Part shown: in pieces, positions 1 through 64,000 of the stretch
Layout of the letters: every line of letters begins with the position of its first letter
Position numbering within the stretch: the stretch's first letter is position 1
Assembly (NCBI GenBank): GCA_963771075.1
Contig: CAVYSE010000018.1
Span: 32,001 to 96,000 of the forward strand
Direction of reading: 5' to 3'
From: a candidate division FCPU426 bacterium
GTDB taxonomy: Bacteria > Oederibacteriota > Muellerivitia > Muellerivitales > Muellerivitaceae
DNA: 64,000 nt
Translations under genes and position numbers: made by a program
Notes under the pieces: generated by a model
Told to the model about the DNA's origin: nothing
What the model saw: only the letters and a program-made list of their open reading frames with translations
Database searches by the model: none

Positions 1-542
1 ATGCGGCCATTGCCCCGGAGCTTTTTCACCGCACCGCGCCGGTGGGTTTCGAGGGGGATTATGGTGATTTTCCCGCACTGAAACCGCACTTTGACGGACT
101 CACTTCCGACCGGCTGCTGGCGGATATTCGCTCGGCTTATGATTGGCTGCAAACCGAGGTCCAACTCAAACCGACCAAGATCGGCGCCATCGGATTTTGC
201 ATGGGGGGGCAGGCGGCTTTCTTGGCAAATGCCGAGCTGCAATTGGGGGTGGCGGTTTCCTTCTATGGCAGCCGGATTCTGTCCCAATCCATCGACCGGG
301 CCAAGGACCAGAAGGCGCCCTTGCTCTTATGCTGGGCGGGGAAGGACAAATCCACTCCTCGCGAAAAGATACAGGAACTCCAATCCGCCTTAAGCGCCGC
401 AGGGAAAGATTTCATCAACACGGAATTTTCTCAGGCGGAACATGGCTTCAACTGCGACGACCGTCCCGCCTATCATCCCGCCTCAGCCGACACGGCCTGG
501 GCCATGACGGTGGCCTTCTTGAAAAGGCATCTCGGTGTTTAA
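1..542 (+). CDS. Dienelactone hydrolase family protein (5' end outside window)
   Basis: GFCMGG nucleophile motif and HGF catalytic His; frame is open to the window edge (AAIAPELFHRT). Confidence 0.9.
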   Translation, partial: AAIAPELFHRTAPVGFEGDYGDFPALKPHFDGLTSDRLLADIRSAYDWLQTEVQLKPTKIGAIGFCMGGQAAFLANAELQLGVAVSFYGSRILSQSIDRAKDQKAPLLLCWAGKDKSTPREKIQELQSALSAAGKDFINTEFSQAEHGFNCDDRPAYHPASADTAWAMTVAFLKRHLGV

Positions 543-605
543 GCGGCGCATCGGCGAATCCTTCCGGGCGGGAGATGAACCCTGATCGAGTGGCTCCAAT
601 CTTTA

Positions 606-1196
606 TTGATCCATGACGGTTATTGGATCTTGTTCCTGCTGGTCTTTATGAATAATTGCTGTGTCCCCTCGCCAGGGGATAAAACCCTCCTCGTAGCGGG
701 TTTTCTGGTGGGGAAAGGCGCCTTGGGTTGGGTCCCCGTCCTGGCGGTGGGAACTTCGGCCAGTTTTCTGGGATGCGCCACGGCTTATGGACTGGGACTT
801 TATTTTGGCCGCCCGCTTTTGAAAAAAGCCGCTTGGCTTAAACTTACCCCGGAACGATTCGCCCGCATGGAGCTTTTTCTTGGCCAATATGGACCGAAGG
901 CGGTTTTTTACGCCCGCTTGGTGGCCCTGCTCCACCCGGTGACCGGACTGTTGGTGGGAATTTGGAAAACCCCCTGGCGGTCTTTTCTGTTTTTCAACTT
1001 CCTGGGAACACTCACTTATGTGGCCTGTTATACCGTGATGGGGCGGTATTTGGGGGAAAGCTGGGAGCTTCATAAGAATAATCCGGGATTCATCGCCGGT
1101 TATGCCTTGGTCCTCCTGTCTTCCTATCTATTGATGGCTTATTATTTGCGCCGCGCGGTTCGTTCCTTTTTCCATGAAACCAAATCCGATTCTTGA
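606..1196 (+). CDS. DedA/VTT family membrane protein
   Basis: P-x-PGD-x-LLVAGFL and YG-x-KAVFYAR motifs; hydrophobic helices. Confidence 0.85.
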   Translation: MIHDGYWILFLLVFMNNCCVPSPGDKTLLVAGFLVGKGALGWVPVLAVGTSASFLGCATAYGLGLYFGRPLLKKAAWLKLTPERFARMELFLGQYGPKAVFYARLVALLHPVTGLLVGIWKTPWRSFLFFNFLGTLTYVACYTVMGRYLGESWELHKNNPGFIAGYALVLLSSYLLMAYYLRRAVRSFFHETKSDS

Positions 1197-1322
1197 CAAC
1201 CTATTCCCAAAAAAGTGTCGGTTTACAAAAAAATATTTTTTAAAAAACCTCGTTTTCCGATGAAACCCGAAACATTTCTCCTCCGTCCTATTTGCGAAGG
1301 AAAAAACATCGGGAGGCAAGTC

Positions 1323-1544
1323 ATGAAAAAGATCGCTTTAGTTTTGGCTTTGTTGTTAACCCTCGTCTCGACGGGTTCGGCGATGGCGGAAGGGTGGAAT
1401 CGGGAGGTTTATCCCGCTCGGCCTGTGGTTGTTTGCCCCGTGCGGCCGGTGGTTCTGCCGTTGAGGCGGGTAGTGGTGCCGAGGGTCGTTTATTTCCATC
1501 GAGACCACCGCCGGTATGAGATCCGCCGGTGGGATTGCCGGTAA
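1323..1544 (+). CDS. Small exported Val/Pro/Arg-rich protein
   Basis: GGGAGG RBS at 1311 before ATG 1323; signal peptide MKKIALVLALLL...AMA; terminator follows. Confidence 0.7.
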   Translation: MKKIALVLALLLTLVSTGSAMAEGWNREVYPARPVVVCPVRPVVLPLRRVVVPRVVYFHRDHRRYEIRRWDCR

Positions 1545-1585
1545 TCAAGTCCATTAAGAAAAGCGCGTTATTTGAATGAGGGCTG

Positions 1586-1622
1586 AAGCGGGAGCGGATC
1601 CAATTCGCTCCCGCTTTTTTTT
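1586..1622 (+). terminator. Intrinsic terminator
   Basis: AAGCGGGAGCG...CGCTCCCGCTT stem followed by a T-run. Confidence 0.85.
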
Positions 1623-1822
1623 ACCGAAATTTGATTCGTCAGTTAGCGTTTAAAAAAGTTGGAAAACAGCGCTCATAACGTTTTTGCGTTTCTCGTTTCA
1701 CTTTTTTTGTTAGACTGTAGTGAAATAGATGGTCTTTATTTGGGTTTTTTACCGCTAAACATTTAACCGGTTAAATTATTGGGCATAACTATTGCACAAT
1801 TTTTAGCGCGACTTAAAACCTC

Positions 1823-2212
1823 TTGAAGGAGACGAAAGTCCGAATGGCCAACTCAATCGATCAACGCCGCCACAGCCGCCATAAGACGAAGAAGAATCTT
1901 CAAATCTTTCCGGTCCTCCCCTCAAAATCGGGAAACATCTATGAAGTCCAAAACAAGCCCCTGCCCGCCTCCACCGTTGATATCAGCGAGGGGGGAGCGG
2001 GCCTGGAGATCTCGGCCCGAAGCCTGACACCCCAGAGCCTCCTCAAGTTAACCTTTAAAACGCCATTCCATGAGGAAATAGAGGTTTACGCGAAGATCAT
2101 CTGGTCGGATAAATCCCGTATGGGGGTCCATTTCATTTTGTCCGACCAGGCTGTGTTGAAGGCCATCAAGGAAATCAAAGAAGAAATTCCCGAGGGTGAA
2201 AAAGCCGTTTAG
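1823..2212 (+). CDS. PilZ-domain (c-di-GMP-binding) protein
   Basis: QRRHSR (RxxxR) and DISEGG (DxSxxG) motifs; likely true start is the internal ATG (MANS). Confidence 0.85.
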   Translation: MKETKVRMANSIDQRRHSRHKTKKNLQIFPVLPSKSGNIYEVQNKPLPASTVDISEGGAGLEISARSLTPQSLLKLTFKTPFHEEIEVYAKIIWSDKSRMGVHFILSDQAVLKAIKEIKEEIPEGEKAV

Positions 2213-2393
2213 CGCTTATAACTTGTTCCCTGATTTCAACGAATTTTCATCCTTTGGCCTTTGTTCTTTGTGATGGGCCGTCCCAGGCGTCTTAAAGCCG
2301 CCCCTTTTCCAATCCCATATTCAAAGTTTTATTTTAGTAAAATTTTTGTAAATGGTTTTCCCTTGAGTTTATTTAATAATAAATACATATGTT

Positions 2394-5300
2394 TTGTCGG
2401 CAATTTTACCCACCTCTCTTTATAATCACCCCCCAGTGAACGGTTTTTTGAAGAAAACCGTTTTTCTCAAATTAACGATGGCCAAGCCTTTGATCAGGCG
2501 CGAGGCATTAGGGGACAGGGTGTATTTTCTCGTCCGTCAATTCGGATATCTCAGCGCGGTTTTGATGGTGTTATTGCCCATGACCCCCGCACGGGTATGG
2601 TCGGCGGGGCGGCAACAGCTTCAAGGTCATGTTCCTGAAGAGAGCGTGGCCGCGTCCAGAGTCGGCCCCTTGGACGGGTCGGTTGCATTGAATCTTGTCC
2701 TGGGTCTTCCCCTCCGCGACCAGGACGCACTCCGGGAATTCATCCGCCAAGTCCAAGACCCGCGCAGTCCGAATTACCACCGGTTCCTGTCAAGCGGTGA
2801 GTTCACGGAGAAATACGGTCCTACCGAGGCCGATTATTCGGCCCTGGAATCCTTCGCCCTCTCCAACCACCTGAAGGTGACTTCGACCGCCCCCAACCGT
2901 TTGTTGCTGGGAGTGAGCGCAACGGCGGCTCAGATCCAGAAAGCTTTTGATATCCGGTTGAGCTCGTTCCGGCGCGCGGATGGAAGCCTGTTTTACGCCC
3001 CGGAAAATGAGCCCTCCCTCGACCTGGAGATCCCGGTCCTCCACGTGAGCGGCTTGGACAATTGCCAAAGGGCCCAGCCTCTGGTGCGCGTGAAGGGTTT
3101 TCACCGAGAAAAATCCACGGCGTCCCCGCTTGAAATCACACCCGATGCTTTTAAAAGAAACACAGCCACCCCAACGGCCACCCCGGCCAGCGGTTCAGCT
3201 CCCGCGGGCCTCTTTTGGGGGAAGGATTTCCGTAACGCCTATGTTCCCGGCCTTTGCATGACCGGAACGGGACAATCGGTCGCATTGCTGGAGTTCGAGG
3301 GGTACTATGCCTCCGATATCCAGGGTTATGAGAGCCTGACGGGCCTGCCCAACGTTCCCCTGACAAACGTCCCGGTGGACGGGGCCAGGCTGGACAGTAC
3401 CGATTCCAATGGCATCGTCGAGGTCTCCCTGGATATCGAAATGGTCATCTCGATGGCGCCGGGCCTCTCCCAAGTGCTGGTCTATGAGGCTCCCAATAAC
3501 ACGGCCGACGGGGACGCGCTTTTAAACCAGATCGCCACAGACGACAAGGCCGGGCAGATCAGCTGTTCCTGGACCGGGTTTGGGGACGCCAATACGGTAG
3601 CCATCTTCCTGCAGTTCGCGGCCCAGGGCCAATCCTTCTTCCAGGCGGCGGGGGATAACGGGGCCTATGTGACAGGAGACCCGATTATCAGCGCCCCGTC
3701 TCCCATCAACCTGAGTTCCCAAATCGAAATGACGGTGGTGGGCGGAACGGAACTGACGATGAATGCCCCGGGAAAATCCTACCTTTCGGAAACGACCTGG
3801 AACGCCCCCTTTAACGGCTCCACTTACGCGGGCGGAGGCGGGGTCTGTTCGGGGGTGACGATCCCGAGTTACCAACAAGACCTCACGATGACGGCCAACG
3901 GGGGCTCCACGATTCTGCGGAACATCCCCGATGTTTCCATGAACGCGGATAATATTTTTGTCACGGCGGATAAAAGCTACACGAGCAACACCAATTACTC
4001 CTACTACGGCGTGGTGGGAACCAGCGCCGCGGCGCCCCTTTGGGCAGGCTACCTTGCCCTAGTCAACGAGCAGGGGGCGACGGGCGGGGTCACGGTGGGT
4101 TTCGCCAATCCCAAGCTTTACGCCATCGGCCAGGGAGGGAGCTACGGGAACGATTTTCACGATATCACGACCGGTAACAACAACCTGGATGGAAATCCCG
4201 CCCTCTATTCCGCCGTGACCGGGTATGACTTGGCGACCGGTTGGGGTTCCCCCGCGGGGCAGGGGATTATCAACAGCCTGACGGGTTTGCCGGTCTTTGC
4301 CTGTACCACCTCGCCCACCGTCATCCTGACGACCACGAAAACATCCACCCCCGGCGCTACGCCCACCGCGACCCGGACGGCCTCGAGCACGCCCACCCGG
4401 AGCCTAACACCCACAACGACCCTTTCCCCTACACCGACGGCCACCCCGACCCTTACCAACACGGTGACCCTATCCAACACGCTGACCATTTCCGTCACGG
4501 GAACCTCTACCGCCACATCCACCATCACCCAAACCCCGACCTCGACGGCTACATCCATTTCCACCTCGACCTTGACCAGCAGCGAAACACCCACGCCGAC
4601 TTTCACGGCGACCACTACCATCACTTTGACCTATACGAATAGCTCGACCTCGACCCAAACCCCCTCGCCTACCCCCACCAGCACGGCGACTTCCACTGAA
4701 ACGGGAACCTCGACTTCCACGCCTACCATCACCCTGAGCCCATCCTCGACGGCTACGGCCACTTCCACCTCGACCTTCACCAGCACCATTACCTATACGC
4801 CGACCCATACAGTGACCAACACCATCACCCAGACCTATACGGATACCTCAACTCAAACCTTAACCCCAACACCCACCTTCACCTTCTCTTCGACTTCTAC
4901 CGAAACGGAAACCTCGACCTCCACGCCCAGCATCACCCTGACCCCATCCTCGACGGCTACGGCCACGTCCACCTTGACCTTCACCAGCTCCATTACCTAT
5001 ACGCCGACCCATACAGTCACCAACACCATCACTTTGACCTATACGGATACCTCAACTCCGACACAAACCCTGACCCCCACGCCAACTCCCACTTATTCTT
5101 CAACTTCCACTGAAACGGGAACCTCGACTTCCACGCCTACCATCACCCTGACCCCATCCTCGACGGCTACAGCCACCCCCACCCCAACCTTGACCAGCAC
5201 CGAAACTCCCACGCCGACCTTCACCATCACTTTGACCTATACGGATACCTCGACTCAAACCTTTACCCCCACCCCAACCTTGACCAGCACCGAAACTCCC

Positions 5301-6143
5301 ACGCCGACCTTCACCATTACATTGACCTACACGAATAGCTCAACCTCGACCCAGACCCTCACCTCCACGACAACCCCCACCTTCTCTTTGACATTCACCG
5401 AAACGGAAACAACGACCTACACGCCCAGCATCACCCTGACCCCATCCTCGACGGCTACGGCCACCTCGACCTTCACCAGCACCATTACCTATACGCCGAC
5501 CCAAACAGTGACCAACACCATCACCCAGACCTATACGTATACCTCAACCTCGACCCAAACCCTGACCCCCACGCCAACCCCCACCTTCTCTTCGACATTC
5601 ACCGAAACGGAAACAACGACCTACACGCCCAGCATCACTCTGACCCCATCCTCGACGGCTACATTCACTTCCACCTCAACCTTCACCGGCACAGCGACCT
5701 CGACACCCACGAATATGACTTCTTCCACCCTAACGAATACCCTCACTCCAACGGCCACGGTAACCTTCACCCCGGCTCAAACGAATACGCCCTCTCCCGA
5801 GGCGGCGGTCACCTCGACCCCGACGGCCAGTCCCGTTCCCCCGCTGGGCGGTCCCACGCCGGGCTATTCGGTGGCCCCCAATCTTTCCCGAGGGGGTCAG
5901 TCCATTGTATTTACGGTGGATTTGACGGTGCCTTCTCCCATCATGCTGAACCTTTATGACATGGCCGGCGAATTGGTCTATACCATCACTCTCCAAGGGC
6001 GGGCGGGCGCGAACACTATCGTCTGGAATCTGGTAAACCAATCCGGGCAAAAGGTGGCCAGCGGGCTCTACCTCTACACCATCGAAATTCCCCAGGGCTA
6101 TCCGCTCAAGGCCCCCGTCGGCAAGGTCGTTATCCTCCATTAA
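2394..6143 (+). CDS. Exported S53 (sedolisin/kumamolisin) protease with prodomain, Thr-rich stalk and C-terminal FlgD-Ig-like domain
   Basis: EVSLDIE, AAGDNG, GTSAAAP and YDLATGWGS motifs; long T/P/S repeat region; C-terminal VASGLYLY; true start probably further downstream (about 2478-2520). Confidence 0.9.
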   Translation: MSAILPTSLYNHPPVNGFLKKTVFLKLTMAKPLIRREALGDRVYFLVRQFGYLSAVLMVLLPMTPARVWSAGRQQLQGHVPEESVAASRVGPLDGSVALNLVLGLPLRDQDALREFIRQVQDPRSPNYHRFLSSGEFTEKYGPTEADYSALESFALSNHLKVTSTAPNRLLLGVSATAAQIQKAFDIRLSSFRRADGSLFYAPENEPSLDLEIPVLHVSGLDNCQRAQPLVRVKGFHREKSTASPLEITPDAFKRNTATPTATPASGSAPAGLFWGKDFRNAYVPGLCMTGTGQSVALLEFEGYYASDIQGYESLTGLPNVPLTNVPVDGARLDSTDSNGIVEVSLDIEMVISMAPGLSQVLVYEAPNNTADGDALLNQIATDDKAGQISCSWTGFGDANTVAIFLQFAAQGQSFFQAAGDNGAYVTGDPIISAPSPINLSSQIEMTVVGGTELTMNAPGKSYLSETTWNAPFNGSTYAGGGGVCSGVTIPSYQQDLTMTANGGSTILRNIPDVSMNADNIFVTADKSYTSNTNYSYYGVVGTSAAAPLWAGYLALVNEQGATGGVTVGFANPKLYAIGQGGSYGNDFHDITTGNNNLDGNPALYSAVTGYDLATGWGSPAGQGIINSLTGLPVFACTTSPTVILTTTKTSTPGATPTATRTASSTPTRSLTPTTTLSPTPTATPTLTNTVTLSNTLTISVTGTSTATSTITQTPTSTATSISTSTLTSSETPTPTFTATTTITLTYTNSSTSTQTPSPTPTSTATSTETGTSTSTPTITLSPSSTATATSTSTFTSTITYTPTHTVTNTITQTYTDTSTQTLTPTPTFTFSSTSTETETSTSTPSITLTPSSTATATSTLTFTSSITYTPTHTVTNTITLTYTDTSTPTQTLTPTPTPTYSSTSTETGTSTSTPTITLTPSSTATATPTPTLTSTETPTPTFTITLTYTDTSTQTFTPTPTLTSTETPTPTFTITLTYTNSSTSTQTLTSTTTPTFSLTFTETETTTYTPSITLTPSSTATATSTFTSTITYTPTQTVTNTITQTYTYTSTSTQTLTPTPTPTFSSTFTETETTTYTPSITLTPSSTATFTSTSTFTGTATSTPTNMTSSTLTNTLTPTATVTFTPAQTNTPSPEAAVTSTPTASPVPPLGGPTPGYSVAPNLSRGGQSIVFTVDLTVPSPIMLNLYDMAGELVYTITLQGRAGANTIVWNLVNQSGQKVASGLYLYTIEIPQGYPLKAPVGKVVILH
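4310..5830 (+). repeat. Imperfect internal coding repeats of the Thr/Pro/Ser stalk
   Basis: Recurrent blocks such as ATCACCCTGACCCCATCCTCGACGGCTAC (ITLTPSSTAT). Confidence 0.85.
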
Positions 6144-6186
6144 CCCCGCCCCTTCGTATGGCGCGGGTGATAAGATAATGTGATTT

Positions 6187-6762
6187 TTGAGAAATCCATT
6201 TTCCAGGTCCCGAGTGCAAAACCGCTTACATATCTACTATGGCTACGGCAAGGGCAAGACCACGGCCGCCCTCGGGCTGGCCCTGCGCTCGCTGGGAGCC
6301 GGAAAAAAAGTGGCGATCGTCCAATTCGATAAGGGCTATGACGGTCAGAACGAGCATTATTCCGAACGAAAAATTCTCCGGTCCCTTCCGCTTGTCCAAC
6401 TCTTCCCCTACGGTAAAGAACGGGTGATTTCCCCAGGCGCTTTTCGTTTCCGAAACGAGCCGGGTGACGAAGAGGAAGCGCGGGCTGGTTTAGCCAAGGC
6501 GGGTGAGCTGATCGAAAAGGGGGAGCAGTACCTCCTCGTCCTGGACGAGATCCTGGCGGCGGTCATGTGCAAGCTATTGACCCGGGATGAGGTGATGGCC
6601 CTTTTGGACCTATACGAAAAGAACAGGCGGTTTGAGCTTGTCCTCACCGGCCACCAGGTTTGGCCCGAATTGGTGGAAAGGGCCGACCTGGTGACTGAAA
6701 TGCGCAAGGAAAAGCACTACTTCGACGCCCAAGAGCCCTCAAAAGAGGGAATCGAGTTTTAA
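6187..6762 (+). CDS. cobO: Cob(I)alamin adenosyltransferase, CobO/BtuR family
   Basis: YYGYGKGKTTAALGLALR, LVLDE, ELVLTG, ADLVTEMR..KHYF..GIEF motifs. Confidence 0.92.
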   Translation: MRNPFSRSRVQNRLHIYYGYGKGKTTAALGLALRSLGAGKKVAIVQFDKGYDGQNEHYSERKILRSLPLVQLFPYGKERVISPGAFRFRNEPGDEEEARAGLAKAGELIEKGEQYLLVLDEILAAVMCKLLTRDEVMALLDLYEKNRRFELVLTGHQVWPELVERADLVTEMRKEKHYFDAQEPSKEGIEF

Positions 6763-6764
6763 GA

Positions 6765-7418
6765 ATGAAATCCATCCCTCTTTCATTTTCTTACCTGATG
6801 GTCGTCCTGCTCAGCGCCCTTGGGATGGGCGGTCACTTCTTTTACCCCGCCTTATTTTTCCCTGCTTTTGCCAACTGGGCGGTGGATCTCTTCTTCGTTT
6901 TGTTGGGTGGTTGTGCCTGTTTTCGGATATTAGCGCGTACTCGGGCCGCCTCTCGCGACAGGCGCAGGGCCCTGGAATGGATGAATCAGGCGTTGTTGAA
7001 GCGCGATGAGGTTAATGCCAAAGAAGGCCCCGCGGCCGCCACGGCGGAAAGGACCCTGTGCCGCTTGATCTCGAATTCCGACATGGATCTCAGGGAGATC
7101 CGGCCCGATTATTCCGAGGAATCCCTCCTCCGGCTGCAGGCTTTCATGCCGGAATTGCTGGAAGAGATCAACAGCGGGACGGACGCGATGATCCGCTTGG
7201 GAGTGGCGGGATCCTACCTGGGCGAGACCGCCTGCCGTAACTGGGGGTGGAAATGGAAGTTCCGCTCGGAACCCTCGCTCAAGCAGTTTGAGTACCTGGT
7301 TTCGTCCCTCGACCGCGCGGGAGAACAGGTGGATCCCTTCCGACTGGCCTTGAACCTATTTACCGGCCTTTCGAAGGCTCGCGGTATCATCGCAACCCTC
7401 AAAAAGGAAGACTTGTGA
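6765..7418 (+). CDS. Hypothetical membrane protein
   Basis: Two N-terminal hydrophobic helices; tightly coupled to both neighbours. Confidence 0.65.
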   Translation: MKSIPLSFSYLMVVLLSALGMGGHFFYPALFFPAFANWAVDLFFVLLGGCACFRILARTRAASRDRRRALEWMNQALLKRDEVNAKEGPAAATAERTLCRLISNSDMDLREIRPDYSEESLLRLQAFMPELLEEINSGTDAMIRLGVAGSYLGETACRNWGWKWKFRSEPSLKQFEYLVSSLDRAGEQVDPFRLALNLFTGLSKARGIIATLKKEDL

Positions 7419-8062
7419 AACGATTGAAATGGGCCGCGGTCCTCCTTTGTGTTCCCGCTTGGGGCCAAAACCCGGCGCCCGCACCCCTGATCCAATTCAC
7501 CAGTATGATCGCGCCCGCCCAGTACATTCATGACCATAACACCGCCCAGATCGGAGCCTTGAGGCGCCAGCGTTTTCACGGCCACAGCCAGCACACCCCG
7601 GGCCTGACCATCGCCGACGAGGAATTGAAAAGTAATTACGAGATGGAAACCCTGCGCCGGTCGGGAAGCGCCATTTATGAGGTTTGGGCTAAGGCGATCC
7701 ATGTGAGTTTTTCCTACACCCGCATGGATGTCTATATCTCCAACCAATACGGGGAAGGAAGCTGTCCCTACAGGGTTATCCGGGACCATGAAAACCAGCA
7801 TGTGGCCATCAACACCGCCACCCTTCAAAAATACGCGGACGCAATGAACCAGGCCCTGTTGGCTTACGGGGGTTTCCCCACCCAGGACCATCCCTGGAAG
7901 GTGAGATCTCCCAAAAAGGCCCAGGCCCAATTGAAGGGGTTGGTCTTGAAGATCATCAACCCCATTTATAAGCAGTACACCGACGCGGTTATTCGGGCGA
8001 ATGCCCGGATCGACACGCCGGAAAACTACAGGCGTACCCAGGCCCTCTGTCAGGACTGGTAA
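7415..8062 (+). CDS. Exported hypothetical protein with HExxH motif (possible Zn-peptidase, DUF922-like)
   Basis: Signal peptide; HENQH motif. Confidence 0.6.
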   Translation: MKRLKWAAVLLCVPAWGQNPAPAPLIQFTSMIAPAQYIHDHNTAQIGALRRQRFHGHSQHTPGLTIADEELKSNYEMETLRRSGSAIYEVWAKAIHVSFSYTRMDVYISNQYGEGSCPYRVIRDHENQHVAINTATLQKYADAMNQALLAYGGFPTQDHPWKVRSPKKAQAQLKGLVLKIINPIYKQYTDAVIRANARIDTPENYRRTQALCQDW

Positions 8063-8306
8063 AAATGTGGTGAAAAAACTAAAGGGAACATCCGAAAATT
8101 AACCGCATGTCAACCTTCGATACGTTTTATGAGGTCGGAATAATTCGGATTTCATTGGTTCTTTGGGCCAAAGGGGTCAGACACCAAGAAAGATTTGTTT
8201 TGATACAGACCACCCCCCTAGAATCAATTTTTAGGTACCCTGAAATCAAAATGGTAATGGCGGTTTAACTTCGCGTCTTCGCGGTAAATTCCTGGGTTTG
8301 GGCAAT

Positions 8307-8344
8307 AAAAAAGCCCCTGGCGGTTCTTCCGCCAGGGGCTTTTT
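8307..8344. terminator. Bidirectional intrinsic terminator
   Basis: AAAAAAGCCCCTGGCGG-TTCTT-CCGCCAGGGGCTTTTT between convergent genes. Confidence 0.9.
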
Positions 8345-8356
8345 AAAGAGCCGTCC

Positions 8357-8557
8357 TTAGATCTTGCGGACGTTCTCGGCCTTCAAACCCTTCTGGCCTT
8401 GGGCCACGTCGAACTCCACGCGGTCTCCCTCGTTGAGGGTCTTATAGCCATCTGTTTGAATGGAGGAGAAATGTACGAATACATCCTCGCCCCCGTCTTG
8501 GGAAATGAAACCAAAACCCTTCTCGTTCTTAAACCACTTCACAGTACCTTGTGCCAT
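8357..8557 (-). CDS. cspA: Cold-shock protein, CspA family
   Basis: GTVKWF..KGFGFI..DVFVHFS RNP motifs, 66 aa. Confidence 0.97.
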
Positions 8558-8813
8558 GCTGCAACAACCTTTCTACTCATCAAAATTTAACATCTCCCCG
8601 GCCTCTACAAGCGCCCAGGGAAAGAATATTTTAAAAAAAACTTTTTGAAAAGTCATCAAAAAGACCCTTTTTGGCCCTTTTCCGACTTGTTCGATTCTTT
8701 TAATGTTAAATATTTTGAAAAAAACGCAAAAAAAGGGCGCTCGGCCAATTTGGTTCGACACCTTCATAACGAACCAGTGTCTAATCATCCGAACCAACCT
8801 CAAGGAGAATCGC

Positions 8814-11800
8814 GTGAACCTAATCAAAATCCTGGTGCTGGGCCTGATCCTACTGTTTCCGTCCCGGGGCCGTAGCGGGGATTGGAACTGGATCAAGAAT
8901 GGGGATTTCACTTCCAACACCGATTGGAATGGAAATTTTTCCCTCCAGCCGGGGCCTAAGGGCGCCCAAGCGGCCCATCTCGAGAACCCTCAATTTGCCT
9001 GGAACTCGACCGAACAAGAGGTGGCTTTGCCCCAGCCCGCCCCCCCGGCTCTGGAAATTTCAGGCTGGATGAAATGCGAAGACATCGTCCAGGGGCAAAA
9101 GGATTGGGAAAAGTGCCGCATCACCGTGACCTTTTTCGATCCCCATGGGACCCAGGTGGGAGGTTGGCCCTCGGATATCGCGCGTGAAAACGGGACGAAG
9201 GATTGGGCGCTTTATTCCAACCAGTATTCCGTTCCTTCCGGGGCCGCTACCGCCAAGGTGGAGCTCCAACTGGACAATTGCACGGGGAAAAGCTGGTACA
9301 GCGGCCTCAAGATGCTGGTCTATGACTACGACCTGAAGCCCATGCCCGTTGGCGCCGCGCAAACCCATCCTGACCGTAAACCTCCCGCCCGATACAAGAC
9401 CGACAATTGGTTGTTGGACCCCGATTTCGAGGCGCCCGGCTCCACCGATTGGGAACAGGCCCACATCGCGGCTGAGGGGCACCAATCCCTGCATTCCCTC
9501 ATGGTCGAGAACGCGGCCCCTTCCTGGACCCTGCCCGCGCAGGATGTTTCTTTTCAGGGCCAAAAGCCCGCCGCCCTCCTATATGGGGGTTGGATCAAGA
9601 CCGAAGCCGTGACCCCGGGAGTCAACCCATGGGAAGCCGCTCGGTTGGGCCTGGATTTTCGCGACGCCAACAACAAACAGGTGGGCGGCTGGCAAGCCGA
9701 GGCGGCCCAGGTCATTGGCACCACCGATTGGACCTATTACGAAAAGAAATTCGTGGTGCCCCCTGGCGCCGCCGCCGTCCATGTGGACGCTGGGTTGGGC
9801 AACTGCGTTGGGAAGGCCTGGTTCGACGACCTATCGCTGACCCTGCTGGATTCCGACGGTAAAAAAATAATGACCGAACGTCAAACCCAGCAGACCACCG
9901 ACACTTCCGATTGGTACGCCTTCCAGGCCCCGACCTCCGCTTCCGACGCGCCCTTGGACCTTTCCTTCCTCAATGATCGCCCCGCGGGCAAGCATGGTTT
10001 CGTGACGAACCAGGGCGGCCATTTTGTATTCGCCGACGGCGAAAGAGTCCGTTTCTGGGGCACGGATGTGGTGGGCCCCCGGCTTTTCATGCCCCATGAG
10101 GAAACGGATCGGGTGGCGGAACGCATGGCCAAGCTGGGCATCAACCTGGTGCGCCTTCATTTCCTCGACAATAACTGGGGCGAGTCATGTCTTTTCGATC
10201 CCCAAGCCGATAACACCCAAACCTTCAACCCGGACTCGTTGGAAAAGCTGGATTACTTCCTGTCGGCCCTGAAGAAGAACGGGGTCTATGTCTATCCCGA
10301 CTGGTCGGTGGGCCGCAAGTTCCGCGCGGGGGACAAGGTGCCGGGCGCCAATGAACTGGAAGAAGGAGCGAAGACCGTCATCCATTTCAGCCGCCGCGTG
10401 ATCGAGCTCAACAAGAAATACGCCTCCATGCTTCTCTCGCACGTGAACCCCTATACGGGCTTGGCGCTCAAGGACGACCCGGTCTATGTGGGCAATGAGA
10501 TCGTCAATGAATCCTCCATCTTTTGCGGGTTCGGCGAGCAAAAATTCCCCCAGCCCTTCTGGGACGAGCTCCAGCGGTTATACAAGGCCTGGGGCGGGCA
10601 TGGAGCCATCACCCATTTCAAATACGATTGGGATAGCCTTCGGCTATTGCCGACCTTGAACCCGCAGAATGAAAAGGAGAGCCTTAGGTTTCTTCTTCAG
10701 GAAGTGGTGAAGACCAACAAAGAAATGAAGAAATTCCTGGCCCAACTCAGTCCCCACGCCCTCCTGGCGGGAAGCAACATGGGCCTGCCGGTCTTGGGGA
10801 GCATCTACGGAGACTCGGTCATGGACTTCATGGATACCCACGCCTACTGGGACCACCCCCAATACTGGAAGATGCCGGGCGGCTGGGCCGATGTGGACCG
10901 CGCGCCCATGACTAATCAGGCGCAACTATTGAACCCATTCCAGGGTTCGCTTCTGGTCAGCCTGTCCCACGCCGCGGTGGAGGGCAAGGCCTTCATCAGC
11001 ACCGAGTGGAACGACTGCGTGCCCAACGAGTTTCGCATCGAGGGGCCCGTCCTCATGGCGGCCTACGCCAGCCTGCAGGATTGGGACGGGATGCTCCAGT
11101 TCGACTATGGGCCCTCCCTCATCGGGCAGTCGAAGATGACCAATTTCGACATCAACTCCCGCCCGGACAACGAGCCTCTCTATATCGCGGGGGCGCTGAT
11201 CTTCCGGGAGGGCCTGCTCAAGCCATCGCAGGTCCATGTCGTGGAACCCCTAACCGACGAACAAGTTCTTGCCCCTGGAATGAGAAGCGAGTGGCTTTAC
11301 GATCATCCCTGGCTTCCTTATGTGGCCAAGGTGGAAAAGCGATTCGCGGGGCCGGAACCGACCGCCCCGGCGGACCTGTCGGCCATCGAGAAACTCTATA
11401 ACCCCCAAGAAAAGGAGATCGACAGCTCCACGCTGGAAGAAAAGCTTTATTACGGCAGGGGAGTCCTCGCGATTGACAGCCCGATGGCGCAGGGGGTGGT
11501 GGGGGCCATTTCCTCCGCCGATCCCAAACAGGTGGAGGGGAAGACGGGTCTTTGGGTCCACGTGGAAAAGCGTAGCCCCTGGGCGGCCGTCCTGGCGGTC
11601 GCGTTGGATAAAAAGGCACTGGCCCAATCGGCCAAGATCATGGTCTTCGCCGTGGCCCGCGCCGAGAACAGCGGGCAGGTCTACAACCCCAACCGTTCGG
11701 CCTTGAAAAACCCGGGACAAGCACCCGTCTTGATGCAGGGCGTGGAGGGGGAAGTATCCCTGATCGTGGACCCGAACCAAAAGTATCAGGTGGTTCCGTT

Positions 11801-11921
11801 GGATGAGTCGGGCCAGGCGGGGAAGTCCATCCCGGCATCCATTGAAAATGGGGGATTGAAGTTCAAACTCACGCCGAAGGACCACACTTCCTATTACTTG
11901 GTGGAGGCCATCCTAAAGTAA
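8814..11921 (+). CDS. Exported glycoside hydrolase (clan GH-A, GH5-like) with two N-terminal CBM4/9-like domains
   Basis: AAGGAG RBS before GTG 8814; tandem carbohydrate-binding-like modules; GINLVRLH, EIVNE (acid/base), DTHAYWDHP, STEWN (nucleophile). Confidence 0.8.
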   Translation: MNLIKILVLGLILLFPSRGRSGDWNWIKNGDFTSNTDWNGNFSLQPGPKGAQAAHLENPQFAWNSTEQEVALPQPAPPALEISGWMKCEDIVQGQKDWEKCRITVTFFDPHGTQVGGWPSDIARENGTKDWALYSNQYSVPSGAATAKVELQLDNCTGKSWYSGLKMLVYDYDLKPMPVGAAQTHPDRKPPARYKTDNWLLDPDFEAPGSTDWEQAHIAAEGHQSLHSLMVENAAPSWTLPAQDVSFQGQKPAALLYGGWIKTEAVTPGVNPWEAARLGLDFRDANNKQVGGWQAEAAQVIGTTDWTYYEKKFVVPPGAAAVHVDAGLGNCVGKAWFDDLSLTLLDSDGKKIMTERQTQQTTDTSDWYAFQAPTSASDAPLDLSFLNDRPAGKHGFVTNQGGHFVFADGERVRFWGTDVVGPRLFMPHEETDRVAERMAKLGINLVRLHFLDNNWGESCLFDPQADNTQTFNPDSLEKLDYFLSALKKNGVYVYPDWSVGRKFRAGDKVPGANELEEGAKTVIHFSRRVIELNKKYASMLLSHVNPYTGLALKDDPVYVGNEIVNESSIFCGFGEQKFPQPFWDELQRLYKAWGGHGAITHFKYDWDSLRLLPTLNPQNEKESLRFLLQEVVKTNKEMKKFLAQLSPHALLAGSNMGLPVLGSIYGDSVMDFMDTHAYWDHPQYWKMPGGWADVDRAPMTNQAQLLNPFQGSLLVSLSHAAVEGKAFISTEWNDCVPNEFRIEGPVLMAAYASLQDWDGMLQFDYGPSLIGQSKMTNFDINSRPDNEPLYIAGALIFREGLLKPSQVHVVEPLTDEQVLAPGMRSEWLYDHPWLPYVAKVEKRFAGPEPTAPADLSAIEKLYNPQEKEIDSSTLEEKLYYGRGVLAIDSPMAQGVVGAISSADPKQVEGKTGLWVHVEKRSPWAAVLAVALDKKALAQSAKIMVFAVARAENSGQVYNPNRSALKNPGQAPVLMQGVEGEVSLIVDPNQKYQVVPLDESGQAGKSIPASIENGGLKFKLTPKDHTSYYLVEAILK

Positions 11922-12899
11922 TCCGACGATCCGCTTTTACTGGGACCGGTTCTGTACCTATAACTATCGGCATGGGACTGGTCTTTTTGTTAGAAATTCC
12001 CCATATCCCCTCATGAATTGATTGAAAAATTGACGAAAGATCGGCCAGGTGGGTTTGATCGAAAGGCCACCTGGTTTTGATCATTAAGGTTTCACGCGGC
12101 GAAGAACCTTGGCATGGATGATGCCTAATCATGTATTGGTTCTGAATTTTCGTAGTGGGTATCGGCCAACCAATATGAATCGGACGAAAGCCAAGCGATG
12201 GACAGGCGGTTTTTGGTCCGCTTGTCCATCGCTTGTATCAACCTGGTAGGAATACTTAGAATCTCTAACAAAACCCGATATTTACCACAGCGACACATAC
12301 CGACCATCCATGAGACATTTAATGGAGTCGGCATTGTCCCGATTTCTTTCGCCTTTTGGGCGAAAGGGGACAGAGTAAACCCGGACAATTGGTTTAAAAT
12401 TCCTTAAGTTTAGAAAGGTTTTTTCTGTGCCTCTGTGGCCGCCAAAGGCGGCCTGTGGTGAAATTAGGTTTTGTTATAGTCTCTTAGAAAGAAATTATAA
12501 AACAGCAACTTCTATATTATGACCACCTGCAACACCACGTTCACCACCACCATAGCCAGTACCCCTCAATCCAGCTTCGCGATTTATTCGCCAAGGGAAA
12601 AAACCATTTTCGTTACTTAAGTTTTACAATGATCTGGATTTATCTTGTGACTGGGCGGTTCTGTTGGGTCCGTGACTTTATTCAAATATTTGACAAATTA
12701 ATGGCATTCATCAGAGTGTCCCTTAAATTCTTTAGGAAAGAAAGTCACAAGTTTCACGGGAAAGCTGGCTTGGGTCTGCTTTATGCAAAATTTTCAATGA
12801 AATAAGTCCACCTTAATTGGAATAAATAAGAAACAAGAACCACTATAAATTAAGAAGACTTGGGATGAGATTTGATCTTGTTATTTTAAGGAAATACTT

Positions 12900-15800
12900 T
12901 TGAATCCATATGGTATCGATTCCATGAAGCGTCACTTCTTCTTGAAGGTTTTGACTTTATCCTTTTTGGGCTTTGCGGCATTCTCCCCCCTCTTCGCGGG
13001 TGTGGTTTCTTTCGCCAATTGTTCCGTCTCCGAACCCAGTCCTTACTCACTCCAACAATCCATGGTCGCGCAAGGCACGGGATTAGATTACGTTATAAGT
13101 TCAGCCCCGTACCAAGCGCCCATCTCCATTGCCCTTCCGCCGGGATCAACACCTGTCACGGCGTTTCTTTATGTGGAATATAACAATTCCGGCGCCAATG
13201 TGGTTCCCAATACCACCGCGATCAACTTTAACGGTTCCTCCACGGGCACCGGTATTTCCACGGGGGCCGTCACTTATGTCGGATGGACCCAGACCTGGTA
13301 CAGCGTGAAATATCCCATCAACCCATCCCAGATCACGGGAGGCGGCACATTGGGAAGTGAGACCGCCTATCTCTTAAACGTGACCTCAGTCCCGGATTAT
13401 TGCCAGGGATATGCCTTGCTCGTGGTATACACCGACCCCGCGCAAAGCACCAACAACGTGGTGGCCCTGGCGGACGGTGAAAACGTCTGGCACTTGGAGG
13501 ATAACGGGCAAGTGGCCTACGGAGGACCTCCCCCTGACGCCCAATTGGATTGGTCCTGCCTGGGCTTGAGCTGTTCCGCCGCGAACATCCATTTTTCCTC
13601 CTTGGGTGGCGCCGCCCAATGTTTCCCGAACTCCAGCGCTTTTTCGGACCAGATCGAGACCTGGGGTTCCGGACCCGCCACCGCCTCTTCCAATTTTGGA
13701 TCCGCCAACGGCACGCCCCCTGTATGGAGCGGGCCCCTCGGGGCCTTGAATTGCTTGACCGGCTCCGGGCCTGACGAGATCGTCCGGGATTATTATCCCC
13801 CCTCCAGCGCCCTCCAGGGCGCTTCCCACCTGGAATGGGGCCTCCAATTCGCATCCAGCTCGGAAAAGAGCACCTTCTGGCAGCAGGCCATCGCGGTCCA
13901 GTACCAATGCAATCCCGTGTCCCAATGCGCGGTGACCACTAACTTCGCCAACGGTTCCATTTTTGCCCCCGCGCCGCCGGGGTGGGTGATCGGCCGGGCG
14001 CCTGCCCAAGAGGGCAATTGGTACCAAAGCGCGAGCGGGATTTTCTTCAACGGCGGAATTTACTCCGGCTGCCTGGCTGAAAACAACCAATTGCTCAATA
14101 CCCAGGCTGCTAGCGGCCCCGGGACCCTAACCGTCAATTATTCGCAAACCCAAACCTACGATCGGCCGAACATGGGCGGCGTCATGTGGGACGTGAATCC
14201 CGTCACAGGATCCGGATACGAAATTCAGTTCGACGGCGACAATTGCGCCAACAGCGACAGCGAACTGGTGTTCAATGTCTACGGGGCGGCAACCACCACC
14301 ACCGGGAACAAGATCTCCGCCCAAACGGTGAACCTTCCCGCCAACAGCGCTCTCTGCGCCTTGAGTCCCGCTAGCGTTTGGCTCCAGCTGATCATCACCA
14401 ACTCGAACAGTTTCATCGTCTCCATTGGCGCGGCCCAGGGGTCCTATAGTTATGGTGTGACCTTCACGGACTCCACCTATACCAGCGGTTTAATGGGGAT
14501 TAGCGATTACGGTTGCGTGAACGACGTTTTCAAATGGTTCCAATGGAACGGGATCTGCGGCGCGGCTTCCCCATCTTCAACGCCCACCGTCACCACGACC
14601 CCCAGCCCGACGACCCCCACCCCCACCCCGGGCAATATGGGCGCTTCCTTGACCATCCTGGACCCCCTTCTGTTGAGCCCAACCCAGCCGGTGACCCTGG
14701 TTCTCAATTATTGCCCCGACCCTTACAACAGCACTGAATTGGTGATGCAGGTCAACAATATGGCGACCGTTTCCAACCCATCCACCATCACCCAATGCTC
14801 GGTGTCGGTCGCGGGGAGCTACCTGTGGGTGGACAAGAACGGCACCCAGGAACAGGACCCCTCCTATGGGACCTCCGGTTCGGAAGAAGCCTATAACATG
14901 ACGGACAATGGGAAACCCTGCGGGCCCGTCACCTTTATTGAGATGATTCCCAACGCGACTTTTGGTTCCATCTACGATGTCGTGGCGGAGGGAGCTCCCA
15001 ACTATTACGCCTGCGGGACGTCGGCGAACCTTTACGCCTGGGCGCCGGTGACGATCGTTGCGTCCACCGCCGTGCCCACCACCACCCCAACCCTTACTCC
15101 TACGCTTACCCCCACTGTCATAGTAGTAATGGCCACCGCCACTTTTACACCCACTGTTACCGTGAGCGCCACGGCTACCAGCACGACCGGGTCTACCGGC
15201 TGTATCCCCGTTGCCGCCTCCATCTGCGCTTCCGGCGATGACTTTTCAACGATTTGGGTTGAGGGCGTCACCATCGGCAGTTTCCCCTACGCGGGTGTGC
15301 CTGGAACTAATGACCCGGGCAATCCCACATGTTTTAGTGTGCCGACCAATCTATTGACTAATTCGACGGTTTGCCTGGCGGTGGAGACCCAAAACACCGC
15401 CCCCGAGAACAATTATTCCGCCTGGGACCTGGACATCACCTGTTCGGGCGGGTCGCACTCGGAGATCACCAGCTCGGGTACCGGCATCTCGGTGGATTAT
15501 GTCCCGGTTGGCAATCCCGCCGCCCCGCCCGCCAACGATGGCAGCGGAAACCCCTGGTACAGCCCCAACTATTCGGGCGGCGCCTTCGCCTCCACCTATT
15601 GTTCCAGCGGCGTAACGGCCTCCACCTGGGCGGACCCTCTCTACAATCCCACCACGGGAACCGCACTGCCCTTCATCGCCAACAACTGCTCGGGGGATTA
15701 CTCGACCGCCAACTCGGCTGGCGCGCTCTTCTGGCGCCAATGCGTCTCGATCCCGGGTGCCACGACCCAGCTCGGGCCTTCCAACCTCACCGTAACCGCT

Positions 15801-17753
15801 GCCCAAACGGGTGCTGTGACCAACGCCGCTGGCACCGCGGTCACGATTCTCTATAACATCGTGGTTTGCAATAGCGGCGCCGCCATTACCAGTCAGCCGA
15901 CCACCCTGGCGCTCAACTTTTTGACGAACACTTCCAACTGCAACGCATTCCAATTCAATTGTTGGGGATATGGGGACGCCAACGTGCCTTATACCATGTG
16001 TTATTACAACTCGTCGAACGGTCTTGCAAATGAGCCCACAGCGACCAACAACATGATGGTGTTCCCCAACCTGGGGAATGGCTGTGTGACCGCGATCGCC
16101 CAGGCGGTGGATTATTGGGCACCCATCACCTGCTGCCAGACCCTGGTGAGCCAGGCGTCCGTGACTTGGGCCGGAGGAACGGCCGTCTCGAACTCGGTGA
16201 CCTTCAGCACAACCTGCCCTCCCACGCCCACCCTGACGGGCTCACCGGCGCCGACCTCCACCGCTACCCTCACGCCTACGGTAGAAGGCACGCCGACTTC
16301 CATCCCCATCACCACCCAAACGGCTACGGTCACTCCGACCTCCATCGCGACTTCCGTGTCGACCAGCGTGGTCATTGGGGCCAATTATTGTTCCGGCGCT
16401 TCCTATAACACCATCGCCACGACCTACGGCCCTCTTTCCCCGGGAACCGGCAATTGCGGCTTCCCCGGGGGTTCCTATGACCCGAATCTTTACGCCGCCA
16501 TCCATTACTCGGACTACGCGAACGGCTTGGCTTGCGGGGCCTGCGCGGCCGTGCAGGACGCCGCGAGCGGGGGATCGGTCACCGTCATGGTGGTGGATAA
16601 TTGCCCCAGTTGCTCGACCGCGCACCAATTGGACTTGGGGCCCGCGGCTTGGAACACCCTGACGAATAACGCGATGCCGGGCGTCGCCACGATTACCTGG
16701 AATTTCATGCCCTGCCCCTTGAGCCTCATGACGGGCGACACGAATGGGACGATCCAGTGGGAATGGAAATCGGGTTGTTCCATCGATTACGATCCGATCC
16801 AGTTCCTGGACATGGCGATTCCCGTGACCGGCGTGAGTTTCAGTAACAGCGTGACCGGAACCTATACGCCCCTGCAGCTCGGGTCGAGCGGTGTGGGAGG
16901 CGCCGAATATTGGGGAGCCCCCAGTGGGAATTTAAACTCCACCACCGGTCCCTTCTATTTCGACACGACCGACGCGCACGGCGACTCTGTTACCATCGGC
17001 CCAGTTACGGTCGGATATTGCGGGGTATTGAACTCCACTTCCTCCCAATTCCCGGGATGCCCGGCCACCGCCACGATGGCGCCCACCCATACGGCGACGC
17101 CGACCCTGACCTTCACCGCCTCCCCCACGCTCACCGCGACCGTTGGCCTGCCGACCACGACTCTCACTCCCGCTGGGACCGGCACTCTTACACCCGCCAC
17201 GGCCACGAACACAACGACCCCCACTTCTACACTTACGGTTCCGCCCGCCAATACCGCGACTGCGACCTATACCGCCACGCTTACCGCGACCGTTGCCCTG
17301 ACTTGGACGCCGACCGCCACACAGAACATACCGGTTACCCTCACCTGGACCCCCACCGGCACGATGACGGCGACAGCCTCGCCCACGAGTACAACCATTC
17401 ACCCACCCACCTTCACTTGGACCCCCTCGGCCACGCCGGGCACCCATACACCCATTCCTCCTCCCGGCCATGTCTGCAGTCCGCCCTATCCCAACCCCTG
17501 CGACGGCCACCATCCCATTTGCGTGGATATCGCCTGCCCGGGGACTTGTGACGTGACCTGCGACATCTACACGATCGCCTTCAAGCGTCTCTACACCTCC
17601 ACTTCCCGCGCCACCGGCAATTGCACGGTCAGCTGGAACCTGCTCGACAAGGCGGGGTCTGCCTGCGGGAATGGGCTTTACTACCTGCGCGTCACGGTCA
17701 AAGGCGCCCAGGGCATTTCCACACAGACGGTGAAGTGCCTGATTCTTCGCTAG
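12900..17753 (+). CDS. Large Cys-rich exported protein with expansin-like (DPBB) domain, Thr/Pro linkers and FlgD-Ig-like C-terminus
   Basis: Signal peptide; GNCG..YAAI..ACGAC..VTVMVVDNCPSC..LDL expansin D1 signature; C-terminal GNGLYYLRV. Confidence 0.8.
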   Translation: MNPYGIDSMKRHFFLKVLTLSFLGFAAFSPLFAGVVSFANCSVSEPSPYSLQQSMVAQGTGLDYVISSAPYQAPISIALPPGSTPVTAFLYVEYNNSGANVVPNTTAINFNGSSTGTGISTGAVTYVGWTQTWYSVKYPINPSQITGGGTLGSETAYLLNVTSVPDYCQGYALLVVYTDPAQSTNNVVALADGENVWHLEDNGQVAYGGPPPDAQLDWSCLGLSCSAANIHFSSLGGAAQCFPNSSAFSDQIETWGSGPATASSNFGSANGTPPVWSGPLGALNCLTGSGPDEIVRDYYPPSSALQGASHLEWGLQFASSSEKSTFWQQAIAVQYQCNPVSQCAVTTNFANGSIFAPAPPGWVIGRAPAQEGNWYQSASGIFFNGGIYSGCLAENNQLLNTQAASGPGTLTVNYSQTQTYDRPNMGGVMWDVNPVTGSGYEIQFDGDNCANSDSELVFNVYGAATTTTGNKISAQTVNLPANSALCALSPASVWLQLIITNSNSFIVSIGAAQGSYSYGVTFTDSTYTSGLMGISDYGCVNDVFKWFQWNGICGAASPSSTPTVTTTPSPTTPTPTPGNMGASLTILDPLLLSPTQPVTLVLNYCPDPYNSTELVMQVNNMATVSNPSTITQCSVSVAGSYLWVDKNGTQEQDPSYGTSGSEEAYNMTDNGKPCGPVTFIEMIPNATFGSIYDVVAEGAPNYYACGTSANLYAWAPVTIVASTAVPTTTPTLTPTLTPTVIVVMATATFTPTVTVSATATSTTGSTGCIPVAASICASGDDFSTIWVEGVTIGSFPYAGVPGTNDPGNPTCFSVPTNLLTNSTVCLAVETQNTAPENNYSAWDLDITCSGGSHSEITSSGTGISVDYVPVGNPAAPPANDGSGNPWYSPNYSGGAFASTYCSSGVTASTWADPLYNPTTGTALPFIANNCSGDYSTANSAGALFWRQCVSIPGATTQLGPSNLTVTAAQTGAVTNAAGTAVTILYNIVVCNSGAAITSQPTTLALNFLTNTSNCNAFQFNCWGYGDANVPYTMCYYNSSNGLANEPTATNNMMVFPNLGNGCVTAIAQAVDYWAPITCCQTLVSQASVTWAGGTAVSNSVTFSTTCPPTPTLTGSPAPTSTATLTPTVEGTPTSIPITTQTATVTPTSIATSVSTSVVIGANYCSGASYNTIATTYGPLSPGTGNCGFPGGSYDPNLYAAIHYSDYANGLACGACAAVQDAASGGSVTVMVVDNCPSCSTAHQLDLGPAAWNTLTNNAMPGVATITWNFMPCPLSLMTGDTNGTIQWEWKSGCSIDYDPIQFLDMAIPVTGVSFSNSVTGTYTPLQLGSSGVGGAEYWGAPSGNLNSTTGPFYFDTTDAHGDSVTIGPVTVGYCGVLNSTSSQFPGCPATATMAPTHTATPTLTFTASPTLTATVGLPTTTLTPAGTGTLTPATATNTTTPTSTLTVPPANTATATYTATLTATVALTWTPTATQNIPVTLTWTPTGTMTATASPTSTTIHPPTFTWTPSATPGTHTPIPPPGHVCSPPYPNPCDGHHPICVDIACPGTCDVTCDIYTIAFKRLYTSTSRATGNCTVSWNLLDKAGSACGNGLYYLRVTVKGAQGISTQTVKCLILR

Positions 17754-17866
17754 AAATTATTCCGCCTTTCCAGGCTCTTTCCTTGCGCGCCCCCCTACGT
17801 TAAACTCACCTCGCCCCCGTTCCAAAGGGGATGGGGGGCGCATGATTAAAGGATTCCGATCCGTCC

Positions 17867-18520
17867 ATGGCCGACCCTCCCCTCAAAATCAACGAAATTT
17901 ATTTAAGCCTCCAAGGCGAGTCCACCTGGGCGGGCCTGCCCTGCGTGTTCGTGCGCTTGACCGGCTGCTCCCTGCGGTGCAAATGGTGCGACACGGCCTA
18001 CGCGTTCACCGAGGGGGATCCGGCCTCTCTTCCCGCCATCCTCGCGCGGGTGGCTTCCTTCGGCGTCAAACTGGTGGAGATCACGGGCGGGGAACCGCTG
18101 GAGCAGGTCGGGGTCTATGCCCTGATGGACCAACTTCTTCACCAGGGTTTTCAGGTATTGTTGGAAACCAGCGGGGCGGTGGACATGGGCAAGGTGCCCA
18201 AGGCCGTGGTCAAGATCATGGACGTCAAGTGCCCGGGCTCGGGCGAGGACCATGGGAACCTATGGAAGAACCTGGATTACCTCGTCAAGGGCCAGGACGA
18301 GATCAAGTTCGTGATCGCGGACCGGCAGGACTACGACTACGCCCGCGACATCCTTTTCTTGCATTCCCTGATCGGGCGCTGCACCCTCCTGTTCTCGCCG
18401 GTCCATGGAAAGCTGAAGCCTTCCCAATTGGCGGAATGGATATTGGCCGACCACCTGCCGGTTCGCATGCAGGTGCAGATGCACAAGGTCATCTGGCCGC
18501 ACGACAAAAGAGGAAGATAA
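17867..18520 (+). CDS. queE: 7-carboxy-7-deazaguanine synthase (radical SAM)
   Basis: EIYLSLQGE, CSLRCKWCDT, ITGGEP, QMHK; next to queC. Confidence 0.92.
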   Translation: MADPPLKINEIYLSLQGESTWAGLPCVFVRLTGCSLRCKWCDTAYAFTEGDPASLPAILARVASFGVKLVEITGGEPLEQVGVYALMDQLLHQGFQVLLETSGAVDMGKVPKAVVKIMDVKCPGSGEDHGNLWKNLDYLVKGQDEIKFVIADRQDYDYARDILFLHSLIGRCTLLFSPVHGKLKPSQLAEWILADHLPVRMQVQMHKVIWPHDKRGR

Positions 18521-18673
18521 CAGCAGTCCGCAGTCCGCGGCTCACAGCTCGCAGGTAAGACTTTAAAGTCGCCGCGTTGAAATCTCTGGCTTTAGCCGGG
18601 GAGGTGCGATTTTCATTGAAAGTCGATTTTTATGGATGGTCGGCATGGACTTCGTGGAGCCCCGGGCTTGCCC

Positions 18674-18945
18674 GGGGGGTACCTGCCTCGAACCCACAAG
18701 GTGAGAGGGAAGGTTTGGTGATCCCCATTGCTACTGCAATGGGGGGTACCTGCCTCGAACCCACAAGGTGAGAGGGAAGGTTTGGTGATCCCCATTGCTA
18801 CTGCAATGGGGGGTACCTGCCTCGAACCCACAAGGTGAGAGGGAAGGTTTGGTGATCCCCATTGCTACTGCAATGGGGGTACCTGCCTCGAACCCACAAG
18901 GTGAGAGGCAAGGTTTGGTGATCCCCATTGCAGTAGCAATGGGGG
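18674..18945. repeat. Tandem array of four ~67-bp units each ending in a REP-like palindrome
   Basis: Units start 18674, 18741, 18808, 18875; near-identical; palindrome CCCCATTGCTACTGCAATGGGG. Confidence 0.95.
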
Positions 18946-18974
18946 CCGAATTCCAGCTGATTGAGGAGTGTTAG

Positions 18975-19670
18975 ATGAAGAAAGCGGTTGTTCTCGTCTC
19001 CGGCGGGCTCGATTCGACCACCTGCCTGGCCATCGCGAGAAAGATGGGTTTTGACCTATACGCCCTCACGCTCTTTTACGGGCAAAGGCACCGGATTGAA
19101 ATTGAATCCGCGCGAAAGGTGGCCCGCGCGTTCAAGGTGAAACGCCACCTGGAATTGGCGGTGCCCTTGACCGCTTTCGGGGGTTCGGCCCTCACCGACC
19201 GTAAAATTCTCGTTCCCAAGAAGCGCAGCCTGAAGGCCATGGGCCACGGCATTCCCTCCACCTACGTGCCCGCCCGCAATACGGTGTTCCTCTCCCTGGC
19301 ACTGGCCTGGGCCGAAACCCTGGGAGCGGAGCACGTCTTCATCGGCGTGAACGCCCTGGATTACAGCGGTTACCCCGATTGCCGCCCCGAGTTCATCCGG
19401 TCTTTCGAAAAAATGGCGGGCCTCGCCACCAAGAAGGGAGTGGAAGGGAAATGGCGGTTAAAGATCCACACGCCTCTCATCCGGATGACCAAGTCCCAGA
19501 TCATCCAGAAGGGCCTGTCCCTCGGGGTCGATTTTGGGATGACCCACTCTTGCTATGACCCGCGCAAATCCAAAAAAGGGAAAATGACCCAATGTGGGAA
19601 ATGCGATTCCTGCCTCTTGCGGGCCAAGGGTTTCGCGGAATCGGGAATCATGGACCCGCTCCTGGAATAG
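18975..19670 (+). CDS. queC: 7-cyano-7-deazaguanine synthase
   Basis: [28 protein letters not shown]. Confidence 0.97.
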
Positions 19671-19810
19671 TGGACGACATCAAGGGATTGGGAATGGGTT
19701 CCCAACTTGGGTCTACTGACCCAATGCGCAAAAAAGAGGGCGAATTTTTTTGATTTGTCTTATTGTTTCTGTTCCAAAATCCAGGTTTTGTCTTATGATA
19801 GAATCATCCA

Positions 19811-21055
19811 ATGCAAACGCTTACCCTGAAGACCAACATAATTTTCCTTCTCCTTTCAGGAATGCTCCTCGCACTTCCCGCGCTTGCCGCTGACTACAAA
19901 CCCAATCAATTCACACTGACAGTGGACGCGGTAGGACAGGAATTTTTCCATCCCAACAACCCTACGGGTTCCTACAGCAGTTACACCGGCGTTGGCGGGC
20001 AGATCTTCGCCGATTACCGGCCCTTCCAGGAAGTTTCCTTTGGCTTAGGCGCCGATTACGTCTCCTATTCCAGCCCTTCCTTTAACATTCAATCTTTCGA
20101 TCTCGGTGGCCGTATCTATCCCGCGGGTTACAGCTCCCTGGGAGAGTTTTATCTTCAAGGCGGAATGGGGTTGAACATCCTGCCCTTTGGTTTCGCTCCC
20201 TTGGGGGGGATCTGGGGCCATTACCACGGCAACGCGGGTTTGGGTTACCGCATGGCGTTGGTGGAAGGCATCGCTTTCGACATGGGGGCGCAATACGATT
20301 ATTACTCACCCTATTTAACCCCTTCCCATGGGGTCCGAATAAAAGCGGGTTTGACCTTCGGGTTCGGGCCGGAACCGGCTAAAACACTTTTGGTCGGTGC
20401 CGCAACCGGTGCTCCCGCCTATACACCCAATTGGAAACTGAACCCCCATGTCACCTGGGGGGAGAACGACACCTTGGGCGCCCTGGCCGAAAAGATGTAT
20501 GGGGACGCGGATCTTTACCCCCTCATCGTGGACGCCAACGCCACGCAATTCAGGTCGGGCAAGCCTTTCGAACCCGGCATGACCCTGGTGATCCCCGCGC
20601 CACCAGCGGATGTAAGGGCCCTGGATGCCATACGCAACCACGCCATCCAGGAAAGGGAATACGTGCACCTTGAAAATCTCTCCGAGGCTTCTTCGAACGG
20701 CTGGGGCGAGGGATGGACCGGGCCAACCCATTACACATGGAAGAAGGGGGATGACCTGCCCTCGGTGGCCGACGAGCTATATGGCGATGAGGACCTCTAC
20801 CCGCTCCTGGTGGACGCCAACATGGACCGCTTGGTGCTTCCCGTGAACCTTCAGCCCGGGGTGGTGTTGGTAGTGCCCAAACCCAAGGTGGATGAGATCG
20901 ACGAGATTCATATGGACGTTTGGTTCGATAAAGACCCTTACATCTGGTGGAAGAACGTGAGCGTTCGTACGGGCGCCAAGTACCATAAAAACGAGTCCTC
21001 CGAATCCGACACCGACAATTCCATGGACCTTCAATCGGGACAGGCAGACCAGTAA
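19811..21055 (+). CDS. Outer-membrane beta-barrel-like protein with two LysM-like domains
   Basis: Signal peptide; amphipathic Gly/Tyr-rich strands; two YGDxDLYPLxVDAN repeats. Confidence 0.7.
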   Translation: MQTLTLKTNIIFLLLSGMLLALPALAADYKPNQFTLTVDAVGQEFFHPNNPTGSYSSYTGVGGQIFADYRPFQEVSFGLGADYVSYSSPSFNIQSFDLGGRIYPAGYSSLGEFYLQGGMGLNILPFGFAPLGGIWGHYHGNAGLGYRMALVEGIAFDMGAQYDYYSPYLTPSHGVRIKAGLTFGFGPEPAKTLLVGAATGAPAYTPNWKLNPHVTWGENDTLGALAEKMYGDADLYPLIVDANATQFRSGKPFEPGMTLVIPAPPADVRALDAIRNHAIQEREYVHLENLSEASSNGWGEGWTGPTHYTWKKGDDLPSVADELYGDEDLYPLLVDANMDRLVLPVNLQPGVVLVVPKPKVDEIDEIHMDVWFDKDPYIWWKNVSVRTGAKYHKNESSESDTDNSMDLQSGQADQ

Positions 21056-21679
21056 CAGCGTCACAAGCCCCGGTTGGGCGCCATCGAACCCTCCGATCCT
21101 TTTAAAAAATACATCCAAAACAAAGACACGAAGACACCCCATATGATTCACCGTGAATCATATGGGGTAATACCGCCATCATTAAACCAATCAAATGGAG
21201 GGGTGGCACACAAAGGACAGCAAAAGAAGAATAAGAACCTATAACAAAACCCCAAGGCAAAGACAATTTTCACCGCCACGATGCGTCCCCAAGGGGGACG
21301 CATCGTGGCGGTTAAACAGGTTTTGTTAGAGCTTCTAAATACCGAAAAAAATCTAAAACCAGGGGCCTTTTGCCTTTCTTCGTGGCTTAGTGGCTTCGTG
21401 TTGGCTGTGGGTTTGTCGGGCCTGAACTATTACTGAAATTGATCACGCCTGATAAATGACTTAATCAAGCAATCTCCGACAATTTTGTCGTCTTATCCCT
21501 AAATGGTTTTAAATTTAACGTTTTATCTTTAAAAATATCCTTTACCCATTTTTCCTTTGAAATAATTTGATAGTGAATGAGTGGCTTCCGATATAAAATC
21601 ACACCTCGCCCAGATATTTGTCAGGCCGATAATTCAAGTGCGCGTTTTATTTTATTAATTAAAACATGGAGTTTTCGTT

Positions 21680-22669
21680 ATGAAAAAAATGTCCATTTAT
21701 TGTCTGATGATTTTTTTATTCCTCGCCGCCTCCGCCAGCGCGCAAACCTTCAGGCCTTTCGGCTTAAGCCTCGACCTGAACCCCCAGGGCGCAATAGGAG
21801 CATCCGGTAAACTCGGTTTCGCCCCTGGGGTGGGGGGAAGCCTATTCGCGGATTGGCGCCCGGTCTATCTCATCTCCCTGGGAACGGGCTTTTCCTATAA
21901 CACTTTTTCCGCCGACAGTTCTTTCAGCACCGCCTCCTGGAACCTGGGCGGCCGCCTCTTTCCCATTTCCTTCGGCAAAAAGGCCGAGCTTTACCTGCAG
22001 GGCACCCTGGGAATGAATTTGATGACGGCGACTTACGAGAAAGAATGGCCCGGATCTTTCCACGGAACAGCGGGGGTGGGTTACCGGAGTTATTTCAACG
22101 AAGGGAATGCCTTGGACTTGGGGGTTCAATACGACCTTTATTCGCCGCTCAAATCGCCCATGAGCGCCATAGGCATCAAGGCGGGTTGGACATTCCTATT
22201 CGGGCCGGATCTACAGCCGGCGGGGGAATCCCGGCAACCTGAAACCAAACCGGTGGCGGCCCCGGCTCCCGAACCCAAGCCCACGCCGGAATCGGTCACA
22301 ATCCAATTAACCCCGGTGGTGAAGGCTCCCCGCCATCATCGGCCCAAGTTGAAGCAGGTGGTCGAGGCGACGCCGACCCCCGAATTCACGGCCACTCCCA
22401 CCGCCTTGCCCTATAACACCTATACCCTTTCGATGGGGGACAAACTGGGTTCCGTCGCCATCGCCTTTTACGGCGAGGCGGACCTCTATCCTCTCCTGGT
22501 GGACGCGAACAAAAAAGCACTGATCAATCCCGGCGGCTTGAAACCCGGTGTTGTCCTGCGGGTTCCCGTGGATGTTTCCGATCTGGATAAGGCCGGGGCG
22601 CGGGGCAAGGCGAATGACGATAATTACACGATTTGGGAAAACGCGGTGGTGCCTCCGTCGGGGAATTAA
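21680..22669 (+). CDS. Beta-barrel-like plus LysM-like protein, paralogue
   Basis: Aligns by eye to 19811 (FADWRP, GGRLFP, YLQG, YDLYSP, IKAG); YGEADLYPLLVDAN. Confidence 0.7.
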   Translation: MKKMSIYCLMIFLFLAASASAQTFRPFGLSLDLNPQGAIGASGKLGFAPGVGGSLFADWRPVYLISLGTGFSYNTFSADSSFSTASWNLGGRLFPISFGKKAELYLQGTLGMNLMTATYEKEWPGSFHGTAGVGYRSYFNEGNALDLGVQYDLYSPLKSPMSAIGIKAGWTFLFGPDLQPAGESRQPETKPVAAPAPEPKPTPESVTIQLTPVVKAPRHHRPKLKQVVEATPTPEFTATPTALPYNTYTLSMGDKLGSVAIAFYGEADLYPLLVDANKKALINPGGLKPGVVLRVPVDVSDLDKAGARGKANDDNYTIWENAVVPPSGN

Positions 22670-22805
22670 CATGAAGTTTTCATTGCCATAGGCCAAATGG
22701 CCTGATGATTGTTGTTCTTTTAGAGTTTTTTTAGTGGTCTCAGAATTTTGTCTTTGGGTGCTTGGCGGTAAAAGTACAGAGTTTAAATTTATATAGGGGG
22801 TCGAC

Positions 22806-23774
22806 GTGCTTTCTTATAAGGTGAGCCTTACGAATTTCAGGTTAATCGTTTTATCCATATTTTTCCTCATCGCAACGCAAACATGGGCTTTGGATGGGTC
22901 CTTAGCGATCCAGGGAGGCGTCGCCCAAGCCTTTCAATCCAACGGCAATTCTCTCCCCTCCAATTTCGGTCCGACGGGCTACGCTTATTTGGATTTCAAC
23001 CTCGATCCCTCTTTCTCCTTGGGCTTGGGCACGGGCCTGACGGGCCTCATGAACGGCGACCCGCGCTTGTGGGTGGATGGCACCCTTTTGCAGGGGCGCT
23101 GGTCACCCTGGGCCGGTTCCTCCTGGTCTCCTTACCTGATGGCGGGTTTTGGGTTCCGCCCCCTGCGTGACTTGATGCCCCAGCATAGTTGGTGGGATGG
23201 CAACTACCAGGGCGCGGCGGGAATTGGGCTACGCCATAACCTCATGCAGGGTATGGACCTGGACCTGACCCTGTTTTATGACATCAACTCGCCCCAACCC
23301 GACCCCTTGAACCAGGTCGGCATTAGGGCGGGGTTTGCCTTTCCTTTTGGTTCGGAATCGGCCCAGGCCGTGGCGACCCAGCCTGTAACCGCCCAAGGTG
23401 GGTCCAACCTAGTAAGAATGAGTGAAACGGAAACCACACAGCCGGAAACGGCCCAGGCAGAAACTGTGGTAGAAGCAAAGAGTCATCAAGTCTCCTCTTC
23501 CAACAATGAATCCAAAACGAATGGGGGCAGTGGCGCTCAAGCGGATGAAAGCCAAAAGTCGGGGGAGAAACCGGGCGCGGAAGCGCCTGACCAGCAATAT
23601 GTGGTGAAAAAGGGGGACTGCCTTTGGCTAATTTCACGCCACGCATACGGCCATGGCGCGCGCTGGAAAAAGATCTTTGACGCCAACGGCGATGCTATTA
23701 CCAACCCCGATTTAATCTATCCAGGCGATAGCCTTTTGATCCCGGACGGTATTAATAGAGAGGATAAAGACTAG
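22806..23774 (+). CDS. Beta-barrel-like plus canonical LysM protein
   Basis: YVVKKGDCLWLIS..YG..W..I..AN..I.NPDLIYPG. Confidence 0.8.
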   Translation: MLSYKVSLTNFRLIVLSIFFLIATQTWALDGSLAIQGGVAQAFQSNGNSLPSNFGPTGYAYLDFNLDPSFSLGLGTGLTGLMNGDPRLWVDGTLLQGRWSPWAGSSWSPYLMAGFGFRPLRDLMPQHSWWDGNYQGAAGIGLRHNLMQGMDLDLTLFYDINSPQPDPLNQVGIRAGFAFPFGSESAQAVATQPVTAQGGSNLVRMSETETTQPETAQAETVVEAKSHQVSSSNNESKTNGGSGAQADESQKSGEKPGAEAPDQQYVVKKGDCLWLISRHAYGHGARWKKIFDANGDAITNPDLIYPGDSLLIPDGINREDKD

Positions 23775-23956
23775 GGGTGGGGTTTCATTGATAGGATTAC
23801 CCCATGACGGTTTATAATTTGCTTGGATTTAAAGGCAAATCGGGGCTCTTAGCGATAAAATAAAAGGAATTCGGTAAATAACAAGTACTCACCGCGAAGA
23901 CGCGAAGAACACAAAGAAAACGTGGATTTGGTTGAAAGAAATGGCATGGTGAAATC

Positions 23957-24751
23957 TTGGAGGTTTTGCAGACGATGAATCAACATCTTAACAACGCACA
24001 AAAAAAAGCAGCAGGCTTCATTGTCCTACAACTCATCCTGGCCATGATCTTCGCCCCGGTGGTACCGGCCTGGGCGGTGGAGGCGGCGAAAGATAAAACC
24101 ACCCAATCGGCGAAGGCTGAGTCCACTTCCCTTGAAAGCGACTACCCTCAATTGGTCATCGGCCCAGGTGACTTGCTGGTAATACAGGTCTATGGGGAAA
24201 ACGCCTCGACCTTCGGCAGTTCCGCCGCGGGCTCAAGTATCAACACACAATTGCCGACTAGCTACCAGGTGGACACGGAAGGGGTCATCGTATTTCCATT
24301 TTTAGGACGCGTGAAATTGGCGGGCCTGACGCCCACCGAGGCTAGTGAAAAGATCGCGATGTTGCTTTCCAAACCCCGCAAGGTGACGGTGCTCATCCAG
24401 ACCTCCAATACCTATTGGGTGTCGATCATGGGCAATGTGGCCCGGCCGGGCAAGTACCAGATCTTGGGACGGCCCACGGTCTTGTCGGCCCTGGCGGAAG
24501 CGGGTGGCCCCCTGCCTGGTTCGGACTTGGGTGGAACGATTCTTTTGCACAACGACAATCGAATCAAGTTGGATTTCAATGCCTATTTCACGGGTGAAGG
24601 AAAGATCGAAAAAGAGCCTTATCTTTATCCAGGAGACGTTTTGATGATCCAGAGAAGCCCATGGCCCGACTTGGGAAGTATCGCTATCGTGGCTTCCATC
24701 CTGGCCAGCGCGGCCATAGTGACGGTTGAATTGAGCAATCTGCATCATTGA
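23957..24751 (+). CDS. wza: Polysaccharide export protein (Poly_export + SLBB)
   Basis: IGPGDLL, G.I.FPFLG.V..AGLT, G.V.RPGKY, LYPGD; directly upstream of wzc. Confidence 0.85.
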   Translation: MEVLQTMNQHLNNAQKKAAGFIVLQLILAMIFAPVVPAWAVEAAKDKTTQSAKAESTSLESDYPQLVIGPGDLLVIQVYGENASTFGSSAAGSSINTQLPTSYQVDTEGVIVFPFLGRVKLAGLTPTEASEKIAMLLSKPRKVTVLIQTSNTYWVSIMGNVARPGKYQILGRPTVLSALAEAGGPLPGSDLGGTILLHNDNRIKLDFNAYFTGEGKIEKEPYLYPGDVLMIQRSPWPDLGSIAIVASILASAAIVTVELSNLHH

Positions 24752-24769
24752 AAAATAGGAAAAACTAAC

Positions 24770-26482
24770 ATGGAATTGAATAACATGAATGTTTCCCAAG
24801 ATCTAATTGTTACGAATAGTTCCGCTTTTAGTGATGACCAGGAACTTAACCTACGTGACGTTTTACGGGTGGTTCTTTCACATTCCAGGTTCATAGGATT
24901 GGTGACGCTAAGTGCAATCACTTTGGCATTACTTTACGCCTTCTTCTGGCCCAAAACCTACGAAGCCACCACGACCGTCAAGGTACCTGACATGTCCCAA
25001 AGCGCCCAGGGTATGTTGCGTCAGCTTGTTCCCTCGTCCAGCGGTGATCCCGTAGAAACCTATGTTCAAATCTGCCGATCCGAATCGGTGGCTACCCAAG
25101 TGGTAAAAGAGTTAAATCTATCAGCTCGACCCGAATATGGACATTTGACAGAGACTCAGCTTAAACAAACCCTTCCCAATTCCTTAACCATCACAAACGT
25201 ACTAAAAACAAATATTATTTCAATTTCCGCTCGTTCGGGCGATCCCAAGCTCGCCGCTGATCTTGCCAATAGTTGGGCCCAGGCCTTTATCGATGTCAAT
25301 TTGGACCTTTCCCATAAGGGGGCCGAGTCCAAAAGGGAATTCCTTGAAGGCCAGGCCAAAGAGATGAAAGAACGACTCACCAACCCGGATCTTCGGTTGA
25401 ACGACGAGTCCAAGGCCGATGAGATCATCTACGCCCAGCTTTTGCAGGCCCTTCAGCAAGCCCAGATTGAGTCCAAGGTTAATGACGCGGGTATCGTGGT
25501 GGTGGATAACGCGGTGGTTCCCGAACACCCGATTTCTCCCAAAAAAACCAGATCCCTTTTACTAGGACTTCTTCTGGGACTCTTAATCGGCATACAAGGC
25601 GCTTTTTTATTGGAAAAATTCCAGGATCGAGTTAAGAACGAAGATCTTTTCAAACGTGTCACGGGTCTCCCGCTTTTTGGCATTGTGCCGGATTTCCGTG
25701 AGGATTACCCCGAAGGTATGGGCTTACCTGAAACCCAAGAAAGGTTCAGCCCGAAATATCTCATCATTAACCCCATATTCAAACATTCGTTTTATCATGA
25801 GAGTTTTAACATCCTTCGGACAAACCTTACCTTTGCCCAGGCGGGCAAACCCCTAAAGGCGTTGGGGGTATTTTCCCCGGGCCCCGAGGAAGGTAAGACG
25901 CTGGTCAACGCAAACCTTTCATTAGCTTTAGCCCAGATCGGCAAAAGGGTCTTGTTGGTGGACGCGGACTTGAGAAAGTCATCGGTTCGAAAGATCTTTG
26001 GGCTCGAAAACGGTATGGAAACCGGCTTGCCCCTGGCCCTCACTGGCCAAAAACCATGGAAAGACATGGTGAGGCCTTCAGGGGTGGAAAATCTCGACCT
26101 CCTACCCAATACCGTTAATCCGCCCAACCCCGCCGAGCTTTTGGGAAGCCCGACCATGAAAATGCTCATTGAGGAGATGAAGGAAAAGTATGATTTCCTG
26201 GTATTCGATGGAGCTCCCGTATTGGCGGTGACCGATTCGGTCGTCCTTTCCACCCTTTTAGACGGGGTGGTAGTGATGGCACGATTTAACCTAAGCCGGT
26301 CTTCAAATATTTATCGAGCCATAGAACATTTACGCCGGGTCCGAACCAATGTGGTGGGCACGATTTTGAATTATGTGCCGATGAGAAAAAGTCTCTACAG
26401 TTATGGCTATGGGTATGGTTATGGGTATGGTTACGGCAAATACAAATACGCGTATAAAGAAGAACCCAAAAAAGACCGTTAA
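24770..26482 (+). CDS. wzc: Polysaccharide co-polymerase / BY tyrosine kinase
   Basis: Wzz-like N-terminus, Walker A GPEEGKT, VDADLR, C-terminal Tyr cluster YSYGYGYGYGYGKYKY. Confidence 0.92.
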   Translation: MELNNMNVSQDLIVTNSSAFSDDQELNLRDVLRVVLSHSRFIGLVTLSAITLALLYAFFWPKTYEATTTVKVPDMSQSAQGMLRQLVPSSSGDPVETYVQICRSESVATQVVKELNLSARPEYGHLTETQLKQTLPNSLTITNVLKTNIISISARSGDPKLAADLANSWAQAFIDVNLDLSHKGAESKREFLEGQAKEMKERLTNPDLRLNDESKADEIIYAQLLQALQQAQIESKVNDAGIVVVDNAVVPEHPISPKKTRSLLLGLLLGLLIGIQGAFLLEKFQDRVKNEDLFKRVTGLPLFGIVPDFREDYPEGMGLPETQERFSPKYLIINPIFKHSFYHESFNILRTNLTFAQAGKPLKALGVFSPGPEEGKTLVNANLSLALAQIGKRVLLVDADLRKSSVRKIFGLENGMETGLPLALTGQKPWKDMVRPSGVENLDLLPNTVNPPNPAELLGSPTMKMLIEEMKEKYDFLVFDGAPVLAVTDSVVLSTLLDGVVVMARFNLSRSSNIYRAIEHLRRVRTNVVGTILNYVPMRKSLYSYGYGYGYGYGYGKYKYAYKEEPKKDR

Positions 26483-26485
26483 AAA

Positions 26486-28093
26486 ATGACGACTTTACCC
26501 CTCCATTTGATTTTTTTCCTTTCCCTTGGTTTGAGCTTAATTTTTACGCCTTTATTTATAATCTTGGCTAGGCGTCTCAAGATCGTAGATCAGCCGGCAC
26601 ACCGTAAAATACATAAAGAACCTGTTTCTTATTTGGGTGGTATCGCGATTTTTTTATCTTTGATATTTTCTGTGGCGACGGTCTTCTTTTTTTATCCCGA
26701 TTTAAGTAATTCCATTACTTCGGGCGGATATTTGAAGCTCGTCTTTATCCTGGGACCCACTTTTGGTATCACCCTGGTCGGCCTTTGGGACGACATTAAG
26801 GACATCAGTCCACGTTACAAATTCATGGGCCAACTCTTATTTGTATTGGCCATCGCTTTTTTCGGATTTCGGTTTGAAGTGATTCATTTGCCGGGCCTAT
26901 CGCCCGTGAGCATGAGCTTATTAAGCGTACCCGTGACGGTTTTTTGGATCCTATCGGTTGTTACTGCTTTCAATATGGTTGATGGTGTCGACGGTCTTGC
27001 GTCCAGTTTAATGATAGGATCATTAACCCTTTTGGCAGGGGCTTCCGCCCTATTAGGCAACCGCCTCGAGCTGATGCTTTCTTTGGGAGGTTTGGGTGCG
27101 GTTTTGGGCTTTATCCCTTTTAATTGGAAACCTGCCAAAATTTACCTGGGAGACGCGGGTTCCTCGGGGATGGGCATGTTTTTGGCTTGTTCGTTAGTCG
27201 CCTTGGGACAGGATTATGGGGTACCCTATTCGTCCAAAAGCACACCTTATTTTGGTCAACCGTTTTATTATCAAATCCTCATCGTCACTTTGATCGTGGC
27301 TTATCCGGCCATGGAGATCATCCTTTCCGTCACCCGGCGCATGGTCAGGGGCAAACCAATCTGGCGGGCGGATAAGGGACATATCCACCACCGTTTGAAA
27401 ATTTTGGGATGGAAAGCCCCGTCGATATGTCTCTTTGCCCTGGGGCTCTCCTTGCTTCCCGGTCTAGCCGCTTTTTCCATCATCGCCCAATACCACGGCT
27501 GGGCTGCGGTTTGTTTGCTCCTATATGGAATGGTCTTAGGCGTGACCCTGCCCGCGCTTGGTTTTTTCGACATCTTCAAACCCCACCTCATTGAGCGATT
27601 GAAACCCCATTACCAGATCGCCCACCATTTCATCGCCATGCAAAAGATCAAGCTAGACCTGGCGAAGAACCGTGAGAATGTCTTAACCCTGGTGGGCCAA
27701 ACCTGCCACGAATTGGGTGTGAAGGGCATCCATATCCTGGTTCTGCCCGACGAGCGCCAGAGGGGTGGTCTCGATTTTTGCCACGGGACCCATTCGGTAA
27801 GGTTGGGGGCCCTCTCGAAAGAGCCAAAAGGGACTTTCGATAAATTGAGACTTCCGAAGGGACAGGGCGGGGCGGAATGGATGTTCGAGCCCAAGGCCGT
27901 TGAGGAAGAACTGGATGTGGAATACAAGGTATTGGTCAGCGAATTCATTAAAGAAGTCATGGAAACTCTTCTTCGGATGGGTCATAACGAACCGACCCTT
28001 GAATATTCGGACCTGTCGGATTCAATGACCTTTTCTCACGACCATGTCAGCGGCCATTCTTTACGGAAAGGTTCCAGCGCCAAGTTGAATTAA
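26486..28093 (+). CDS. WecA/MraY-family (PNPT) initiating transferase with C-terminal extension
   Basis: GLWDD, NMVDGVDGL, IYLGDAGS, HIHH motifs. Confidence 0.9.
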   Translation: MTTLPLHLIFFLSLGLSLIFTPLFIILARRLKIVDQPAHRKIHKEPVSYLGGIAIFLSLIFSVATVFFFYPDLSNSITSGGYLKLVFILGPTFGITLVGLWDDIKDISPRYKFMGQLLFVLAIAFFGFRFEVIHLPGLSPVSMSLLSVPVTVFWILSVVTAFNMVDGVDGLASSLMIGSLTLLAGASALLGNRLELMLSLGGLGAVLGFIPFNWKPAKIYLGDAGSSGMGMFLACSLVALGQDYGVPYSSKSTPYFGQPFYYQILIVTLIVAYPAMEIILSVTRRMVRGKPIWRADKGHIHHRLKILGWKAPSICLFALGLSLLPGLAAFSIIAQYHGWAAVCLLLYGMVLGVTLPALGFFDIFKPHLIERLKPHYQIAHHFIAMQKIKLDLAKNRENVLTLVGQTCHELGVKGIHILVLPDERQRGGLDFCHGTHSVRLGALSKEPKGTFDKLRLPKGQGGAEWMFEPKAVEEELDVEYKVLVSEFIKEVMETLLRMGHNEPTLEYSDLSDSMTFSHDHVSGHSLRKGSSAKLN

Positions 28094-28264
28094 GGCAGGC
28101 CGGTAGACATGGCGATGGAAATTTGAGCAGGGATGGGTAGAATGTCCGGAACAATGCCGGTGTATAAACTTTTTATGAACTCCCTTTCTGATACCCCTCA
28201 ATAAATTTTTTAAATTCTTTCTCCTTTAAATATTCCAAGCCCGGTCACTTATTCCTTTTTTTCT

Positions 28265-28281
28265 GGGGGGGGGGGGGGGGG
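28265..28281 (+). repeat. G17 homopolymer
   Basis: 17 consecutive G in AT-rich intergenic DNA. Confidence 0.9.
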
Positions 28282-28353
28282 AATACTGAAAACTTTAAAA
28301 AAATTTTTGGCTTAGGTTATAAAAGTCCCGAGTTTTTGTTTTCTGAAGGAATC

Positions 28354-28710
28354 ATGGAAAAAATTTCAGTTCACATTACCGGCCATGCCCAAAATAAAGA
28401 CATCACCCTGCTTTCCGTGAAGGGGCATATCGACACCCTCACCGCCCCGGAACTAGAAAAAAAGCTCCTTTCGGCGTTGACGGATAAAAAATTTAAATTA
28501 ATCGTCGACTTGAATGAGGTTGATTATATCAGCAGCGCGGGTTGGGGTATTTTTATCAGCGAGATCAAACATATTCGCGGACAAAAAGGGGATTTGGTGC
28601 TTGTGGGAATGAAATCCGAGGTCTCGGAAGTGTTCGAGCTTCTGGAATTTAACAGTATTATGAAGTCATTCCCCGATGTCGAAAGCGCGATCAAAAAGAG
28701 TTTTAGTTGA
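28354..28710 (+). CDS. STAS-domain anti-sigma-factor antagonist
   Basis: G.ID..TAP.L, VDYISSAG; AAGGA RBS before ATG 28354. Confidence 0.92.
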   Translation: MEKISVHITGHAQNKDITLLSVKGHIDTLTAPELEKKLLSALTDKKFKLIVDLNEVDYISSAGWGIFISEIKHIRGQKGDLVLVGMKSEVSEVFELLEFNSIMKSFPDVESAIKKSFS

Positions 28711-28784
28711 ATGAGGCACTGAGGAAACATCCGACGCTTTTTAACTCATTTTGAAGGTTCAATCCTAAGTGCGGGAGATTTTTT

Positions 28785-29465
28785 ATGAAAGGTTTCACCG
28801 GTTTTTGTTTCGGTTGTTGTTTTATGATGCTGCCATTGGTCGTTTCCGCCGGAGAATCCTTCGACGGCTTTTGGGATTTTTCAGCCCAGGGCGCCTTGGG
28901 CTACGGGCTTAGCGGGAAGGGGAATGGAATTGAAGGAGGGCTCTCTCTTTCGTTGGAACGCAGGCTGATTAAGGAATTGTCGCTTGGACTTGAGACTGGT
29001 TTTTTCGGGACCGGTGCGAATGGCGGTTTTTTCGCCGACTCGTTGGATTTAATGGGACATGTTTTTCCCTTTCCTGACAAAAAAGATAATTGAACTCCCT
29101 TTTTGGCCGGGGGAGCGGGTTACCGGCCCTTATACGGCTTAGACAACGCCTGGAAAGGCGAATTCAACGCATACGGTGGAGTGGGTGTGAGAAAGCCGTT
29201 AGATTCCTCGATGTCGCTTGACTTGGGGGTTAATTACCAATTTTTTACCCCGGTGAGCAGTCCTTTCCAAGCCATTGAAGCGCGGTTCGGTTTGGTTTGG
29301 TCCTTTGGGAAAGCGAAACCGAACTCCACTTCCCAATTGAAACCGCAAATCAAGACGTCGACCACGACTACAATCACAACCACCACAACCCTCACCAAGA
29401 CCCGAACCAAGGCTAAGACACATTCACAAACCCAGATGTCGACCCCGATCCCAGTAAATCATTGA
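28785..29465 (+). pseudogene. Fourth beta-barrel paralogue split by one in-frame TGA
   Basis: ORFs 28785-29093 and 29103-29465 share a frame; DN*TPFLAGG aligns to SSWSPYLMAG of 22806. Confidence 0.75.
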
Positions 29466-29637
29466 GGAAAAGCGGATTGATTGAACAAAAGACCGCATCA
29501 TCTAAAAATCTTGCTGAGAAAAAGTTCAAAAAAGTCCTAAAGGAATCAGTGAAAAAAATATAAGTTTTGATTTTGAAATAAGATGTTAACTGCCTAATCT
29601 CTAACTTATATTTCCGAATTTAAGTACTTGGTGCCCA

Positions 29638-31236
29638 ATGAAATCTTTCCAACTTCAACTCATCTTCCTCGGCTCTCTGGTCTTGTCCCTTACTTTGACG
29701 CCTCTCTTCACCCGACTCGCCCGGCACTGGGGGCTCGTGGACCGTCCGGCCCACCGGAAAACACATAAAGAACCCGTTCCTTACCTGGGAGGGGTAGCTC
29801 TTTTTACCTCCGTCATCCTTGTTTCCTTCCTCGTTTTCGGCCTGGGCTTGTATTTGGGACAACCCCTAATCAACCGGGGTTTCTTTAAAGCCCTTTTTAT
29901 CCTGGGTGCCACCCTTGGAATGGTGCTGGTGGGTTTATGGGACGATGTTAAAAATATTCGGCCTCGTTATAAGTTGATCGGACAGGTTCTGTTGGCCCTC
30001 TTCTTCACCCTTTTCGGTTTTTCCTTCCAAATCCTGCACTTGCCGGGACTGCCGCCGGTGCACTTGGGGCTTCTTTGCGTGCCCGTGACAGTCTTTTGGA
30101 TCGTCTCGATAGTCAACGCCTTCAATATGATTGACGGTGTGGATGGTCTGGCGGCGACTGTTGGCGCCGGTTCCCTCATTCTTTTGGCGGTGGCCTCCGC
30201 CTTGGTGGGGAACGGCATGGAATTGTTGTTGGCGGTGACTGTCCTGGGTGCGGTCATTGGATTCCTGGTTTATAACTGGAAGCCTGCAAAGATTTACCTG
30301 GGTGACGCTGGTTCGGGGGGATTAGGCATGTTCTTGGCCTGCGCCTTGGTGGCCTTGGGACAAACCTATGGACAATCTTCCTCCGATCCTGAGGCAAGAA
30401 GTTTGGGCCAGCCTTTCTTTTACCAGATCCTCATCGTCACCCTCCTTCTCGCCTATCCGGCCTTGGAAATAATCTTGTCCGTGGCCCGCCGTCTTTTCCA
30501 TGGACGTCCCATTTCCAGCGCCGACCGGGGGCACATCCATCATCGTTTGCTCAAGGCCGGATGGCGCTCCAAGGGCGTTTGCCTGACGGCGTTGCTTTTG
30601 ACCCTCCTGCCGGGCATGGGCGCCCTTGCCACAATTGCCAACTACCACGGTTTGGCCACCTGGCTTCTGTCCATCTATGGTGTCATCCTCGGCTTGGGCC
30701 TTTCCAACCTGGGCTTCCTCGACTTCCTTAACCCAAAAGTAGTGGAACGCTTAAAGCCCCATTACCAGATCGCCCATTATTTTATTTCCATGCAAAAGCT
30801 TAAACTCACCCTGGTGGCAACCCGGGAAGACGTCCTGACCCTCGTCAACAAGGCCTGCCAGGAGATGGGAGTGAAAAGCTACCGGCTCATCGTGAGGGCG
30901 GACGAAAAAAGGAAGGGTGGTTTGGACTATACCTACCAATGGGACCCGGCCCGCCAACCGGGGACGGAGGGGGACATTGCCGGTTCCACGGATAGCGTCC
31001 GTCTTCCGGGAGGTTTGGGTGGGGCGGAGTGGGTGTTCGCCCCCCCCACCGATGAGGAAGAACTGGATATGGAATACCGTGTTCTTATCAGCGAATTCAT
31101 GAGGGAAGCCCTCCGAGCCGCCTTGCGATTGGGCAAACACAAGGCCACCCTCGAAATACCCAGCGTCGCGGCCTTATCGGCCAGGACTATCAGCGGACAC
31201 CACTTGCGCAAGCGCCATACCGCGAAGCTGAATTAA
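29638..31236 (+). CDS. WecA/MraY-family transferase, paralogue 2
   Basis: Same motifs as 26486; colinear to the final AKLN. Confidence 0.9.
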   Translation: MKSFQLQLIFLGSLVLSLTLTPLFTRLARHWGLVDRPAHRKTHKEPVPYLGGVALFTSVILVSFLVFGLGLYLGQPLINRGFFKALFILGATLGMVLVGLWDDVKNIRPRYKLIGQVLLALFFTLFGFSFQILHLPGLPPVHLGLLCVPVTVFWIVSIVNAFNMIDGVDGLAATVGAGSLILLAVASALVGNGMELLLAVTVLGAVIGFLVYNWKPAKIYLGDAGSGGLGMFLACALVALGQTYGQSSSDPEARSLGQPFFYQILIVTLLLAYPALEIILSVARRLFHGRPISSADRGHIHHRLLKAGWRSKGVCLTALLLTLLPGMGALATIANYHGLATWLLSIYGVILGLGLSNLGFLDFLNPKVVERLKPHYQIAHYFISMQKLKLTLVATREDVLTLVNKACQEMGVKSYRLIVRADEKRKGGLDYTYQWDPARQPGTEGDIAGSTDSVRLPGGLGGAEWVFAPPTDEEELDMEYRVLISEFMREALRAALRLGKHKATLEIPSVAALSARTISGHHLRKRHTAKLN

Positions 31237-31404
31237 GGTAAGGAAAACGGGAAATGGATCATGGGGCCTAGGATTACACTGACACCCCCCTACCGGGCGA
31301 TTATTTCAGTAGAATGAGGCTTATCGGGGATCAACAGAAATAGAAAGCGGGCATCAGGTTTTTGTATGTTTAGAATAAGGTTTTAAAATAACCAGGAATA
31401 AAAA

Positions 31405-31596
31405 ATGGAAAAAAATGACAGGCTATTGCCCCGTTTAAAAAACTTATTTGGGAATGCTGTTATTATTTTGGTTTATGTCGCATTTTTCCCTTTTGTGTGT
31501 TTTTTGTTTTTGGTTTTGTTGATTATTTATTCTTTCTCTCTTTTAAGACCTAAGAAAGAACCCTCCTATAGTGGGTTCGACGATTCATACTTCTAA
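31405..31596 (+). CDS. Small membrane protein
   Basis: AGGA RBS; one long hydrophobic stretch. Confidence 0.4.
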   Translation: MEKNDRLLPRLKNLFGNAVIILVYVAFFPFVCFLFLVLLIIYSFSLLRPKKEPSYSGFDDSYF

Positions 31597-32162
31597 GTCC
31601 GGATGATAATTGGGTCCTCAAGGATGACCATCTGCTTTCGGCCTTGATGAATAAGTTCCACTAGGCGAAAATGAAGAACAGAAAAGTGAGGATTCCTTAT
31701 TTTTTATAAGTTTGGCCCCCTGTTTAAAAGGGACTTTCGTCAAAACCACTAGTTGAGACGAGAGGTTCCATGATTTCTATCGCCCTTGGCCGCGCAAATG
31801 GCCGACGTGTAGGTGTTCCGCGCCTATTGATAAAGAGGCTTGGCGCAAAAATGAGACTGCCGAAAGTAGGGCGAGTAGTGAGCGACCATAAGGAGTCGAA
31901 TCATTGAAGTCGGCGAGGATGGAAGGTCGAAAAATGGATAATGTTGGCCTGACCCTTTTTTCTCACGGGGCGCTGAAGAAGATCGCTTCCCTCAAGCACA
32001 ATAAACGCGAGATGAATTCCAAGATCGTCTCATTGTTGCCCGACCATGCCTCTTCCACGAGGCTTCATGCCGAGAGGTATGTCTTGGGTGTATTGGCGCC
32101 AATGCCAAAGGGCTTAGTTCCAGCTTCCTGCGCAGGCGACACGAAAAGGGAAAATAGACAAA

Positions 32163-33338
32163 GTGAAAATTAAACGAAAATCATCCAAACCCAAATTTTC
32201 ACTTCCACCAGAAATCTCACCCGATATTATCCCGGTCACCCGTCCCCTATTGCCTCCGTTGGAAAAATTCATTCCTTATCTTCGCCAAATTTGGAAAAAC
32301 CAATGGTTAACCAACAACGGGCCTTTTCATCAGAAGTTGGAAATGGAATTGGCTGAATATTTGGGGGTGAAACATTTGTCGCTTTTTACCAACGGCACCA
32401 TCGCTTTGGTGACGGCTTTACAGGCGCTTGGAATAAAAGGCGAGGTCATTACAACTCCTTTTTCCTTCGTGGCAACAAGCCATGCGTTGCGGTGGAATAA
32501 CCTTACCCCTGTTTTCGCGGATATAAGCCCGAACACCTTCAATCTCGATCCCGATAAGGTCGAGGCCGCCATCACCCCGCGCACCAGCGCCATTTTACCT
32601 GTCCACTGTTATGGGCGGGCTTGCGAAACAGCCCGCTTTGAAGCCATCGGGCGAAAACACGGCCTCAAGGTCATTTATGACGCGGCCCACGCATTTGGGG
32701 TCCGCGATCCAAGCGGCAGCATTTTAAGCCATGGGGACCTGACCATTCTCAGTTTCCACGCGACAAAAGTTTTCAACACATTCGAGGGCGGGGCCATCGT
32801 CAGCCCCAACGCTGAAACGAAAAAGCATATCGATCATTTAAAAAATTTCGGTTTTATCGATGAGGTGACCGTGGTCGACGTGGGGATCAACGGCAAAATG
32901 AACGAATTGCAGTCGGCTTTCGGTTTATTGCAGTTGAAATACATGGCGCGGGCCTCCAAAAAAAGCCGTAAGATCGACATGCAATACCGCAAAAGGCTAA
33001 AAGGCTTACGTGGCATAACCTTATTTGATCTGCCCAAGGACATCATTCACAACTATTCCTATTTTCCAATTTTGGTGAATGATGAATATGCGATGGATCG
33101 TAATGAACTTTATGCCCGCTTGAAGGAAAAGGGCATATACGCCAGGCGTTATTTTTATCCTTTGATCAGCAACATGCCCATGTATCGGGACCTACCATCC
33201 TCGGCACGGGATAACCTGCCCAAAGCGAATGTCTTCGCCGAACGCGTGATTTGCCTGCCGATTTTCCCATCCATGACAAAGAAAGAAGTTAAAAAAGTGA
33301 TCGATTCAATAACCCGCGTGATGGAATCCCAAAAATGA
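32163..33338 (+). CDS. DegT/DnrJ family NDP-sugar aminotransferase (VioA-like)
   Basis: WLTNNGPFH, YDAAHAFG, SFHATKVFNTFEGG (PLP lysine), GINGKMNE. Confidence 0.92.
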   Translation: MKIKRKSSKPKFSLPPEISPDIIPVTRPLLPPLEKFIPYLRQIWKNQWLTNNGPFHQKLEMELAEYLGVKHLSLFTNGTIALVTALQALGIKGEVITTPFSFVATSHALRWNNLTPVFADISPNTFNLDPDKVEAAITPRTSAILPVHCYGRACETARFEAIGRKHGLKVIYDAAHAFGVRDPSGSILSHGDLTILSFHATKVFNTFEGGAIVSPNAETKKHIDHLKNFGFIDEVTVVDVGINGKMNELQSAFGLLQLKYMARASKKSRKIDMQYRKRLKGLRGITLFDLPKDIIHNYSYFPILVNDEYAMDRNELYARLKEKGIYARRYFYPLISNMPMYRDLPSSARDNLPKANVFAERVICLPIFPSMTKKEVKKVIDSITRVMESQK

Positions 33339-33379
33339 ACCCTCTCCATTTTGTCAAAACGCAATAATCAGGAGTTTAT

Positions 33380-35440
33380 GTGATTAAAAATAGGAATGTT
33401 CTCATACTACCGGCCGGATCGGAAATCGGCCTCTCCATCCATAGCGCCTTATCCCAATGCAAAGAAGTTACCCTTTTTGGCGCTGGGGAAAATGACAACA
33501 ACCACGCCCGTTTCGTTTTCAATAAATACCATATTATAAAAAATGTTAACGAAACCGGATGGCTCGAGCAATTGGACTCTTTTTGTAAGATGTTCGATAT
33601 CCACTACATTTTTCCGGCCCATGATGATGTCATAGTCGCTCTAGCCACCCACCAAGAAAAGATTCCTGCCCGAGTGATCACTTCCTCTTTGGCCTCCTGT
33701 CTTATTTGCCGTTGCAAATCGAAAACTTACAATCATCTCCAAAAACGGGTCCGGGTTCCCAAGCTTTACGCCGGGATTCAAGAGATAAAATCATTTCCTG
33801 TGTTTGTGAAACCTGATATGGGCCATGGGTCACAAGGAGCTCATCTGGTTAAAGATCTTGCCGAATTAGTTTTTAGACTTGAAAACACCGAAAATCCCAT
33901 CATATGTGAATACCTCCCCGGCGAGGAATTTACAGTGGATTGTTTTTCTGATCGAGAGAAGGGGCTTTTATTTTGCGGCGCCCGAACCCGATTGCACATT
34001 CGTAACGGCATCTCCAACAACACCCGAACGGTCGATTTACCGGAAGCCAAAGAATTTGCGACGATCATTGGTAAAGAATTAAATATGAGAGGCTCATGGT
34101 TCTTCCAACTCAAACGTGCCTTGGATGGGAAACTGACCCTCTTGGAAGTCGCGCCTCGAACCGCAGGGGCCATGGGAGTTCACAGGGCCATGGGTGTCAA
34201 TTTCCCATTGTTGAGTCTTTATGAGGAAGAGCGAGAAAACATCTCCATCTTAATCAATTCAGGCCCCATCGAGATGGACCGCGCCCTCGGTAGTGTTCAA
34301 TACAAAATGAATCTGAAGTATTCTTCGCTATATATTGATCTGGATGACACCCTGATCCTCCATGACAGGGTGAACCTTAAGGTCCTCCAACTCATCTATC
34401 AGTGTTTATCGTCAGGCAAAAGGATTCATCTCTTGACCCGGCACCGCGGGAACCTCGACCAAACCCTTCAAAATCATCGACTTTCCAGTCTCTTTGACAC
34501 GGTCACTCTATTGCCGGAAGGCGCAAAAAAATCGGATTACATCAAGGGCGAGAACTCAATTTTTATCGACGATAGTTTTTCCGAGCGAAAAGACGTCAGC
34601 GGCCAATGTTCAATACCAACTTTCGATTGCAGTATGATCGAAGGGCTTCTGAATGCGACGGAAGTTCTTAAAAAATCTAATGTCCAGACATCCAATACTC
34701 AAAAAAGAAAAAAGATTATTTTGGGTTCAATGCAACCATATTTCTTCCCTTATTTGGGTTATTTTGATCTGATCCATAGTACTGATCGATGGATTGTTTT
34801 TGATACTGTCCAATACATCCGAAAAGGTTGGATCAATCGAAACCGTATTCTTCACCCAACAAAAGGTTGGCAATATATAACCATCCCCATAAAATATGCC
34901 CCACAAAGTACCCCCATACGGGAAATACAAACTACAGATCCCCAACTCTGGCAAACTAAAATATTGGGTCAATTAGCCCATTATCGTAAAACCGCTCCCT
35001 TTTATGAAAAAACGATAGATTTTGTAAAATCTTGTTTCGATACTGACCAGGTTCTTCTCGCGAATCTAAATACATATATTCTTTCTCTGATTTGCCGATA
35101 TTTGAATTTGAATTTTGATTACTCATTATTTTCCAATATGAATCTCGTGTTAAATCCCGTTGACGGACCAGGAGATTGGGCTCTTCGGATGTGTGAATCT
35201 ATCGGTGCCACGGAATATATCAATCCACCTGGCGGAACAAGCATTTTCGATTCCCAACGTTTTACAGAAGCAGGAATTAATTTGAGGATCCAAAAACCCA
35301 TTGAATTCGTCTATTCATGTAATGGATATTCATTTGAGCCCAATCTTTCCATAATTGATATATTAATGTGGAATACGCCCGAAGAAATTAAAAAATACCT
35401 AGAAATTAGAAAAAACGAGTCACGAAATCATGAAAATTGA
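33380..35440 (+). CDS. Fusion of ATP-grasp, HAD-like and WbqC-like domains
   Basis: FVKPD.G.GS, EYLPGEE, LLEVAPR; IDLDDTL; MQPYFFPYLGYF..WINRNRI..YINPPGG..LSIID. Confidence 0.85.
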   Translation: MIKNRNVLILPAGSEIGLSIHSALSQCKEVTLFGAGENDNNHARFVFNKYHIIKNVNETGWLEQLDSFCKMFDIHYIFPAHDDVIVALATHQEKIPARVITSSLASCLICRCKSKTYNHLQKRVRVPKLYAGIQEIKSFPVFVKPDMGHGSQGAHLVKDLAELVFRLENTENPIICEYLPGEEFTVDCFSDREKGLLFCGARTRLHIRNGISNNTRTVDLPEAKEFATIIGKELNMRGSWFFQLKRALDGKLTLLEVAPRTAGAMGVHRAMGVNFPLLSLYEEERENISILINSGPIEMDRALGSVQYKMNLKYSSLYIDLDDTLILHDRVNLKVLQLIYQCLSSGKRIHLLTRHRGNLDQTLQNHRLSSLFDTVTLLPEGAKKSDYIKGENSIFIDDSFSERKDVSGQCSIPTFDCSMIEGLLNATEVLKKSNVQTSNTQKRKKIILGSMQPYFFPYLGYFDLIHSTDRWIVFDTVQYIRKGWINRNRILHPTKGWQYITIPIKYAPQSTPIREIQTTDPQLWQTKILGQLAHYRKTAPFYEKTIDFVKSCFDTDQVLLANLNTYILSLICRYLNLNFDYSLFSNMNLVLNPVDGPGDWALRMCESIGATEYINPPGGTSIFDSQRFTEAGINLRIQKPIEFVYSCNGYSFEPNLSIIDILMWNTPEEIKKYLEIRKNESRNHEN

Positions 35441-36425
35441 TACCAGAAATAGTTTGAACCCCAAAAAAGAAATTGGCGGTTATTTTGGTTTGGAATTACC
35501 CATCGGCCAGAATTTCCCCCATAACAATGGGTTATTATTGAATACAGGTCGTAATTGTCTTGAATACATTTTAAAATTCAATAACGCGGCTCGTTTATTC
35601 ATCCCTCGTTATACGTGCGACGTCGTTTTAGAACCTTTAAAGAAATTAAATATTAGTTTTGTCTATTATAGAATTGGGTTGGATTTTCAAATTCTTGAAA
35701 ATTTTTCACTAAAAAAGACTGAGTACCTTTTGTATACCAATTATTTTGGAATAAATGATACTTATATAAAAAAAGTGAGAAAAATATACCCTTATTCATT
35801 AATTGTTGATAATTCGCAATCTTTTTACAGCCCCCCACTCAAAAACGTTAACACCTTTTATAGTCCTCGGAAATATTTTGGACTTTCGGATGGGGGTATT
35901 GTTTATTCAAGAAGCCACATTAAAAATAAATTAATTAGAGACTTTTCCACAGATCGATCAAAATATTTATTGAAACGATTAGATACAAGCGGCGCGGAAG
36001 GTTACGAACATTTCAAGCATTCCGATCATGATTTAATAAATCAACCTATAAAACGCATGTCGTTATTAACCGAGCATATTCTTAGGTCCATCAATTTTTC
36101 AGCCGTAAAAGAAAAAAGGATTCATAATTTTTATACATTACATAAAAGTTTGCATCACTTAAACGAACTGAAAATTCCTGAACATTATTTCTGTCCAATG
36201 CTTTATCCGTTTTTAATCAAAAATGGTTACAAAATTCGGAAAACCTTAATTAAAAAAAGGGTTTACATTGCCACCTATTGGCCCGACGTGCTGGAATTCT
36301 GTGACATAAATTCCAATGAGCATTATTTGTCTAAAAATTTATTAGCACTGCCTATCGACCAAAGGTATGACACTCAAGAAATGATGAAAATCGTAAATAT
36401 TATTAAACAATGTAACTTTAACTAA
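35430..36425 (+). CDS. DegT-like PLP-fold protein
   Basis: EIGGYFGLE, NTGRN, FYSPRK, LPIDQRY. Confidence 0.75.
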   Translation: MKIDTRNSLNPKKEIGGYFGLELPIGQNFPHNNGLLLNTGRNCLEYILKFNNAARLFIPRYTCDVVLEPLKKLNISFVYYRIGLDFQILENFSLKKTEYLLYTNYFGINDTYIKKVRKIYPYSLIVDNSQSFYSPPLKNVNTFYSPRKYFGLSDGGIVYSRSHIKNKLIRDFSTDRSKYLLKRLDTSGAEGYEHFKHSDHDLINQPIKRMSLLTEHILRSINFSAVKEKRIHNFYTLHKSLHHLNELKIPEHYFCPMLYPFLIKNGYKIRKTLIKKRVYIATYWPDVLEFCDINSNEHYLSKNLLALPIDQRYDTQEMMKIVNIIKQCNFN

Positions 36426-36465
36426 ACCTAAATTTTCATTTTTTTTTATTAAAGGGAGGTTTTAG

Positions 36466-37215
36466 ATGACCTTAAATCCATTCGAGGTTAAAAATTTTGA
36501 GGATTTTAGACTTTTGGCGCAGGACGATACACTTTCTAAATATGGAAGAATTGGTGCGCTTGATTCCTATCGACAGGGTTTTGAACAATCCATTTTCGAG
36601 GATATATGCCAGAAATTGTCCAACCTTGTGAATAAACATCAAAAGGTCGTTGATATTGGACCAGGCTGTACCGATATCCCACAATTATTGATGGATCTCT
36701 GCAAGGAACAAGGTCATTCTCTCACCTTAATCGACAGTTCCGAAATGCTCGCGCGATTGCCTCAAGAACCATTTATAGAGAAAATTCCCGGACTTTTTCC
36801 TCCCCAATGTTCCGAATGGATTCAAAAACGGCAGGGCCAAATGGACGTCATCCTTTGTTATAGCGTATTGCATTATGTCGTTGTTGATACGCCTTTAATA
36901 AATTTTATAGACAGCGTCCTTTCCCTCTTGGCGCCGGGCGGTCAAATTCTTATAGGGGATATTCCCAATATTTCCATGCGCAACCGGTTTTTCGCAAGTG
37001 AGGCTGGCGTCCGCTGCCACCAGGAATTCACTAAATCGAAGGAAATACCCCAGGTAGTTTTCAATCGAATTGAACCTGGAAAAATTGATGATGGTATCAT
37101 TTTTGGGATCTTACAAAGGTCCCGAAATGCAGGATTACACGCCTATGTGATTCCCCAAAATCCCAATATGCCATTAGCAAATCGTCGTGAAGATATCCTA
37201 ATAATCAGGCCTTGA
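36466..37215 (+). CDS. Class I SAM-dependent methyltransferase
   Basis: VVDIGPG, YSVLHY, LAPGG.ILIGD. Confidence 0.85.
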   Translation: MTLNPFEVKNFEDFRLLAQDDTLSKYGRIGALDSYRQGFEQSIFEDICQKLSNLVNKHQKVVDIGPGCTDIPQLLMDLCKEQGHSLTLIDSSEMLARLPQEPFIEKIPGLFPPQCSEWIQKRQGQMDVILCYSVLHYVVVDTPLINFIDSVLSLLAPGGQILIGDIPNISMRNRFFASEAGVRCHQEFTKSKEIPQVVFNRIEPGKIDDGIIFGILQRSRNAGLHAYVIPQNPNMPLANRREDILIIRP

Positions 37216-37229
37216 TACTTATTTCAAGC

Positions 37230-38502
37230 CATAGCTGTCTAAATTAGCCAAAATCAAACCCGGCTTGTTTTGGAATCGGGAAGCCGTCAGATGAGGGCTT
37301 GAAGGGGTGGTTTAGCCAATCCCAAAGGTTCCTTCGGCAAAACAGGTTCACGGGAAGGATACTGCTCAGGGTATAAAGCGGCCAAACGAATTTCGATTTG
37401 AATTTCATATAGCTGAGCATCAAGTACGCAATCATAGCCGTCCACAATTGAGACAGTAGGGCGTTCGGGGACGTACCCACGAAACTCTTGACCTTGAGCT
37501 GTTGTTTGAGGGTCTTGAAGAAAAGTTCGATTTGCCACCGGTCCTTGTAGACGGCGGCGATGGTGGAGGCGGCCAATTGGAACTGATTAGTGAGCAGGAC
37601 GACCCGTTTCTTGGTTTCGGGATCCCTGGCAACGACTCGCCTCAAACGATGGGAATACTTTAGACGAGTGTGGAAGTCCCTCAATTCGATGATCTGGTCG
37701 GCCACGATATTGGATCGGGTTTTCTCATGGCGTTCCACCACCCGAAAGGATGAGTTGGATTTGAGGCGCGTGACAAAGAAAACACCTTGTTTTGTAAGGT
37801 TTTGGAGAAGGGCGAAATCGAGGTAACCCCGGTCCATGACCATGACATCGCCTTTTTCCAAAGGAACGAGTGGAAGGATATTTTTTTCGTGAATATTGCC
37901 GGGAGTCATGCGAAGAAATGTAGGCAGGTAGCCTGAGTGATTGAACTTCACGTGAAGTTTGACGGCTCCTTTTGTTTTTCGAAATTTGGCCCAGTCAAAA
38001 AGGGACAGGCAGAGGCTGATGGTAGAGGCGTCCAGGGAATAGAGGGGGTTCTTGAACCTGAATTTATGATGAGGAGCCACCGTCTGGCATTTAGACAGCA
38101 TGAGGGAAAATAAGTCCTCAAAGAGAGACGCGGGGCGGTTGGCGTTGGCGTAGGACAGGGAGGGGCGACAAATGGGCTGTGCTCCCAGGTGATACAGGTT
38201 GTTGCTCTGGGTGGCGAGTCCGGCTTCGATGCCCCGGAGTGCATCTTGTCCGGCCAATTGGCCATAGAGCATGGCCACGAAGTGGGACCAGGAAGTGACA
38301 CCCCGGGCGTGGTACTCGGCCCGGTGCTTCAAAACCAGGTTTTGGAATTCATGTCTCGAAAAAAACTTTAGCATCTGGGAAAGGATTGTGGAACAATGAG
38401 CCAAGGCACGACCTCCTGGAATAATAAGGGTTTCGCACACACTTATTATATTTCTCCGGGTTGGTTAGGCCTTTTTTATTGGGGCTAATTTAGACACACA
38501 TG
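37230..38502 (-). mobile_element. IS4-family insertion sequence (1273 bp)
   Basis: Ends CATAGCTGTCTAAATTAGCC / GGCTAATTTAGACACACATG; 9-bp direct repeat ATTTCAAGC at 37221-37229 and 38503-38511. Confidence 0.95.
37244..38440 (-). CDS. IS4-family DDE transposase
   Basis: LDAS, MDRGY, YKDRWQIELFFK (YREK) motifs. Confidence 0.95.
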   Translation of the reverse strand: MCETLIIPGGRALAHCSTILSQMLKFFSRHEFQNLVLKHRAEYHARGVTSWSHFVAMLYGQLAGQDALRGIEAGLATQSNNLYHLGAQPICRPSLSYANANRPASLFEDLFSLMLSKCQTVAPHHKFRFKNPLYSLDASTISLCLSLFDWAKFRKTKGAVKLHVKFNHSGYLPTFLRMTPGNIHEKNILPLVPLEKGDVMVMDRGYLDFALLQNLTKQGVFFVTRLKSNSSFRVVERHEKTRSNIVADQIIELRDFHTRLKYSHRLRRVVARDPETKKRVVLLTNQFQLAASTIAAVYKDRWQIELFFKTLKQQLKVKSFVGTSPNALLSQLWTAMIAYLMLSYMKFKSKFVWPLYTLSSILPVNLFCRRNLWDWLNHPFKPSSDGFPIPKQAGFDFG

Positions 38503-38547
38503 ATTTCAAGCAGTAAAATGCGTAGACTCTTAATGAACTAAAGGCCC

Positions 38548-40017
38548 ATGACAAACACCCTTAAACATAAAGCCGTAAGTGCCTCGATTTGGAGTGCAAT
38601 CGATATCTTCGGTCGGCAAGGAGTGCAGTTCGGCATCACCATCATCCTGGCACGGTTGCTGACACCTGCCGATTATGGCACCGTTGGTCTTCTCTCCATT
38701 TTCATTGGGCTTGCGGGCGTTTTTATCGCCTCTGGATTTTCCACTGCATTGATCCAACGGCACGAAATAAATGATGTCGATCTTTCTTCAGTCTTTTATT
38801 TCAACATCGGTATAGCACTTCTTTTAAGTGCCCTACTAAGCGTTTCAGCACCTTGGATCGCAACCTTCTACAATATGCCGGTGCTCACACCGCTTACTCG
38901 CCTCCTTGCCGTGGGCCTCTTCATTGGGGCCTTCGGCAGTATTCAGAGCACTCTGATGACAAAGGCGCTCGATTTTCGCAAACAATGCATTATCTCCCTT
39001 GCCGCAGTCGTTGTTTCCGGCGCCATAGCCGTAATATTAGCACTGCAACATTATGGAGTCTGGAGCTTAGCCATCTCAACACTTGTTTCTACTTTCGTTT
39101 CCACCTCCCTTCTTTGGATTCTCAATTCTTGGCGGCCAAAATACGTTTTTTCCCTGACGGCAGTAAGATCACTTTTCAGTTTCGGCGGTTATTTGCTTAT
39201 CAGCGGATTACTCGACACCTTCTATACACGCCTGAACACCTTAGTCATTGGTAAATTCTATTCTCCTAAAGACCTCGGGTTCTACTCTCGCGCCGACAGC
39301 ACCCAACAATTGCCGGCCAGCCTGCTAACCGGAGTAATCGGCCGGGTGGCCTTTCCAATATTTTCTGAGGCTCATAAAGACAAAAAAAATCTACGTGTCG
39401 GTTTACGCAAGGCGATCACCTTGGTGATGATGGTCAATATTCCGGTCATGTTAGGAATGGTCGTTACTGCTAGATCGCTAGTCCTTGTCCTTTTTGGAAA
39501 GCAATGGTTACCTTGTGTTCCTTATTTAAAAATTCTTTGTATTGGCGGCATTTTATGGCCGCTTCATGTCCTCAACCTTAACGCCCTGATCGCCCAAGGG
39601 CACTCTAAACTTTTCTTTCGGCTAGAAGTGATCAAGAAAGTGGTGGGTGTAATAATCCTAGGAATAGCTAGTTTTTTTGGGATTTTGGCCATTGCTTGGA
39701 GCATCGTTATTACCAGTATTATCTGCTTTGCCATCAATGCCCGTTACAGTGCTCTTTTTCTCAATTACGGCACTCTTCACCAAAGCTTAGATTTGCTTCC
39801 TTATTGTGCCACAAGCATATTTATGGCCACTTGCGCCTGGGCAGTAAGCCTAGTGCCAATACATACCCCTTTCATACTTTTAATCGGGCAAGTGATGACC
39901 GGACTTGCCACGTATTCCCTTGCTTGTTATGTCTTTCGCCTCCCGGCCTTTATTGAATCCATAGAACTTTTGTGGAACTGTCTTCAAAACAAAAATCTGT
40001 CGGACATAAAACCATGA
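38548..40017 (+). CDS. wzx: Polysaccharide flippase (WzxC-like)
   Basis: LARLLTPADYG; many TM helices; locus context. Confidence 0.9.
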   Translation: MTNTLKHKAVSASIWSAIDIFGRQGVQFGITIILARLLTPADYGTVGLLSIFIGLAGVFIASGFSTALIQRHEINDVDLSSVFYFNIGIALLLSALLSVSAPWIATFYNMPVLTPLTRLLAVGLFIGAFGSIQSTLMTKALDFRKQCIISLAAVVVSGAIAVILALQHYGVWSLAISTLVSTFVSTSLLWILNSWRPKYVFSLTAVRSLFSFGGYLLISGLLDTFYTRLNTLVIGKFYSPKDLGFYSRADSTQQLPASLLTGVIGRVAFPIFSEAHKDKKNLRVGLRKAITLVMMVNIPVMLGMVVTARSLVLVLFGKQWLPCVPYLKILCIGGILWPLHVLNLNALIAQGHSKLFFRLEVIKKVVGVIILGIASFFGILAIAWSIVITSIICFAINARYSALFLNYGTLHQSLDLLPYCATSIFMATCAWAVSLVPIHTPFILLIGQVMTGLATYSLACYVFRLPAFIESIELLWNCLQNKNLSDIKP

Positions 40018-41012
40018 CCTTGCCAATTTCGGACGATATATTAGCCGTGGAAAATAAAAATGAAATTACTTTAAGCGTAATCTGTTTTGCTTTTAACCAC
40101 GAAAAATATATTGTGCAAGCAATCGAAAGTTTTTTATCACAAAAAACGAATTTCAAACTTGAAATAATCGTTCATGACGACGCATCAATCGACAAAACAG
40201 CAGATATTGTTTACGAGTACGAAGAAAAATTTCCAGAACTTTTTACGTGTATCTTCCAAAAAGAAAATCAATATTTGAAATGTCCAACCGCCATGATCGG
40301 ATTAACCTTTAATAAAGCGCGAGGGAAATATATTGCATTGTGCGAAGGCGATGATTTTTGGACCGATCCCCTCAAATTACAGCAGCAAGTTGATTTTCTG
40401 GAGGCAAACCCCACCTATTCAATGAGTTTTCACCCGTCAATGAAATTGTATCTGGAAACTAACATTACTTTTGAAAAGCCACTCTTGGGTCCAAGTAAGA
40501 TTCAATCGACCTACAACCTGGATGACCTTTTGCGAGAAAGCAACTTTATACCTACAAGTAGTGTTGTTTTTCGTGCATGGGATGGCCCCAATCATTTACC
40601 GGTGTGGTTTGATCAAGCGAAAATCGGTGATTTTCCCTTGTTCCTCCTTATTGCGAAAAAAGGATATATTGGTTTTATCAACAAGGCGATGTCTGCATAT
40701 CGTATTCATCCCGGAGGAGTATGGACTTCAGCGAAGTCTTTTGAAAAGGCAAAAATCATTCTTGATATTTATCGTTTGTTTCGGTCAGAAATAAATTTAA
40801 AACAAAGGAAGTCTTTCTCAATAGGCATTTCTAATTATTATAGGCATGTAGCTAATGAAGGCTTTAAAAATGGATTAAAATTAAAACCATTTTTCGACTT
40901 TATGATGGCTATTTATTACTCCATTCCTTTCAATTTTTTTAACCTGGTCTCAAAAATTATTAAAATTATTTTGAGAATATTGAAGAAAACCGTGCAACAA
41001 AATGAAAAATAA
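40014..41012 (+). CDS. GT2 glycosyltransferase
   Basis: HDDASID, GKYIALCEGDDFW; ATG overlaps wzx stop. Confidence 0.9.
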   Translation: MTLPISDDILAVENKNEITLSVICFAFNHEKYIVQAIESFLSQKTNFKLEIIVHDDASIDKTADIVYEYEEKFPELFTCIFQKENQYLKCPTAMIGLTFNKARGKYIALCEGDDFWTDPLKLQQQVDFLEANPTYSMSFHPSMKLYLETNITFEKPLLGPSKIQSTYNLDDLLRESNFIPTSSVVFRAWDGPNHLPVWFDQAKIGDFPLFLLIAKKGYIGFINKAMSAYRIHPGGVWTSAKSFEKAKIILDIYRLFRSEINLKQRKSFSIGISNYYRHVANEGFKNGLKLKPFFDFMMAIYYSIPFNFFNLVSKIIKIILRILKKTVQQNEK

Positions 41013-42195
41013 TAAGCCATTCGATAACATTGTCTTTAATGAAGCGCTTGAAGAAATGAAATCTATTCGTTTCAGGGTATCCAGACAACCGGAACCGGGT
41101 TACTCTCCCTATATTGTTTTTAGCGGTAGGTCTAATCATCGCTGGTGGCTTATTCCGAAAACATTCAGAAAAATAATGATAAGTAGTTTTGCTTTATACC
41201 AACCCGTTATTTTCATTTCAAAACTATTGAAGTGGTTGGGATTATTTTTAACAGGTTTAGGGTTTTCTTCTTTTCTGAGAAAAACTCTTTACGTCTCTGA
41301 GAAATCACTACTACCTGATATTTTTAAAGGAATTAATCTCCACTTCGCTTTCTTTACCGGTACCCACAGTTCCCACCGTAAAACAACCGTCCAGGTTATG
41401 GATTCTATTGGTTCCATCAAAGGATATGCCAAAATAACCTTGAATCCCTCGATCAAATCGCTTTTGACTCATGAGGCCGAAACCTTGAATCGGGTTCAAA
41501 AGCTTGACCTTAATTGTGCCTTAGTCCCAAAGGTCCTCTATTGCGGGAAAATTGGGCAAGCCTGGGTTTTGGCGACTGATAGTCTAAAAACCATCTGTTC
41601 AAAAACTTTTACAATACTGACCCAAACCCACATAAGCTTCCTTAAGGAACTTTCAGAAAAAACAATAATATTCGGTACAAATAATAATAGATGGCTCATT
41701 AAAGAACTAAATTCCCAATACAAATTTGTGTCTAACAGGTTATCTATCCATTGGCAACAAAGATTAAAAAAGTCCTTGGAATACATTGCAAGTCATAAAG
41801 GCACCTTAGGAAAGAGATCTTTAAGTCATGGCGATTTCACACCGTGGAATACTTTTATTGTTAACGACAAGCTTTATGTTTTCGATTGGGAATACGCTTC
41901 TGATAGTTTTTCACCCAATTACGACCTAATTCACTTTATTCTTTCGCTTCCATCAGTAAAACGCCAAACTTCAACCAAAATAATATTTTTAATTAGAAAG
42001 CAATTGAAGGAATTAAAGATCGCCCAAGACAATGTTTGCGCAGATATTCTTTTTCTATCCTACCTATGTGGGCGCACACTACAATTTATCGCTAGGGAAA
42101 AAAGAGGTAAGAGTGGGGTAGTTCCATGGGACGGGGAACAACAAATGGCGTCTTTAATTGACGTACTCTTTGAACAAAAAGGTCTAGAGAGATGA
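41002..42195 (+). CDS. APH/kinase-like phosphotransferase
   Basis: YAK, HGDFTPWN, FDWE motifs. Confidence 0.75.
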   Translation: MKNNKPFDNIVFNEALEEMKSIRFRVSRQPEPGYSPYIVFSGRSNHRWWLIPKTFRKIMISSFALYQPVIFISKLLKWLGLFLTGLGFSSFLRKTLYVSEKSLLPDIFKGINLHFAFFTGTHSSHRKTTVQVMDSIGSIKGYAKITLNPSIKSLLTHEAETLNRVQKLDLNCALVPKVLYCGKIGQAWVLATDSLKTICSKTFTILTQTHISFLKELSEKTIIFGTNNNRWLIKELNSQYKFVSNRLSIHWQQRLKKSLEYIASHKGTLGKRSLSHGDFTPWNTFIVNDKLYVFDWEYASDSFSPNYDLIHFILSLPSVKRQTSTKIIFLIRKQLKELKIAQDNVCADILFLSYLCGRTLQFIAREKRGKSGVVPWDGEQQMASLIDVLFEQKGLER

Positions 42196-42220
42196 ATACT
42201 CCCGATAAATGGAATAACAT

Positions 42221-43201
42221 TTGAGAAATCCACATGTGGCTGTAGTCATCCTCAACTATAACAGTGAAAAAGATTTACAGATTTGTGCAGAGCAGGTAGC
42301 TCAACAGACAGGAATTCAGCTCTCTATCATCCTTGTCGATAATGCATCCAAACCCGACTCGCTCATTTCAATCAAATCCTGGCTTTCCAACTGGCGACCG
42401 GATGCGATAATTTGGACTCCTGAGAAAGTGCACTCGCAGATAAGCAATAATCCCGAGATTGTCAGACGAGAAAATACCGTCTTTTTGATTGAGAATTCCG
42501 AAAACCTTGGATATTCGGCAGGAAACAATATTGGTATCCACCTCGCGGATATTCTGGGGGCTGATGTAGTTTTGATAGCAAACCCCGATATGCGAATTGA
42601 AGATCCTAATTACCTAAAAGAGCTGTCACAACAGCTAATGACTAAAACAGAATACTTTATTGCCGCATCTCGCATCCTCGGCCTCGATGGTAAAGATCAA
42701 AATCCATTGCGTGAAGCGAGATTTATTGAAGAACTCCTTTGGCCTCGTTTCATTTTTCGCCGTTTTTTCAGGCAAATGAATTATGTACTACCGTTACCAT
42801 ATGAAAAACCGCTAATCGTCCCCAAAGTTTCTGGTTGTTGTATGTTGTTACGCATGGAATTTCTTCGGAAAACAGGTTATTTTGACGAAAGTGTCTTTCT
42901 TTATTGTGAAGAACCAATTCTTGCAGCCAGGGTTCGCAAAGCAGGTGGGAATATTCTTTTTGTACCTAATATAAAAGCCATACATGCGCACGTTGCTAGC
43001 GAAAAGGAAAACAGTGCTAAACGGATGCTTCTCTTTATTAAAAGCAGGAAATACTATCTTAAAACTTACAGTGGTTATAAACCGTGGCAATTAGCCTTGC
43101 TATTCGCCTCCTATTTATTACTTATGTTTTACAATCGGATAAAGAACCTTTCAAATTCTTTGCAACCTTCAAGCGATCCCAAAGGTAAAAACCATGCTTG
43201 A
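42221..43201 (+). CDS. GT2 glycosyltransferase
   Basis: VILNYN, VDNAS, NLGYSAGNN, FDE..FLYCEE. Confidence 0.9.
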   Translation: MRNPHVAVVILNYNSEKDLQICAEQVAQQTGIQLSIILVDNASKPDSLISIKSWLSNWRPDAIIWTPEKVHSQISNNPEIVRRENTVFLIENSENLGYSAGNNIGIHLADILGADVVLIANPDMRIEDPNYLKELSQQLMTKTEYFIAASRILGLDGKDQNPLREARFIEELLWPRFIFRRFFRQMNYVLPLPYEKPLIVPKVSGCCMLLRMEFLRKTGYFDESVFLYCEEPILAARVRKAGGNILFVPNIKAIHAHVASEKENSAKRMLLFIKSRKYYLKTYSGYKPWQLALLFASYLLLMFYNRIKNLSNSLQPSSDPKGKNHA

Positions 43202-44495
43202 AATTATGGCCGCTGCAATCGCAATTCCTTTCTTGTTATTTATGATGACAAAAAGGGTTTATGCATTATTTTTTGTAATCCTGTTGACCACTGAATTTTT
43301 TTATATCCAAGTGGGAGGGGGCGTTGCTCACCCTTATCATTTTCTTTCCCTAATATATTTGTTAGTCTTATTTGAGAAAATTCCGAAACTCTTTAAATCA
43401 AAAGTTTTTTTGGCTTTGATTGCCTTCGTCGCTATTAATCTAGGTGCTGTGGCGCTTTCAGATACTCCGGACAAGGCTTTTGCCAGCTTCCTCTCCCTAT
43501 GTGCAAATATAGGAGTTTCCATGGCAACTGCGCTCATTCTACTTGCGGGGAAAATCAAAATATCTTCTTTAAAAAGAACCATAATTGGAGTGACTTTGAT
43601 AAGTATTCCGTTTGGGATTCTCCAAATCTTTGCCTTTCGATTTGCTGGCATCGTTTTGGCCCTGTCATCAGAACAAGTCAATCAGATTTCTCTCGGTTTT
43701 GGTCCCGCATTTCGCAATGAAGCCAACACCTTTGGGAAATATATGGTTTTTCCCTTTTTGTTATTTCTTCCAGAATATATTGAATCTAAACGCATCAAAA
43801 AAATTAACCTAATTATTTTGGCTTTTATTATTGGCATCTTGATGAATTTTACTCGCACTTCGATCTATGGAATGGGAATAACTTTTTTATTCATTCTTAT
43901 CTGGTACCTACGCAAGAACAAATTTTCCTTATTAATCCAAAAAGGCCTGAAAATAGGCCTGGTTATTGCCTTCGGCATTTTTTTGATGCTCAGTGGAGTT
44001 CTCAAAACAAGCGAGTACGCTCAATACAAAATTAATAACTTTTTCAATCAAGAAGAAATTACAAGTGGAGGGTCGAGTAACTATCGCATTAACTCCATGC
44101 AACTTATTCTTGACGATTCATTATCGAGCACTAAAAAAACGGTGATCGGAAATGGTTGGGGTCAGACACCTTATGACACCAACACTGAATTAAAAACCGG
44201 CGCCGGGGATATCGTTGATTTAATGGGTTATTCAGGAATTTTGGGTGTTTTTGGCTATCTTTTCTATACGTGGTTGGCTTTCAAATCAGCTAGTACTGTC
44301 TCTGCTTCCAGCCAGGATCAAGAGAAAGCGATATTCGCTACAGGTGTCACTTTTGCGCTTGTAGGGATCTTTTGCACAGCCCAATTTGCCAGTTATTTGA
44401 TCGCCCCCGAGTACTGGATGTTGATTGGTTTATGTATTTTTTTAAGTGTTCCGGTAAAAGAACCCGGATTGCCCATTCTGATACGGAATAGGTGA
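43194..44495 (+). CDS. Wzy polymerase / O-antigen ligase-like membrane protein
   Basis: Multiple TM helices; EAN.FG, TRT, S..YR, IGNGWG. Confidence 0.75.
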   Translation: MLEIMAAAIAIPFLLFMMTKRVYALFFVILLTTEFFYIQVGGGVAHPYHFLSLIYLLVLFEKIPKLFKSKVFLALIAFVAINLGAVALSDTPDKAFASFLSLCANIGVSMATALILLAGKIKISSLKRTIIGVTLISIPFGILQIFAFRFAGIVLALSSEQVNQISLGFGPAFRNEANTFGKYMVFPFLLFLPEYIESKRIKKINLIILAFIIGILMNFTRTSIYGMGITFLFILIWYLRKNKFSLLIQKGLKIGLVIAFGIFLMLSGVLKTSEYAQYKINNFFNQEEITSGGSSNYRINSMQLILDDSLSSTKKTVIGNGWGQTPYDTNTELKTGAGDIVDLMGYSGILGVFGYLFYTWLAFKSASTVSASSQDQEKAIFATGVTFALVGIFCTAQFASYLIAPEYWMLIGLCIFLSVPVKEPGLPILIRNR

Positions 44496-44499
44496 GTAA

Positions 44500-45741
44500 A
44501 TGTACAAAATATTGGTTTCCGCATACGCTTGTGAACCGGGCAGAGGAAGCGAAGGAGAGATAGGTTGGAGTATTGTCCACGAGTTGTCTAAACATCACAA
44601 TGTATGGGTTATCACCCGGGCCAATAACAAAGTTGTCCATGACGCTGCTTTTGTCCAAGAAAAGAAACCTAAAAATCTTTTTTTTCTCTATTACGACACC
44701 CCCAAATGGTTCCGTTGGTTCAAAAAAGGGAAACGCTTTTTCTTGATCTACTATTATCTATGGCAATTAGGTTCCATATTTCAGGCTCGCAAATTTTTAA
44801 AAACACAAAAAATCGATATCGTGCACCACTTAACCGGCGGGATGGATTGGATGCCGTCAGGGCTTTCCTTTTTAGGCCTTCCTTTTTTATGGGGGCCTGT
44901 TGGAAGCGAGAATATTCATCCTGTGATCTTCGATTCCCTTCCTTTTACTCTTCGGATAAAGGAAACATTTCGTAAATTGGTCCAAAACCTCGGCAGACAT
45001 GTGGACCCTTTTGTAAGAGTGACCGGGAATAAGGCTAAAATCATCCTTTCCCACACCCCCCATAATCTCCCCTCCCGCAATCAAAATAAAATCCTCCCTT
45101 ACATGCAAACCGGAATAAGCCCAACGGGTCGGTTTGTAAAAATGAAAGTTTCTTTTGAGCGAGGCGATGGCTTTTCCGTGGTATATGCCGGTGAACTCAT
45201 CCATTGGAAAGGCGCCTCTTTTGCAATAGATGCTTTTCTCAACTTTGCTCGTAGCAACAAGCGGGCACGTTTGAAGATGTTTGGGGATGGACCGTTGCGC
45301 CGGCAACTTCAGCAAAAGGTCGGAAAAAGCGGTTTGGGGGGGCAGGTGGAGTTCCGCGGTAAGGTTCCAATGGATGTTCTGATCGAGGAATTAGACCAAG
45401 GAGATGTGTTTCTTTATCCTTCCTACCATCATGGTTTGGCAACGGTGGTACTCCAGGCGATGCTTACGGGATTGCCGGTGATCTGCCTTGAAGGTGATGC
45501 GATTGGGCGCACCATCGGTTCAGAATGCGGAATAACTGTTCCCTTGAATAAACACGAAGATTTTATTCATGGCCTTTCCGAAGCATTATCACTGATACAT
45601 TCTGACGAATCCTTAAGGGTTGCTTTGGCGAAACGCGGTAGAGAAGTTGCAATAAATACTTATTCTTATCAAACCATTGGTGCAGGGTATGATGATATTT
45701 ATCGTAAGCTTTCCGAAAAGACAGGCGACGGGAAACCATAA
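44500..45741 (+). CDS. GT4 glycosyltransferase
   Basis: SAYACEPGRGSE; WKG; FLYPS. Confidence 0.9.
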   Translation: MYKILVSAYACEPGRGSEGEIGWSIVHELSKHHNVWVITRANNKVVHDAAFVQEKKPKNLFFLYYDTPKWFRWFKKGKRFFLIYYYLWQLGSIFQARKFLKTQKIDIVHHLTGGMDWMPSGLSFLGLPFLWGPVGSENIHPVIFDSLPFTLRIKETFRKLVQNLGRHVDPFVRVTGNKAKIILSHTPHNLPSRNQNKILPYMQTGISPTGRFVKMKVSFERGDGFSVVYAGELIHWKGASFAIDAFLNFARSNKRARLKMFGDGPLRRQLQQKVGKSGLGGQVEFRGKVPMDVLIEELDQGDVFLYPSYHHGLATVVLQAMLTGLPVICLEGDAIGRTIGSECGITVPLNKHEDFIHGLSEALSLIHSDESLRVALAKRGREVAINTYSYQTIGAGYDDIYRKLSEKTGDGKP

Positions 45742-45742
45742 C

Positions 45743-46726
45743 ATGCCAAAACAGAATTTGCCGATTTCGGTTGTAATTTGCGCTTATAACGCGGAAAAAT
45801 ATCTAGAAGGATCCCTACAAAACATTCGCGAACAAACCTACCGAAATCTTGAAATTCTTGTTATCGATGATGCATCTACTGATGGAACAGGCTCGATTGC
45901 TCGAGCCATTGCCAAAAAGGATAAGCGTATACGCATAATCAGGCTTAAGAGAAACGGCGGTATTGCTCACGCACGCCAGATCGGTTTGGAAAAGGCTTGT
46001 CGTGATTGGCTTCTCTTTTTTGATGCTGACGATATTGCCTTACCGGCAATGATCGAAAGGCAAGTTGACGTTCTGAAAAGTGACAAAAATATTATCGGAG
46101 TCTCGACCTTTTCATACTTTGTGGGTGAAGACGAGAAAATCATCGCCGAGCAAAGGGTCGGCATTAAAACAAAGGATGACTTTTTCAAAAAATATACCGA
46201 AAAGAAGCTGATGTTCTTGCTTCCAAACACTCTCTTTTCAAAAAAGCTCGCAATAAAGGTCGGCGGATACCGGCTGAAGGGATTCCCCGATTCATCGTCT
46301 GTCCGATTCCAAGATTTCAGTGAAGACGTTGACCTCTGGTGTCGTCTTTCGGACCTTGGTTCAGAGGGAAAATATCTAGTTACGGTGTCAGAACCCCTTT
46401 TTAAATATCGAAAAACCATGGGTTCCCTATCCACGGCGAATGTATTCCACATGCAGGAAAAAATGAGATGGATAAAAGATTGTCTTGTACACAGGAGAAG
46501 CAACGTTCCAGAAAGGTCATTTGACAACTATCGTAAAGAGATCACTTTTATAGACAAACTTAGCAATCTCCGTTCCGATTGCGCCGCCTACTGCTACAAG
46601 CGGATGGCATTTTATTATTTACGTCGTCAGTATTTACTGGCAGCACCTCTCTTTGCCTTCGTTTTATCCCTTGATCCGGTTTTTATTTTTCAGAAGTTGA
46701 AGACGCAGAAGATTAAGGTGTCCTAA
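45743..46726 (+). CDS. GT2 glycosyltransferase
   Basis: IDDASTD, FDADD, EDVDLW. Confidence 0.9.
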   Translation: MPKQNLPISVVICAYNAEKYLEGSLQNIREQTYRNLEILVIDDASTDGTGSIARAIAKKDKRIRIIRLKRNGGIAHARQIGLEKACRDWLLFFDADDIALPAMIERQVDVLKSDKNIIGVSTFSYFVGEDEKIIAEQRVGIKTKDDFFKKYTEKKLMFLLPNTLFSKKLAIKVGGYRLKGFPDSSSVRFQDFSEDVDLWCRLSDLGSEGKYLVTVSEPLFKYRKTMGSLSTANVFHMQEKMRWIKDCLVHRRSNVPERSFDNYRKEITFIDKLSNLRSDCAAYCYKRMAFYYLRRQYLLAAPLFAFVLSLDPVFIFQKLKTQKIKVS

Positions 46727-48102
46727 TGCCAAGCCCCCGCAATATCACAAGTGATTTCCTGACTCATCTTTTCGCGGAATATAGAAAGCAACGCGTCGAA
46801 TATTGCCTTCTGAGGAACTATAAGTCGATCCCGGATCGGATAGAGTCATCGGACGTTGACATTCTTATTTCTCCCTCATTCAAAAGGAAAAATCGGACTA
46901 TTATTTTTAAGCTGGCCAAGAAATACGGGGCCATTATCTACAACTATTATGTCGATGAACGATTCGAACAGTTCTTTTTATCCAAGCGGATTTCTCCTGG
47001 CGATTTGTTCGAACTGAAAGTGGATTTCTTTTTCGATGCTGAAATTTATGGTGTTCGTCTTATTTCCGGTAAAGAAATCTTGGATTCCAAGGTTTCCTAT
47101 AAGAATTTTTACATCGCCAATGATATTTTCCGGGTTCTTGACAAGTGGTTGTTCGTCCATCTTCTCGGTTCACCCCTGCCGCTTAAGTATCATGCTGAAT
47201 TCAAAAGAATTTTCATTCGAAACCGCAAATCCCTTGATTCTATTCTTTCAAAATTATTGGGCAATAAAACAGGAACCGTACTGTGTTCCCTAATTTGCTC
47301 TAAAGGGTTTTCTAATTTGCCGAGAATGAATAAAGGAGCTTTGTTGACCATCCTCTTTAGGGTTGCTCTATATTCACCATTTTTCCATCTCCGGCATCTT
47401 CCCCTTTTCTTTTTCTATCGCCTCAAACATTTCATCTTTCCCAAAGGCGAATTCGTCTCGGTTAGCGGTCCGGATGGAAGTGGCAAATCAACCGTTTTGG
47501 AAAGTACAAAAAAGCCACTCGAACGGTTATTTAGATCACGATCCGGCAATCATGGTCATTTTCGGCCTAATTGGTTACCGAGGATCGCAAACGTAGCAAA
47601 AACAGCAGGTGTTTTATCAAAGGTGGATGAGGCTTATGCCTCTCCCCATAGGGGAAAGCCTTCTGGTTTTCTTGGGTCGCTCTTCCGATTTTCCTACTAC
47701 CTGACAGACTATATCTTTGGCTATTTTCTTAAAATTAGGCCTGCGCTGGTAAGACGGGAGCTAGTGCTATATGACCGTTACTATTTCGACATGGTTGCCG
47801 ACCAAGGCCGTTCAAGAATTTTATTGCCGTTATGGATCCGAAAAATGGCCCTGTGGTTTATCCCTTTACCAAACACCGCTTTTTTTATACATGCCCCGTC
47901 TGCAATCATTCGAAAAAGGAAGAAAGAACTATCGTTGGAAAAAATCGAACAACTAAATGCTTACTACTTAAAAATGGCCGAAACCTCCACTTTAACAACT
48001 CTGGAGAATGATACTGCCGTGGATATTGCTGCTTCTAAATTGGTGGATACAGTTATCTATCGAAGGAGAAAGAGGCTAAAGCTTGATAGGCTTTATCAAT
48101 GA
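46726..48102 (+). CDS. Nucleotidyltransferase-like plus thymidylate-kinase-like P-loop protein
   Basis: LRNY..SDVDIL; GPDGSGKST; YDRY. Confidence 0.7.
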   Translation: MPSPRNITSDFLTHLFAEYRKQRVEYCLLRNYKSIPDRIESSDVDILISPSFKRKNRTIIFKLAKKYGAIIYNYYVDERFEQFFLSKRISPGDLFELKVDFFFDAEIYGVRLISGKEILDSKVSYKNFYIANDIFRVLDKWLFVHLLGSPLPLKYHAEFKRIFIRNRKSLDSILSKLLGNKTGTVLCSLICSKGFSNLPRMNKGALLTILFRVALYSPFFHLRHLPLFFFYRLKHFIFPKGEFVSVSGPDGSGKSTVLESTKKPLERLFRSRSGNHGHFRPNWLPRIANVAKTAGVLSKVDEAYASPHRGKPSGFLGSLFRFSYYLTDYIFGYFLKIRPALVRRELVLYDRYYFDMVADQGRSRILLPLWIRKMALWFIPLPNTAFFIHAPSAIIRKRKKELSLEKIEQLNAYYLKMAETSTLTTLENDTAVDIAASKLVDTVIYRRRKRLKLDRLYQ

Positions 48103-50548
48103 AAAGTGAAATAGTTTTTATTCATTTACTTAACGACTTCTCAGGAAGCCCCAAGATACTCAGAGAAGTCATAGATATCGTTGGTAAAAGACAGATAAAC
48201 GCGAAACTTTATATCGGTAGTTCAGGCGAAGGGGTTCTTTCCAATTGCGGCATTCCGACGACCCGTTACTGGTATCACAGATCCAGGCATAGGATACTAA
48301 CCCTTTTCAACTATTTCTTTAGTCAAATCATCCTCTTCCATAAGCTTCTTTTTGATTGTTCCATGGACAAGAATTCGGTCATCTATGTGAATACCTTGCT
48401 CCCATTCGGCGCGGCACTTTATGGACGATTGACGGGAAAGAAGATCATCTATCACATTCACGAGATATCCATCACCCCCTCAACGCTCAAATACCTGTTA
48501 ACTGGCATTGCCAGGAAAACATCCTCTTTAAATCTATATGTATCAAACGCACATATGACGGCCTTGCCTCTCCCTGGGCCCCCTACAAAACGTGTATACA
48601 ACTCGCTCGATACTAATTTCATTCAGAACGCCATCAAAAACCCTTACACAGTTCAGTACGAAGGGAAATTCAATGTATTACTTATTGCCTCATTACGTGA
48701 TTACAAAGGAATTCCCGAACTTCTTGAATTAGCTTCTGGTTTACTCGCGAATAGCGATATTCATTTTCATCTTGTGGTGAATGACGACGAGCATCATATC
48801 GATCAGTATTTTTCAGGGAAGCCGGTTCCTTCGAACTTGACGGTTCATCCCCGGACTTCGGATACAACCCCTTTTTATCGAAAAGCCAATCTGGTATTGA
48901 ACCTTTCACGAGTTGACGAGTGGGTGGAAACATTCGGGTTAACGGTTCTTGAGGCCATGACATTCGGAATACCGGTCATCGTTCCCCCGGTGGGAGGCCC
49001 AGCGGAGCTTGTCAAAGATGGAGTCCAGGGTTTCCAAGTTGATTCACGTGATTCCGTGCTATTGAAAGAAAAAGTGCTGTTACTTTACAAAGACAAGCCC
49101 TTGTGCCAGAGGATGTCCTCTGCCGGTCGATCACGATCCGCAGAATTTTCACCGGAAGTTTTCACTAAAAATATCCTCCCGGCCATTGATGAGGTTCGAG
49201 AAAACATGGCGGATAATAACCGGCTAAAATTGGCCATTCTTGGAACCCGGGGAATCCCGGCCCGCTATGGAGGTTTTGAGACCTTCGCCGAGGAATTGGC
49301 CCAACGACTCGTTCCTAAAGGAATAGAAGTTACGGTTTTCTGTGAATCCGGAAACGGTCCTCAACTCATTGAATACAAAGGGATCAAGCTCGTATATCTT
49401 CCCGCTTCCAAATTGGGCCCTTTAACGACGATCCTTTTTGATCTTCGCTGTCTCTGGCATGCTCGCAGATCCTTTGACTTGGTCTACATGCTGGGTTATG
49501 GAGCCGCTCCCTTTTGCGTCATTCCCAGGTTCTGGGGCAGTAGGGTTTGGATCAACGTGGATGGGATCGAATGGGCAAGGGCCAAATGGAATGCCTTCGC
49601 AAAGTTTTACTTCAAGCTCATGGAACTCTTTTCTTTGTGGACCGCCGATCGGATCATTGCCGATGCGGAAGGTATCAAGGCCCATCTTCGGTCCCGCCAC
49701 CACTGGTTGCCTCCCTGCACCGTGATCCCCTATGGAGCGCCCGTTATTGACGTGGCGCCGGACAAAAACCTGCTCAAGGAATGGGATCTGAACCCCCGTG
49801 ACTACTATCTGGTGGTCGCGCGCCTGGAGCCCGAAAACTACATTCTGGAAATTATCGAAGGATATAAAAGTGCCGATACTTCCACTCCTCTGGTGGTGGT
49901 CGGCGATCATCAAGCCAACACCGCCTATATGAAGAAGCTTTTGGCATTAGCCTGTCCAAATATCCGGTTCATCGGTGGGGTTTACGATAAGGTCAAACTT
50001 CAGGCCCTTCGTTTTCATTCCGAAACCTATTTCCACGGGCATTCCGCAGGTGGGACCAATCCTTCCCTCCTGGAGGCTTTGGGCTGTGGCAACCTCGTCA
50101 TCGCTCACGACAATCCGTTCAATCGCGAAGTGGCTGGTGATCTTGGTTTTTATTTCAGGTCAAAAGAGGATATTCCGGAATTACTCAAAAAAATCGGCTC
50201 CATTCCCCCCGATAAGAGGGAAAGTCTTGCCCAGCAAGCCAAGTCCCGGATGAGGGATAAGTATGATTGGGACCAAATCGCGGAAAGATACAAAGCGCTT
50301 TTGGAAGAGGACAAGGACGTAAAACAAAAAACGAACCGTCCTTTTCTGAAAATTGCTTATTTTTGTTTGGCGCTCTTGATTCTCCAGGTTAGTTATTTCC
50401 TCTCTATTATTTTTTCAACTTCGATCCTCCCCGATAAACCCGGCGCAGTTGTCGTATTTGGTGGTGGAAGCAACCGGGCGGTGGAAGCCGTCCAAGTGGC
50501 CAAGACAACCAATAGTACAAACCTGGTCGTTTCGGATAATCAGCACAC
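48099..50548 (+). CDS. GT4-GT4 fusion plus start of a YdcF/DUF218-like domain, cut by the mini-element
   Basis: ETFGLTVLEAM; second GT begins MADNN..GTRGIPARYGGFETF at 49206; TM then AVVVFGGG..R; frame runs into the element to a stop at 50708. Confidence 0.8.
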
Positions 50549-50983
50549 AACAATGGGGTCAAGTCTTCATTTTATAGTAACTATTCCAACCGCTTCTTCC
50601 TGCGCTAATGTTGTAAAATGGGCCATCGCGTATCCATTGTTCACGAGGTGGGCTAAAAGCACAAACACCTGGATGTGCCCAAATACCAGAAACAGGCAAT
50701 TAAATTGAAACCGGAAGAGGTACTGGCGAAAGTAGCTAAAATCCATGGGGAAAAGTCGGGTGAGATATTGAAGGCTGGAAAAAGGGAGTCGGAAGCACGG
50801 GACGCGGCCATTTATTTGATGAAACGGAAATCGGGGATGAGTTCAATGGAAATTGGGGAAAAGATGGGCGTGGGTGCCAGCGCGGTGGGGAATCGGATAG
50901 CGATGGTAAAGAAGCGGATGGAGGGAGAGACACGGTTCAAGGCTCGGATAGATAATATAAAATGAAGACTTGACCCCATTGTT
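50549..50983. mobile_element. 435-bp mini-element with 28-bp perfect terminal inverted repeats, copy 1
   Basis: AACAATGGGGTCAAGTCTTCATTTTATA at both ends, inverted; identical copy at 63540-63974. Confidence 0.92.
50675..50965 (+). CDS. DnaA-C-terminal-like HTH fragment
   Basis: EARDAAIYLM..SGMS..EIG..MG..SAV pattern, seen at the C-terminus of some Y1/RAYT-like transposases; stop lies inside the right TIR. Confidence 0.65.
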   Translation: MPKYQKQAIKLKPEEVLAKVAKIHGEKSGEILKAGKRESEARDAAIYLMKRKSGMSSMEIGEKMGVGASAVGNRIAMVKKRMEGETRFKARIDNIK

Positions 50984-50984
50984 C

Positions 50985-51541
50985 TTTATTTGGAGCTATG
51001 ACTTTGTGGCGGATCGAACGAGTGATACCCGGTCGTTGAGGTTTTTGACGGTGATAGACGAGTTCACGAGGGAGAACTTGGCTTTACCAGTACAGAGAAA
51101 GTTTACGGCAGATGACGTGCAGGCGACGCTGGCGGAGCTGTTCATCCAACGCGGAGTACCGGAATACATCCGCTCCGACAACGGCCCGGAGTTCACCGCG
51201 GAGAGGGTGAAGGATTGGCTGCCAAAGGTGGGAGTGAAGACCCTGTTCATTGAACCGGGAAGCCCTTGGGAGAACGGCTACAACGAGAGCTTCAACGGAA
51301 AATTCAGGGATGAACTGCTGAACGGCGAGTTGTTCGATACGGTGTGGGAAGCACGAGTGATCGCCGAAAGGTGGAGGAAGGAGTACAATACAAAACGGCC
51401 ACACAGTTCTTTGGGGTACCGGCCACCGGCCCCGGAGGCGGTCGCCATGGGGCCCAACAGCAACTTCAGGCCCATGTCGACCTCAACAAACTGAGTCTAT
51501 GGTGTGAGATTAGCGGTGGTACTAAAACCGGGGGCAGGTCA
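50985..51541 (+). pseudogene. IS3-family remnant: integrase core and right end only
   Basis: WSYDFV, IRSDNGPEF, PGSPWENGYNESFNG, RPHSSLGY; end ...GGGGCAGGTCA; 5' part missing. Confidence 0.88.
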
Positions 51542-52864
51542 ACAGACCATTGGCTTGGTACATTCAAAGCTTGTTCCTCGACTTGATGTCTCGGAACAGA
51601 AGTATCAGGCCACCTTTTCAAAGAAGTCCGTGATGGATCGATGGGATAAGGGACTTCAAGCGTTGATCGGCTGACATTTGTTGGGCGAATTATTCCTCGC
51701 CAACCCCTTTGGAAAACTTTTTCCCTCCCGGATGCGTTTTTTTCTTGAAGGCCCGGCTTCCTCCGGTTTATTTTCACATCAATTGAAAGGGTACCCGATG
51801 ACTTGTGGTCATCGGGCTAGGGGAGAACCCAAGACAGCACTTGGCGGATAACTGTTAGCTTATCGCTAACGGCTACCAGCAAACCGCTAATGGCTATATT
51901 TGGAGGTTCCCCCATGGAATCAGCACAATCACCCGTTGGTCCTTCGGACCAGATGCCCTATCCCCTCAACCAAATCGTGATGGTTCCCATCGACGACCTG
52001 TGCGACCCGCCTTGGGACCCCCGGCCCGTCGTGGATGAGGGTCCCCTCCAGCTTCTCGTGGACTATATCGCTGGGGAAGGTTACACCCCTCCCATCCTGG
52101 CTTGGGTGGGGGATGGCCGAAAACCCTGGCCGGTGCTTTCCGGCAAACGCCGCCGATTGGCAAATCAACGGTTGGGGAAAACCGAAATCGCGACGATCTT
52201 CTTGGATTGCTCCGAAGAACGGGCAAAAGACCTGACTCAATCCACCAACGAGGACGATAAGCCCTATTGGCTGGGTTCTTGTATCCAAACCGAAACCAGG
52301 TTAGCGGAATTTGGTGAAAATTATGAGATCCTTGGAAAACGGATTGGAAAGACAAAATCCTGGGTTTCGAGAGCGATTTCGTTAACGAAATTACTTAGCA
52401 ATACTTCTCGGAAGATGATTTTCGACCAATATTTAAACGCAGTTGCGAATCGCAACTCAGTTCCAAAAAAAGAAGAAAATCAGGAAACGATCAGCGTAAA
52501 AAAGGGAAGAAAGGCGCAAAAAGAGGAAAATTTAGACGACAAACAATGGTTTTTGTTGGAATCGGTCGCTCTTGAATTATTGCCCCTTTTTAGGGGCCGG
52601 CCGGTGATAGAAGCCGTCCGGCTCGCCGATCAGGTGGTACCTGTCGTTCTTTCCCAAGAATTGGACGCGAAGGGCGTCGCCAAATTGGTTGGTATGTTGA
52701 ACAAGGGCCACGAGATATCCGACTTTATGGAACTCAACCTGAAGGGACCTGCGAAATCCCAATCCGGGGGCGCCACGGCAAAGGTTCATCATGCCGAGGG
52801 GGCTGATCCCGGTAATGGATCAGCACACCCAAAGAGTGACCCTCGGCTTGAGGCCTCGGGTCAG
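51542..52864 (+). repeat. 1.32-kb direct duplication, partner at 62213-63535
   Basis: Constant offset 10671 bp; about 8 substitutions by eye. Confidence 0.95.
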
Positions 52865-55438
52865 GGGGCTGATCCTGGTAAGGGATCAGCACACCCAAAG
52901 AGTGACCCTCGGCTTGAGGCCTCGGGCCAGGGGGCTGATCCGCCAATTGAATCAGCACACCCAAAGAGTATGGCTCAGATTGAGGCTGAGCCACAGGGGG
53001 CTGGCCCTGAGGTGATTGTGGAGGAAGTCAAGAAGCCCACCTTAACCTTTTTTCAAAGGCTGAAATTATTCTGGCAGGGCATCCTCCAAGCATTTCGGAA
53101 CTTGCGGCAACCGCCTCCCGGGGAAACATCCCCCGCGAAATCGGACCCAACGAATCATGGTTCCGGTACAGGCGACCCTCCCAACGGGACCCAACCTGGA
53201 CCCACGGCCCAGGGGGCCGATTCTAGTATTGAATCGGCACTCCCCAAGAGTGGGCCGCAGCATGTGGCCGCGGCCCAGGGGGCCGATTCTAGTATTGAAT
53301 CGGCACTCCCCAAGAGTGGGCCGCAGCATGTGGCCGCGGCCCAGGGGGCCGATTCTAGTATTGAATCGGCACTCCCCAAGAGTGGGCCGCAGCATGTGGC
53401 CGCGGCCCAGGGGGCCGATTCTAGTATTGAATCGGCACTCCCCAAGAGTGGGCCGCAGCATGTGGCCACGGCCCAGGGGGCCGATTCTAGTATTGAATCG
53501 GCACTCCCCAAGAGTGGGCCGCAGCATGTGGCCACGGCCCAGGGGGTAAGACCAAGGGCTTCGCTAAAGGCTAATAGCCAACCGCCAAAGACTGTCTTTT
53601 CCGATTTTCTGGCTGACTTGGCCGAGGTCTTCCAAGGCTTTACCGCCGCCGGGGTGAAGGACTTTTTAGGCAAAATACCTGAGAACAAGTGGCAGGCCGT
53701 AGGTTATATCCTCGAAAAGGGCCTAAAAGGCGGGATCAAGTGCCTGGGGCATCTGCTTGTGGTGCTTGTGAAACATTTCTTTAAGCTGACGGGAAAGGGC
53801 ATCCACAACATCTCCAAATCCGTGGCCGCATGGGTCATGCCCATTCATTCCAGTAGCGGGTCCAGGTCCCACGGCACCCGAACCGGCCAGAATCCCCTCT
53901 TATATTTAGGCCACTGGGTGGTCTATGGGTTCATCACCTTGGCTTGCTATTCGATCGTGCTGGGGTCCATCGCGAACTTTATTCCGGTCATCGGACCCTG
54001 GATAAGGTCCGGGGAATGGACCTTCCTCCATCTTTTGCCCCAGGTGCCCCTTTGGCTGTTGGGTAAGATTTTACAACATCTTTGGATCTCCTTGGGTCTG
54101 TGGCTCATGCTTCTTTGGATGATCCACCGGGCCTTCAAGCCGGGTTTGGGGTGGCTCATCACTTTGTTTGTTCTTTTTCTCGCCGCCTGGCATTTCAAGG
54201 GTTGGGTGATGGATCAGTTACACCTTGATTTGCCGGCCTTCGAACCCAAGACGTCGGCCGCGGCCCAGGTCTCTGGCCCGAAGTCACAAACTGAGGGCGT
54301 CGGTTCTTCTTTAGAACCGACACACCCAAACCGTGGGCCTAATCTTGAAGATTCGGCCCAGGGGCATGATTTGAGAATACCCATTACCGAAAAAGGAATG
54401 GGTACCCCTCCACCTTTGTCGGCCCTTTCAGCCCCGCCGCCCACGGCGATTGTTTCCTCCCCACCCCCATCGGCGAAACCTAAACCTGCCGCAAAACTTA
54501 AGACCCCGCCTAAAAAGGTCTTAGTTGAAAGCCAAAGCGCAACACTTAAAACCGAGAACTCGGTCGCTCCCGTGGCTCTCCCCGGCGCACCCGCCACGGG
54601 GGAAGAGGCGGCGTGGGTGGCCGAGCTCATCCCCGCTTTTCACACGCCCTTCCTGGTGAAGCCTTTGGATCTTCAGCCTGACCCAACCATTTCCCCCGTC
54701 ATGGTCCAGAAAAGGCTTTCCGAAATCCAGGACCCCGAAAGGTTCCGCGTTTACGTGGGGCATGACCGCCAAACGATTAAATCCATGAACGTGGACGATG
54801 GCGGAATGGACCTATTCTTCAACGGCTCCTTCGGCGGGCTTTTGGGCGACTCATCCAGCTTTCGGTTCTTCTGGGAAGACGTGCAGGGCATCCGCCTGGC
54901 GACGGTGGAGGTTTCGGGCGACAAGCCGCAAACGCTTTGCTTTTGCGCGCTGGAAGTGAAGACCAAGAAAAAAATGGCGGCCTTCGAATGCGCGCCGGGG
55001 GACGTGGCCCATTTGGTGTCGGCCCTGGCGGCGCAGTTCAAAAGCTCCACGAAAAGGGAGGTATCGGTGGCGCCCCTGCCTTACCTGAACCAGGGTATGT
55101 GGCTGGGCGGGCAGAACCAGGTGGATGGGATGTGGAAGGAAAGCCCTGCGGGGCGGTCGCAAGAGGTGAAACTGCGCTTTACCCCGGCGGACTGGAAAAG
55201 GCCCACGACCGGCGGCGGAATCCGCCTGGGGGATTACCTTTGGAGCCTGGGCGTGAACCAGGATAACCAAACCGGGAAGGAAGAATTGCTCAGGCAGTTG
55301 GGCGGAACGGCCTCGGGACCGTCGACCCTTTTCGTGGTGGGCCCGGACGATTGGCGCAAGGCCCAGAATGCCGAGACCGGCCCCGAAAACGACCCCTTCA
55401 ACCCGCCCCGCAGGGCGGTGCGCCTGCCGGCGCCGTGA
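51890..55438 (+). CDS. ParB/Spo0J-like N-domain + HTH, 22-aa repeats, TM cluster, unknown C-terminal domain
   Basis: VPIDDL..PR..L..L...I...G...PI..SGKRRRLA; IGKTKSWVSR HTH; several hydrophobic helices in the C-terminal half. Confidence 0.75.
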   Translation: MAIFGGSPMESAQSPVGPSDQMPYPLNQIVMVPIDDLCDPPWDPRPVVDEGPLQLLVDYIAGEGYTPPILAWVGDGRKPWPVLSGKRRRLANQRLGKTEIATIFLDCSEERAKDLTQSTNEDDKPYWLGSCIQTETRLAEFGENYEILGKRIGKTKSWVSRAISLTKLLSNTSRKMIFDQYLNAVANRNSVPKKEENQETISVKKGRKAQKEENLDDKQWFLLESVALELLPLFRGRPVIEAVRLADQVVPVVLSQELDAKGVAKLVGMLNKGHEISDFMELNLKGPAKSQSGGATAKVHHAEGADPGNGSAHPKSDPRLEASGQGADPGKGSAHPKSDPRLEASGQGADPPIESAHPKSMAQIEAEPQGAGPEVIVEEVKKPTLTFFQRLKLFWQGILQAFRNLRQPPPGETSPAKSDPTNHGSGTGDPPNGTQPGPTAQGADSSIESALPKSGPQHVAAAQGADSSIESALPKSGPQHVAAAQGADSSIESALPKSGPQHVAAAQGADSSIESALPKSGPQHVATAQGADSSIESALPKSGPQHVATAQGVRPRASLKANSQPPKTVFSDFLADLAEVFQGFTAAGVKDFLGKIPENKWQAVGYILEKGLKGGIKCLGHLLVVLVKHFFKLTGKGIHNISKSVAAWVMPIHSSSGSRSHGTRTGQNPLLYLGHWVVYGFITLACYSIVLGSIANFIPVIGPWIRSGEWTFLHLLPQVPLWLLGKILQHLWISLGLWLMLLWMIHRAFKPGLGWLITLFVLFLAAWHFKGWVMDQLHLDLPAFEPKTSAAAQVSGPKSQTEGVGSSLEPTHPNRGPNLEDSAQGHDLRIPITEKGMGTPPPLSALSAPPPTAIVSSPPPSAKPKPAAKLKTPPKKVLVESQSATLKTENSVAPVALPGAPATGEEAAWVAELIPAFHTPFLVKPLDLQPDPTISPVMVQKRLSEIQDPERFRVYVGHDRQTIKSMNVDDGGMDLFFNGSFGGLLGDSSSFRFFWEDVQGIRLATVEVSGDKPQTLCFCALEVKTKKKMAAFECAPGDVAHLVSALAAQFKSSTKREVSVAPLPYLNQGMWLGGQNQVDGMWKESPAGRSQEVKLRFTPADWKRPTTGGGIRLGDYLWSLGVNQDNQTGKEELLRQLGGTASGPSTLFVVGPDDWRKAQNAETGPENDPFNPPRRAVRLPAP
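52798..53541 (+). repeat. In-frame 66-bp double-hairpin repeats (3 + 5 units; solo unit at about 54295-54360)
   Basis: Units start 52798, 52864, 52930 and 53212, 53278, 53344, 53410, 53476. Confidence 0.92.
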
Positions 55439-55604
55439 GGATTTCCGGGGCCAGGCCTCCAATTTCCATTTTTGGGGCCCCGGCCCGGAGGGGTGCTGTC
55501 AGGCAAGACGCATCGAAGCCCCCGTCGAAACCATCGGTATTGTCACAAGATGAGCGATTGGGTGTATAATCGGAAAGTAGGAATAAGTAGGAAAGTGAGA
55601 AAAT

Positions 55605-55865
55605 ATGGCATCCGTTCGAATCCGTGAAAAAGGCCAAATGACCCTGCCGAATTCCCTTCGGCGGGAAATGGGTTGGAGTTCCGAATATTTCGTCAATGCC
55701 GTCAAGGTGGGGGATTCGGTCCTGTTGATCCCCAAACCCGTCGTGGGGGACGCTCTCGCCCGCAAGGCGGCCCGGACCATGAAAACCCAGGGAATCACCC
55801 TCAGGGACCTATTGGGTGAACTGAAAAAAGCCAGGAAAGATTACTCCAAAAAAGATGCCCGCTAA
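55605..55865 (+). CDS. AbrB/MazE/SpoVT-family antitoxin
   Basis: IREKGQMTLP..LRR.MG. Confidence 0.88.
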   Translation: MASVRIREKGQMTLPNSLRREMGWSSEYFVNAVKVGDSVLLIPKPVVGDALARKAARTMKTQGITLRDLLGELKKARKDYSKKDAR

Positions 55866-56301
55866 CCGGTTTTTGAGGGTTTTCCTCGACGCCAGCGTTT
55901 GGGTGGCAGGGATCGTTTCCGAGAAGGGCGCCGCGCGGGAAATTCTCCGCTTGACGGAGGCGGGTCTTTTGGAAGTGACAGTATCAGAACAGGTGATCGT
56001 GGAGTTGGACCGTGTGATGAACGCGAAATTTCCGGAGCTTGTGCCGGAGGTACGTGGGTTTCTCAAGGCGGTCCGGCCCCGGGCGGTGGATGATCCGACG
56101 GAACAGGAAATCCGGGCCTTTCGGAGTGTCCTGGAGGCGGGGGATGCAAGCATCCTCGCGGCGGCGGAACGGGAAAAAGTGGATTACCTGGTGACCTGGG
56201 ACCGAAATGATTTTCTTAAGGGAAACGCGCAAAAACTATCTAAATGCCGGATCACCGACCCGGGTGATTTTTTAAGGGCTTTCCGGGAATACATAGGGTA
56301 A
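55855..56301 (+). CDS. PIN-domain (VapC-like) toxin
   Basis: VFLDASV, D..ILAAA, YLVTWD..DF; overlaps the antitoxin. Confidence 0.88.
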   Translation: MPANRFLRVFLDASVWVAGIVSEKGAAREILRLTEAGLLEVTVSEQVIVELDRVMNAKFPELVPEVRGFLKAVRPRAVDDPTEQEIRAFRSVLEAGDASILAAAEREKVDYLVTWDRNDFLKGNAQKLSKCRITDPGDFLRAFREYIG

Positions 56302-56530
56302 ATGACCAACCTGAAGGGATCAGATTTCAAGCGACGCGGGGGAGTATCTGAAAATAGGGAATTAGCCCAGGGCCCTTTTGGGTCACTCACTTAACACCCT
56401 TTTCACCGCCAAGAACGCCAAGAACACCTAAATGGGAATCGATGGGCGGTGATAAAAATACGCGTGGAAAAAGACCGGCGATTGGAGAAGATGGTCCATA
56501 AGTGTCAAGTGTTGTCCTGACCCCATTTTC

Positions 56531-57568
56531 GCGCGGGATGGTGTGGCGATTAAAAGGGTTTGGCGGCCGTCTTTCCACCAGCACTCCATGATTGGCCGCG
56601 TCTTGAATGCTGTTTGGATGTTGAAGTATTGGTGGCTCAGACTGCTCTTTAACCCTCAAATCAAACCCGATGTCATCCTGATCGGGACCGACCCGCTTTT
56701 TTCAATTATTTTGGTTCCGTGGCTGAAATTGCTCCGCCCCAAGGCCAAGATCGTCCATTGGTGTTTTGACCTTTACCCGGAAGCCGCCATCGCGGATGGG
56801 GTGATTGGGGATGGGAATCCCCTGGTCAAGATCGTGAAATGGATGATGAAGGGGGGATATCAAAAATGCGATTTGGTCGCCGATTTGGGAAGCTGCATGA
56901 GGGAAAGGCTGAAAGATTACGGCATTCAAAAAAGCGTGACGCTTACGCCCTGGGCATTGGAGGAGCCCCCTGAACCCTTGGGCTTCGATAAAGATGAACG
57001 GGCGCTTTTATTCGGGGATGCCCCTTTGGGGATGCTTTATTCGGGAAGTTTCGGCCGTGCCCATGAATTCTACCTGATCCTTAAACTGGCACGAAAGCTT
57101 CATTCTAAAGTGATGATCAACTACGGGGTTCGTGGAAGCCGGCTGGAAGAGTTGAAACTGGCGATTAACCCGGAAGATACCAATGTTCGAATTTCAGGTT
57201 TCGCGCCACCCGATCGATTGGCCGCGCGCCTTTGCGCTCCCGATATCCATATCGTCTCCCTTCGCCCGGAATGGGAAGGCATCGTGGTGCCCTCAAAGTT
57301 TTTTGGGGCCCTGGCCGTGGGAAGGCCGGTGTTGTTTGAGGGGCCTGAAAAATCGGCCATTGCCCAATGGATCAAGGAACACCAAGTCGGCTGGGTTTTG
57401 AGGCCCGGCAACCTGGAAGAAGTGGCGGGCGACCTGGCGCGTTTTTCGGCCGACGAGGCCGGGAAGGCGGCGATGTTCAAGCATTGCAACGAGACCTATA
57501 AGAAGTTCTTCTCCAAGAAGGCGGTTATGGACCACTGGGATAAAGAACTTCAAGCGCTGACCGGCTGA
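56531..57568 (+). pseudogene. GT4 (WcaI-like) glycosyltransferase lacking its N-terminus
   Basis: Homology to the 60985 paralogue begins just after CCTGACCCCATTTT; HWCFDLYPE, VPSKFFG. Confidence 0.8.
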
Positions 57569-57670
57569 CAATGGTCGCGCGGATGATTCTACTCAAACTA
57601 TTTTGGAAACCTTTTTTCGAGGCTTGAAAGGTCTGTTGACCGATTTAATATTAGATATTAAAATTGCATC

Positions 57671-58822
57671 ATGTATCTCCATCGGTTACTGGAAAAGACA
57701 CTGTCCCAGGTCCAAAAAGCATTCCCCGCCGTTGTCCTGACTGGCCCCCGGCAGTCGGGGAAGAGCACTCTTTTACGCCATTTCCTGGCGGCCCGGAAAC
57801 CCACGATCCTTTCGCTGGAGGACCCGCGGACCCGTTCACTCATCGCGGAAGACCCCTTGACCTACCTCCGACGGCTTCCCAAACCGGCGGTATTGGATGA
57901 GATCCAGTATTACCCGGACATCACGGTTTACGTGAAAATGATCGTGGATGCCGACCGGAAACCCGGCCAATGGTTCTTGACGGGCTCCCAGCAGTTCACC
58001 CTGATGCGCCACGTATCCGAGTCGATGGCCGGCCGGGCCGCCATCTTGACCCTTCCCCCGATCCAAATGGGGGAACGGAAAAAGACACCCAACTTGGAGG
58101 GCTTTATGGCGGGTCCCAGCTACCCGCAACCCCTGCTTGCCCCCAAAAAACATGCCGCCCTTTGGTATTCTTCCTACCTCCAGACTTACCTGGAGCGGGA
58201 CATCCGAACCCAGCTCGCCGTCTCGGATTTGCGGGATTTCGAGAAATTGATCAGGCTTCTCGCGGCCCGGACGGCCCAGGTGCTCGATTACACATCCCTG
58301 GCGGGGCCCTTGGGCTTGAGCGTGCCCACCGTTAAAAGATGGGTTTCGGCGCTCTCGGCCGGTTACATCATCCACTTGCTCCAGCCCTATTACGAGAATT
58401 TCGGAAAACGCATCATCAAGGCCCCCAAGATTTACTTTTACGATCCCGGTTTGCCGGCTTATTTGCTCCGGCTGGACCAGGGCCCCCCTGTCCAGCATGG
58501 GCCCATGGCGGGAGCCCTATTCGAAAACGCGGTGGTCTCCGAAATGCTGAAGGCCGGATGGGCGAAAGGGACACAGCCGGAGTTCTATTATTGGCACTCC
58601 CAAGGCGGGATGGAGGTGGACCTGCTCGTTCCCGGCCAGGGCGGATACGACCCGGTCGAAATCAAGCTGGCGTCCCGGTTGAAGGCGGACCATGCCCGTA
58701 ACCTGAAATACTGGCTGGAACTTTCCGGGCGAAAAAATGCGGTGGGGACTCTGGTCACCGATTCCAAAGAGGAATTTCCGGGCGCCAAAATCCGGAACAT
58801 GCATTGGGAAAATCTGTTATAG
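57671..58822 (+). CDS. AAA ATPase (AAA_14 + DUF4143 type)
   Basis: GPRQSGKST, LDEIQ, LTGS, ESMAGR, YLERD, KIYFYDPG, EVDL..EIK. Confidence 0.9.
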   Translation: MYLHRLLEKTLSQVQKAFPAVVLTGPRQSGKSTLLRHFLAARKPTILSLEDPRTRSLIAEDPLTYLRRLPKPAVLDEIQYYPDITVYVKMIVDADRKPGQWFLTGSQQFTLMRHVSESMAGRAAILTLPPIQMGERKKTPNLEGFMAGPSYPQPLLAPKKHAALWYSSYLQTYLERDIRTQLAVSDLRDFEKLIRLLAARTAQVLDYTSLAGPLGLSVPTVKRWVSALSAGYIIHLLQPYYENFGKRIIKAPKIYFYDPGLPAYLLRLDQGPPVQHGPMAGALFENAVVSEMLKAGWAKGTQPEFYYWHSQGGMEVDLLVPGQGGYDPVEIKLASRLKADHARNLKYWLELSGRKNAVGTLVTDSKEEFPGAKIRNMHWENLL

Positions 58823-58869
58823 GGGTCACCTATGAAAAAGAATGTCCAGGCAAAAGCGTAGTATCACGG

Positions 58870-59017
58870 CCCCAAGTCCAACCTGAGTCTCAAAGGACTA
58901 CAAGTCAGTCACCTATTCGCGGTTGTTTCACCGCACGATAACGTTGGACCCGGCCGCTCAATCAGGCCAAGGACCTCAACTCTTGCGGGTTGTGTCAGAC
59001 CCCGTCGGAGCTGGCCG
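58870..59017 (-). ncRNA. Predicted bridge/seek RNA of the IS110 element
   Basis: Two stem-bounded internal loops carrying matches to both strands of the target (GGGGTC, GGCCTGA) and of the donor junction (GTTATC, ATAGGTGA); transcript ends unknown. Confidence 0.7.
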
Positions 59018-60017
59018 GGCAGTCCTCAAAAGCTTCCTTCTTTCGTAACATATGAAAGATGCTTTTCAGCATAGCCCTTGCTACTGCTATTCGTCCCGCG
59101 TTATTCCCATGCTTCTTCTTCACCCTCGTGTATAAGGTCCCATACCGTCGGGTTTTGCGAATGGCATGAAGCGAGTTCTCAACCAATATCCAGCGAATCC
59201 ATTTAGAACCCTGTTTGGTGATGTGGCCGTTGTGGCTTTTTCCCCCTGATGCGTGAACACTGGGGACCAATCCACCATAAGAACATAGATGTTCCGCGTC
59301 CGGGAACCGGCGAATATCCCCAATCTCGCTCAAAATTAATAAAGCCGAAAAGGCACCCACGCCTGGCATGGTCATCATCAGCTGGGCTTCCGGGCTTTCT
59401 GCTGCCATTTTCTTGATCACCTCTTCTGATTTGGCGATCTCTTGGCCTAGTTCCCGGATTACTTCCATATATCCGTCCAGTTCCAAACGGTAGCAAGGCC
59501 GGGTACCTACCGTGGCAAGTTCGCGGAAGTTCTTTATTCCGAATCGGTTTTTAGTAACGGGTTCGATTCCCGCCTTGGTCATGACCGAAGTCATCCGGTT
59601 TTTGGCTTGTGTTCTCAATTGCACCAGGGAAGCCCGGTACCTAAGGATTTCCCGTAAGTCGCGGATCTCTCGGGGTGGCACATAGGCTCGTGGCAGCAGA
59701 TCCACCCGCAAAAGTTGAGCCAGGATTCCCGAATCAATTTTATCCGTCTTGATCTTGGCCGAGGCTATGGCTTTGACCTTTTGGGGGTGGGCCAATACCA
59801 GGTTGGGGAATCGATCCTCGATGAGTTCGTAAAAGTGATACCAATGACCTGTGGCTTCTACTACGACCTGGCTACTCACGGGTTGCTTCTTGAAATAAGC
59901 CTTTAAAGTATCCGCGTCGTTCTTCAGATCGACTTGTTCCAGCACCTTTCCTTTCTCATTCACTCTCGTGACGTAGGATGTTTTCTGGTGTAGGTCTACT
60001 CCGATATACTGTCCCAC
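58995..60017 (-). CDS. IS110-family DEDD recombinase
   Basis: GVDLH, VEATG, KTDKID, PGVG, GLVP...SGG; GGAGG RBS. Confidence 0.95.
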   Translation of the reverse strand: MGQYIGVDLHQKTSYVTRVNEKGKVLEQVDLKNDADTLKAYFKKQPVSSQVVVEATGHWYHFYELIEDRFPNLVLAHPQKVKAIASAKIKTDKIDSGILAQLLRVDLLPRAYVPPREIRDLREILRYRASLVQLRTQAKNRMTSVMTKAGIEPVTKNRFGIKNFRELATVGTRPCYRLELDGYMEVIRELGQEIAKSEEVIKKMAAESPEAQLMMTMPGVGAFSALLILSEIGDIRRFPDAEHLCSYGGLVPSVHASGGKSHNGHITKQGSKWIRWILVENSLHAIRKTRRYGTLYTRVKKKHGNNAGRIAVARAMLKSIFHMLRKKEAFEDCPASSDGV

Positions 60018-60396
60018 GGCTGCACCTCCTAAGCGTTTTGCACCACCTGCAAAGGTGAGTGCCTTTTCGACTCTGGGTTTATCCTAGAGCCTCGTCCCAC
60101 TTAAGTGGAGACGCTCTACGCTTGGAGCTCTGCAGCCTTTTTCATGTTATCAGGCTACCATTTTCCATTTTTCAAACCCGGCTCCGGCTGGGCCATGGGG
60201 AGCCCGAACCCAGGCAGAGGCTTCTATTGATTGTCGCTTGATGGGACCAAGTCCCCGACGCTCTTTGACGGGAGAACTCAAAACTTAATCTCCCTGTTAC
60301 CTAATCTAAAAGCCGAAAACATCCGGTCATGCAGGCGGGCATCATGTTGGATTGTGAATAGGGCTATAATACGGGAAACACCGAAGGAGGCGTCCC

Positions 60397-60627
60397 TTGA
60401 CCTGGCAAGATCGAATCATTATTAATCCTGAAGTCATGGTAGGAAAACCCATTGTTAAGGGTACCCGGATTACGGTTGAGTTCATTTTCGGCTTATTGGC
60501 CCAAGGGTGGAAAACCGATGAAATCCTCAAGAATTATCCTGGCATTGAACGTGAGGATATCCAGGCTTGCCTGATTTACGCGAGTGATGTTTTGCGCGCC
60601 GAAAAAGTTTATCCCCTTCCCGTATAA
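60397..60627 (+). CDS. DUF433 antitoxin
   Basis: GKPIVKGTRITV..EIL.NYP....DI.ACL.YA; AAGGAGG RBS and TATAAT upstream. Confidence 0.92.
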   Translation: MTWQDRIIINPEVMVGKPIVKGTRITVEFIFGLLAQGWKTDEILKNYPGIEREDIQACLIYASDVLRAEKVYPLPV

Positions 60628-60629
60628 AT

Positions 60630-60818
60630 ATGCGTTTTTTAGCTGATGAGAATTTTCCCGGTTCTGTTGTCGAAACCCTGAGGTTTGAAGGGCATGATGT
60701 TTTTTGGGCCAGGGTGGATTCCCCGGGGACAAAGGACAGGAGCCTCCTTTCCCGCGCGGAGGATGAGGGCCGGATCCTTTGGCCTGATGATGTCGCGCCT
60801 GATTCTTGTATGGAATAG
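60630..60818 (+). pseudogene. DUF5615 PIN-like toxin, truncated
   Basis: MRFLADEN..L...GHDV..EGRIL then an abrupt switch to WPDDVA; the expected TxDKDF motif is absent. Confidence 0.8.
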
Positions 60819-60984
60819 GCACGCCCAATCTTGCGCCTCGGCTTGAAGACCTCGGCGCGGGTCCATCATCGTGAGTTTTCAAACAGTTGGTGCGAATGAT
60901 TAAAAAAGTTCTTGTGCTAAATCATTACGGATTCGACTCCCTATGGTCGCTCACCGCAGGCTATTTCTTTGAGGTGGATTAAGA

Positions 60985-62197
60985 ATGAATAAGATCCTCA
61001 TTCTTAACCATTACTACTGGCCTGATGATGTCGCTTCTGCCCGTCATTACACCGACTTTTGCGAGGATTTCGGCGAAGAGGGGTTATTCGGTCGAGGTTT
61101 GGCCTTGCAACCGGAGCTGTCACCACTATGAGGAAAAGTACCCTTGTGGGCGGGAGATCAAAAACGGGGTCCTCATCCGCCGGGTTTGGAGGCCGCCGTT
61201 CAAGCAGCATTCCAACCTGGGCCGGATGATCGACGCCCTCTGGGTGATGGCGGTTTGGAAACTGCGGTTTTTTACCCTCTTCGGGTCCCGGCCCGACCTG
61301 TTGGTCATCGGGACCGACCCCATCTTCAGCCTTTTACTCGTTCCCCTTTTTAGGCTGTTGCACCCGAAAGTGAAGGTGGTCCATTGGTGCTTCGACCTCT
61401 ACCCCGAATACCCGGTGGCCGCGGGGATGGTGCGGGAAAACCACTGGGCGGTGCGGGCACTGGGGGCCCTGATGGAGAAGGCCTACGGCGCCTGCGACCT
61501 GGTGGCCGACCTGGGGCCCTGCATGAGGCGGCAGCTTGAAAAATATCCCGCGAAATCCCGGGCCACCCTGCCCCCCTGGGCACTGGAAGAACCCCCTTCG
61601 CCTTTGTCTTTCGACCCGGCGGAACGGAAGGAACTTTTCGGTGACTCGCGGCTGGGCCTGCTCTATTCGGGAAATTTCGGTCTGCCCCATGCCTTTGAGC
61701 TGAGTTTGGCTCTGGCCCGCCGGTTGAAAAGCCAATCCACTACATTGACCTACAGCGCCCATGGGAGCCGGATAGAAGAACTCAAGGGGGCTTTGACGCC
61801 CAAGGACACGAATATCCGTTTTGTTTCCTTTGTCCCGCCGGATCGTTTGGCTGCCCGTCTGAGCGCCCCGGATGTCCATGTGGTCAGCCTGCGCCCCGAG
61901 TGGGCGGGGCTGGTGGTGCCATCCAAATTTTTTGGGGTTTTGGCGGTGGGCCGCCCGGTATTATTCGAGGGGGATGGGGGTTCTTCCATCGCCCAATGGA
62001 TCAAGGAGCACCAAGTCGGTTGGATCCTGCGGCCGGACAACCTGGAGGAAGTGGCGGGGGACTTGGTGAGATTTTCGGTGGATGACGCCAGGAAAGCGGC
62101 GATGTTCAAGCATTGCAACTCCGTTTACCAAGCCTATTTTTCAAAGAAGTCCGTGATGGATCGATGGGATAAAGAATTGAAAAATATAATCGGGTGA
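60985..62197 (+). pseudogene. GT4 (WcaI-like) glycosyltransferase with a +1 frameshift near 61071
   Basis: GAGGTG RBS and ATG 60985 give MNKILILNHYYWPDDVASARHYTDFCED; homology continues AKRGYSVEV in the next frame. Confidence 0.8.
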
Positions 62198-62560
62198 TTG
62201 GGACCCTCCATCACAGACCATTGGCTTGGTACATTCAAAGCTTGTTCCTCGACTTGATGTCTCGGAACAGAAGTATCAGGCCACCTTTTCAAAGAAGTCC
62301 GTGATGGATCGATGGGATAAGGGACTTCAAGCGTTGATCGGCTGACATTTGTTGGGCGAATTATTCCTCGCCAACCCCTTTGGAAAACTTTTTCCCTCCC
62401 GGATGCGTTTTTTTCTTGAAGGCCCGGCTTCCTCCGGTTTATTTTCACATCAATTGAAAGGGTACCCGATGACTTGTGGTCATCGGGCTAGGGGAGAACC
62501 CAAGACAGCACTTGGCGGATAACTGTTAGCTTTTCGCTAACGGCTACCAGCAAACCGCTA

Positions 62561-63535
62561 ATGGCTATATTTGGAGGTTCCCCCATGGAATCAGCACAAT
62601 CACCCGTTGGTCCTTCGGACCAAATGCCCTATCCCCTCAACCAAATCGTGATGGTTCCCATCGACGACCTGTGCGACCCGCCTTGGGACCCCCGGCCCGT
62701 CGTGGATGAGGGTCCCCTCCAGCTTCTCGTGGACTATATCGCTGGGGAAGGTTACACCCCTCCCATCCTGGCTTGGGTGGGGAATGGCCGAAAACCCTGG
62801 CCGGTGCTTTCCGGCAAACGCCGCCGATTGGCAAATCAGCGGTTGGGGAAAACCGAAATCGCGACGATCTTCTTGGATTGCTCCGAAGAACGGGCAAAAG
62901 ACCTCACTCAATCCACCAACGAGGACGATAAGCCCTACTGGCTGGGTTCTTGTATCCAAACCGAAACCAGGTTAGCGGAATTTGGTGAAAACTATGAGAT
63001 CCTTGGAAAACGGATTGGAAAGACAAAATTCTGGGTTTCGAGAGCGATTTCGTTAACGAAATTACTTAGCAATACTTCTCGGAAGATGATTTTCGACCAA
63101 TATTTAAACGCAGTTGCGAATCGCAACTCAGTTCCAAAAAAAGAAGAAAATCAGGAAACGATCAGCGTAAAAAAGGGAAGAAAGGCGCAAAAAGAGGAAA
63201 ATTTAGACGACAAACAATGGTTTTTGTTGGAATCGGTCGCTCTTGAATTATTGCCCCTTTTTAGGGGCCGGCCGGTGATAGAAGCCGTCCGGCTCGCCGA
63301 TCAGGTGGTACCTGTCGTTCTTTCCCAAGAATTGGACGCGAAGGGCGTCGCCAAATTGGTTGGTATGTTGAACAAGGGCCACGAGATATCCGACTTTATG
63401 GAACTCAACCTGAAGGGACCTGCGAAATCCCAATCCGGGGGCGCCACGGCAAAGGTTCATCATGCCGAGGGGGCTGATCCCGGTAATGGATCAGCACACC
63501 CAAAGAGTGACCCTCGGCTTGAGGCCTCGGGTCAG
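62561..63535 (+). pseudogene. Truncated duplicate of the ParB-like gene
   Basis: Near-identical to 51890-52864; cut by mini-element copy 2. Confidence 0.88.
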
Positions 63536-63539
63536 CAGC

Positions 63540-63974
63540 AACAATGGGGTCAAGTCTTCATTTTATAGTAACTATTCCAACCGCTTCTTCCTGCGCTAAT
63601 GTTGTAAAATGGGCCATCGCGTATCCATTGTTCACGAGGTGGGCTAAAAGCACAAACACCTGGATGTGCCCAAATACCAGAAACAGGCAATTAAATTGAA
63701 ACCGGAAGAGGTACTGGCGAAAGTAGCTAAAATCCATGGGGAAAAGTCGGGTGAGATATTGAAGGCTGGAAAAAGGGAGTCGGAAGCACGGGACGCGGCC
63801 ATTTATTTGATGAAACGGAAATCGGGGATGAGTTCAATGGAAATTGGGGAAAAGATGGGCGTGGGTGCCAGCGCGGTGGGGAATCGGATAGCGATGGTAA
63901 AGAAGCGGATGGAGGGAGAGACACGGTTCAAGGCTCGGATAGATAATATAAAATGAAGACTTGACCCCATTGTT
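63540..63974. mobile_element. 435-bp mini-element, copy 2 (HTH ORF at 63666-63956)
   Basis: Identical to 50549-50983, offset 12991. Confidence 0.92.
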
Positions 63975-64000
63975 CCCAGATTACCGTCACCGGTGCCATG

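Follow-up and report, generated by a model that had tools for sequence, protein, structure and literature searches.

TIRtron ends at gene breakpoints in the polysaccharide locus of an FCPU426 bacterium, and an IS1111-type element inserted into one of them

The GGGGTCA/TGACCCC motif found repeatedly at gene breakpoints in a 64,000-nucleotide stretch of an FCPU426 bacterial genome (hereafter, the window) is the 26-28-nucleotide terminal inverted repeat (TIR) of TIRtrons, elements that combine a Y1/HUH nuclease with a DnaA-type helix-turn-helix (HTH) domain. On balance, we consider it probable that a single TIR can be nicked on its outer side and rejoined to an arbitrary same-strand break, leaving deletions and direct duplications at the locus. 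The window could then be seen as the debris of many such events, produced by several TIRtron subfamilies.

TIRtrons, also called TIRYTs, were described by Di Nocera, De Gregorio and Rocco in 2013 (PMC3733652). In the pertinent part of the classification by Quentin et al. 2018 (PMC6006769), these elements make up TnpA-Y1 subclass 2.1.2, a large Y1 subclass found in 14.9% of strains. The original prediction was that a Y1/HUH transposase, probably equipped with a DnaA-C-like HTH, acts in trans on such ends, and this genome (G000) does contain an enzyme of that kind with these ends: there are 17 long Y1_Tnp matches, of which 14 lie in elements of about 1 kb that have both ends, all outside the window. 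Three groups of copies, 98.5-99.8% identical, are spread over different contigs, and full-length TIRtron loci in other genomes are flanked by TIRs in 28 of 38 cases. In the autonomous copies, the Y1 core scores above the cut-off for PF01797, the catalytic residues H60, H62, Y119 and N123 (HxH, Y..N) are invariant in 9/9 enzymes, and the HTH domain, which matches DnaA domain IV, reaches 37 bits with PF08299 (Bac_DnaA_C; cut-off 31.5); the HTH relic in the window scores below this cut-off. A structure model of modest quality (pLDDT 65, 9 sequences), used for domain identity only, matches the folds of TnpA-REP (4ER8), IS608/ISDra2 and DnaA domain IV. A dispersed family of TIR repeats and a TIR-flanked gene with a GGGGWSAS-like head are present as well, and domain layout and the TIR together point to membership in TnpA-Y1 subclass 2.1.

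Published TIRtrons, as portrayed in the available portions of these two papers, share the Y1/HUH core with a Bac_DnaA_C-like HTH, the GGGGWSAS head and the dispersed families of solo TIRs, but those portions give no mechanism, junction analysis or evidence of unit transposition. Beyond the published examples, the present genome has several active multi-copy subfamilies, off-consensus heads (GGGGCCAG and GGGGTCAA, each one position off GGGGWSAS), variable outer linkers, stutters and one-ended rearrangements. We did not find in print any report of TIRtron ends acting singly and on one strand.

A genome-wide scan upheld the motif in its long form only. The 26-nucleotide form is enriched: it reaches at least 18 bits at 97 sites, compared with a single site in a reversed-genome control. 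The bare 7-mer GGGGTCA was rejected as a marker, because it occurs 1181 times when a Markov model expects 1115, and partial heads with A-rich flanks are no more frequent than control words. The 110 catalogued TIR sites are grouped in 42 clusters, compared with 86 expected if they were placed at random.

In the window, as originally described, the motif forms the TIRs of two mini-elements; these are near-identical (99.6% over 445 bp). Mini-TIRtron 1 (50549..50983 including AACAAT flanks, + strand; GGGG to CCCC at 50555-50977; TIR starts at 50555 (+) and 50977 (-)) is a non-autonomous deletion derivative that retains a remnant of the DnaA-C HTH coding sequence (50675-50965). Mini-TIRtron 2 occupies 63540..63974 (+; GGGG to CCCC at 63546-63968; TIR starts at 63546 (+) and 63968 (-)). 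Just past the end of the window are a third mini-TIRtron copy and a one-ended partial copy.

Other ends stand apart from such elements. A solo 27-nucleotide TIR (55447..55473, +) is located 8 nucleotides past the stop codon of a full gene with ParB-N, 22-amino-acid-repeat and membrane parts (51890..55438, +), which belongs to a multi-copy family. The subfamily of this TIR has a full TIRtron in G002, and its interior here is not a transposase. The recurrence of the motif at this site, and the inverted end, which closes at 56524, are in place as described. The motif at 56516-56529 is likewise present, but it is part of a 97-bp right-end relic (56433..56530, -; TIR start 56524, linker 56525-56530) from a different TIRtron subfamily, the C21/C5 type, and is 100% identical to full copies on C21. 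Another solo TIR is divided by an IS1111-type element into a GGGG head (58822..58825, +) and a TCA core with the inner part (60150..60172, +). The rebuilt target is split as GGGG/TCA/GGCTACC and, as originally described, overlaps the stop codon of an AAA_14/DUF4143 ATPase gene (57671..58822, +): its first G is the last base of the TAG. The neighborhood also includes an AbrB/MazE-like antitoxin (a weak match) paired with a PIN toxin (55605..56301, +), a DUF433 antitoxin with a truncated DUF5615 toxin (60397..60818, +), a second glycosyltransferase with a disrupted 5' region (61025..62197, +), and a 1323-bp block consisting of a glycosyltransferase 3' relic, a leader and the ParB-like 5' part (51542..52864, +), whose 99.4% identical duplicate (62213..63535, +) contains ParB-like copy 2.

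The four genes that were thought to be truncated at TIRtron ends are indeed truncated relative to intact homologs, and their lost parts do not lie beside the ends. The YdcF/DUF218-like domain (50286..50548, +), whose reading frame is continuous with an upstream glycosyltransferase ORF, is cut by the left end of mini-TIRtron 1 at about residue 86 of a 204-amino-acid DUF218 homolog from G014. At the right end of the same mini-element, an IS3-family element retains only its 3' half (50989..51541, +); the 5' half is absent throughout the assembly, and a complete copy exists in G002. The glycosyltransferase at 56531..57568 (+) has lost, at the TIR linker, about 60 N-terminal codons that are present in its G001 ortholog and that have no close match elsewhere in the assembly. 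Finally, comparison with copy 1 shows that ParB-like copy 2 breaks off behind a look-alike sequence, GGGTCAG, where it is fused to the 10-11-nucleotide linker of mini-TIRtron 2. The cut in the DUF5615 toxin (at about 60779) has a separate cause, namely another repeat and not the TIR motif.

Junctions fall 3-13 nucleotides outside GGGG. Where an empty allele of at least 97.5% identity is available, the linker from target to GGGG measures 5-13 nucleotides, with the exception of one 29-nucleotide stutter, and 10 of 12 local pairs share linkers of 4-11 nucleotides. No fixed target sequence was detected in 30 junctions, in which no base exceeds 16/30 at any of 8 positions. The original observation that target duplications are not visible also holds: flanking direct repeats of at least 10 bp occur in 0/68 elements. 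Long variable target duplications, which the simplest form of our preferred model predicts, were therefore rejected for these 68 elements; at 8 bp, the count is 2/68 compared with 3/587 for controls.

Clean insertions were seen at 0/31 testable junctions, in a test that reaches only junctions lying in repeated DNA. At 23 of the 31, the broken sequence does not pick up again within 8 kb; at 7, its continuation is present only in the form of a local direct duplication, 155-2225 nucleotides inside; and the remaining junction is an artefact caused by another IS. The relatives compared (two regions in 5 genomes) are too distant to show empty sites for full elements, and a plasmid comparison yielded one 39% match and no empty-site pair.

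These data bear on the idea that TIRtrons are ordinary two-ended transposons that insert as a unit without target duplication, and that deletions and duplications are secondary results of abortive events, replication slippage at protein-bound repeats or homologous recombination between copies. Near-identical full copies on different contigs do speak for movement as a unit. Also, 8/45 toxin-antitoxin (TA) loci lie within 2.5 kb of other IS elements (p 0.004), so the region appears to be a general hotspot. Given the lack of clean insertions, however, we regard this explanation as improbable. Moreover, duplications begin exactly at the variable linker with little microhomology, their frequency at TIR edges exceeds that at control sites about 30-100-fold, and inversions are almost absent. 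Extra local copies of ends are direct in 29 cases and inverted in 0 (8 loci; the pairs are not independent, since 12 come from one locus and are counted from each element), and end pairs in this genome include 21 direct and 1 inverted. Both TIRtron ends yield one-ended duplications, and duplications of the same type are found in G018, G014 and G001.

Exact tandem stutters across the outer edge were found at 24/212 ends (5 in this genome and 19 in other genomes), compared with 0.1-0.3% of control sites (3/3000 random sites and 2/608 other GGGGTCA sites). Their reach into the TIR peaks at exactly 7 nucleotides (8/24), which may mean that a second, specific cut is made after GGGGTCA, in place of joining without a target. 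Such a cut would fit a two-cut strand exchange like that of IS200/IS605 and TnpA-REP, in which single-stranded DNA is cut on the outer side of the TIR and once more elsewhere, by preference directly behind GGGGTCA or a similar sequence but otherwise loosely, and the strands are swapped. Circles or unequal sister exchanges would then give identical products without polymerase extension. The enzyme has the fold and motifs of nucleases that cut and rejoin single-stranded DNA, with chemistry as outlined for this group in PMC6006769, and the look-alike that precedes the ParB-like copy 2 break is in agreement with a preferred second site. On the other hand, stutter extents range over 1-39 nucleotides, and most long-range junctions have neither TCA nor any common target end. 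We therefore view two-cut exchange as somewhat unlikely.

In the model that we prefer, the HTH domain would bind the double-stranded TIR, and the HUH/tyrosine domain would nick outside GGGG, at a distance that is only loosely measured, and remain on the 5' end. Because the nuclease is held on that end, a short, variable, A-rich linker would travel with it. If the free 3'-OH is extended into the element before joining, the product would be a tandem duplication of linker, TIR and 1 to about 2000 further nucleotides. If, instead, the 3'-OH that is joined lies further out, flanking DNA would be lost and a truncated gene would adjoin the end. The same transfer could carry whole elements, as well as one-ended blocks of TIR and passenger DNA, to distant sites. 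The nicked strand and the side on which the tyrosine stays are provisional in this model, since sequence data cannot decide either. Several junctions hold 1-5 extra bases without explanation, and the model does not account for why the linker is rich in A. An analogy for the model is the illegitimate joining at nick sites of rolling-circle systems; a literature search found no direct paper on such joining.

The IS91 enzyme is a two-tyrosine enzyme. As described in PMC13181058, IS91/ISCR elements perform one-ended rolling-circle transposition with an HUH enzyme; IS91 has two distinct ends, oriIS and terIS, and inserts at a tetranucleotide target, while its one-ended events result from failed termination. 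TIRtrons resemble these elements in the HUH enzyme, the lack of target duplication and the events at a single end by which neighboring DNA is carried along or rearranged, but TIRtron ends are symmetric inverted repeats of which either can act, with no fixed target and a variable cut. IS200/IS605 TnpA and TnpA-REP/RAYT enzymes share the catalytic fold and the HUH/Y/N motifs (PDB 4ER8, 2VJV). As summarized in the relevant parts of PMC6006769 and PMC5581495, these enzymes recognize subterminal hairpins and a guide tetranucleotide fixes the base that is cut; in TIRtrons, by contrast, the linker varies over 3-13 nucleotides, and neither a fixed cleavage base nor the tetra- or pentanucleotide target of IS200/IS605 is seen. 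Also, the RAYTs covered there are mostly single-copy, whereas the TIRtron enzyme copies itself and has an added HTH of the type that binds double-stranded DNA.

It is possible, although we propose it only tentatively, that TIRYTs represent a third mode of HUH transposition, in which a DnaA-like domain reads the double-stranded end, the nuclease makes a loosely placed nick beyond that end, and any 3'-OH can accept the captured 5' end without a target sequence. One 27-bp site would be enough for neighbors to be duplicated, deleted or carried in trans, and solo TIRs would constitute a system of local shuffling and gene capture. A specialized, RNA-guided IS1111 clade would parasitize this system, and the head variants GGGGCCAG and GGGGTCAA would escape it. 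If this is true, one such site and one protein can delete, duplicate and move neighboring genes, which bears on the turnover of polysaccharide, defence and similar variable loci in uncultured bacteria. The junctions lead to specific predictions (a nick 3-13 nucleotides outside GGGG, sufficiency of a single end, same-strand products and no target duplication), and the genome supplies natural mini-elements as well as intact, recently active enzymes, such as those at C3:235052-236051 and C21:73012-74027 of G000.

The ends mark breakpoints that remodel the polysaccharide locus, as originally proposed, but not with the geometry of cassettes. Instead of recombination between motif ends, the junctions look single-ended, with an arbitrary second breakpoint. 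We consider it highly improbable that an evolved cassette system uses the motif as an att-like site for shuffling TA genes and other accessory genes. TA loci are nevertheless enriched near TIRs in this genome: 14/45 lie within 1 kb (shifted null mean 1.8, maximum 7), or 11/40 without this locus, compared with 2/45 for other IS elements. Also in keeping with cassettes, remnants of a transposase are missing from the interior of 49/110 catalogued sites, passenger blocks headed by a TIR are found at two sites (605 bp, 97.9%; 1369 bp, 99.1%; 1113 bp, 92.3%), and 8/12 ParB-like copies in this genome have a same-strand TIR 247-624 nucleotides upstream. However, 31/45 TA loci lack a TIR within that distance, and the 14 that have one are divided between the inside (8) and outside (6) of ends without fixed orientation. 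Inward-facing ends enclose only 1 of the 14, the AbrB-PIN pair of the window, and those ends belong to different subfamilies. The second border of the passenger blocks is arbitrary.

The TA enrichment does not carry over to other genomes, in which full TIRtrons have TA genes on 2/76 near and 1/76 far flanks, in a survey of 54 loci and 76 flank pairs restricted to small ORFs with crude ORF calling; 2 lone HTH_3 genes were also found on near flanks. The G001 locus has other TA pairs without an adjoining TIR. In relatives, 2/56 ParB-like copies have the TIR link (56 of roughly 110 listed copies, with a matrix trained on G000), and ParB-like genes as TIR-led cargo family-wide were therefore rejected, the link being specific to this genome. 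Precise presence or absence of cassettes was not seen, nor was an excision joint seen in contigs of 4 runs, whose cover is low and patchy. The ParB-like 3' end was also rejected as an attI-like site, since 12 other copies of that end have no TIR after them, and a scan of the window genes detected neither an IntI integrase nor attI. TA genes and solo ends likely accumulate together because the variable region is tolerant and because addictive modules resist deletion. Integron gene cassettes are similar in their array-like arrangement and in their repeated sites, which vary in sequence and lie next to TA genes; TIR sites differ in that they lack uniform orientation, a layout of one site per gene and precise excision, and are transposon ends.

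The IS110 element of the window (58826..60152, -; 1327 bp) is of the IS1111 type. Its DEDD recombinase (58995-60017) has PF01548 and PF02371 domains, 9-nucleotide inverted repeats (58832-58840 and 60137-60145) are situated 7 and 6 nucleotides from the element ends, and the non-coding region is longer downstream of the recombinase gene (169 nucleotides) than upstream of it (135 nucleotides). The downstream region (58826..58994, -) is predicted to encode a seek/bridge RNA with putative guides for the left (58962-58970) and right (58947-58951) target and for the donor (58937-58942 and 58909-58916). The element inserts at TCA of the TIR head, most likely as directed by this predicted RNA. The right ends of IS1111-type elements are inside TIRs in 9/9 cases, and the left guide matches the rebuilt targets at 9, 9, 7, 7, 6, 6 and 6 of 9 positions, where the chance of the guide 9-mer occurring in 170 nucleotides is 0.0014. 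A single-sequence fold of the guide region is unremarkable, with a z score of -0.38.

IS4321/IS5075 elements reportedly target Tn21 repeats. The treatments of ISPa11 and ISKpn4 in PMC11187229 and PMC11208160 likewise present IS1111-group elements that target sites of other elements, REP and attC, respectively. The element described here shares with these two the DEDD recombinase, the sub-terminal inverted repeats, the long downstream non-coding region, and a match to both target strands, top strand first, with no added bases; it differs in that its target is the head of TIRtron repeats. If RNA guidance and escape are both true, insertion should occur into GGGGTCAGG heads and not into GGGGCCAGG or GGGGTCAAG heads. 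The clade offers natural guide-target pairs over 34-100% protein identity. In the G023 and G059 homologs, the guide changes together with the target, and the donor guides vary along with the left end. TIR-head targeting is preserved in homologs at 34-94% identity, whose guide follows the local TIR variant.

The locus is a real, unusually active TIRtron family together with its debris, not a cassette system. The main value of the data lies in the signature at junctions between TIRtron ends (an end being one terminal inverted repeat, TIR) and other DNA, which makes it directly testable how the TIRtron enzyme class works. The class was already named in 2013 and 2018: the element is a TIRtron (TIRYT) of Di Nocera 2013 and falls in subclass 2.1 of Quentin 2018. 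The accessible portion of the former describes a GGGGWSAS head and dispersed TIR families (PMC3733652). These two papers are the only relevant ones retrieved on TIRYT/TIRtron, and no mechanistic study was found, with subscription journals outside the search; some of the findings reported here may already be contained in the TIR figure of PMC3733652 or in the target tables of PMC11187229 and PMC11208160.

All sequences named in the original prediction are present in the window (32001-96000 of contig C18) where it placed them. Two near-identical mini-elements of 423 bp (50555-50977 and 63546-63968) are closed by 28-nt inverted repeats, and related repeats start at 55447 (+), at 56524 (-) and, split by an IS110 element, at 58822/60150 (+). 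Judged by their sequences, the mini-elements are deletion derivatives with ends closest to the element type of contig C3, 56433-56524 is the right end of a C21-type element, and solo TIRs of one subfamily stand at 55447 and at the split site. That subfamily is complete in two other genomes (G002 and G004) and has no complete copy in the source genome. In the latter, the GGGGTCA 7-mer by itself is uninformative (1181 observed versus 1115 expected); a 26-nt matrix built from the ends of elements gave 97 sites scoring at least 18 bits, compared with a single one in the reversed genome. After refinement, the catalogue lists 110 sites, 10 of them split by IS110 and added by hand, in 42 clusters (random expectation, 86). 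Two further solo TIR-like sites, both of one 'CCATTTT' type, lie at the edges of the polysaccharide region (window 31956, minus strand; contig C18 position 104155, plus strand), and a short dispersed repeat of another kind (56390-56432) adjoins the right-end relic at 56433-56524 on its inner side.

A trans-acting Y1 enzyme with a DnaA-C-like helix-turn-helix domain had been predicted, and it was found. The source genome has 20 Y1_Tnp matches, 3 short and IS200-type and 17 long; 14 of the 17 possess both ends, with lengths of 1000-1022 bp. The frame is intact in 12 of these and carries a stop in 2, and IS110 splits the right TIR in 2 of the 14. They sort into six or seven sequence groups, in three of which copies on different contigs are 98.5-99.8% identical; therefore, whole elements move. 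The protein combines Y1_Tnp and Bac_DnaA_C (profile match), matches TnpA-REP (4ER8), IS608/ISDra2 and DnaA domain IV (model pLDDT 65), and keeps HxH and Y...N in 9/9 aligned homologs. Of 30 relatives, 22 carry related genes, and TIRs are present at 28 of 38 full-length loci of other genomes.

The four gene truncations proposed at ends hold against intact homologs, and the missing parts do not adjoin ends. The DUF218 (YdcF-like) domain is cut at about residue 86 of 204, the IS3 element lacks a 5' half that is missing from the entire assembly, the glycosyltransferase at 56531 is short by about 60 codons, and ParB copy 2 is cut, judged against copy 1. The open frame at 48099-50708 (869 aa) consists of two glycosyltransferase units plus the truncated DUF218 domain; in one other genome (G014), homologous DUF218 genes stand separate. 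A non-TIR repeat of about 150 bp (window 60779-60928; contig C18 positions 98588-98887) truncates a DUF5615 toxin and is joined three times at identical 'WPDDV' codons of glycosyltransferase starts.

Genome-wide, 31 ends sit in sequence that exists elsewhere uninterrupted. At 23 of these junctions, the broken sequence is not resumed within 8 kb; at 7, it resumes solely through a local direct duplication with its second border 155-2225 nt inside; and the remaining one is an artefact due to another IS. No clean insertion was found among these 31, which are junctions in repeated DNA, the relatives being too distant for full elements in unique DNA. Rather than at GGGG itself, the junction sits a few bases outside, at 5-13 nt where the case is cleanest. 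The outer linker is A-rich, is absent from the target, and is common to the neighbouring copy's flank over 4-11 nt in 10 of 12 local pairs. No target consensus emerged across 30 junctions, nor any flanking direct repeat of at least 10 bp in 68 elements. We consider it improbable that the element is of the ordinary two-ended kind and the damage secondary.

A signature found across the family is an exact tandem repeat of linker plus TIR start across the outer edge of an end, here called a stutter. Stutters occur at 24 of 212 distinct ends (those of the source genome plus those of elements from other genomes), compared with 3/3000 random positions, 2/608 other GGGGTCA sites and 1-5/212 at shifted positions. 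The linker portion spans 3-13 nt and the portion inside the TIR 1-39 nt, peaking at 7 (8/24); at one of the 24, L091, the boundary had been set within such an array. Stutters recur in many assemblies that were produced separately, so they are unlikely to be an assembler artefact. One-ended duplications of greater length, involving either end, were seen in three genomes (G018, G014 and G001). Extra local end copies are direct in 29/29 matches from 8 loci, as are 21/22 local end pairs in the source genome, within-locus pairs being non-independent in both counts; the sole inverted pair has IS110 in both ends. Verrucomicrobia and Nitrospiraceae records (L119, L116, L131, L158 and L091) show multi-unit tandem arrays of linker plus partial TIR outside TIRtron ends. 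One TIRtron (L181, genome G012) has an identical 14-nt outer flank, inverted, at both ends (5515 and 6529), and its left TIR has the right-end variant; it looks as if one end had been copied to the other. Contig C17 has an inverted duplication at 145825-159075 that comprises 209-aa genes, pieces of inositol-phosphate synthase and two genes of 1440 aa. It has TIR-like sites mirrored at 150327 and 154573 and probably reflects either a fold-back in the assembly or an inverted repeat of larger extent.

HUH/Y1 enzymes are described in Quentin 2018 (PMC6006769) as cutting single strands via phosphotyrosine and rejoining them. A single reaction type explains all junctions: cleavage of an end a few bases beyond a single TIR would be followed by its joining to another 3' end of the same strand, where we infer the strand and polarity of the cut. 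A partner within the element would yield a direct duplication beginning at the linker; a partner outside it would cost the flank and leave a truncated gene against the end. Inversions would not result from same-strand joining. The arbitrary second border and the frequency of short products make us lean toward a nick, optional polymerase extension and religation. A two-cut exchange, with the second cut preferably after GGGGTCA, agrees with the 7-nt stutter peak and with the ParB junction, and we regard it as a distinctly less probable course than nicking and religation. In available descriptions, IS91 one-ended transposition has a similar outcome, but the distinct ends and fixed target of that family are absent here. 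Illegitimate joining at rolling-circle nick sites is another analogy, for which our literature search found no direct paper.

The suggested test for enrichment of toxin-antitoxin (TA) loci at ends was positive in the source genome: among 45 loci of six Pfam families, 14 have an end at 1 kb or less, against a mean of 1.8 and a maximum of 7 in the shifted null. With the window locus left out the count is 11/40, and near other IS the counts are 2/45 at 1.5 kb and 8/45 at 2.5 kb. It does not extend to full TIRtrons of other genomes, with TA genes in 2/76 near flanks (plus two lone HTH_3 genes) versus 1/76 far flanks; at a same-genus locus, the TA pairs differ and no end adjoins them. The cassette-shuffling system itself did not survive: of the 14 loci, 8 are inside and 6 outside, and the sole enclosed one, the window pair, lies between ends of two subfamilies. 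TIR-headed passenger blocks of 605, 1113 and 1369 bp each occur at two places, and ParB-like genes lie downstream of a same-strand TIR in 8/12 cases in the source genome versus 2/56 examined in relatives. With TA position mixed and the ParB link at that level in relatives, we rejected an evolved cassette layout; passengers are probably carried along at times without one. It has been proposed in print that addictive TA modules withstand deletion, systems that do not being noted there as well (PMC2654758), and such resistance may explain their co-occurrence with ends. The long ParB-N, repeat and membrane proteins (window 51890-55438) form a divergent multi-copy family. Across the source genome and 30 family genomes, several relatives have as many as 10-16 matches each, one of which is the ordinary ParB, and the source genome has 12 further copies of the conserved 3' gene end. 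This family is possibly a mobile element in its own right.

The IS110 element, 1327 bp long, is of IS1111 type: its repeats are sub-terminal, and a region of 169 nt lies downstream of its gene. In the source genome, 9/9 right ends run into a TIR, and GGGG directly precedes 7/8 true left ends, two more left-end matches (an internal duplicate and a partial match) being left out. This downstream region, a putative guide RNA, matches the left target arm over 9 nt, the right arm over 5 nt and the donor at two places. Homologs with 51% (G023, four copies) and 34% identity (G059, three copies) again insert at the TGA core of GGGGTCA-type repeats, their predicted guides altered in step with the local TIR; closer metagenome homologs show looser guide agreement, and some flanks are cut short. 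IS110 occupies 9/42 TCAGG heads and 0/68 others in the source genome. Among the heads that lack it are those of every mini-element end (TCAAG) and of the GGGGCCAGG subfamilies; heads other than TCAGG possibly reflect escape from the guide. The mobilome of this genome is very active, with 15 IS4-like, 9-10 IS30-like, 6 IS256-like and 3 IS200 loci (tblastn) and 10 identical copies of a group II intron reverse transcriptase.

Follow-up and report, generated by a model that had tools for sequence, protein, structure and literature searches.

Repeat units in and around a ParB-like gene

The window analysed here, a stretch of 64,000 nt from contig CAVYSE010000018.1 of a candidate division FCPU426 bacterium, contains a large gene (Table 1) whose product begins with a ParB/Noc-like and HTH region, has linkers that bear repeat units as well as hydrophobic, membrane-like stretches, and ends in a domain that gave no Pfam match. 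This host gene belongs to about 20 paralogous loci or fragments. The original prediction placed nine repeats of 66 bp with two hairpins each in this reading frame, and all nine were found there, split into groups of three, five and one (52802-52999, 53216-53545 and 54299-54364).

In each unit, hairpin A, with a stem of about 9 bp and a loop that varies, is joined by a short linker to a long imperfect hairpin. The latter is built from an outer helix of 3 bp (P2), a one-sided bulge of 6 nt, a 6-bp helix (P3), a TC/TC 2x2 internal loop, a 3-bp helix (P4) and a 5-nt loop. The stem and loop sequences predicted for hairpins A and B agree with the DNA. The predicted linker AC(A/T)CCCAA, however, is one C too short for units 4-8, stem B is not a plain stem of 11 bp, and the G-run assigned to each unit is the 3′ arm of P2 and varies together with the linker. 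P2, which had not been predicted, joins three bases of the linker to the three that follow hairpin B; the hairpin nests within this helix, which closes over the bulge.

Units 1, 4 and 9, folded as DNA, scored better on both strands than 200 of 200 shuffled sequences (z −3.4 to −7.3). Since the nine units represent only six distinct sequences (4-6 are identical, as are 7-8), evidence for covariation is thin from the window alone.

Part of the host gene occurs twice in the window by a 1,323-bp duplication (51542-52864 corresponds to 62213-63535). RAYT-like remnants within the window carry GGGGTCA-type TIRs (TIRtron type).

Table 1. Positions of the host gene and of the repeat units in the window.
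Feature	Position	Strand	Remarks
Upstream unit	51541..51602	+	Degenerate hairpin A; 5′ of host gene; the 1,323-bp duplication begins inside
Host gene	51890..55438	+	1182-aa protein
Unit 1	52802..52867	+	Hairpin A, linker with P2 5′ arm, 6-nt bulge, hairpin B with TC/TC loop, P2 3′ arm
Unit 2	52868..52933	+	Array 1, period 66
Unit 3	52934..52999	+	Hairpin B differs in sequence; hairpin A with one C.A pair
Units 4-6	53216..53413	+	Identical, head-to-tail; array 2, period 66; internal loop GC/GC instead of TC/TC
Units 7-8	53414..53545	+	One substitution relative to units 4-6, giving a C.A pair
Unit 9	54299..54364	+	Lone copy; its linker follows the membrane segments
Second copy of upstream unit	62206..62273	+	Within duplicated segment
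Copy of unit 1	63473..63535	+	In the second, truncated gene; a transposase remnant with flanking TIRs cuts the unit off at the 3′ arm of P2
Intergenic unit	60798..60863	+	
Intergenic array	18680..18949	−	Four family members 5′ of a queC-like gene; period of 67, not divisible by 3

Conservation of the fold

A covariance model (CM) was built and used to search the genome. The units proved to be a dispersed family of about 66 nt that is not confined to the host gene, with at least 114 matches at E≤0.01, a lower bound with 150 of 1219 candidates scored. The top score of the genome, 78.4 bits, was that of unit 9, which belongs to the training set. The mean pairwise identity of units is about 52%. 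In the genome-wide set of 60 units, 78.5% of the cells were paired versus 61.7% in shuffles, and the covariation score was 0.493 versus 0.208 for shuffled and at most 0.172 for slid partners. On a tree, 81 compensatory changes were counted, while 7.5 ± 2.7 were expected (maximum 15 in 200 simulations), and the nine column pairs with the highest mutual information are all helix pairs. As an independent test of the fold, 75 units were found by sequence pattern. One base pair of P2 was formed in 74/75 (null 55.6, maximum 64) and another in 64/75 (null 31.9, maximum 43); the pairs of P3 were formed in 60-67 of 75.

Watson-Crick pairing reached 85.6% in 38 non-coding units and 87.6% in 22 coding units. 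Covariation is thus as strong in non-coding as in coding copies, and codons do not explain it. This genome-wide covariation supports the view, already part of the original prediction, that selection acts on nucleic-acid structure. Homologues that keep the peptide repeat but lack the pairing did not emerge either: the closest host homologue found lacks an array at both array sites, and its C-terminal linker holds a single folded unit. That a 22-residue peptide repeat is under protein-level selection, with incidental pairing, would fit the shared frame and similar peptides of the nine window units. However, 60 of the 104 classified copies fall outside ORFs of 250 aa or more, the 44 others occur in four strand/frame classes that encode unrelated peptides, and pairing does not depend on coding. 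Copy context and equal non-coding pairing refute this explanation, to which we give next to no credence.

Could the hairpins be products of mutation without selection, with template switching mending the stems, slippage creating arrays, and gene conversion or host-gene duplication multiplying the copies? According to an account of the process (10.1101/2021.04.15.439925), a single template-switching event can both create a stem and fix it. The stem arms of the units change in blocks, the internal loop is closed in some units (about 34 of 228 loop cells are Watson-Crick), and duplication accounts for many shared copies in ParB-type genes. What such a process leaves unexplained is the TC/TC loop kept in 89 of 114 distinct units, the conserved 6-nt bulge and the near-invariant G in the loop of hairpin B, the 95-99% pairing of the bulge-offset P2, and insertion of whole units into unrelated genes and intergenic sites in 24 genomes. 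We regard a purely mutational origin as improbable.

Among non-canonical inner pairs of stem B, C.A is found 40 times versus 11 for G.T, and the independent set of 75 units shows the same direction. Read on the minus strand, C.A becomes G.T, and TC/TC becomes tandem G.A. The conserved 2x2 mismatch together with the C.A excess suggests that the minus strand is the folded strand. DNA folding energy hardly separates the strands (minus is more stable in 60/114, with 17 ties), and template switching can itself skew base-pair frequencies, as described in the same account (10.1101/2021.04.15.439925).

Distribution, junctions and mobility

The unit was present in 24 of 24 genomes of the bacterial family and in none of 16 outside it; viral contigs gave no match to a degenerate unit pattern. 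Copies occur in either orientation, most of them single, others head-to-tail, and many are nested or interrupted. Relatives carry units in frame in unrelated genes, e.g., for a CusA-like pump, a PMT-family transferase, QueC and a polysaccharide export protein. Array periods are 66, 66 and 69 in ORFs (66 and 69 in relatives) versus 67, 65 and 63 between genes. In a 20-kb region with a coupling-protein-like gene and ArdC, all 10 units are co-oriented. A strand bias relative to local GC skew, as a marker of the replication strand, was absent (40 vs. 33). ARAGORN did not confirm a tRNA suspected beside a contig-end unit.

In relatives, intergenic units share the orientation of the genes beside them in 28 of 37 cases; in this genome, 17 of 21 clusters do (hand count). 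This orientation would suit a fold that acts as RNA: the arrays might be processed into a small RNA, or the fold might stabilise or terminate an mRNA or bind a protein. A copy downstream of secA is common to two genera and has kept its fold, which is in line with such a function and shows that some copies persist vertically. One RNA contig (234 nt, depth 2.3), the sole piece from its run, spans unit 9, but this contig is longer than a unit, may stem from either strand or from DNA, and is too weak to serve as evidence. Within ORFs, 26 units are sense but 18 of 44 are antisense, and the predominance of single copies, many others being nested or interrupted, does not fit processing from arrays. 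Rfam matches over 50500-56500 (five, E 1.3-4.2) were far below gathering level and none lay on a unit. Moreover, the co-orientation in 28/37 cases means that the plus strand is more often transcribed, not the better-paired minus strand, so that the non-canonical pairs would be C.A in the RNA. The processed structured-RNA array that had been proposed is not supported by these data, and a 66-nt product was not seen; we rate a role as RNA in general as improbable as the mutational origin.

Evidence for mobility comes from paralogues. C1 and C7 differ by exactly one 66-nt unit, with flanks that are 98-99% identical, and the two C28 paralogues differ by 135 nt, accounted for by a nested pair of units that entered the loop of a third one. 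Nested insertions were also found at other sites. These exact presence/absence pairs of 66 and 135 nt, the nesting and the head-to-tail arrays indicate mobility. Four sequencing runs with reads over 53560-56500, a region that spans unit 9 and not the two arrays, showed no indel and no joint.

The junctions are heterogeneous, and unit ends are known to within 1-2 nt. Parsed units lack terminal inverted repeats, and target duplication did not exceed chance (direct repeats of at least 4 nt in 12/103, compared to 10.1 ± 2.6 after flank swap). Single copies show junction repeats of 4-14 nt at differing registers. Upstream bases are biased, with a pyrimidine at −1 in 81/103 and G at −2 in 52/103 (subject to the 1-2 nt uncertainty of the ends), and form no fixed word. 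Several nested insertions lie after CTT(G) within another unit's loop; most junctions show no such sequence. Pairing of the linker with the upstream flank, tested as for an attC-like circle, was 0.35-0.45, the same as in the control.

ParB/HTH genes make up 1.5% of the genome but hold 41 of the 44 in-ORF units, and 53 of the 104 units lie in or within 500 bp of them, with at least 16 separate insertions (hand count). An ORF matching this family was present at 22 of 79 metagenome loci, some of which overlap, and unit and ParB/HTH copy numbers correlate across the 24 genomes (Spearman 0.58, kin not being independent). The N-terminal host region folds like Noc/ParB, and homology blocks between paralogues often end at units. 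Conceivably, the units have a function for the membrane-anchored ParB/HTH proteins, either as sites for binding or cruciform formation or as joints at which recombination reshuffles the N-terminal, membrane and C-terminal modules. Insertions into shared sequence, however, also yield block ends at units, stem sequences appear to vary too freely for one HTH site, and ParB/HTH genes carry a different short palindrome beside a conserved motif. Furthermore, eight of the 24 genomes, with 1-35 units, gave no match to three host-family profiles beyond chromosomal ParB; this count allows for ParB-less members and includes a 99%-complete genome of 5 contigs. Metagenomes yielded no confirmed close relative of the host gene. 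The earlier suggestion of ParB sites is weakly disfavoured by the free variation of stems and by these eight genomes, and service to the host family in either form seems to us rather unlikely.

No mobilising enzyme was found by Y1, IS91, integron-integrase and neighbour-gene searches. Three of the 20 Y1 matches in this genome were read directly; the three IS200-like copies have their own ends, unrelated to the units, and the same holds for IS200-like elements of relatives G018 and G014. Among 27 Y1 loci from four relatives, four have a unit within 1.5 kb and none is bracketed by units, and relative G021 has 60 units and no PF01797 match. The best TIGR02249 score was 41.8 bits versus a cut-off of 265, below which control genomes also fell, and eight PF00589 genes are XerC-, phage- and RIT-like by neighbours and sequence. 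IS91 elements insert next to CTTG/GTTC; PF04986, the IS91 transposase profile, had no match, nor did it in the control. Among the neighbours of 38 loci in relatives, 78 of 159 ORFs were scanned, and among those of 79 metagenome loci, 76 of 183 cluster representatives; no transposase or nuclease gene recurred. A group II intron target was rejected as well, since the multicopy intron homes into a different palindrome.

We consider it likely that the 66-bp units are a dispersed, gene-less element of which the fold and not the sequence is conserved, and which is probably mobile and copied as folded single-stranded DNA by a putative enzyme of the host lineage. This comes closest to the first option of the original prediction, an in-frame palindromic mobile unit, which is the best reading of units dispersed in and between genes. 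A trans-acting single-strand nuclease or recombinase would read the fold, probably on the minus strand; our first guess is a HUH/Y1-type "peel-and-paste" enzyme, with P2 acting like a guide that pairs with the cut end. Copies that keep the fold would propagate, which would be the selection behind the compensatory changes; many of the paired substitutions probably arise by template switching. Insertions in genes may survive where they lengthen a disordered linker by a number of bases divisible by 3 and are read in a frame without stops, and the peptide repeat would be a by-product. New insertions may be drawn to existing units and other hairpins, and the multicopy ParB/HTH genes with their membrane anchor would thus be a hotspot. 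The linkers of this protein family consist largely of stacked insertions of this kind.

A bolder version, which we hold to be possible but doubtful, sees the units as minimal mobile DNA of a new class, with identity only in shape. A self-guiding P2 that co-varies with its own end would set the cut for a putative single-strand recombinase distinct from both RAYT and integron integrase; the sites would also be joints that shuffle membrane-anchored ParB/HTH modules and move toxin-antitoxin cassettes, integron-like but without an array.

Comparison with known mobile repeats

The 66-nt element is a variant of REP/RPE/PATE-like repeats and is itself new; the main texts of open-access PMC and bioRxiv articles gave no description of it. 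It bears on the question of how REP, RPE, PATE and DHE repeats spread and add peptide to proteins; REP dissemination is called poorly understood in one account (PMC8266576). Several hundred natural variants with a single fold make recognition rules readable (P2, bulge, TC/TC, loop G), and the family also provides exact empty and filled sites. The enzyme, if found, would be an integrase of single-stranded DNA that is guided by structure, acts on about 66 nt and makes loose demands on its target.

From MITEs the unit differs by the lack of terminal inverted repeats and target duplication. In this it resembles IS200/IS605 ends and PATEs, which are described as equally too short to code and as having near-terminal palindromes; PATEs also share heterogeneous sequences and nested insertions (PMC3119063, PMC8266576). 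P2 resembles the guide of IS200/IS605, which pairs with the cleavage site in these descriptions (PMC3119063, PMC8266576). In contrast to an IS200/IS605-derived PATE, no parent IS with unit ends was found, IS200-like elements in three genomes having unrelated ends, and the unit forms head-to-tail arrays and many in-frame copies; no fixed target tetranucleotide emerged from its upstream bases, with ends placed to within 1-2 nt.

REP, BIME and REPIN sequences mobilised by RAYT (TnpA-REP) are likewise presented as non-autonomous, clustered, strand-specific single-stranded hairpins, strand specificity being probable for the unit (PMC8266576, PMC3733652). Group 2 REPs have a conserved stem mismatch, reported there as required for activity (PMC8266576, PMC3733652), and the imperfect stem of the unit has its TC/TC counterpart. 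However, column frequencies and parsed units show no GTAG or CGTC tag at either end, two unequal hairpins in direct arrangement replace the inverted doublets described for REPs, and no RAYT gene was flanked by units (3 of 20 Y1 matches here, 27 Y1 loci in relatives).

Integron attC arrays are rich in toxin-antitoxin genes, which the units often adjoin, too. The R boxes of attC, RYYYAAC/GTTRRRY, are absent from the unit, no integron integrase of the genome reached the cut-off, and units do not occur one per cassette in one orientation, many being within genes. The likeness lies in shape: attC sites are described as little conserved in sequence, similar in size and recognised by the fold of one strand, an imperfect hairpin with an asymmetric unpaired part (10.1101/2022.09.11.507474). 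Double-hairpin elements (DHE) of fungal mitochondria, set beside the unit by description, are small, G+C-rich, gene-less, potentially mobile and without known enzyme, but lie mainly in intergenic regions or RNA genes, and their account mentions, as far as it is available, no closing helix like P2 (PMC10085805).

Rickettsia palindromic elements (RPEs) and intragenic REPs are a parallel in genomic behaviour, as these short palindromic repeats are reported between genes and in frame in unrelated genes, where they add peptide, with an unclear mobiliser (PMC10969869, PMC3733652). RPE-1 is given as about 150 bp with a conserved peptide (PMC10969869, PMC3733652), while the unit has less than half this length and a weakly conserved sequence, and differs from RPEs, as described, by its three-helix bulged fold, its four strand/frame classes and its insertion into copies of itself.

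Fold of the repeat unit

The original prediction described nine copies of a 66-bp coding repeat, and these were found where it had placed them, in frame within one open reading frame (ORF), the host gene. They are grouped as three tandem units, five tandem units and one single copy, and comprise only six sequence variants. On either strand, the folds of units 1, 4 and 9 were better than those of 200/200 shuffled sequences. The ParB_N match of the host protein is weak (E 0.0024, below the cut-off); for its modelled N-terminal 263 residues (pLDDT 83) the best structure matches were Noc and ParB (E 1e-9).

For further analysis 60 of the 80 distinct units with a locus were aligned, after exclusion of near-duplicates and of copies that were truncated, nested or degenerate. 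The predicted anatomy of two hairpins, A and B, was incomplete: the sequence-selected alignment, folded with RNAalifold, yielded hairpin B plus an extra helix that had been missed (P2), in which columns 32-34 of the linker are paired to columns 69-71 immediately 3′ of hairpin B. In the full fold, hairpin A is followed by the 3-bp P2, a 5′ bulge of 6 nt, the 6-bp P3, a TC/TC loop, the 3-bp P4 and a loop of 5 nt with a G conserved in 59/60 units. For four of the five measures, pair counts were above those of each of the 500 shuffles (fifth measure: 27/500), and no slid structure attained as high a covariation score. When relatedness was modelled, 81 compensatory changes were counted compared to 7.5 ± 2.7 expected. 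The top nine column pairs all belong to the structure, and the simulated maximum was exceeded by six structure pairs and by no other pair. Watson-Crick pairing reached 87.6% in coding and 85.6% in non-coding units (nulls 60.8% and 55.9%). Since both subsets pair equally, codon constraint is ruled out as the cause of the covariation, which upholds the predicted selection on structure. In 75 units selected by a pattern alone, which constrained the P2 columns only to Y/R or N, P2 was paired in 74/75 at one testable pair and in 64/75 at the other, with null values of 55.6 and 31.9, respectively. Hairpin A (71.9% paired) is more poorly aligned than the rest, because its length varies (21-32 nt).

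Distribution and host genes

An iterated sequence HMM gave 107 matches in the source genome, 94 of them with E<0.01, and a covariance model made from the 60 aligned units gave at least 114. This model matched in 24/24 genomes of the family (1-71 matches each) versus 0/16 outside it. The lineage concerned is FCPU426. A degenerate pattern search detected eight loci in GTDB genomes, of which three are labelled Candidatus Firestonebacteria, and 79 metagenome loci, with no match in the viral contigs searched. One divergent member of the repeat family, in which P2 is GGC/GCC, is repeated in tandem about 5.5 times with a 63-bp period and was missed by both models.

Genomic context was counted for the 104 best near-full-length matches of the source genome, dropping 10 weaker or partial ones. 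Sixty lie outside ORFs of at least 250 aa, including three in disrupted host-gene paralogues. The remaining 44 lie inside such ORFs (26 sense, 18 antisense, four strand/frame classes), and 41 of these are held by the host family, a mosaic ParB/HTH-membrane-C-terminal-domain family with about 20 loci or fragments, in at least 16 separate insertions (counted by hand). In or near its genes, which cover 1.5% of the genome, 53/104 units are located. An ORF matching the host family was present at 22/79 metagenome loci, and copy numbers of units and host family correlate across genomes. In eight family genomes with 1-35 units (MAGs, 80-99% complete), three host-family profiles matched only the chromosomal ParB. 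We read the host family as the main sink for units: it has many copies and linkers that tolerate them, and the effect reinforces itself since units insert into one another. Units and host family may also be functionally linked.

Members of the same membrane family without ParB have a different N-terminal helical domain, with strong matches in 7/24 family genomes; L158, the member scanned, had no match in Pfam. Host-family paralogues are similar until a few bases past the stop codon and then diverge into several flanks, and loose ends in public runs coincide with this point, which could be the fixed end of a mobile unit. A purine motif, AGGGGAGAA, follows a lone hairpin-B-like stem 5′ of the host gene and also precedes several of its paralogues. 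A second, unrelated element within the coding sequence of ParB-like paralogues is a short variable palindrome just 5′ of a conserved AATAAGGG, a candidate binding site of the host family. Other in-frame hosts mostly look membrane-bound or exported, which may be due to tolerant linkers or to supercoiling caused by membrane-coupled expression.

At the loci in the table, intergenic units seem often to lie between type II toxin-antitoxin, Fic and DUF4143 genes, and a 683-bp PIN-bearing segment beginning in a unit is present on C18 and again on C24. A TIR-flanked Y1 transposase has left two identical remnants of 441 bp in the window (TIRs of GGGGTCA type, only the C-terminal HTH left). One disrupts a gene of a glycosyltransferase operon; the other truncates the second copy of the ParB-like gene, cutting it at unit 1's P2 arm. 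Further copies are located just outside the window and on C21. A 1,323-bp duplication (99.4%) begins within an upstream unit and includes, ahead of the ParB-like gene, a copied 3′ end of a glycosyltransferase. Group II introns of 2 kb, nearly identical to each other, are inserted at the border of a different family of short palindromes, which has no relation to the unit.

Locations of the features discussed (C, contigs of the source genome G000; L, loci with their own coordinates; G004, G014 and G024, relatives)
Feature	Location	Strand
Host gene	window 51890-55438	+
Hairpin-B-like stem, then purine motif	window 51793-51822	
Break past host-family stop codon	window 55430-55445; C1, C3, C5, C9, C11, C13, C18, C21, C27	
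Y1 transposase remnants	window 50555-50980, 63546-63971	
1,323-bp duplication	window 51542-52864 = 62213-63535	
Divergent 63-bp array	L017:4240-4600	
Variable palindrome with conserved motif	C3:3731, C11:541782, C23:109661; cluster C20:35800-36500	
ParB-less family members	L158, L136, L184, L146, L125, L045, L107:15082-16833	
Other in-frame hosts	L062, L045, L054, L046, L077, L070, L110:2857-3756	
Units among toxin-antitoxin, Fic, DUF4143 genes	L017 (C24:153801-160500), L016, L014, L042, L049, L053, L055, L078	
Group II introns	C3:151064-153052 and about 10 other sites	
Unit 3′ of secA	L006:375-446, L215:1501-1571	
Block with unit-bearing ORF	L010 (C8:24194-26229), L216 (G004)	
Unit at tRNA-like 5′ end	L015:1-97	
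Shared ArdC segment	L110-L112 (G014, G024)	

Probable mobility and the proposed folded strand

Paralogues on C1 and C7 differ by one extra 66-nt unit in C1, with both flanks 98-99% identical. A C28 paralogue pair shows a difference of 135 nt, where the apical loop of one unit contains a second unit whose own bulge contains a third, and more cases of nesting were found. In a CusA-like gene, one genome carries a unit inside a longer insert while the source genome has no unit. Tandem periods in ORFs are all multiples of 3 (66, 66 and 69; 66 and 69 in relatives), those between genes are 67, 65 and 63. Each unit end falls no more than 1-2 nt from hairpin A's first base or from the base that follows P2; no TIRs were found at units, and junction repeats were not in excess. 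We consider it likely that the unit is mobile, with selection on its fold.

Some copies are not recent, since an orthologous unit directly 3′ of secA is common to two genera. Here the mRNA side is the minus strand and the fold is largely kept, through G.T-type changes; this unit is possibly domesticated. In a gene block that includes an ORF with a unit, the N-terminal translations are identical between two genera, and this sequence identity suggests that unit-bearing DNA may recently have moved horizontally between them. At a contig edge, a unit adjoins a tRNA-like 5′ end with a 7-nt repeat on either side; ARAGORN called no tRNA gene at this locus because the contig ends there.

The TC/TC loop is conserved in 89/114 units and reads as tandem G.A on the minus strand. 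Non-canonical B-stem pairs are mostly C.A on the plus strand, corresponding to G.T on the minus strand (plus-strand C.A versus G.T: 40 versus 11 at inner B-stem pairs, 38 versus 0 at the P3 end pair), and the 75 pattern-selected units are biased in the same direction. From these two features we infer folding and recognition of the minus strand. Against this, computed DNA folding energies of the two strands barely differ, and template switching alone can skew pair frequencies, as stated in the abstract of 10.1101/2021.04.15.439925. In relatives, 28/37 intergenic units are co-oriented with flanking genes and the plus strand is therefore more often transcribed, which also counts against the minus strand. 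Along 20 kb that include ArdC and a coupling-protein-like gene, all 10 units point the same way. This agrees with strand-specific insertion, but co-orientation with transcription would give it too. A segment of about 15 kb, carrying ArdC together with genes for toxin-antitoxin systems, is common to G014 and G024 and in G014 stands after ParA, ParB and a coupling-protein-like gene; the co-oriented units of this region number 10.

Transposase and integrase searches and neighbour-gene scans revealed no mobilising enzyme. Y1 transposases are common, yet none was bracketed by units at the Y1 loci examined in the source genome and relatives, and one element-rich genome had no Y1 match. Integron integrase was not found in the source genome at the cut-off, control genomes likewise staying below it, and neither the IS91 transposase search nor its control gave a match. 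No recurrent nuclease was seen among neighbour ORFs (78/159 ORFs at 38 loci of relatives; 76/183 cluster representatives at the 79 metagenome loci). In IS200/IS605 and TnpA-REP systems, according to excerpts of PMC8266576, folded single strands with stem irregularities are recognised strand-specifically and a guide beside the palindrome pairs with the cleavage site. By analogy with these systems, an HUH-type enzyme might move the unit as a folded single strand, a proposal we hold tentatively.

Comparison with known systems

The view that the unit is a real, family-specific structured repeat is well supported. It is apparently undescribed, as no account of it was found in open-access PMC and bioRxiv literature. 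Its classification as REP/RAYT, as attC or as MITE was rejected, a defining test having failed in each case. As far as excerpts of the respective papers describe these systems, the unit enters genes in frame like RPEs (PMC10969869, PMC3733652) and, like PATEs (PMC3119063), lacks TIRs and target duplications and attracts nested insertions, although no parent IS was found that ties it to PATEs. With attC it shares that it is defined by one strand's fold (excerpt of 10.1101/2022.09.11.507474), and with mitochondrial DHEs the presence of two hairpins (excerpt of PMC10085805).

Follow-up and report, generated by a model that had tools for sequence, protein, structure and literature searches.

A multicopy IS1111-type insertion sequence with a predicted right-end bridge RNA that is likely directed at the terminal inverted repeats of TIRtrons

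IS4321 and IS5075, in work ascribed to Partridge and Hall in 2003, reportedly target Tn21-family elements at their terminal inverted repeats. Targeting of the inverted repeats of another element is established behaviour among IS1111 members, and its mechanism is already known. In the available portions of the literature, IS1111 elements are defined by subterminal repeats whose distance from the left end is 7 nt and from the right end 3 nt, their guides are ordered with the top-strand match 5' of the bottom-strand match, and one member, ISPa11, inserts at REPs (PMC11187229). Right-end bridge RNAs have been predicted family-wide in IS1111 (PMC11208160), while in IS621 handshake guides match the target bases present after strand exchange (PMC11208158), a pairing described as also affecting excision (PMC13626964). 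The TIRtrons (TIRYT) are a separate class of mobile element, with the consensus end GGGGWSAS (PMC3733652; 10.1101/279083).

The window studied here (the whole analysed stretch of 64,000 nucleotides) contains on its minus strand an IS1111-type bridge-recombinase element (Table 1). The source genome holds seven complete copies with 0 differences over 1327 bases and with flanks that differ from copy to copy, along with a rearranged partial copy on C18, 44 bp of the right end on C6 and, on C1, a diverged 58-bp stretch. Its recombinase scores 238 bits with NF033542 (cut-off 140) and has the IS110-family layout of an N-terminal DEDD RuvC domain and a C-terminal PF02371 domain with the catalytic serine. 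Both its length and its serine motif agree with the IS1111 group (330-350 aa, GL-P----S(t)G), and an alignment of 50 homologues shows no variation at D8, E54, D92, D95 or S257. The best plasmid matches are unnamed IS110-family proteins at 41%, and the match to IS621 is weak (E = 1.8e-9 over residues 190-316). The genome additionally carries two copies of a second, distant IS110-family element (27% identity; G000:C9:2073-3068 and C5:85818-86813).

The non-coding ends measure 166 nt on the right and 133 nt on the left, with the conserved structure located downstream of the recombinase gene, and the sequence ATGAAAAAG forms a perfect 9-bp inverted repeat close to both ends. Judged by sequence, the element shows every IS1111 feature that was tested. 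A sequence-only reading of this DNA had placed a TCA core at the two ends. TCA does border both, but in 9/34 homologue clusters the two junctions have different bases after the TG of the gene strand, so that the shared core is the 2-nt TG (CA at 58827-58828 and 60151-60152 on the other strand) and a three-base core is ruled out. Insertion is site-specific, all seven complete copies lying around the TG core in one orientation relative to the target, and the AAA_14/DUF4143 gene beside the window copy remains intact. Upon joining of the ends, a -35-like hexamer (5/6) and a -10-like hexamer (4/6) would be separated by a 17-nt spacer; this predicted promoter is equalled in score in 27/34 homologue clusters at 16-18 nt spacing, and a sigma-70 promoter search of the linear element found none.

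Table 1. Coordinates, in the window, of the element, its predicted RNA and guides, and the target-related features.
Feature	Position	Strand	Basis
IS1111-type element including both 2-nt TG cores	58827..60152	-	7 identical complete copies with different flanks; core size from homologue clusters
340-aa DEDD bridge recombinase (D8, E54, D92, D95; S257 in GLVPSVHASG)	58995..60017	-	PF01548 + PF02371
Core of predicted bridge RNA, target loop preceding donor loop; overlaps last gene codons	58904..59018	-	22 pairs, 41 sequences
Predicted 5' target guide GGGGTC, complementary to top strand right of core	58998..59003	-	covaries with right flanks
Predicted 3' target guide GGCC-TG + handshake-like AT	58961..58968	-	covaries with left flanks
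Predicted 5' donor guide GTTATC, complementary to left-end tip	58937..58942	-	135/170 positions vs 91 permuted
Predicted 3' donor guide ATAGG-TG + handshake-like AC	58908..58916	-	donor 122/123; handshake dinucleotide vs target 76/82
3' strand of alternative long-range helix with 58943-58949	58876..58882	-	single-sequence fold; at least 5 bp in 15/41 sequences
Right subterminal inverted repeat ATGAAAAAG, 3 nt inside core	58832..58840	+	sequence
Left subterminal inverted repeat ATGAAAAAG, 7 nt from outer core edge	60137..60145	-	sequence
-35-like hexamer of predicted circle-junction promoter	58843..58848	-	17-nt spacing after end joining; 27/34 clusters alike
-10-like hexamer of predicted circle-junction promoter	60144..60149	-	same prediction, ends joined
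Right half of split target (GGGGT), touching stop codon of AAA_14/DUF4143 gene 57671-58822	58822..58826	+	sequence + domain match
Left half of split target + AT-rich interior; weak TIRtron-end likeness	60153..60174	+	12/18 bases, P = 0.057
Mini-TIRtron reduced by internal deletion to its HTH part; GGGGTCAAG ends; empty, with two mismatches to guide	50549..50983	.	sequence
Second mini-TIRtron copy, GGGGTCAAG ends, two mismatches, empty; 96-aa DnaA_C-like ORF 63666-63956	63540..63974	.	sequence + profile
3' remnant + TIR of second TIRtron family; empty site, one mismatch to guide	56434..56524	.	sequence

Homologues were collected by an alignment-based search, used after a single-protein scan of the genome contigs had given 36 candidates of which none was confirmed; a search for relatives at E <= 1e-60 found a match in 1/60 other genomes. 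From 547 confirmed genome loci we retained 80, and another 80 from 571 metagenome loci (160 in all). Guide regions could be parsed in 75 of the 160 (at least 42% identity) and, together with this element, formed 43 clusters at 90% RNA identity, 41 of which entered the RNA helix test, two poorly aligned clusters being left out. Across these 41 sequences four helices comprising 22 pairs are paired in 92.6% of cells, and 18 of the pairs show changes on both sides. No shuffle out of 500 reached this level, and slid controls were 30-43% paired. RNAalifold predicts the same four helices, with target and donor loops parallel in layout. The 5' target guide overlaps the last two codons of the recombinase gene, and the U of the stop codon lies opposite the core T, a position occupied by A in most relatives, which is a point against the bridge-RNA reading. 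An Rfam search gave no match beyond a 15-nt, 13.6-bit chance match.

Both stems of the earlier reading form in the predicted fold. The first, GGCCAGCTC/GAGCGGCC, has pair probabilities of 0.64-1.0. The second, GTCCAAC/GTTGGAC, reaches 0.42-0.91, but the homologue alignment rules it out as the conserved closure of the donor loop, which is instead formed by GTC (58949-58947) with GAC (58906-58904). A comparable helix of at least 5 bp is found in 15/41 sequences against 8.0 in shuffles, and on this comparison GTCCAAC/GTTGGAC appears to be a partly conserved alternative pairing; our guess is that such a long-range helix could be a closed precursor form of the RNA. In the fold of the element's sequence taken alone the two donor guides pair with each other, and the stability of the guide region folded in this way is no better than that of shuffles (z = -1.0). 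RNA-library run X1 contained 0.06 of the words and gave contigs only. This library contains a 151-nt, depth-3 contig from a close relative (3 differences) over 58887-59037, which possibly stems from DNA and gives no strand, ends or level, and a second contig covering 59800-60167 to which the same limits of strand, ends, level and possible DNA origin apply. These contigs are a weak hint of bridge RNA expression.

The four guide motifs quoted in the earlier reading are present on the minus strand at the positions it gave, and GGGGTC, matching the top strand, lies 5' of GGCCTG, matching the bottom strand, as is the order in IS1111. Read from the RNA alone, the target is GGCC-TG-ACCCC, which 2/7 copy sites match with 0 mismatches and 5/7 with one. 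All seven complete copies therefore lie within one mismatch of the guide-implied target and do not sit in unrelated sequences; the window site itself reads AGCC, the one mismatch that had been claimed for it. Covariation between guides and flanks was evaluated per cluster against 20000 permutations, none of which reached the observed value for the left target, right target, left donor or handshake. The left-target guide matches its own flank at 121/140 positions (n = 35 clusters; 61 when permuted) and the right-target guide at 155/180 (n = 36 clusters; permuted 135), the latter count including two mis-parsed rows as they stand, with five rows unparsed and L111 dropped for a mis-called end. For the donor, the left guide matches at 122/123 positions (n = 41; permuted 106) and the right guide, at fixed columns, at 135/170 (n = 34; permuted 91). 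The donor-guide bases following TG, which are AC, TC or GC, match the first two target bases in 76/82 cases against 65 permuted; the corresponding test for the target loop is uninformative because all left ends begin AT and there is no variance. Since relatives are not independent, we also took 15 disjoint pairs with different guides from a tree of the 55/61 loci having a left flank, and here the cognate target did better than the swapped one in 12/15 and never worse, with 3 ties (p = 2.4e-4). Guides have changed in nature, with 18 distinct left-arm guides among 76 parsed loci.

The covariation expected by the sequence-only reading is thus found for target and donor guides alike, and its proposal of a bispecific RNA in the right end of an IS1111-type element holds, as a prediction from aligned sequences, both genome-wide and among homologues, with four covarying helices and two guided loops. 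It might alternatively be argued, along the lines of the seekRNA model, that a short processed RNA guides through its target loop only, the protein reading the subterminal repeats and the donor matches being a by-product: RNAs of 82-96 nt with target matches are described for IS1111 members in the available part of PMC11187229, many relatives match imperfectly at the right donor, and folding of the single sequence pairs the donor guides together. However, the donor guides covary with each element's own ends, the donor loop has covarying helices of its own and its handshake dinucleotide changes with the target, and we regard this alternative as improbable.

The repeats targeted by the predicted guide flank Y1 transposases of 311-317 aa, which are located inside GGGGTCAG inverted repeats, and these terminal inverted repeats (TIRs) fit GGGGWSAS. 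Among three of the Y1 proteins tested, PF01797 is found in 3/3, PF08299 in 2/3 (one above cut-off) and NF047646 above cut-off in 2/3. Genes with Y1_Tnp and Bac_DnaA_C domains within such repeats identify the targeted family, at the level of sequence, as TIRtrons (TIRYT, TnpA_Y1 subclass 2.1). A tblastn search recovered 37 Y1-like loci or remnants of several families genome-wide. Some Y1 loci recur as near-identical copies, which suggests mobility of TIRtrons in the source genome. Short tandem duplications starting with GACCCC often occur beyond the outer TIR end (C19, C26, C6, L013, L130), and family-A TIR ends bracket an unrelated 600-aa ORF (C21:55181-57714), suggesting a cargo-carrying TIRtron derivative. 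A fourth TIRtron family has GGGGTCAGTCAT ends, and the 44-bp right-end remnant (C6:2793-2836) lies past its downstream TIR.

Five of the eight left junctions adjoin a Y1 match, in every case at the downstream repeat, and 7/8 are TIR-like (the C11 junction resembles a TIR at 13/18 interior bases, P = 0.011), as would be expected if the element is aimed at the terminal repeat of another mobile family, the claim of the earlier reading. That reading had looked for this family in the same window. TIRtron ends are indeed present there, but the element's own site is weakly TIR-like, with no Y1 match within 150 nt (the 12/18 interior bases compared with Y1-flanking TIRs are assessed by a shuffle P), and the mini-elements of the window have two mismatches and are empty. 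Of the GGGGTCAGG matches in the window, 5/6 are Thr/Pro-type low-complexity repeats at 4.9-5.6 kb and not element ends. We rejected the raw genome count of GGGGTCAGG (163) as evidence, many of the matches being repeats of this type. Solo TIR-like ends with one guide mismatch occur in the window at 31928-31958 and about 55445-55475, and resemble the occupied flank at 18 and 17 of 22 bases respectively. Other features of the window include a 1182-aa ORF with 66-nt repeats and no Pfam match (51890-55438), whose truncated duplicate (62561-63568) ends at the second mini-TIRtron, each copy being near a mini-TIRtron; PIN-type or DUF433/DUF5615 toxin-antitoxin-like gene pairs adjoining TIR ends or IS sites (55605-56301 and 60388-60800, and also in the C3 and C21 flanks); and a tandem array of four 67-nt repeats in which every unit contains a 22-nt palindrome (18674-18945).

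Empty sites give a measure of how far the guide itself points at TIRtrons. Of 168 empty near-matches (at most 1 mismatch), 31 adjoin Y1 matches, against 0.66% of all TG sites, a share reached by 0/251 rearranged guides (best 11%). Occupied sites are TIR-richer than all empty matches (7/8 vs 43/168, p = 0.0007), and no preference beyond the guide emerged when they were compared with empty non-coding matches under a crude ORF mask (32/49, p = 0.41). Recognition beyond the guide is therefore unnecessary, and the guide together with selection against intragenic insertions is enough to explain the positions of the copies. That a TIRYT protein, AT-rich interior DNA or TIR DNA structure has to recruit the complex in addition to base pairing we consider very improbable. 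As such recruitment would have it, the empty sites include seven exact matches, five of the occupied sites have one mismatch, and 6/7 complete-copy sites have at least 75% A+T upstream; yet five of the seven empty exact matches fall inside the ORF mask, where insertion would be selected against, the non-coding comparison shows no excess, and the C21 site lacks that context.

The orientation towards TIRtron ends appears to extend to the clade. The right targets of 41 homologue clusters fit GGGGWSA exactly in 25 cases and within one mismatch in 36, the few clusters that left the motif include L107, L121 and L137 with matching guide changes, and the GGGGW guide arm persists in relatives whose protein identity ranges from 94% to 45%. 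Fifteen host genomes were searched, of which 12 gave Y1 matches. In 6/12 of these hosts a site within one mismatch of the element's own guide lies beside a Y1 gene, against 0.22 for shuffled guides, and 4 of the hosts, whose variable arms all differ, have an exact 11-nt guide match in a TIR next to a Y1 gene. Exact matches were obtained for the host's own guide in 4/12 and for other clade guides in 15/126 (p about 0.06), which suggests, from these sequence matches, host-specific tracking of TIR variants by the guide. AGAA-type guides had no match to a Y1-flanking TIR in their two genomes. A Y1 gene is present in only 4/160 homologue loci, whose flanks extend at most 1.6 kb and are in many cases short, and in 3/39 parsed loci having at least 1 kb of left flank, which counts against the TIRtron reading; on that reading most homologues would sit in solo ends. 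A right end of this IS clade also occurs in another genome (L217:1690-1705), about 150 bases upstream of a Y1 gene, and the TGAC guide of L125, an 88%-identical relative, would fit the GGGGTCAGTCAT ends of the fourth TIRtron family.

These counts also bear on the alternative that the element is RNA-guided and has no TIRtron specialisation, its short GC-rich motif simply finding in TIRs the commonest harmless non-coding matches. The lack of enrichment over non-coding matches at occupied sites, the C21 junction, which is an exact guide match outside any TIR, the marginal window site and the lack of a nearby Y1 gene at most homologue loci would all accord with it. Against this, none of the 251 rearranged guides points at Y1-adjacent DNA as this guide does, the GGGGW arm has been retained over the 94% to 45% range of protein identity, and the four hosts with exact matches beside Y1 genes have differing variable arms, so that we judge an unspecialised guide unlikely.

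We consider it very probable, from the comparative sequence evidence, that this is an IS1111-type insertion sequence whose right end encodes a bridge RNA that, by prediction, directs the recombinase to TIRtron terminal repeats of the form GGGGWSA. In the mechanism that we propose, the element would leave as a circle whose junction forms a promoter, as work on IS621 and ISEc11 implies, and the junction transcript would yield an RNA at least about 115 nt long. Base pairing would then join the target loop to the two strands of GGCC-TG-ACCCC and the donor loop to those of the circle junction, strand exchange occurring at TG with the help of two handshake dinucleotides that match the post-insertion junctions. 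Insertion would split the TIR five bases from its outer edge, and across the clade the GGGGW part of the guide would be kept while the other arm varies among TIR variants.

One copy points to a possible further consequence of carrying guides in DNA. Contig C28 carries a full copy and, following it, an exact repeat of that copy's final 136 bases (C28:109624-109759), and at the joint the TG of the right end is succeeded by the sequence that follows TG in the 3' target-guide DNA, which reads GGCC-TG-AT, like a left junction. Recombination at the guide-coding DNA would give such a 136-bp unit, although this is a single case and possibly an assembly error; the other homologue loci fetched contain no 136-bp right-end duplication. 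Precedents, in the available text of each source, are the modular circles of ISPpu9/ssr9 for recombination at secondary sites (PMC12288879), half-match recombination (10.64898/2026.08.31.748434) and tandem partial modules (10.64898/2026.08.14.744561). Unlike in the ISPpu9 and half-match cases, the secondary site at C28 would be the DNA encoding the guide itself. Another rearranged locus, C18:281312-283352, has two partial copies with the same TIRtron flank, inverted and with small indels, and looks like a fold-back chimera near a contig end.

These observations allow a broader scenario, which we put forward tentatively and hold to be possible rather than likely. This widespread IS1111 clade may be a dedicated hyperparasite of TIRtrons, in which the GGGGW arm is fixed, the other arm is re-tuned to the resident TIR variant, the split TIR cripples the host element, and variants such as GGGGTCAAG are escape alleles; the guide-coding DNA, by mimicking the element's own junctions, would lead to self-recombination and the 136-bp right-end units. 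In the test of escape alleles, 0/9 AAG-variant and 4/17 AGG-variant family-A ends were occupied, a difference that is not significant (one-sided p about 0.16).

The locus offers a recently active IS1111-type bridge system whose predicted RNA is fully readable and whose core is TG. One guide arm occurs naturally in at least 18 settings, which makes the system useful to editing as a set of orthologues. It supports by comparison the view that IS1111 RNAs possess, like that of IS621, a donor loop and handshake bases, links bridge recombinases to TIRtrons, which are poorly studied Y1 elements, and makes it testable whether an RNA-guided element tracks the ends of its host element. The main text of PMC3733652, in its available part, has no mention of IS110 or IS1111. 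In six supplementary files of PMC11187229 none of three target or junction motifs was found; in the supplements of PMC11208160, as far as available, the junction motif has 0 matches and two shorter motifs have 13, of which the 6 inspected are alignment or target lists untraced to this clade. In the literature searched, which did not extend to ISfinder or to most subscription papers, no IS110/IS1111 element was found to have TIRtrons as its target; ISfinder possibly catalogues the clade. On the sequence evidence, the TIRtron end would be a target class that we have not found in print.

When compared with known systems, the locus differs from IS4321 and IS5075 in that their host is reportedly the Tn21 family, whereas here it is an HUH/Y1 element. 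It resembles ISEc11, ISKpn4, ISPst6 and ISPa11, as far as these are described in the available text of PMC11187229, in its DEDD transposase of 330-350 aa with the GL-P----SG motif, its subterminal repeats at 7/3 nt, its long downstream non-coding region, its guide order and its predicted junction promoter. Compared by features with these four, it has as its target a TIRtron end and not a REP, an attC or the ISEc11 site; unlike ISEc11-type elements, it has a 9-bp perfect repeat (11/13) and a second, donor-matching loop evident by covariation. The targeted elements are like the TIRtrons of Di Nocera et al. 2013 and Quentin et al. in combining Y1 with a Bac_DnaA_C-like tail in GGGGWSAS repeats, but in the source genome they are multicopy and near-identical, unlike those described in the available parts of PMC3733652 and 10.1101/279083. 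With IS621, on the portions of PMC11208160 and PMC11208158 available, the predicted system shares a target loop and a donor loop, both internal, as well as a core of 2 nt, a target of 11 nt and handshake dinucleotides next to the core-pairing guide; it is set apart by an RNA lying in the right end and overlapping the stop codon, a reversed guide order, a TG rather than a CT core, and long subterminal repeats.
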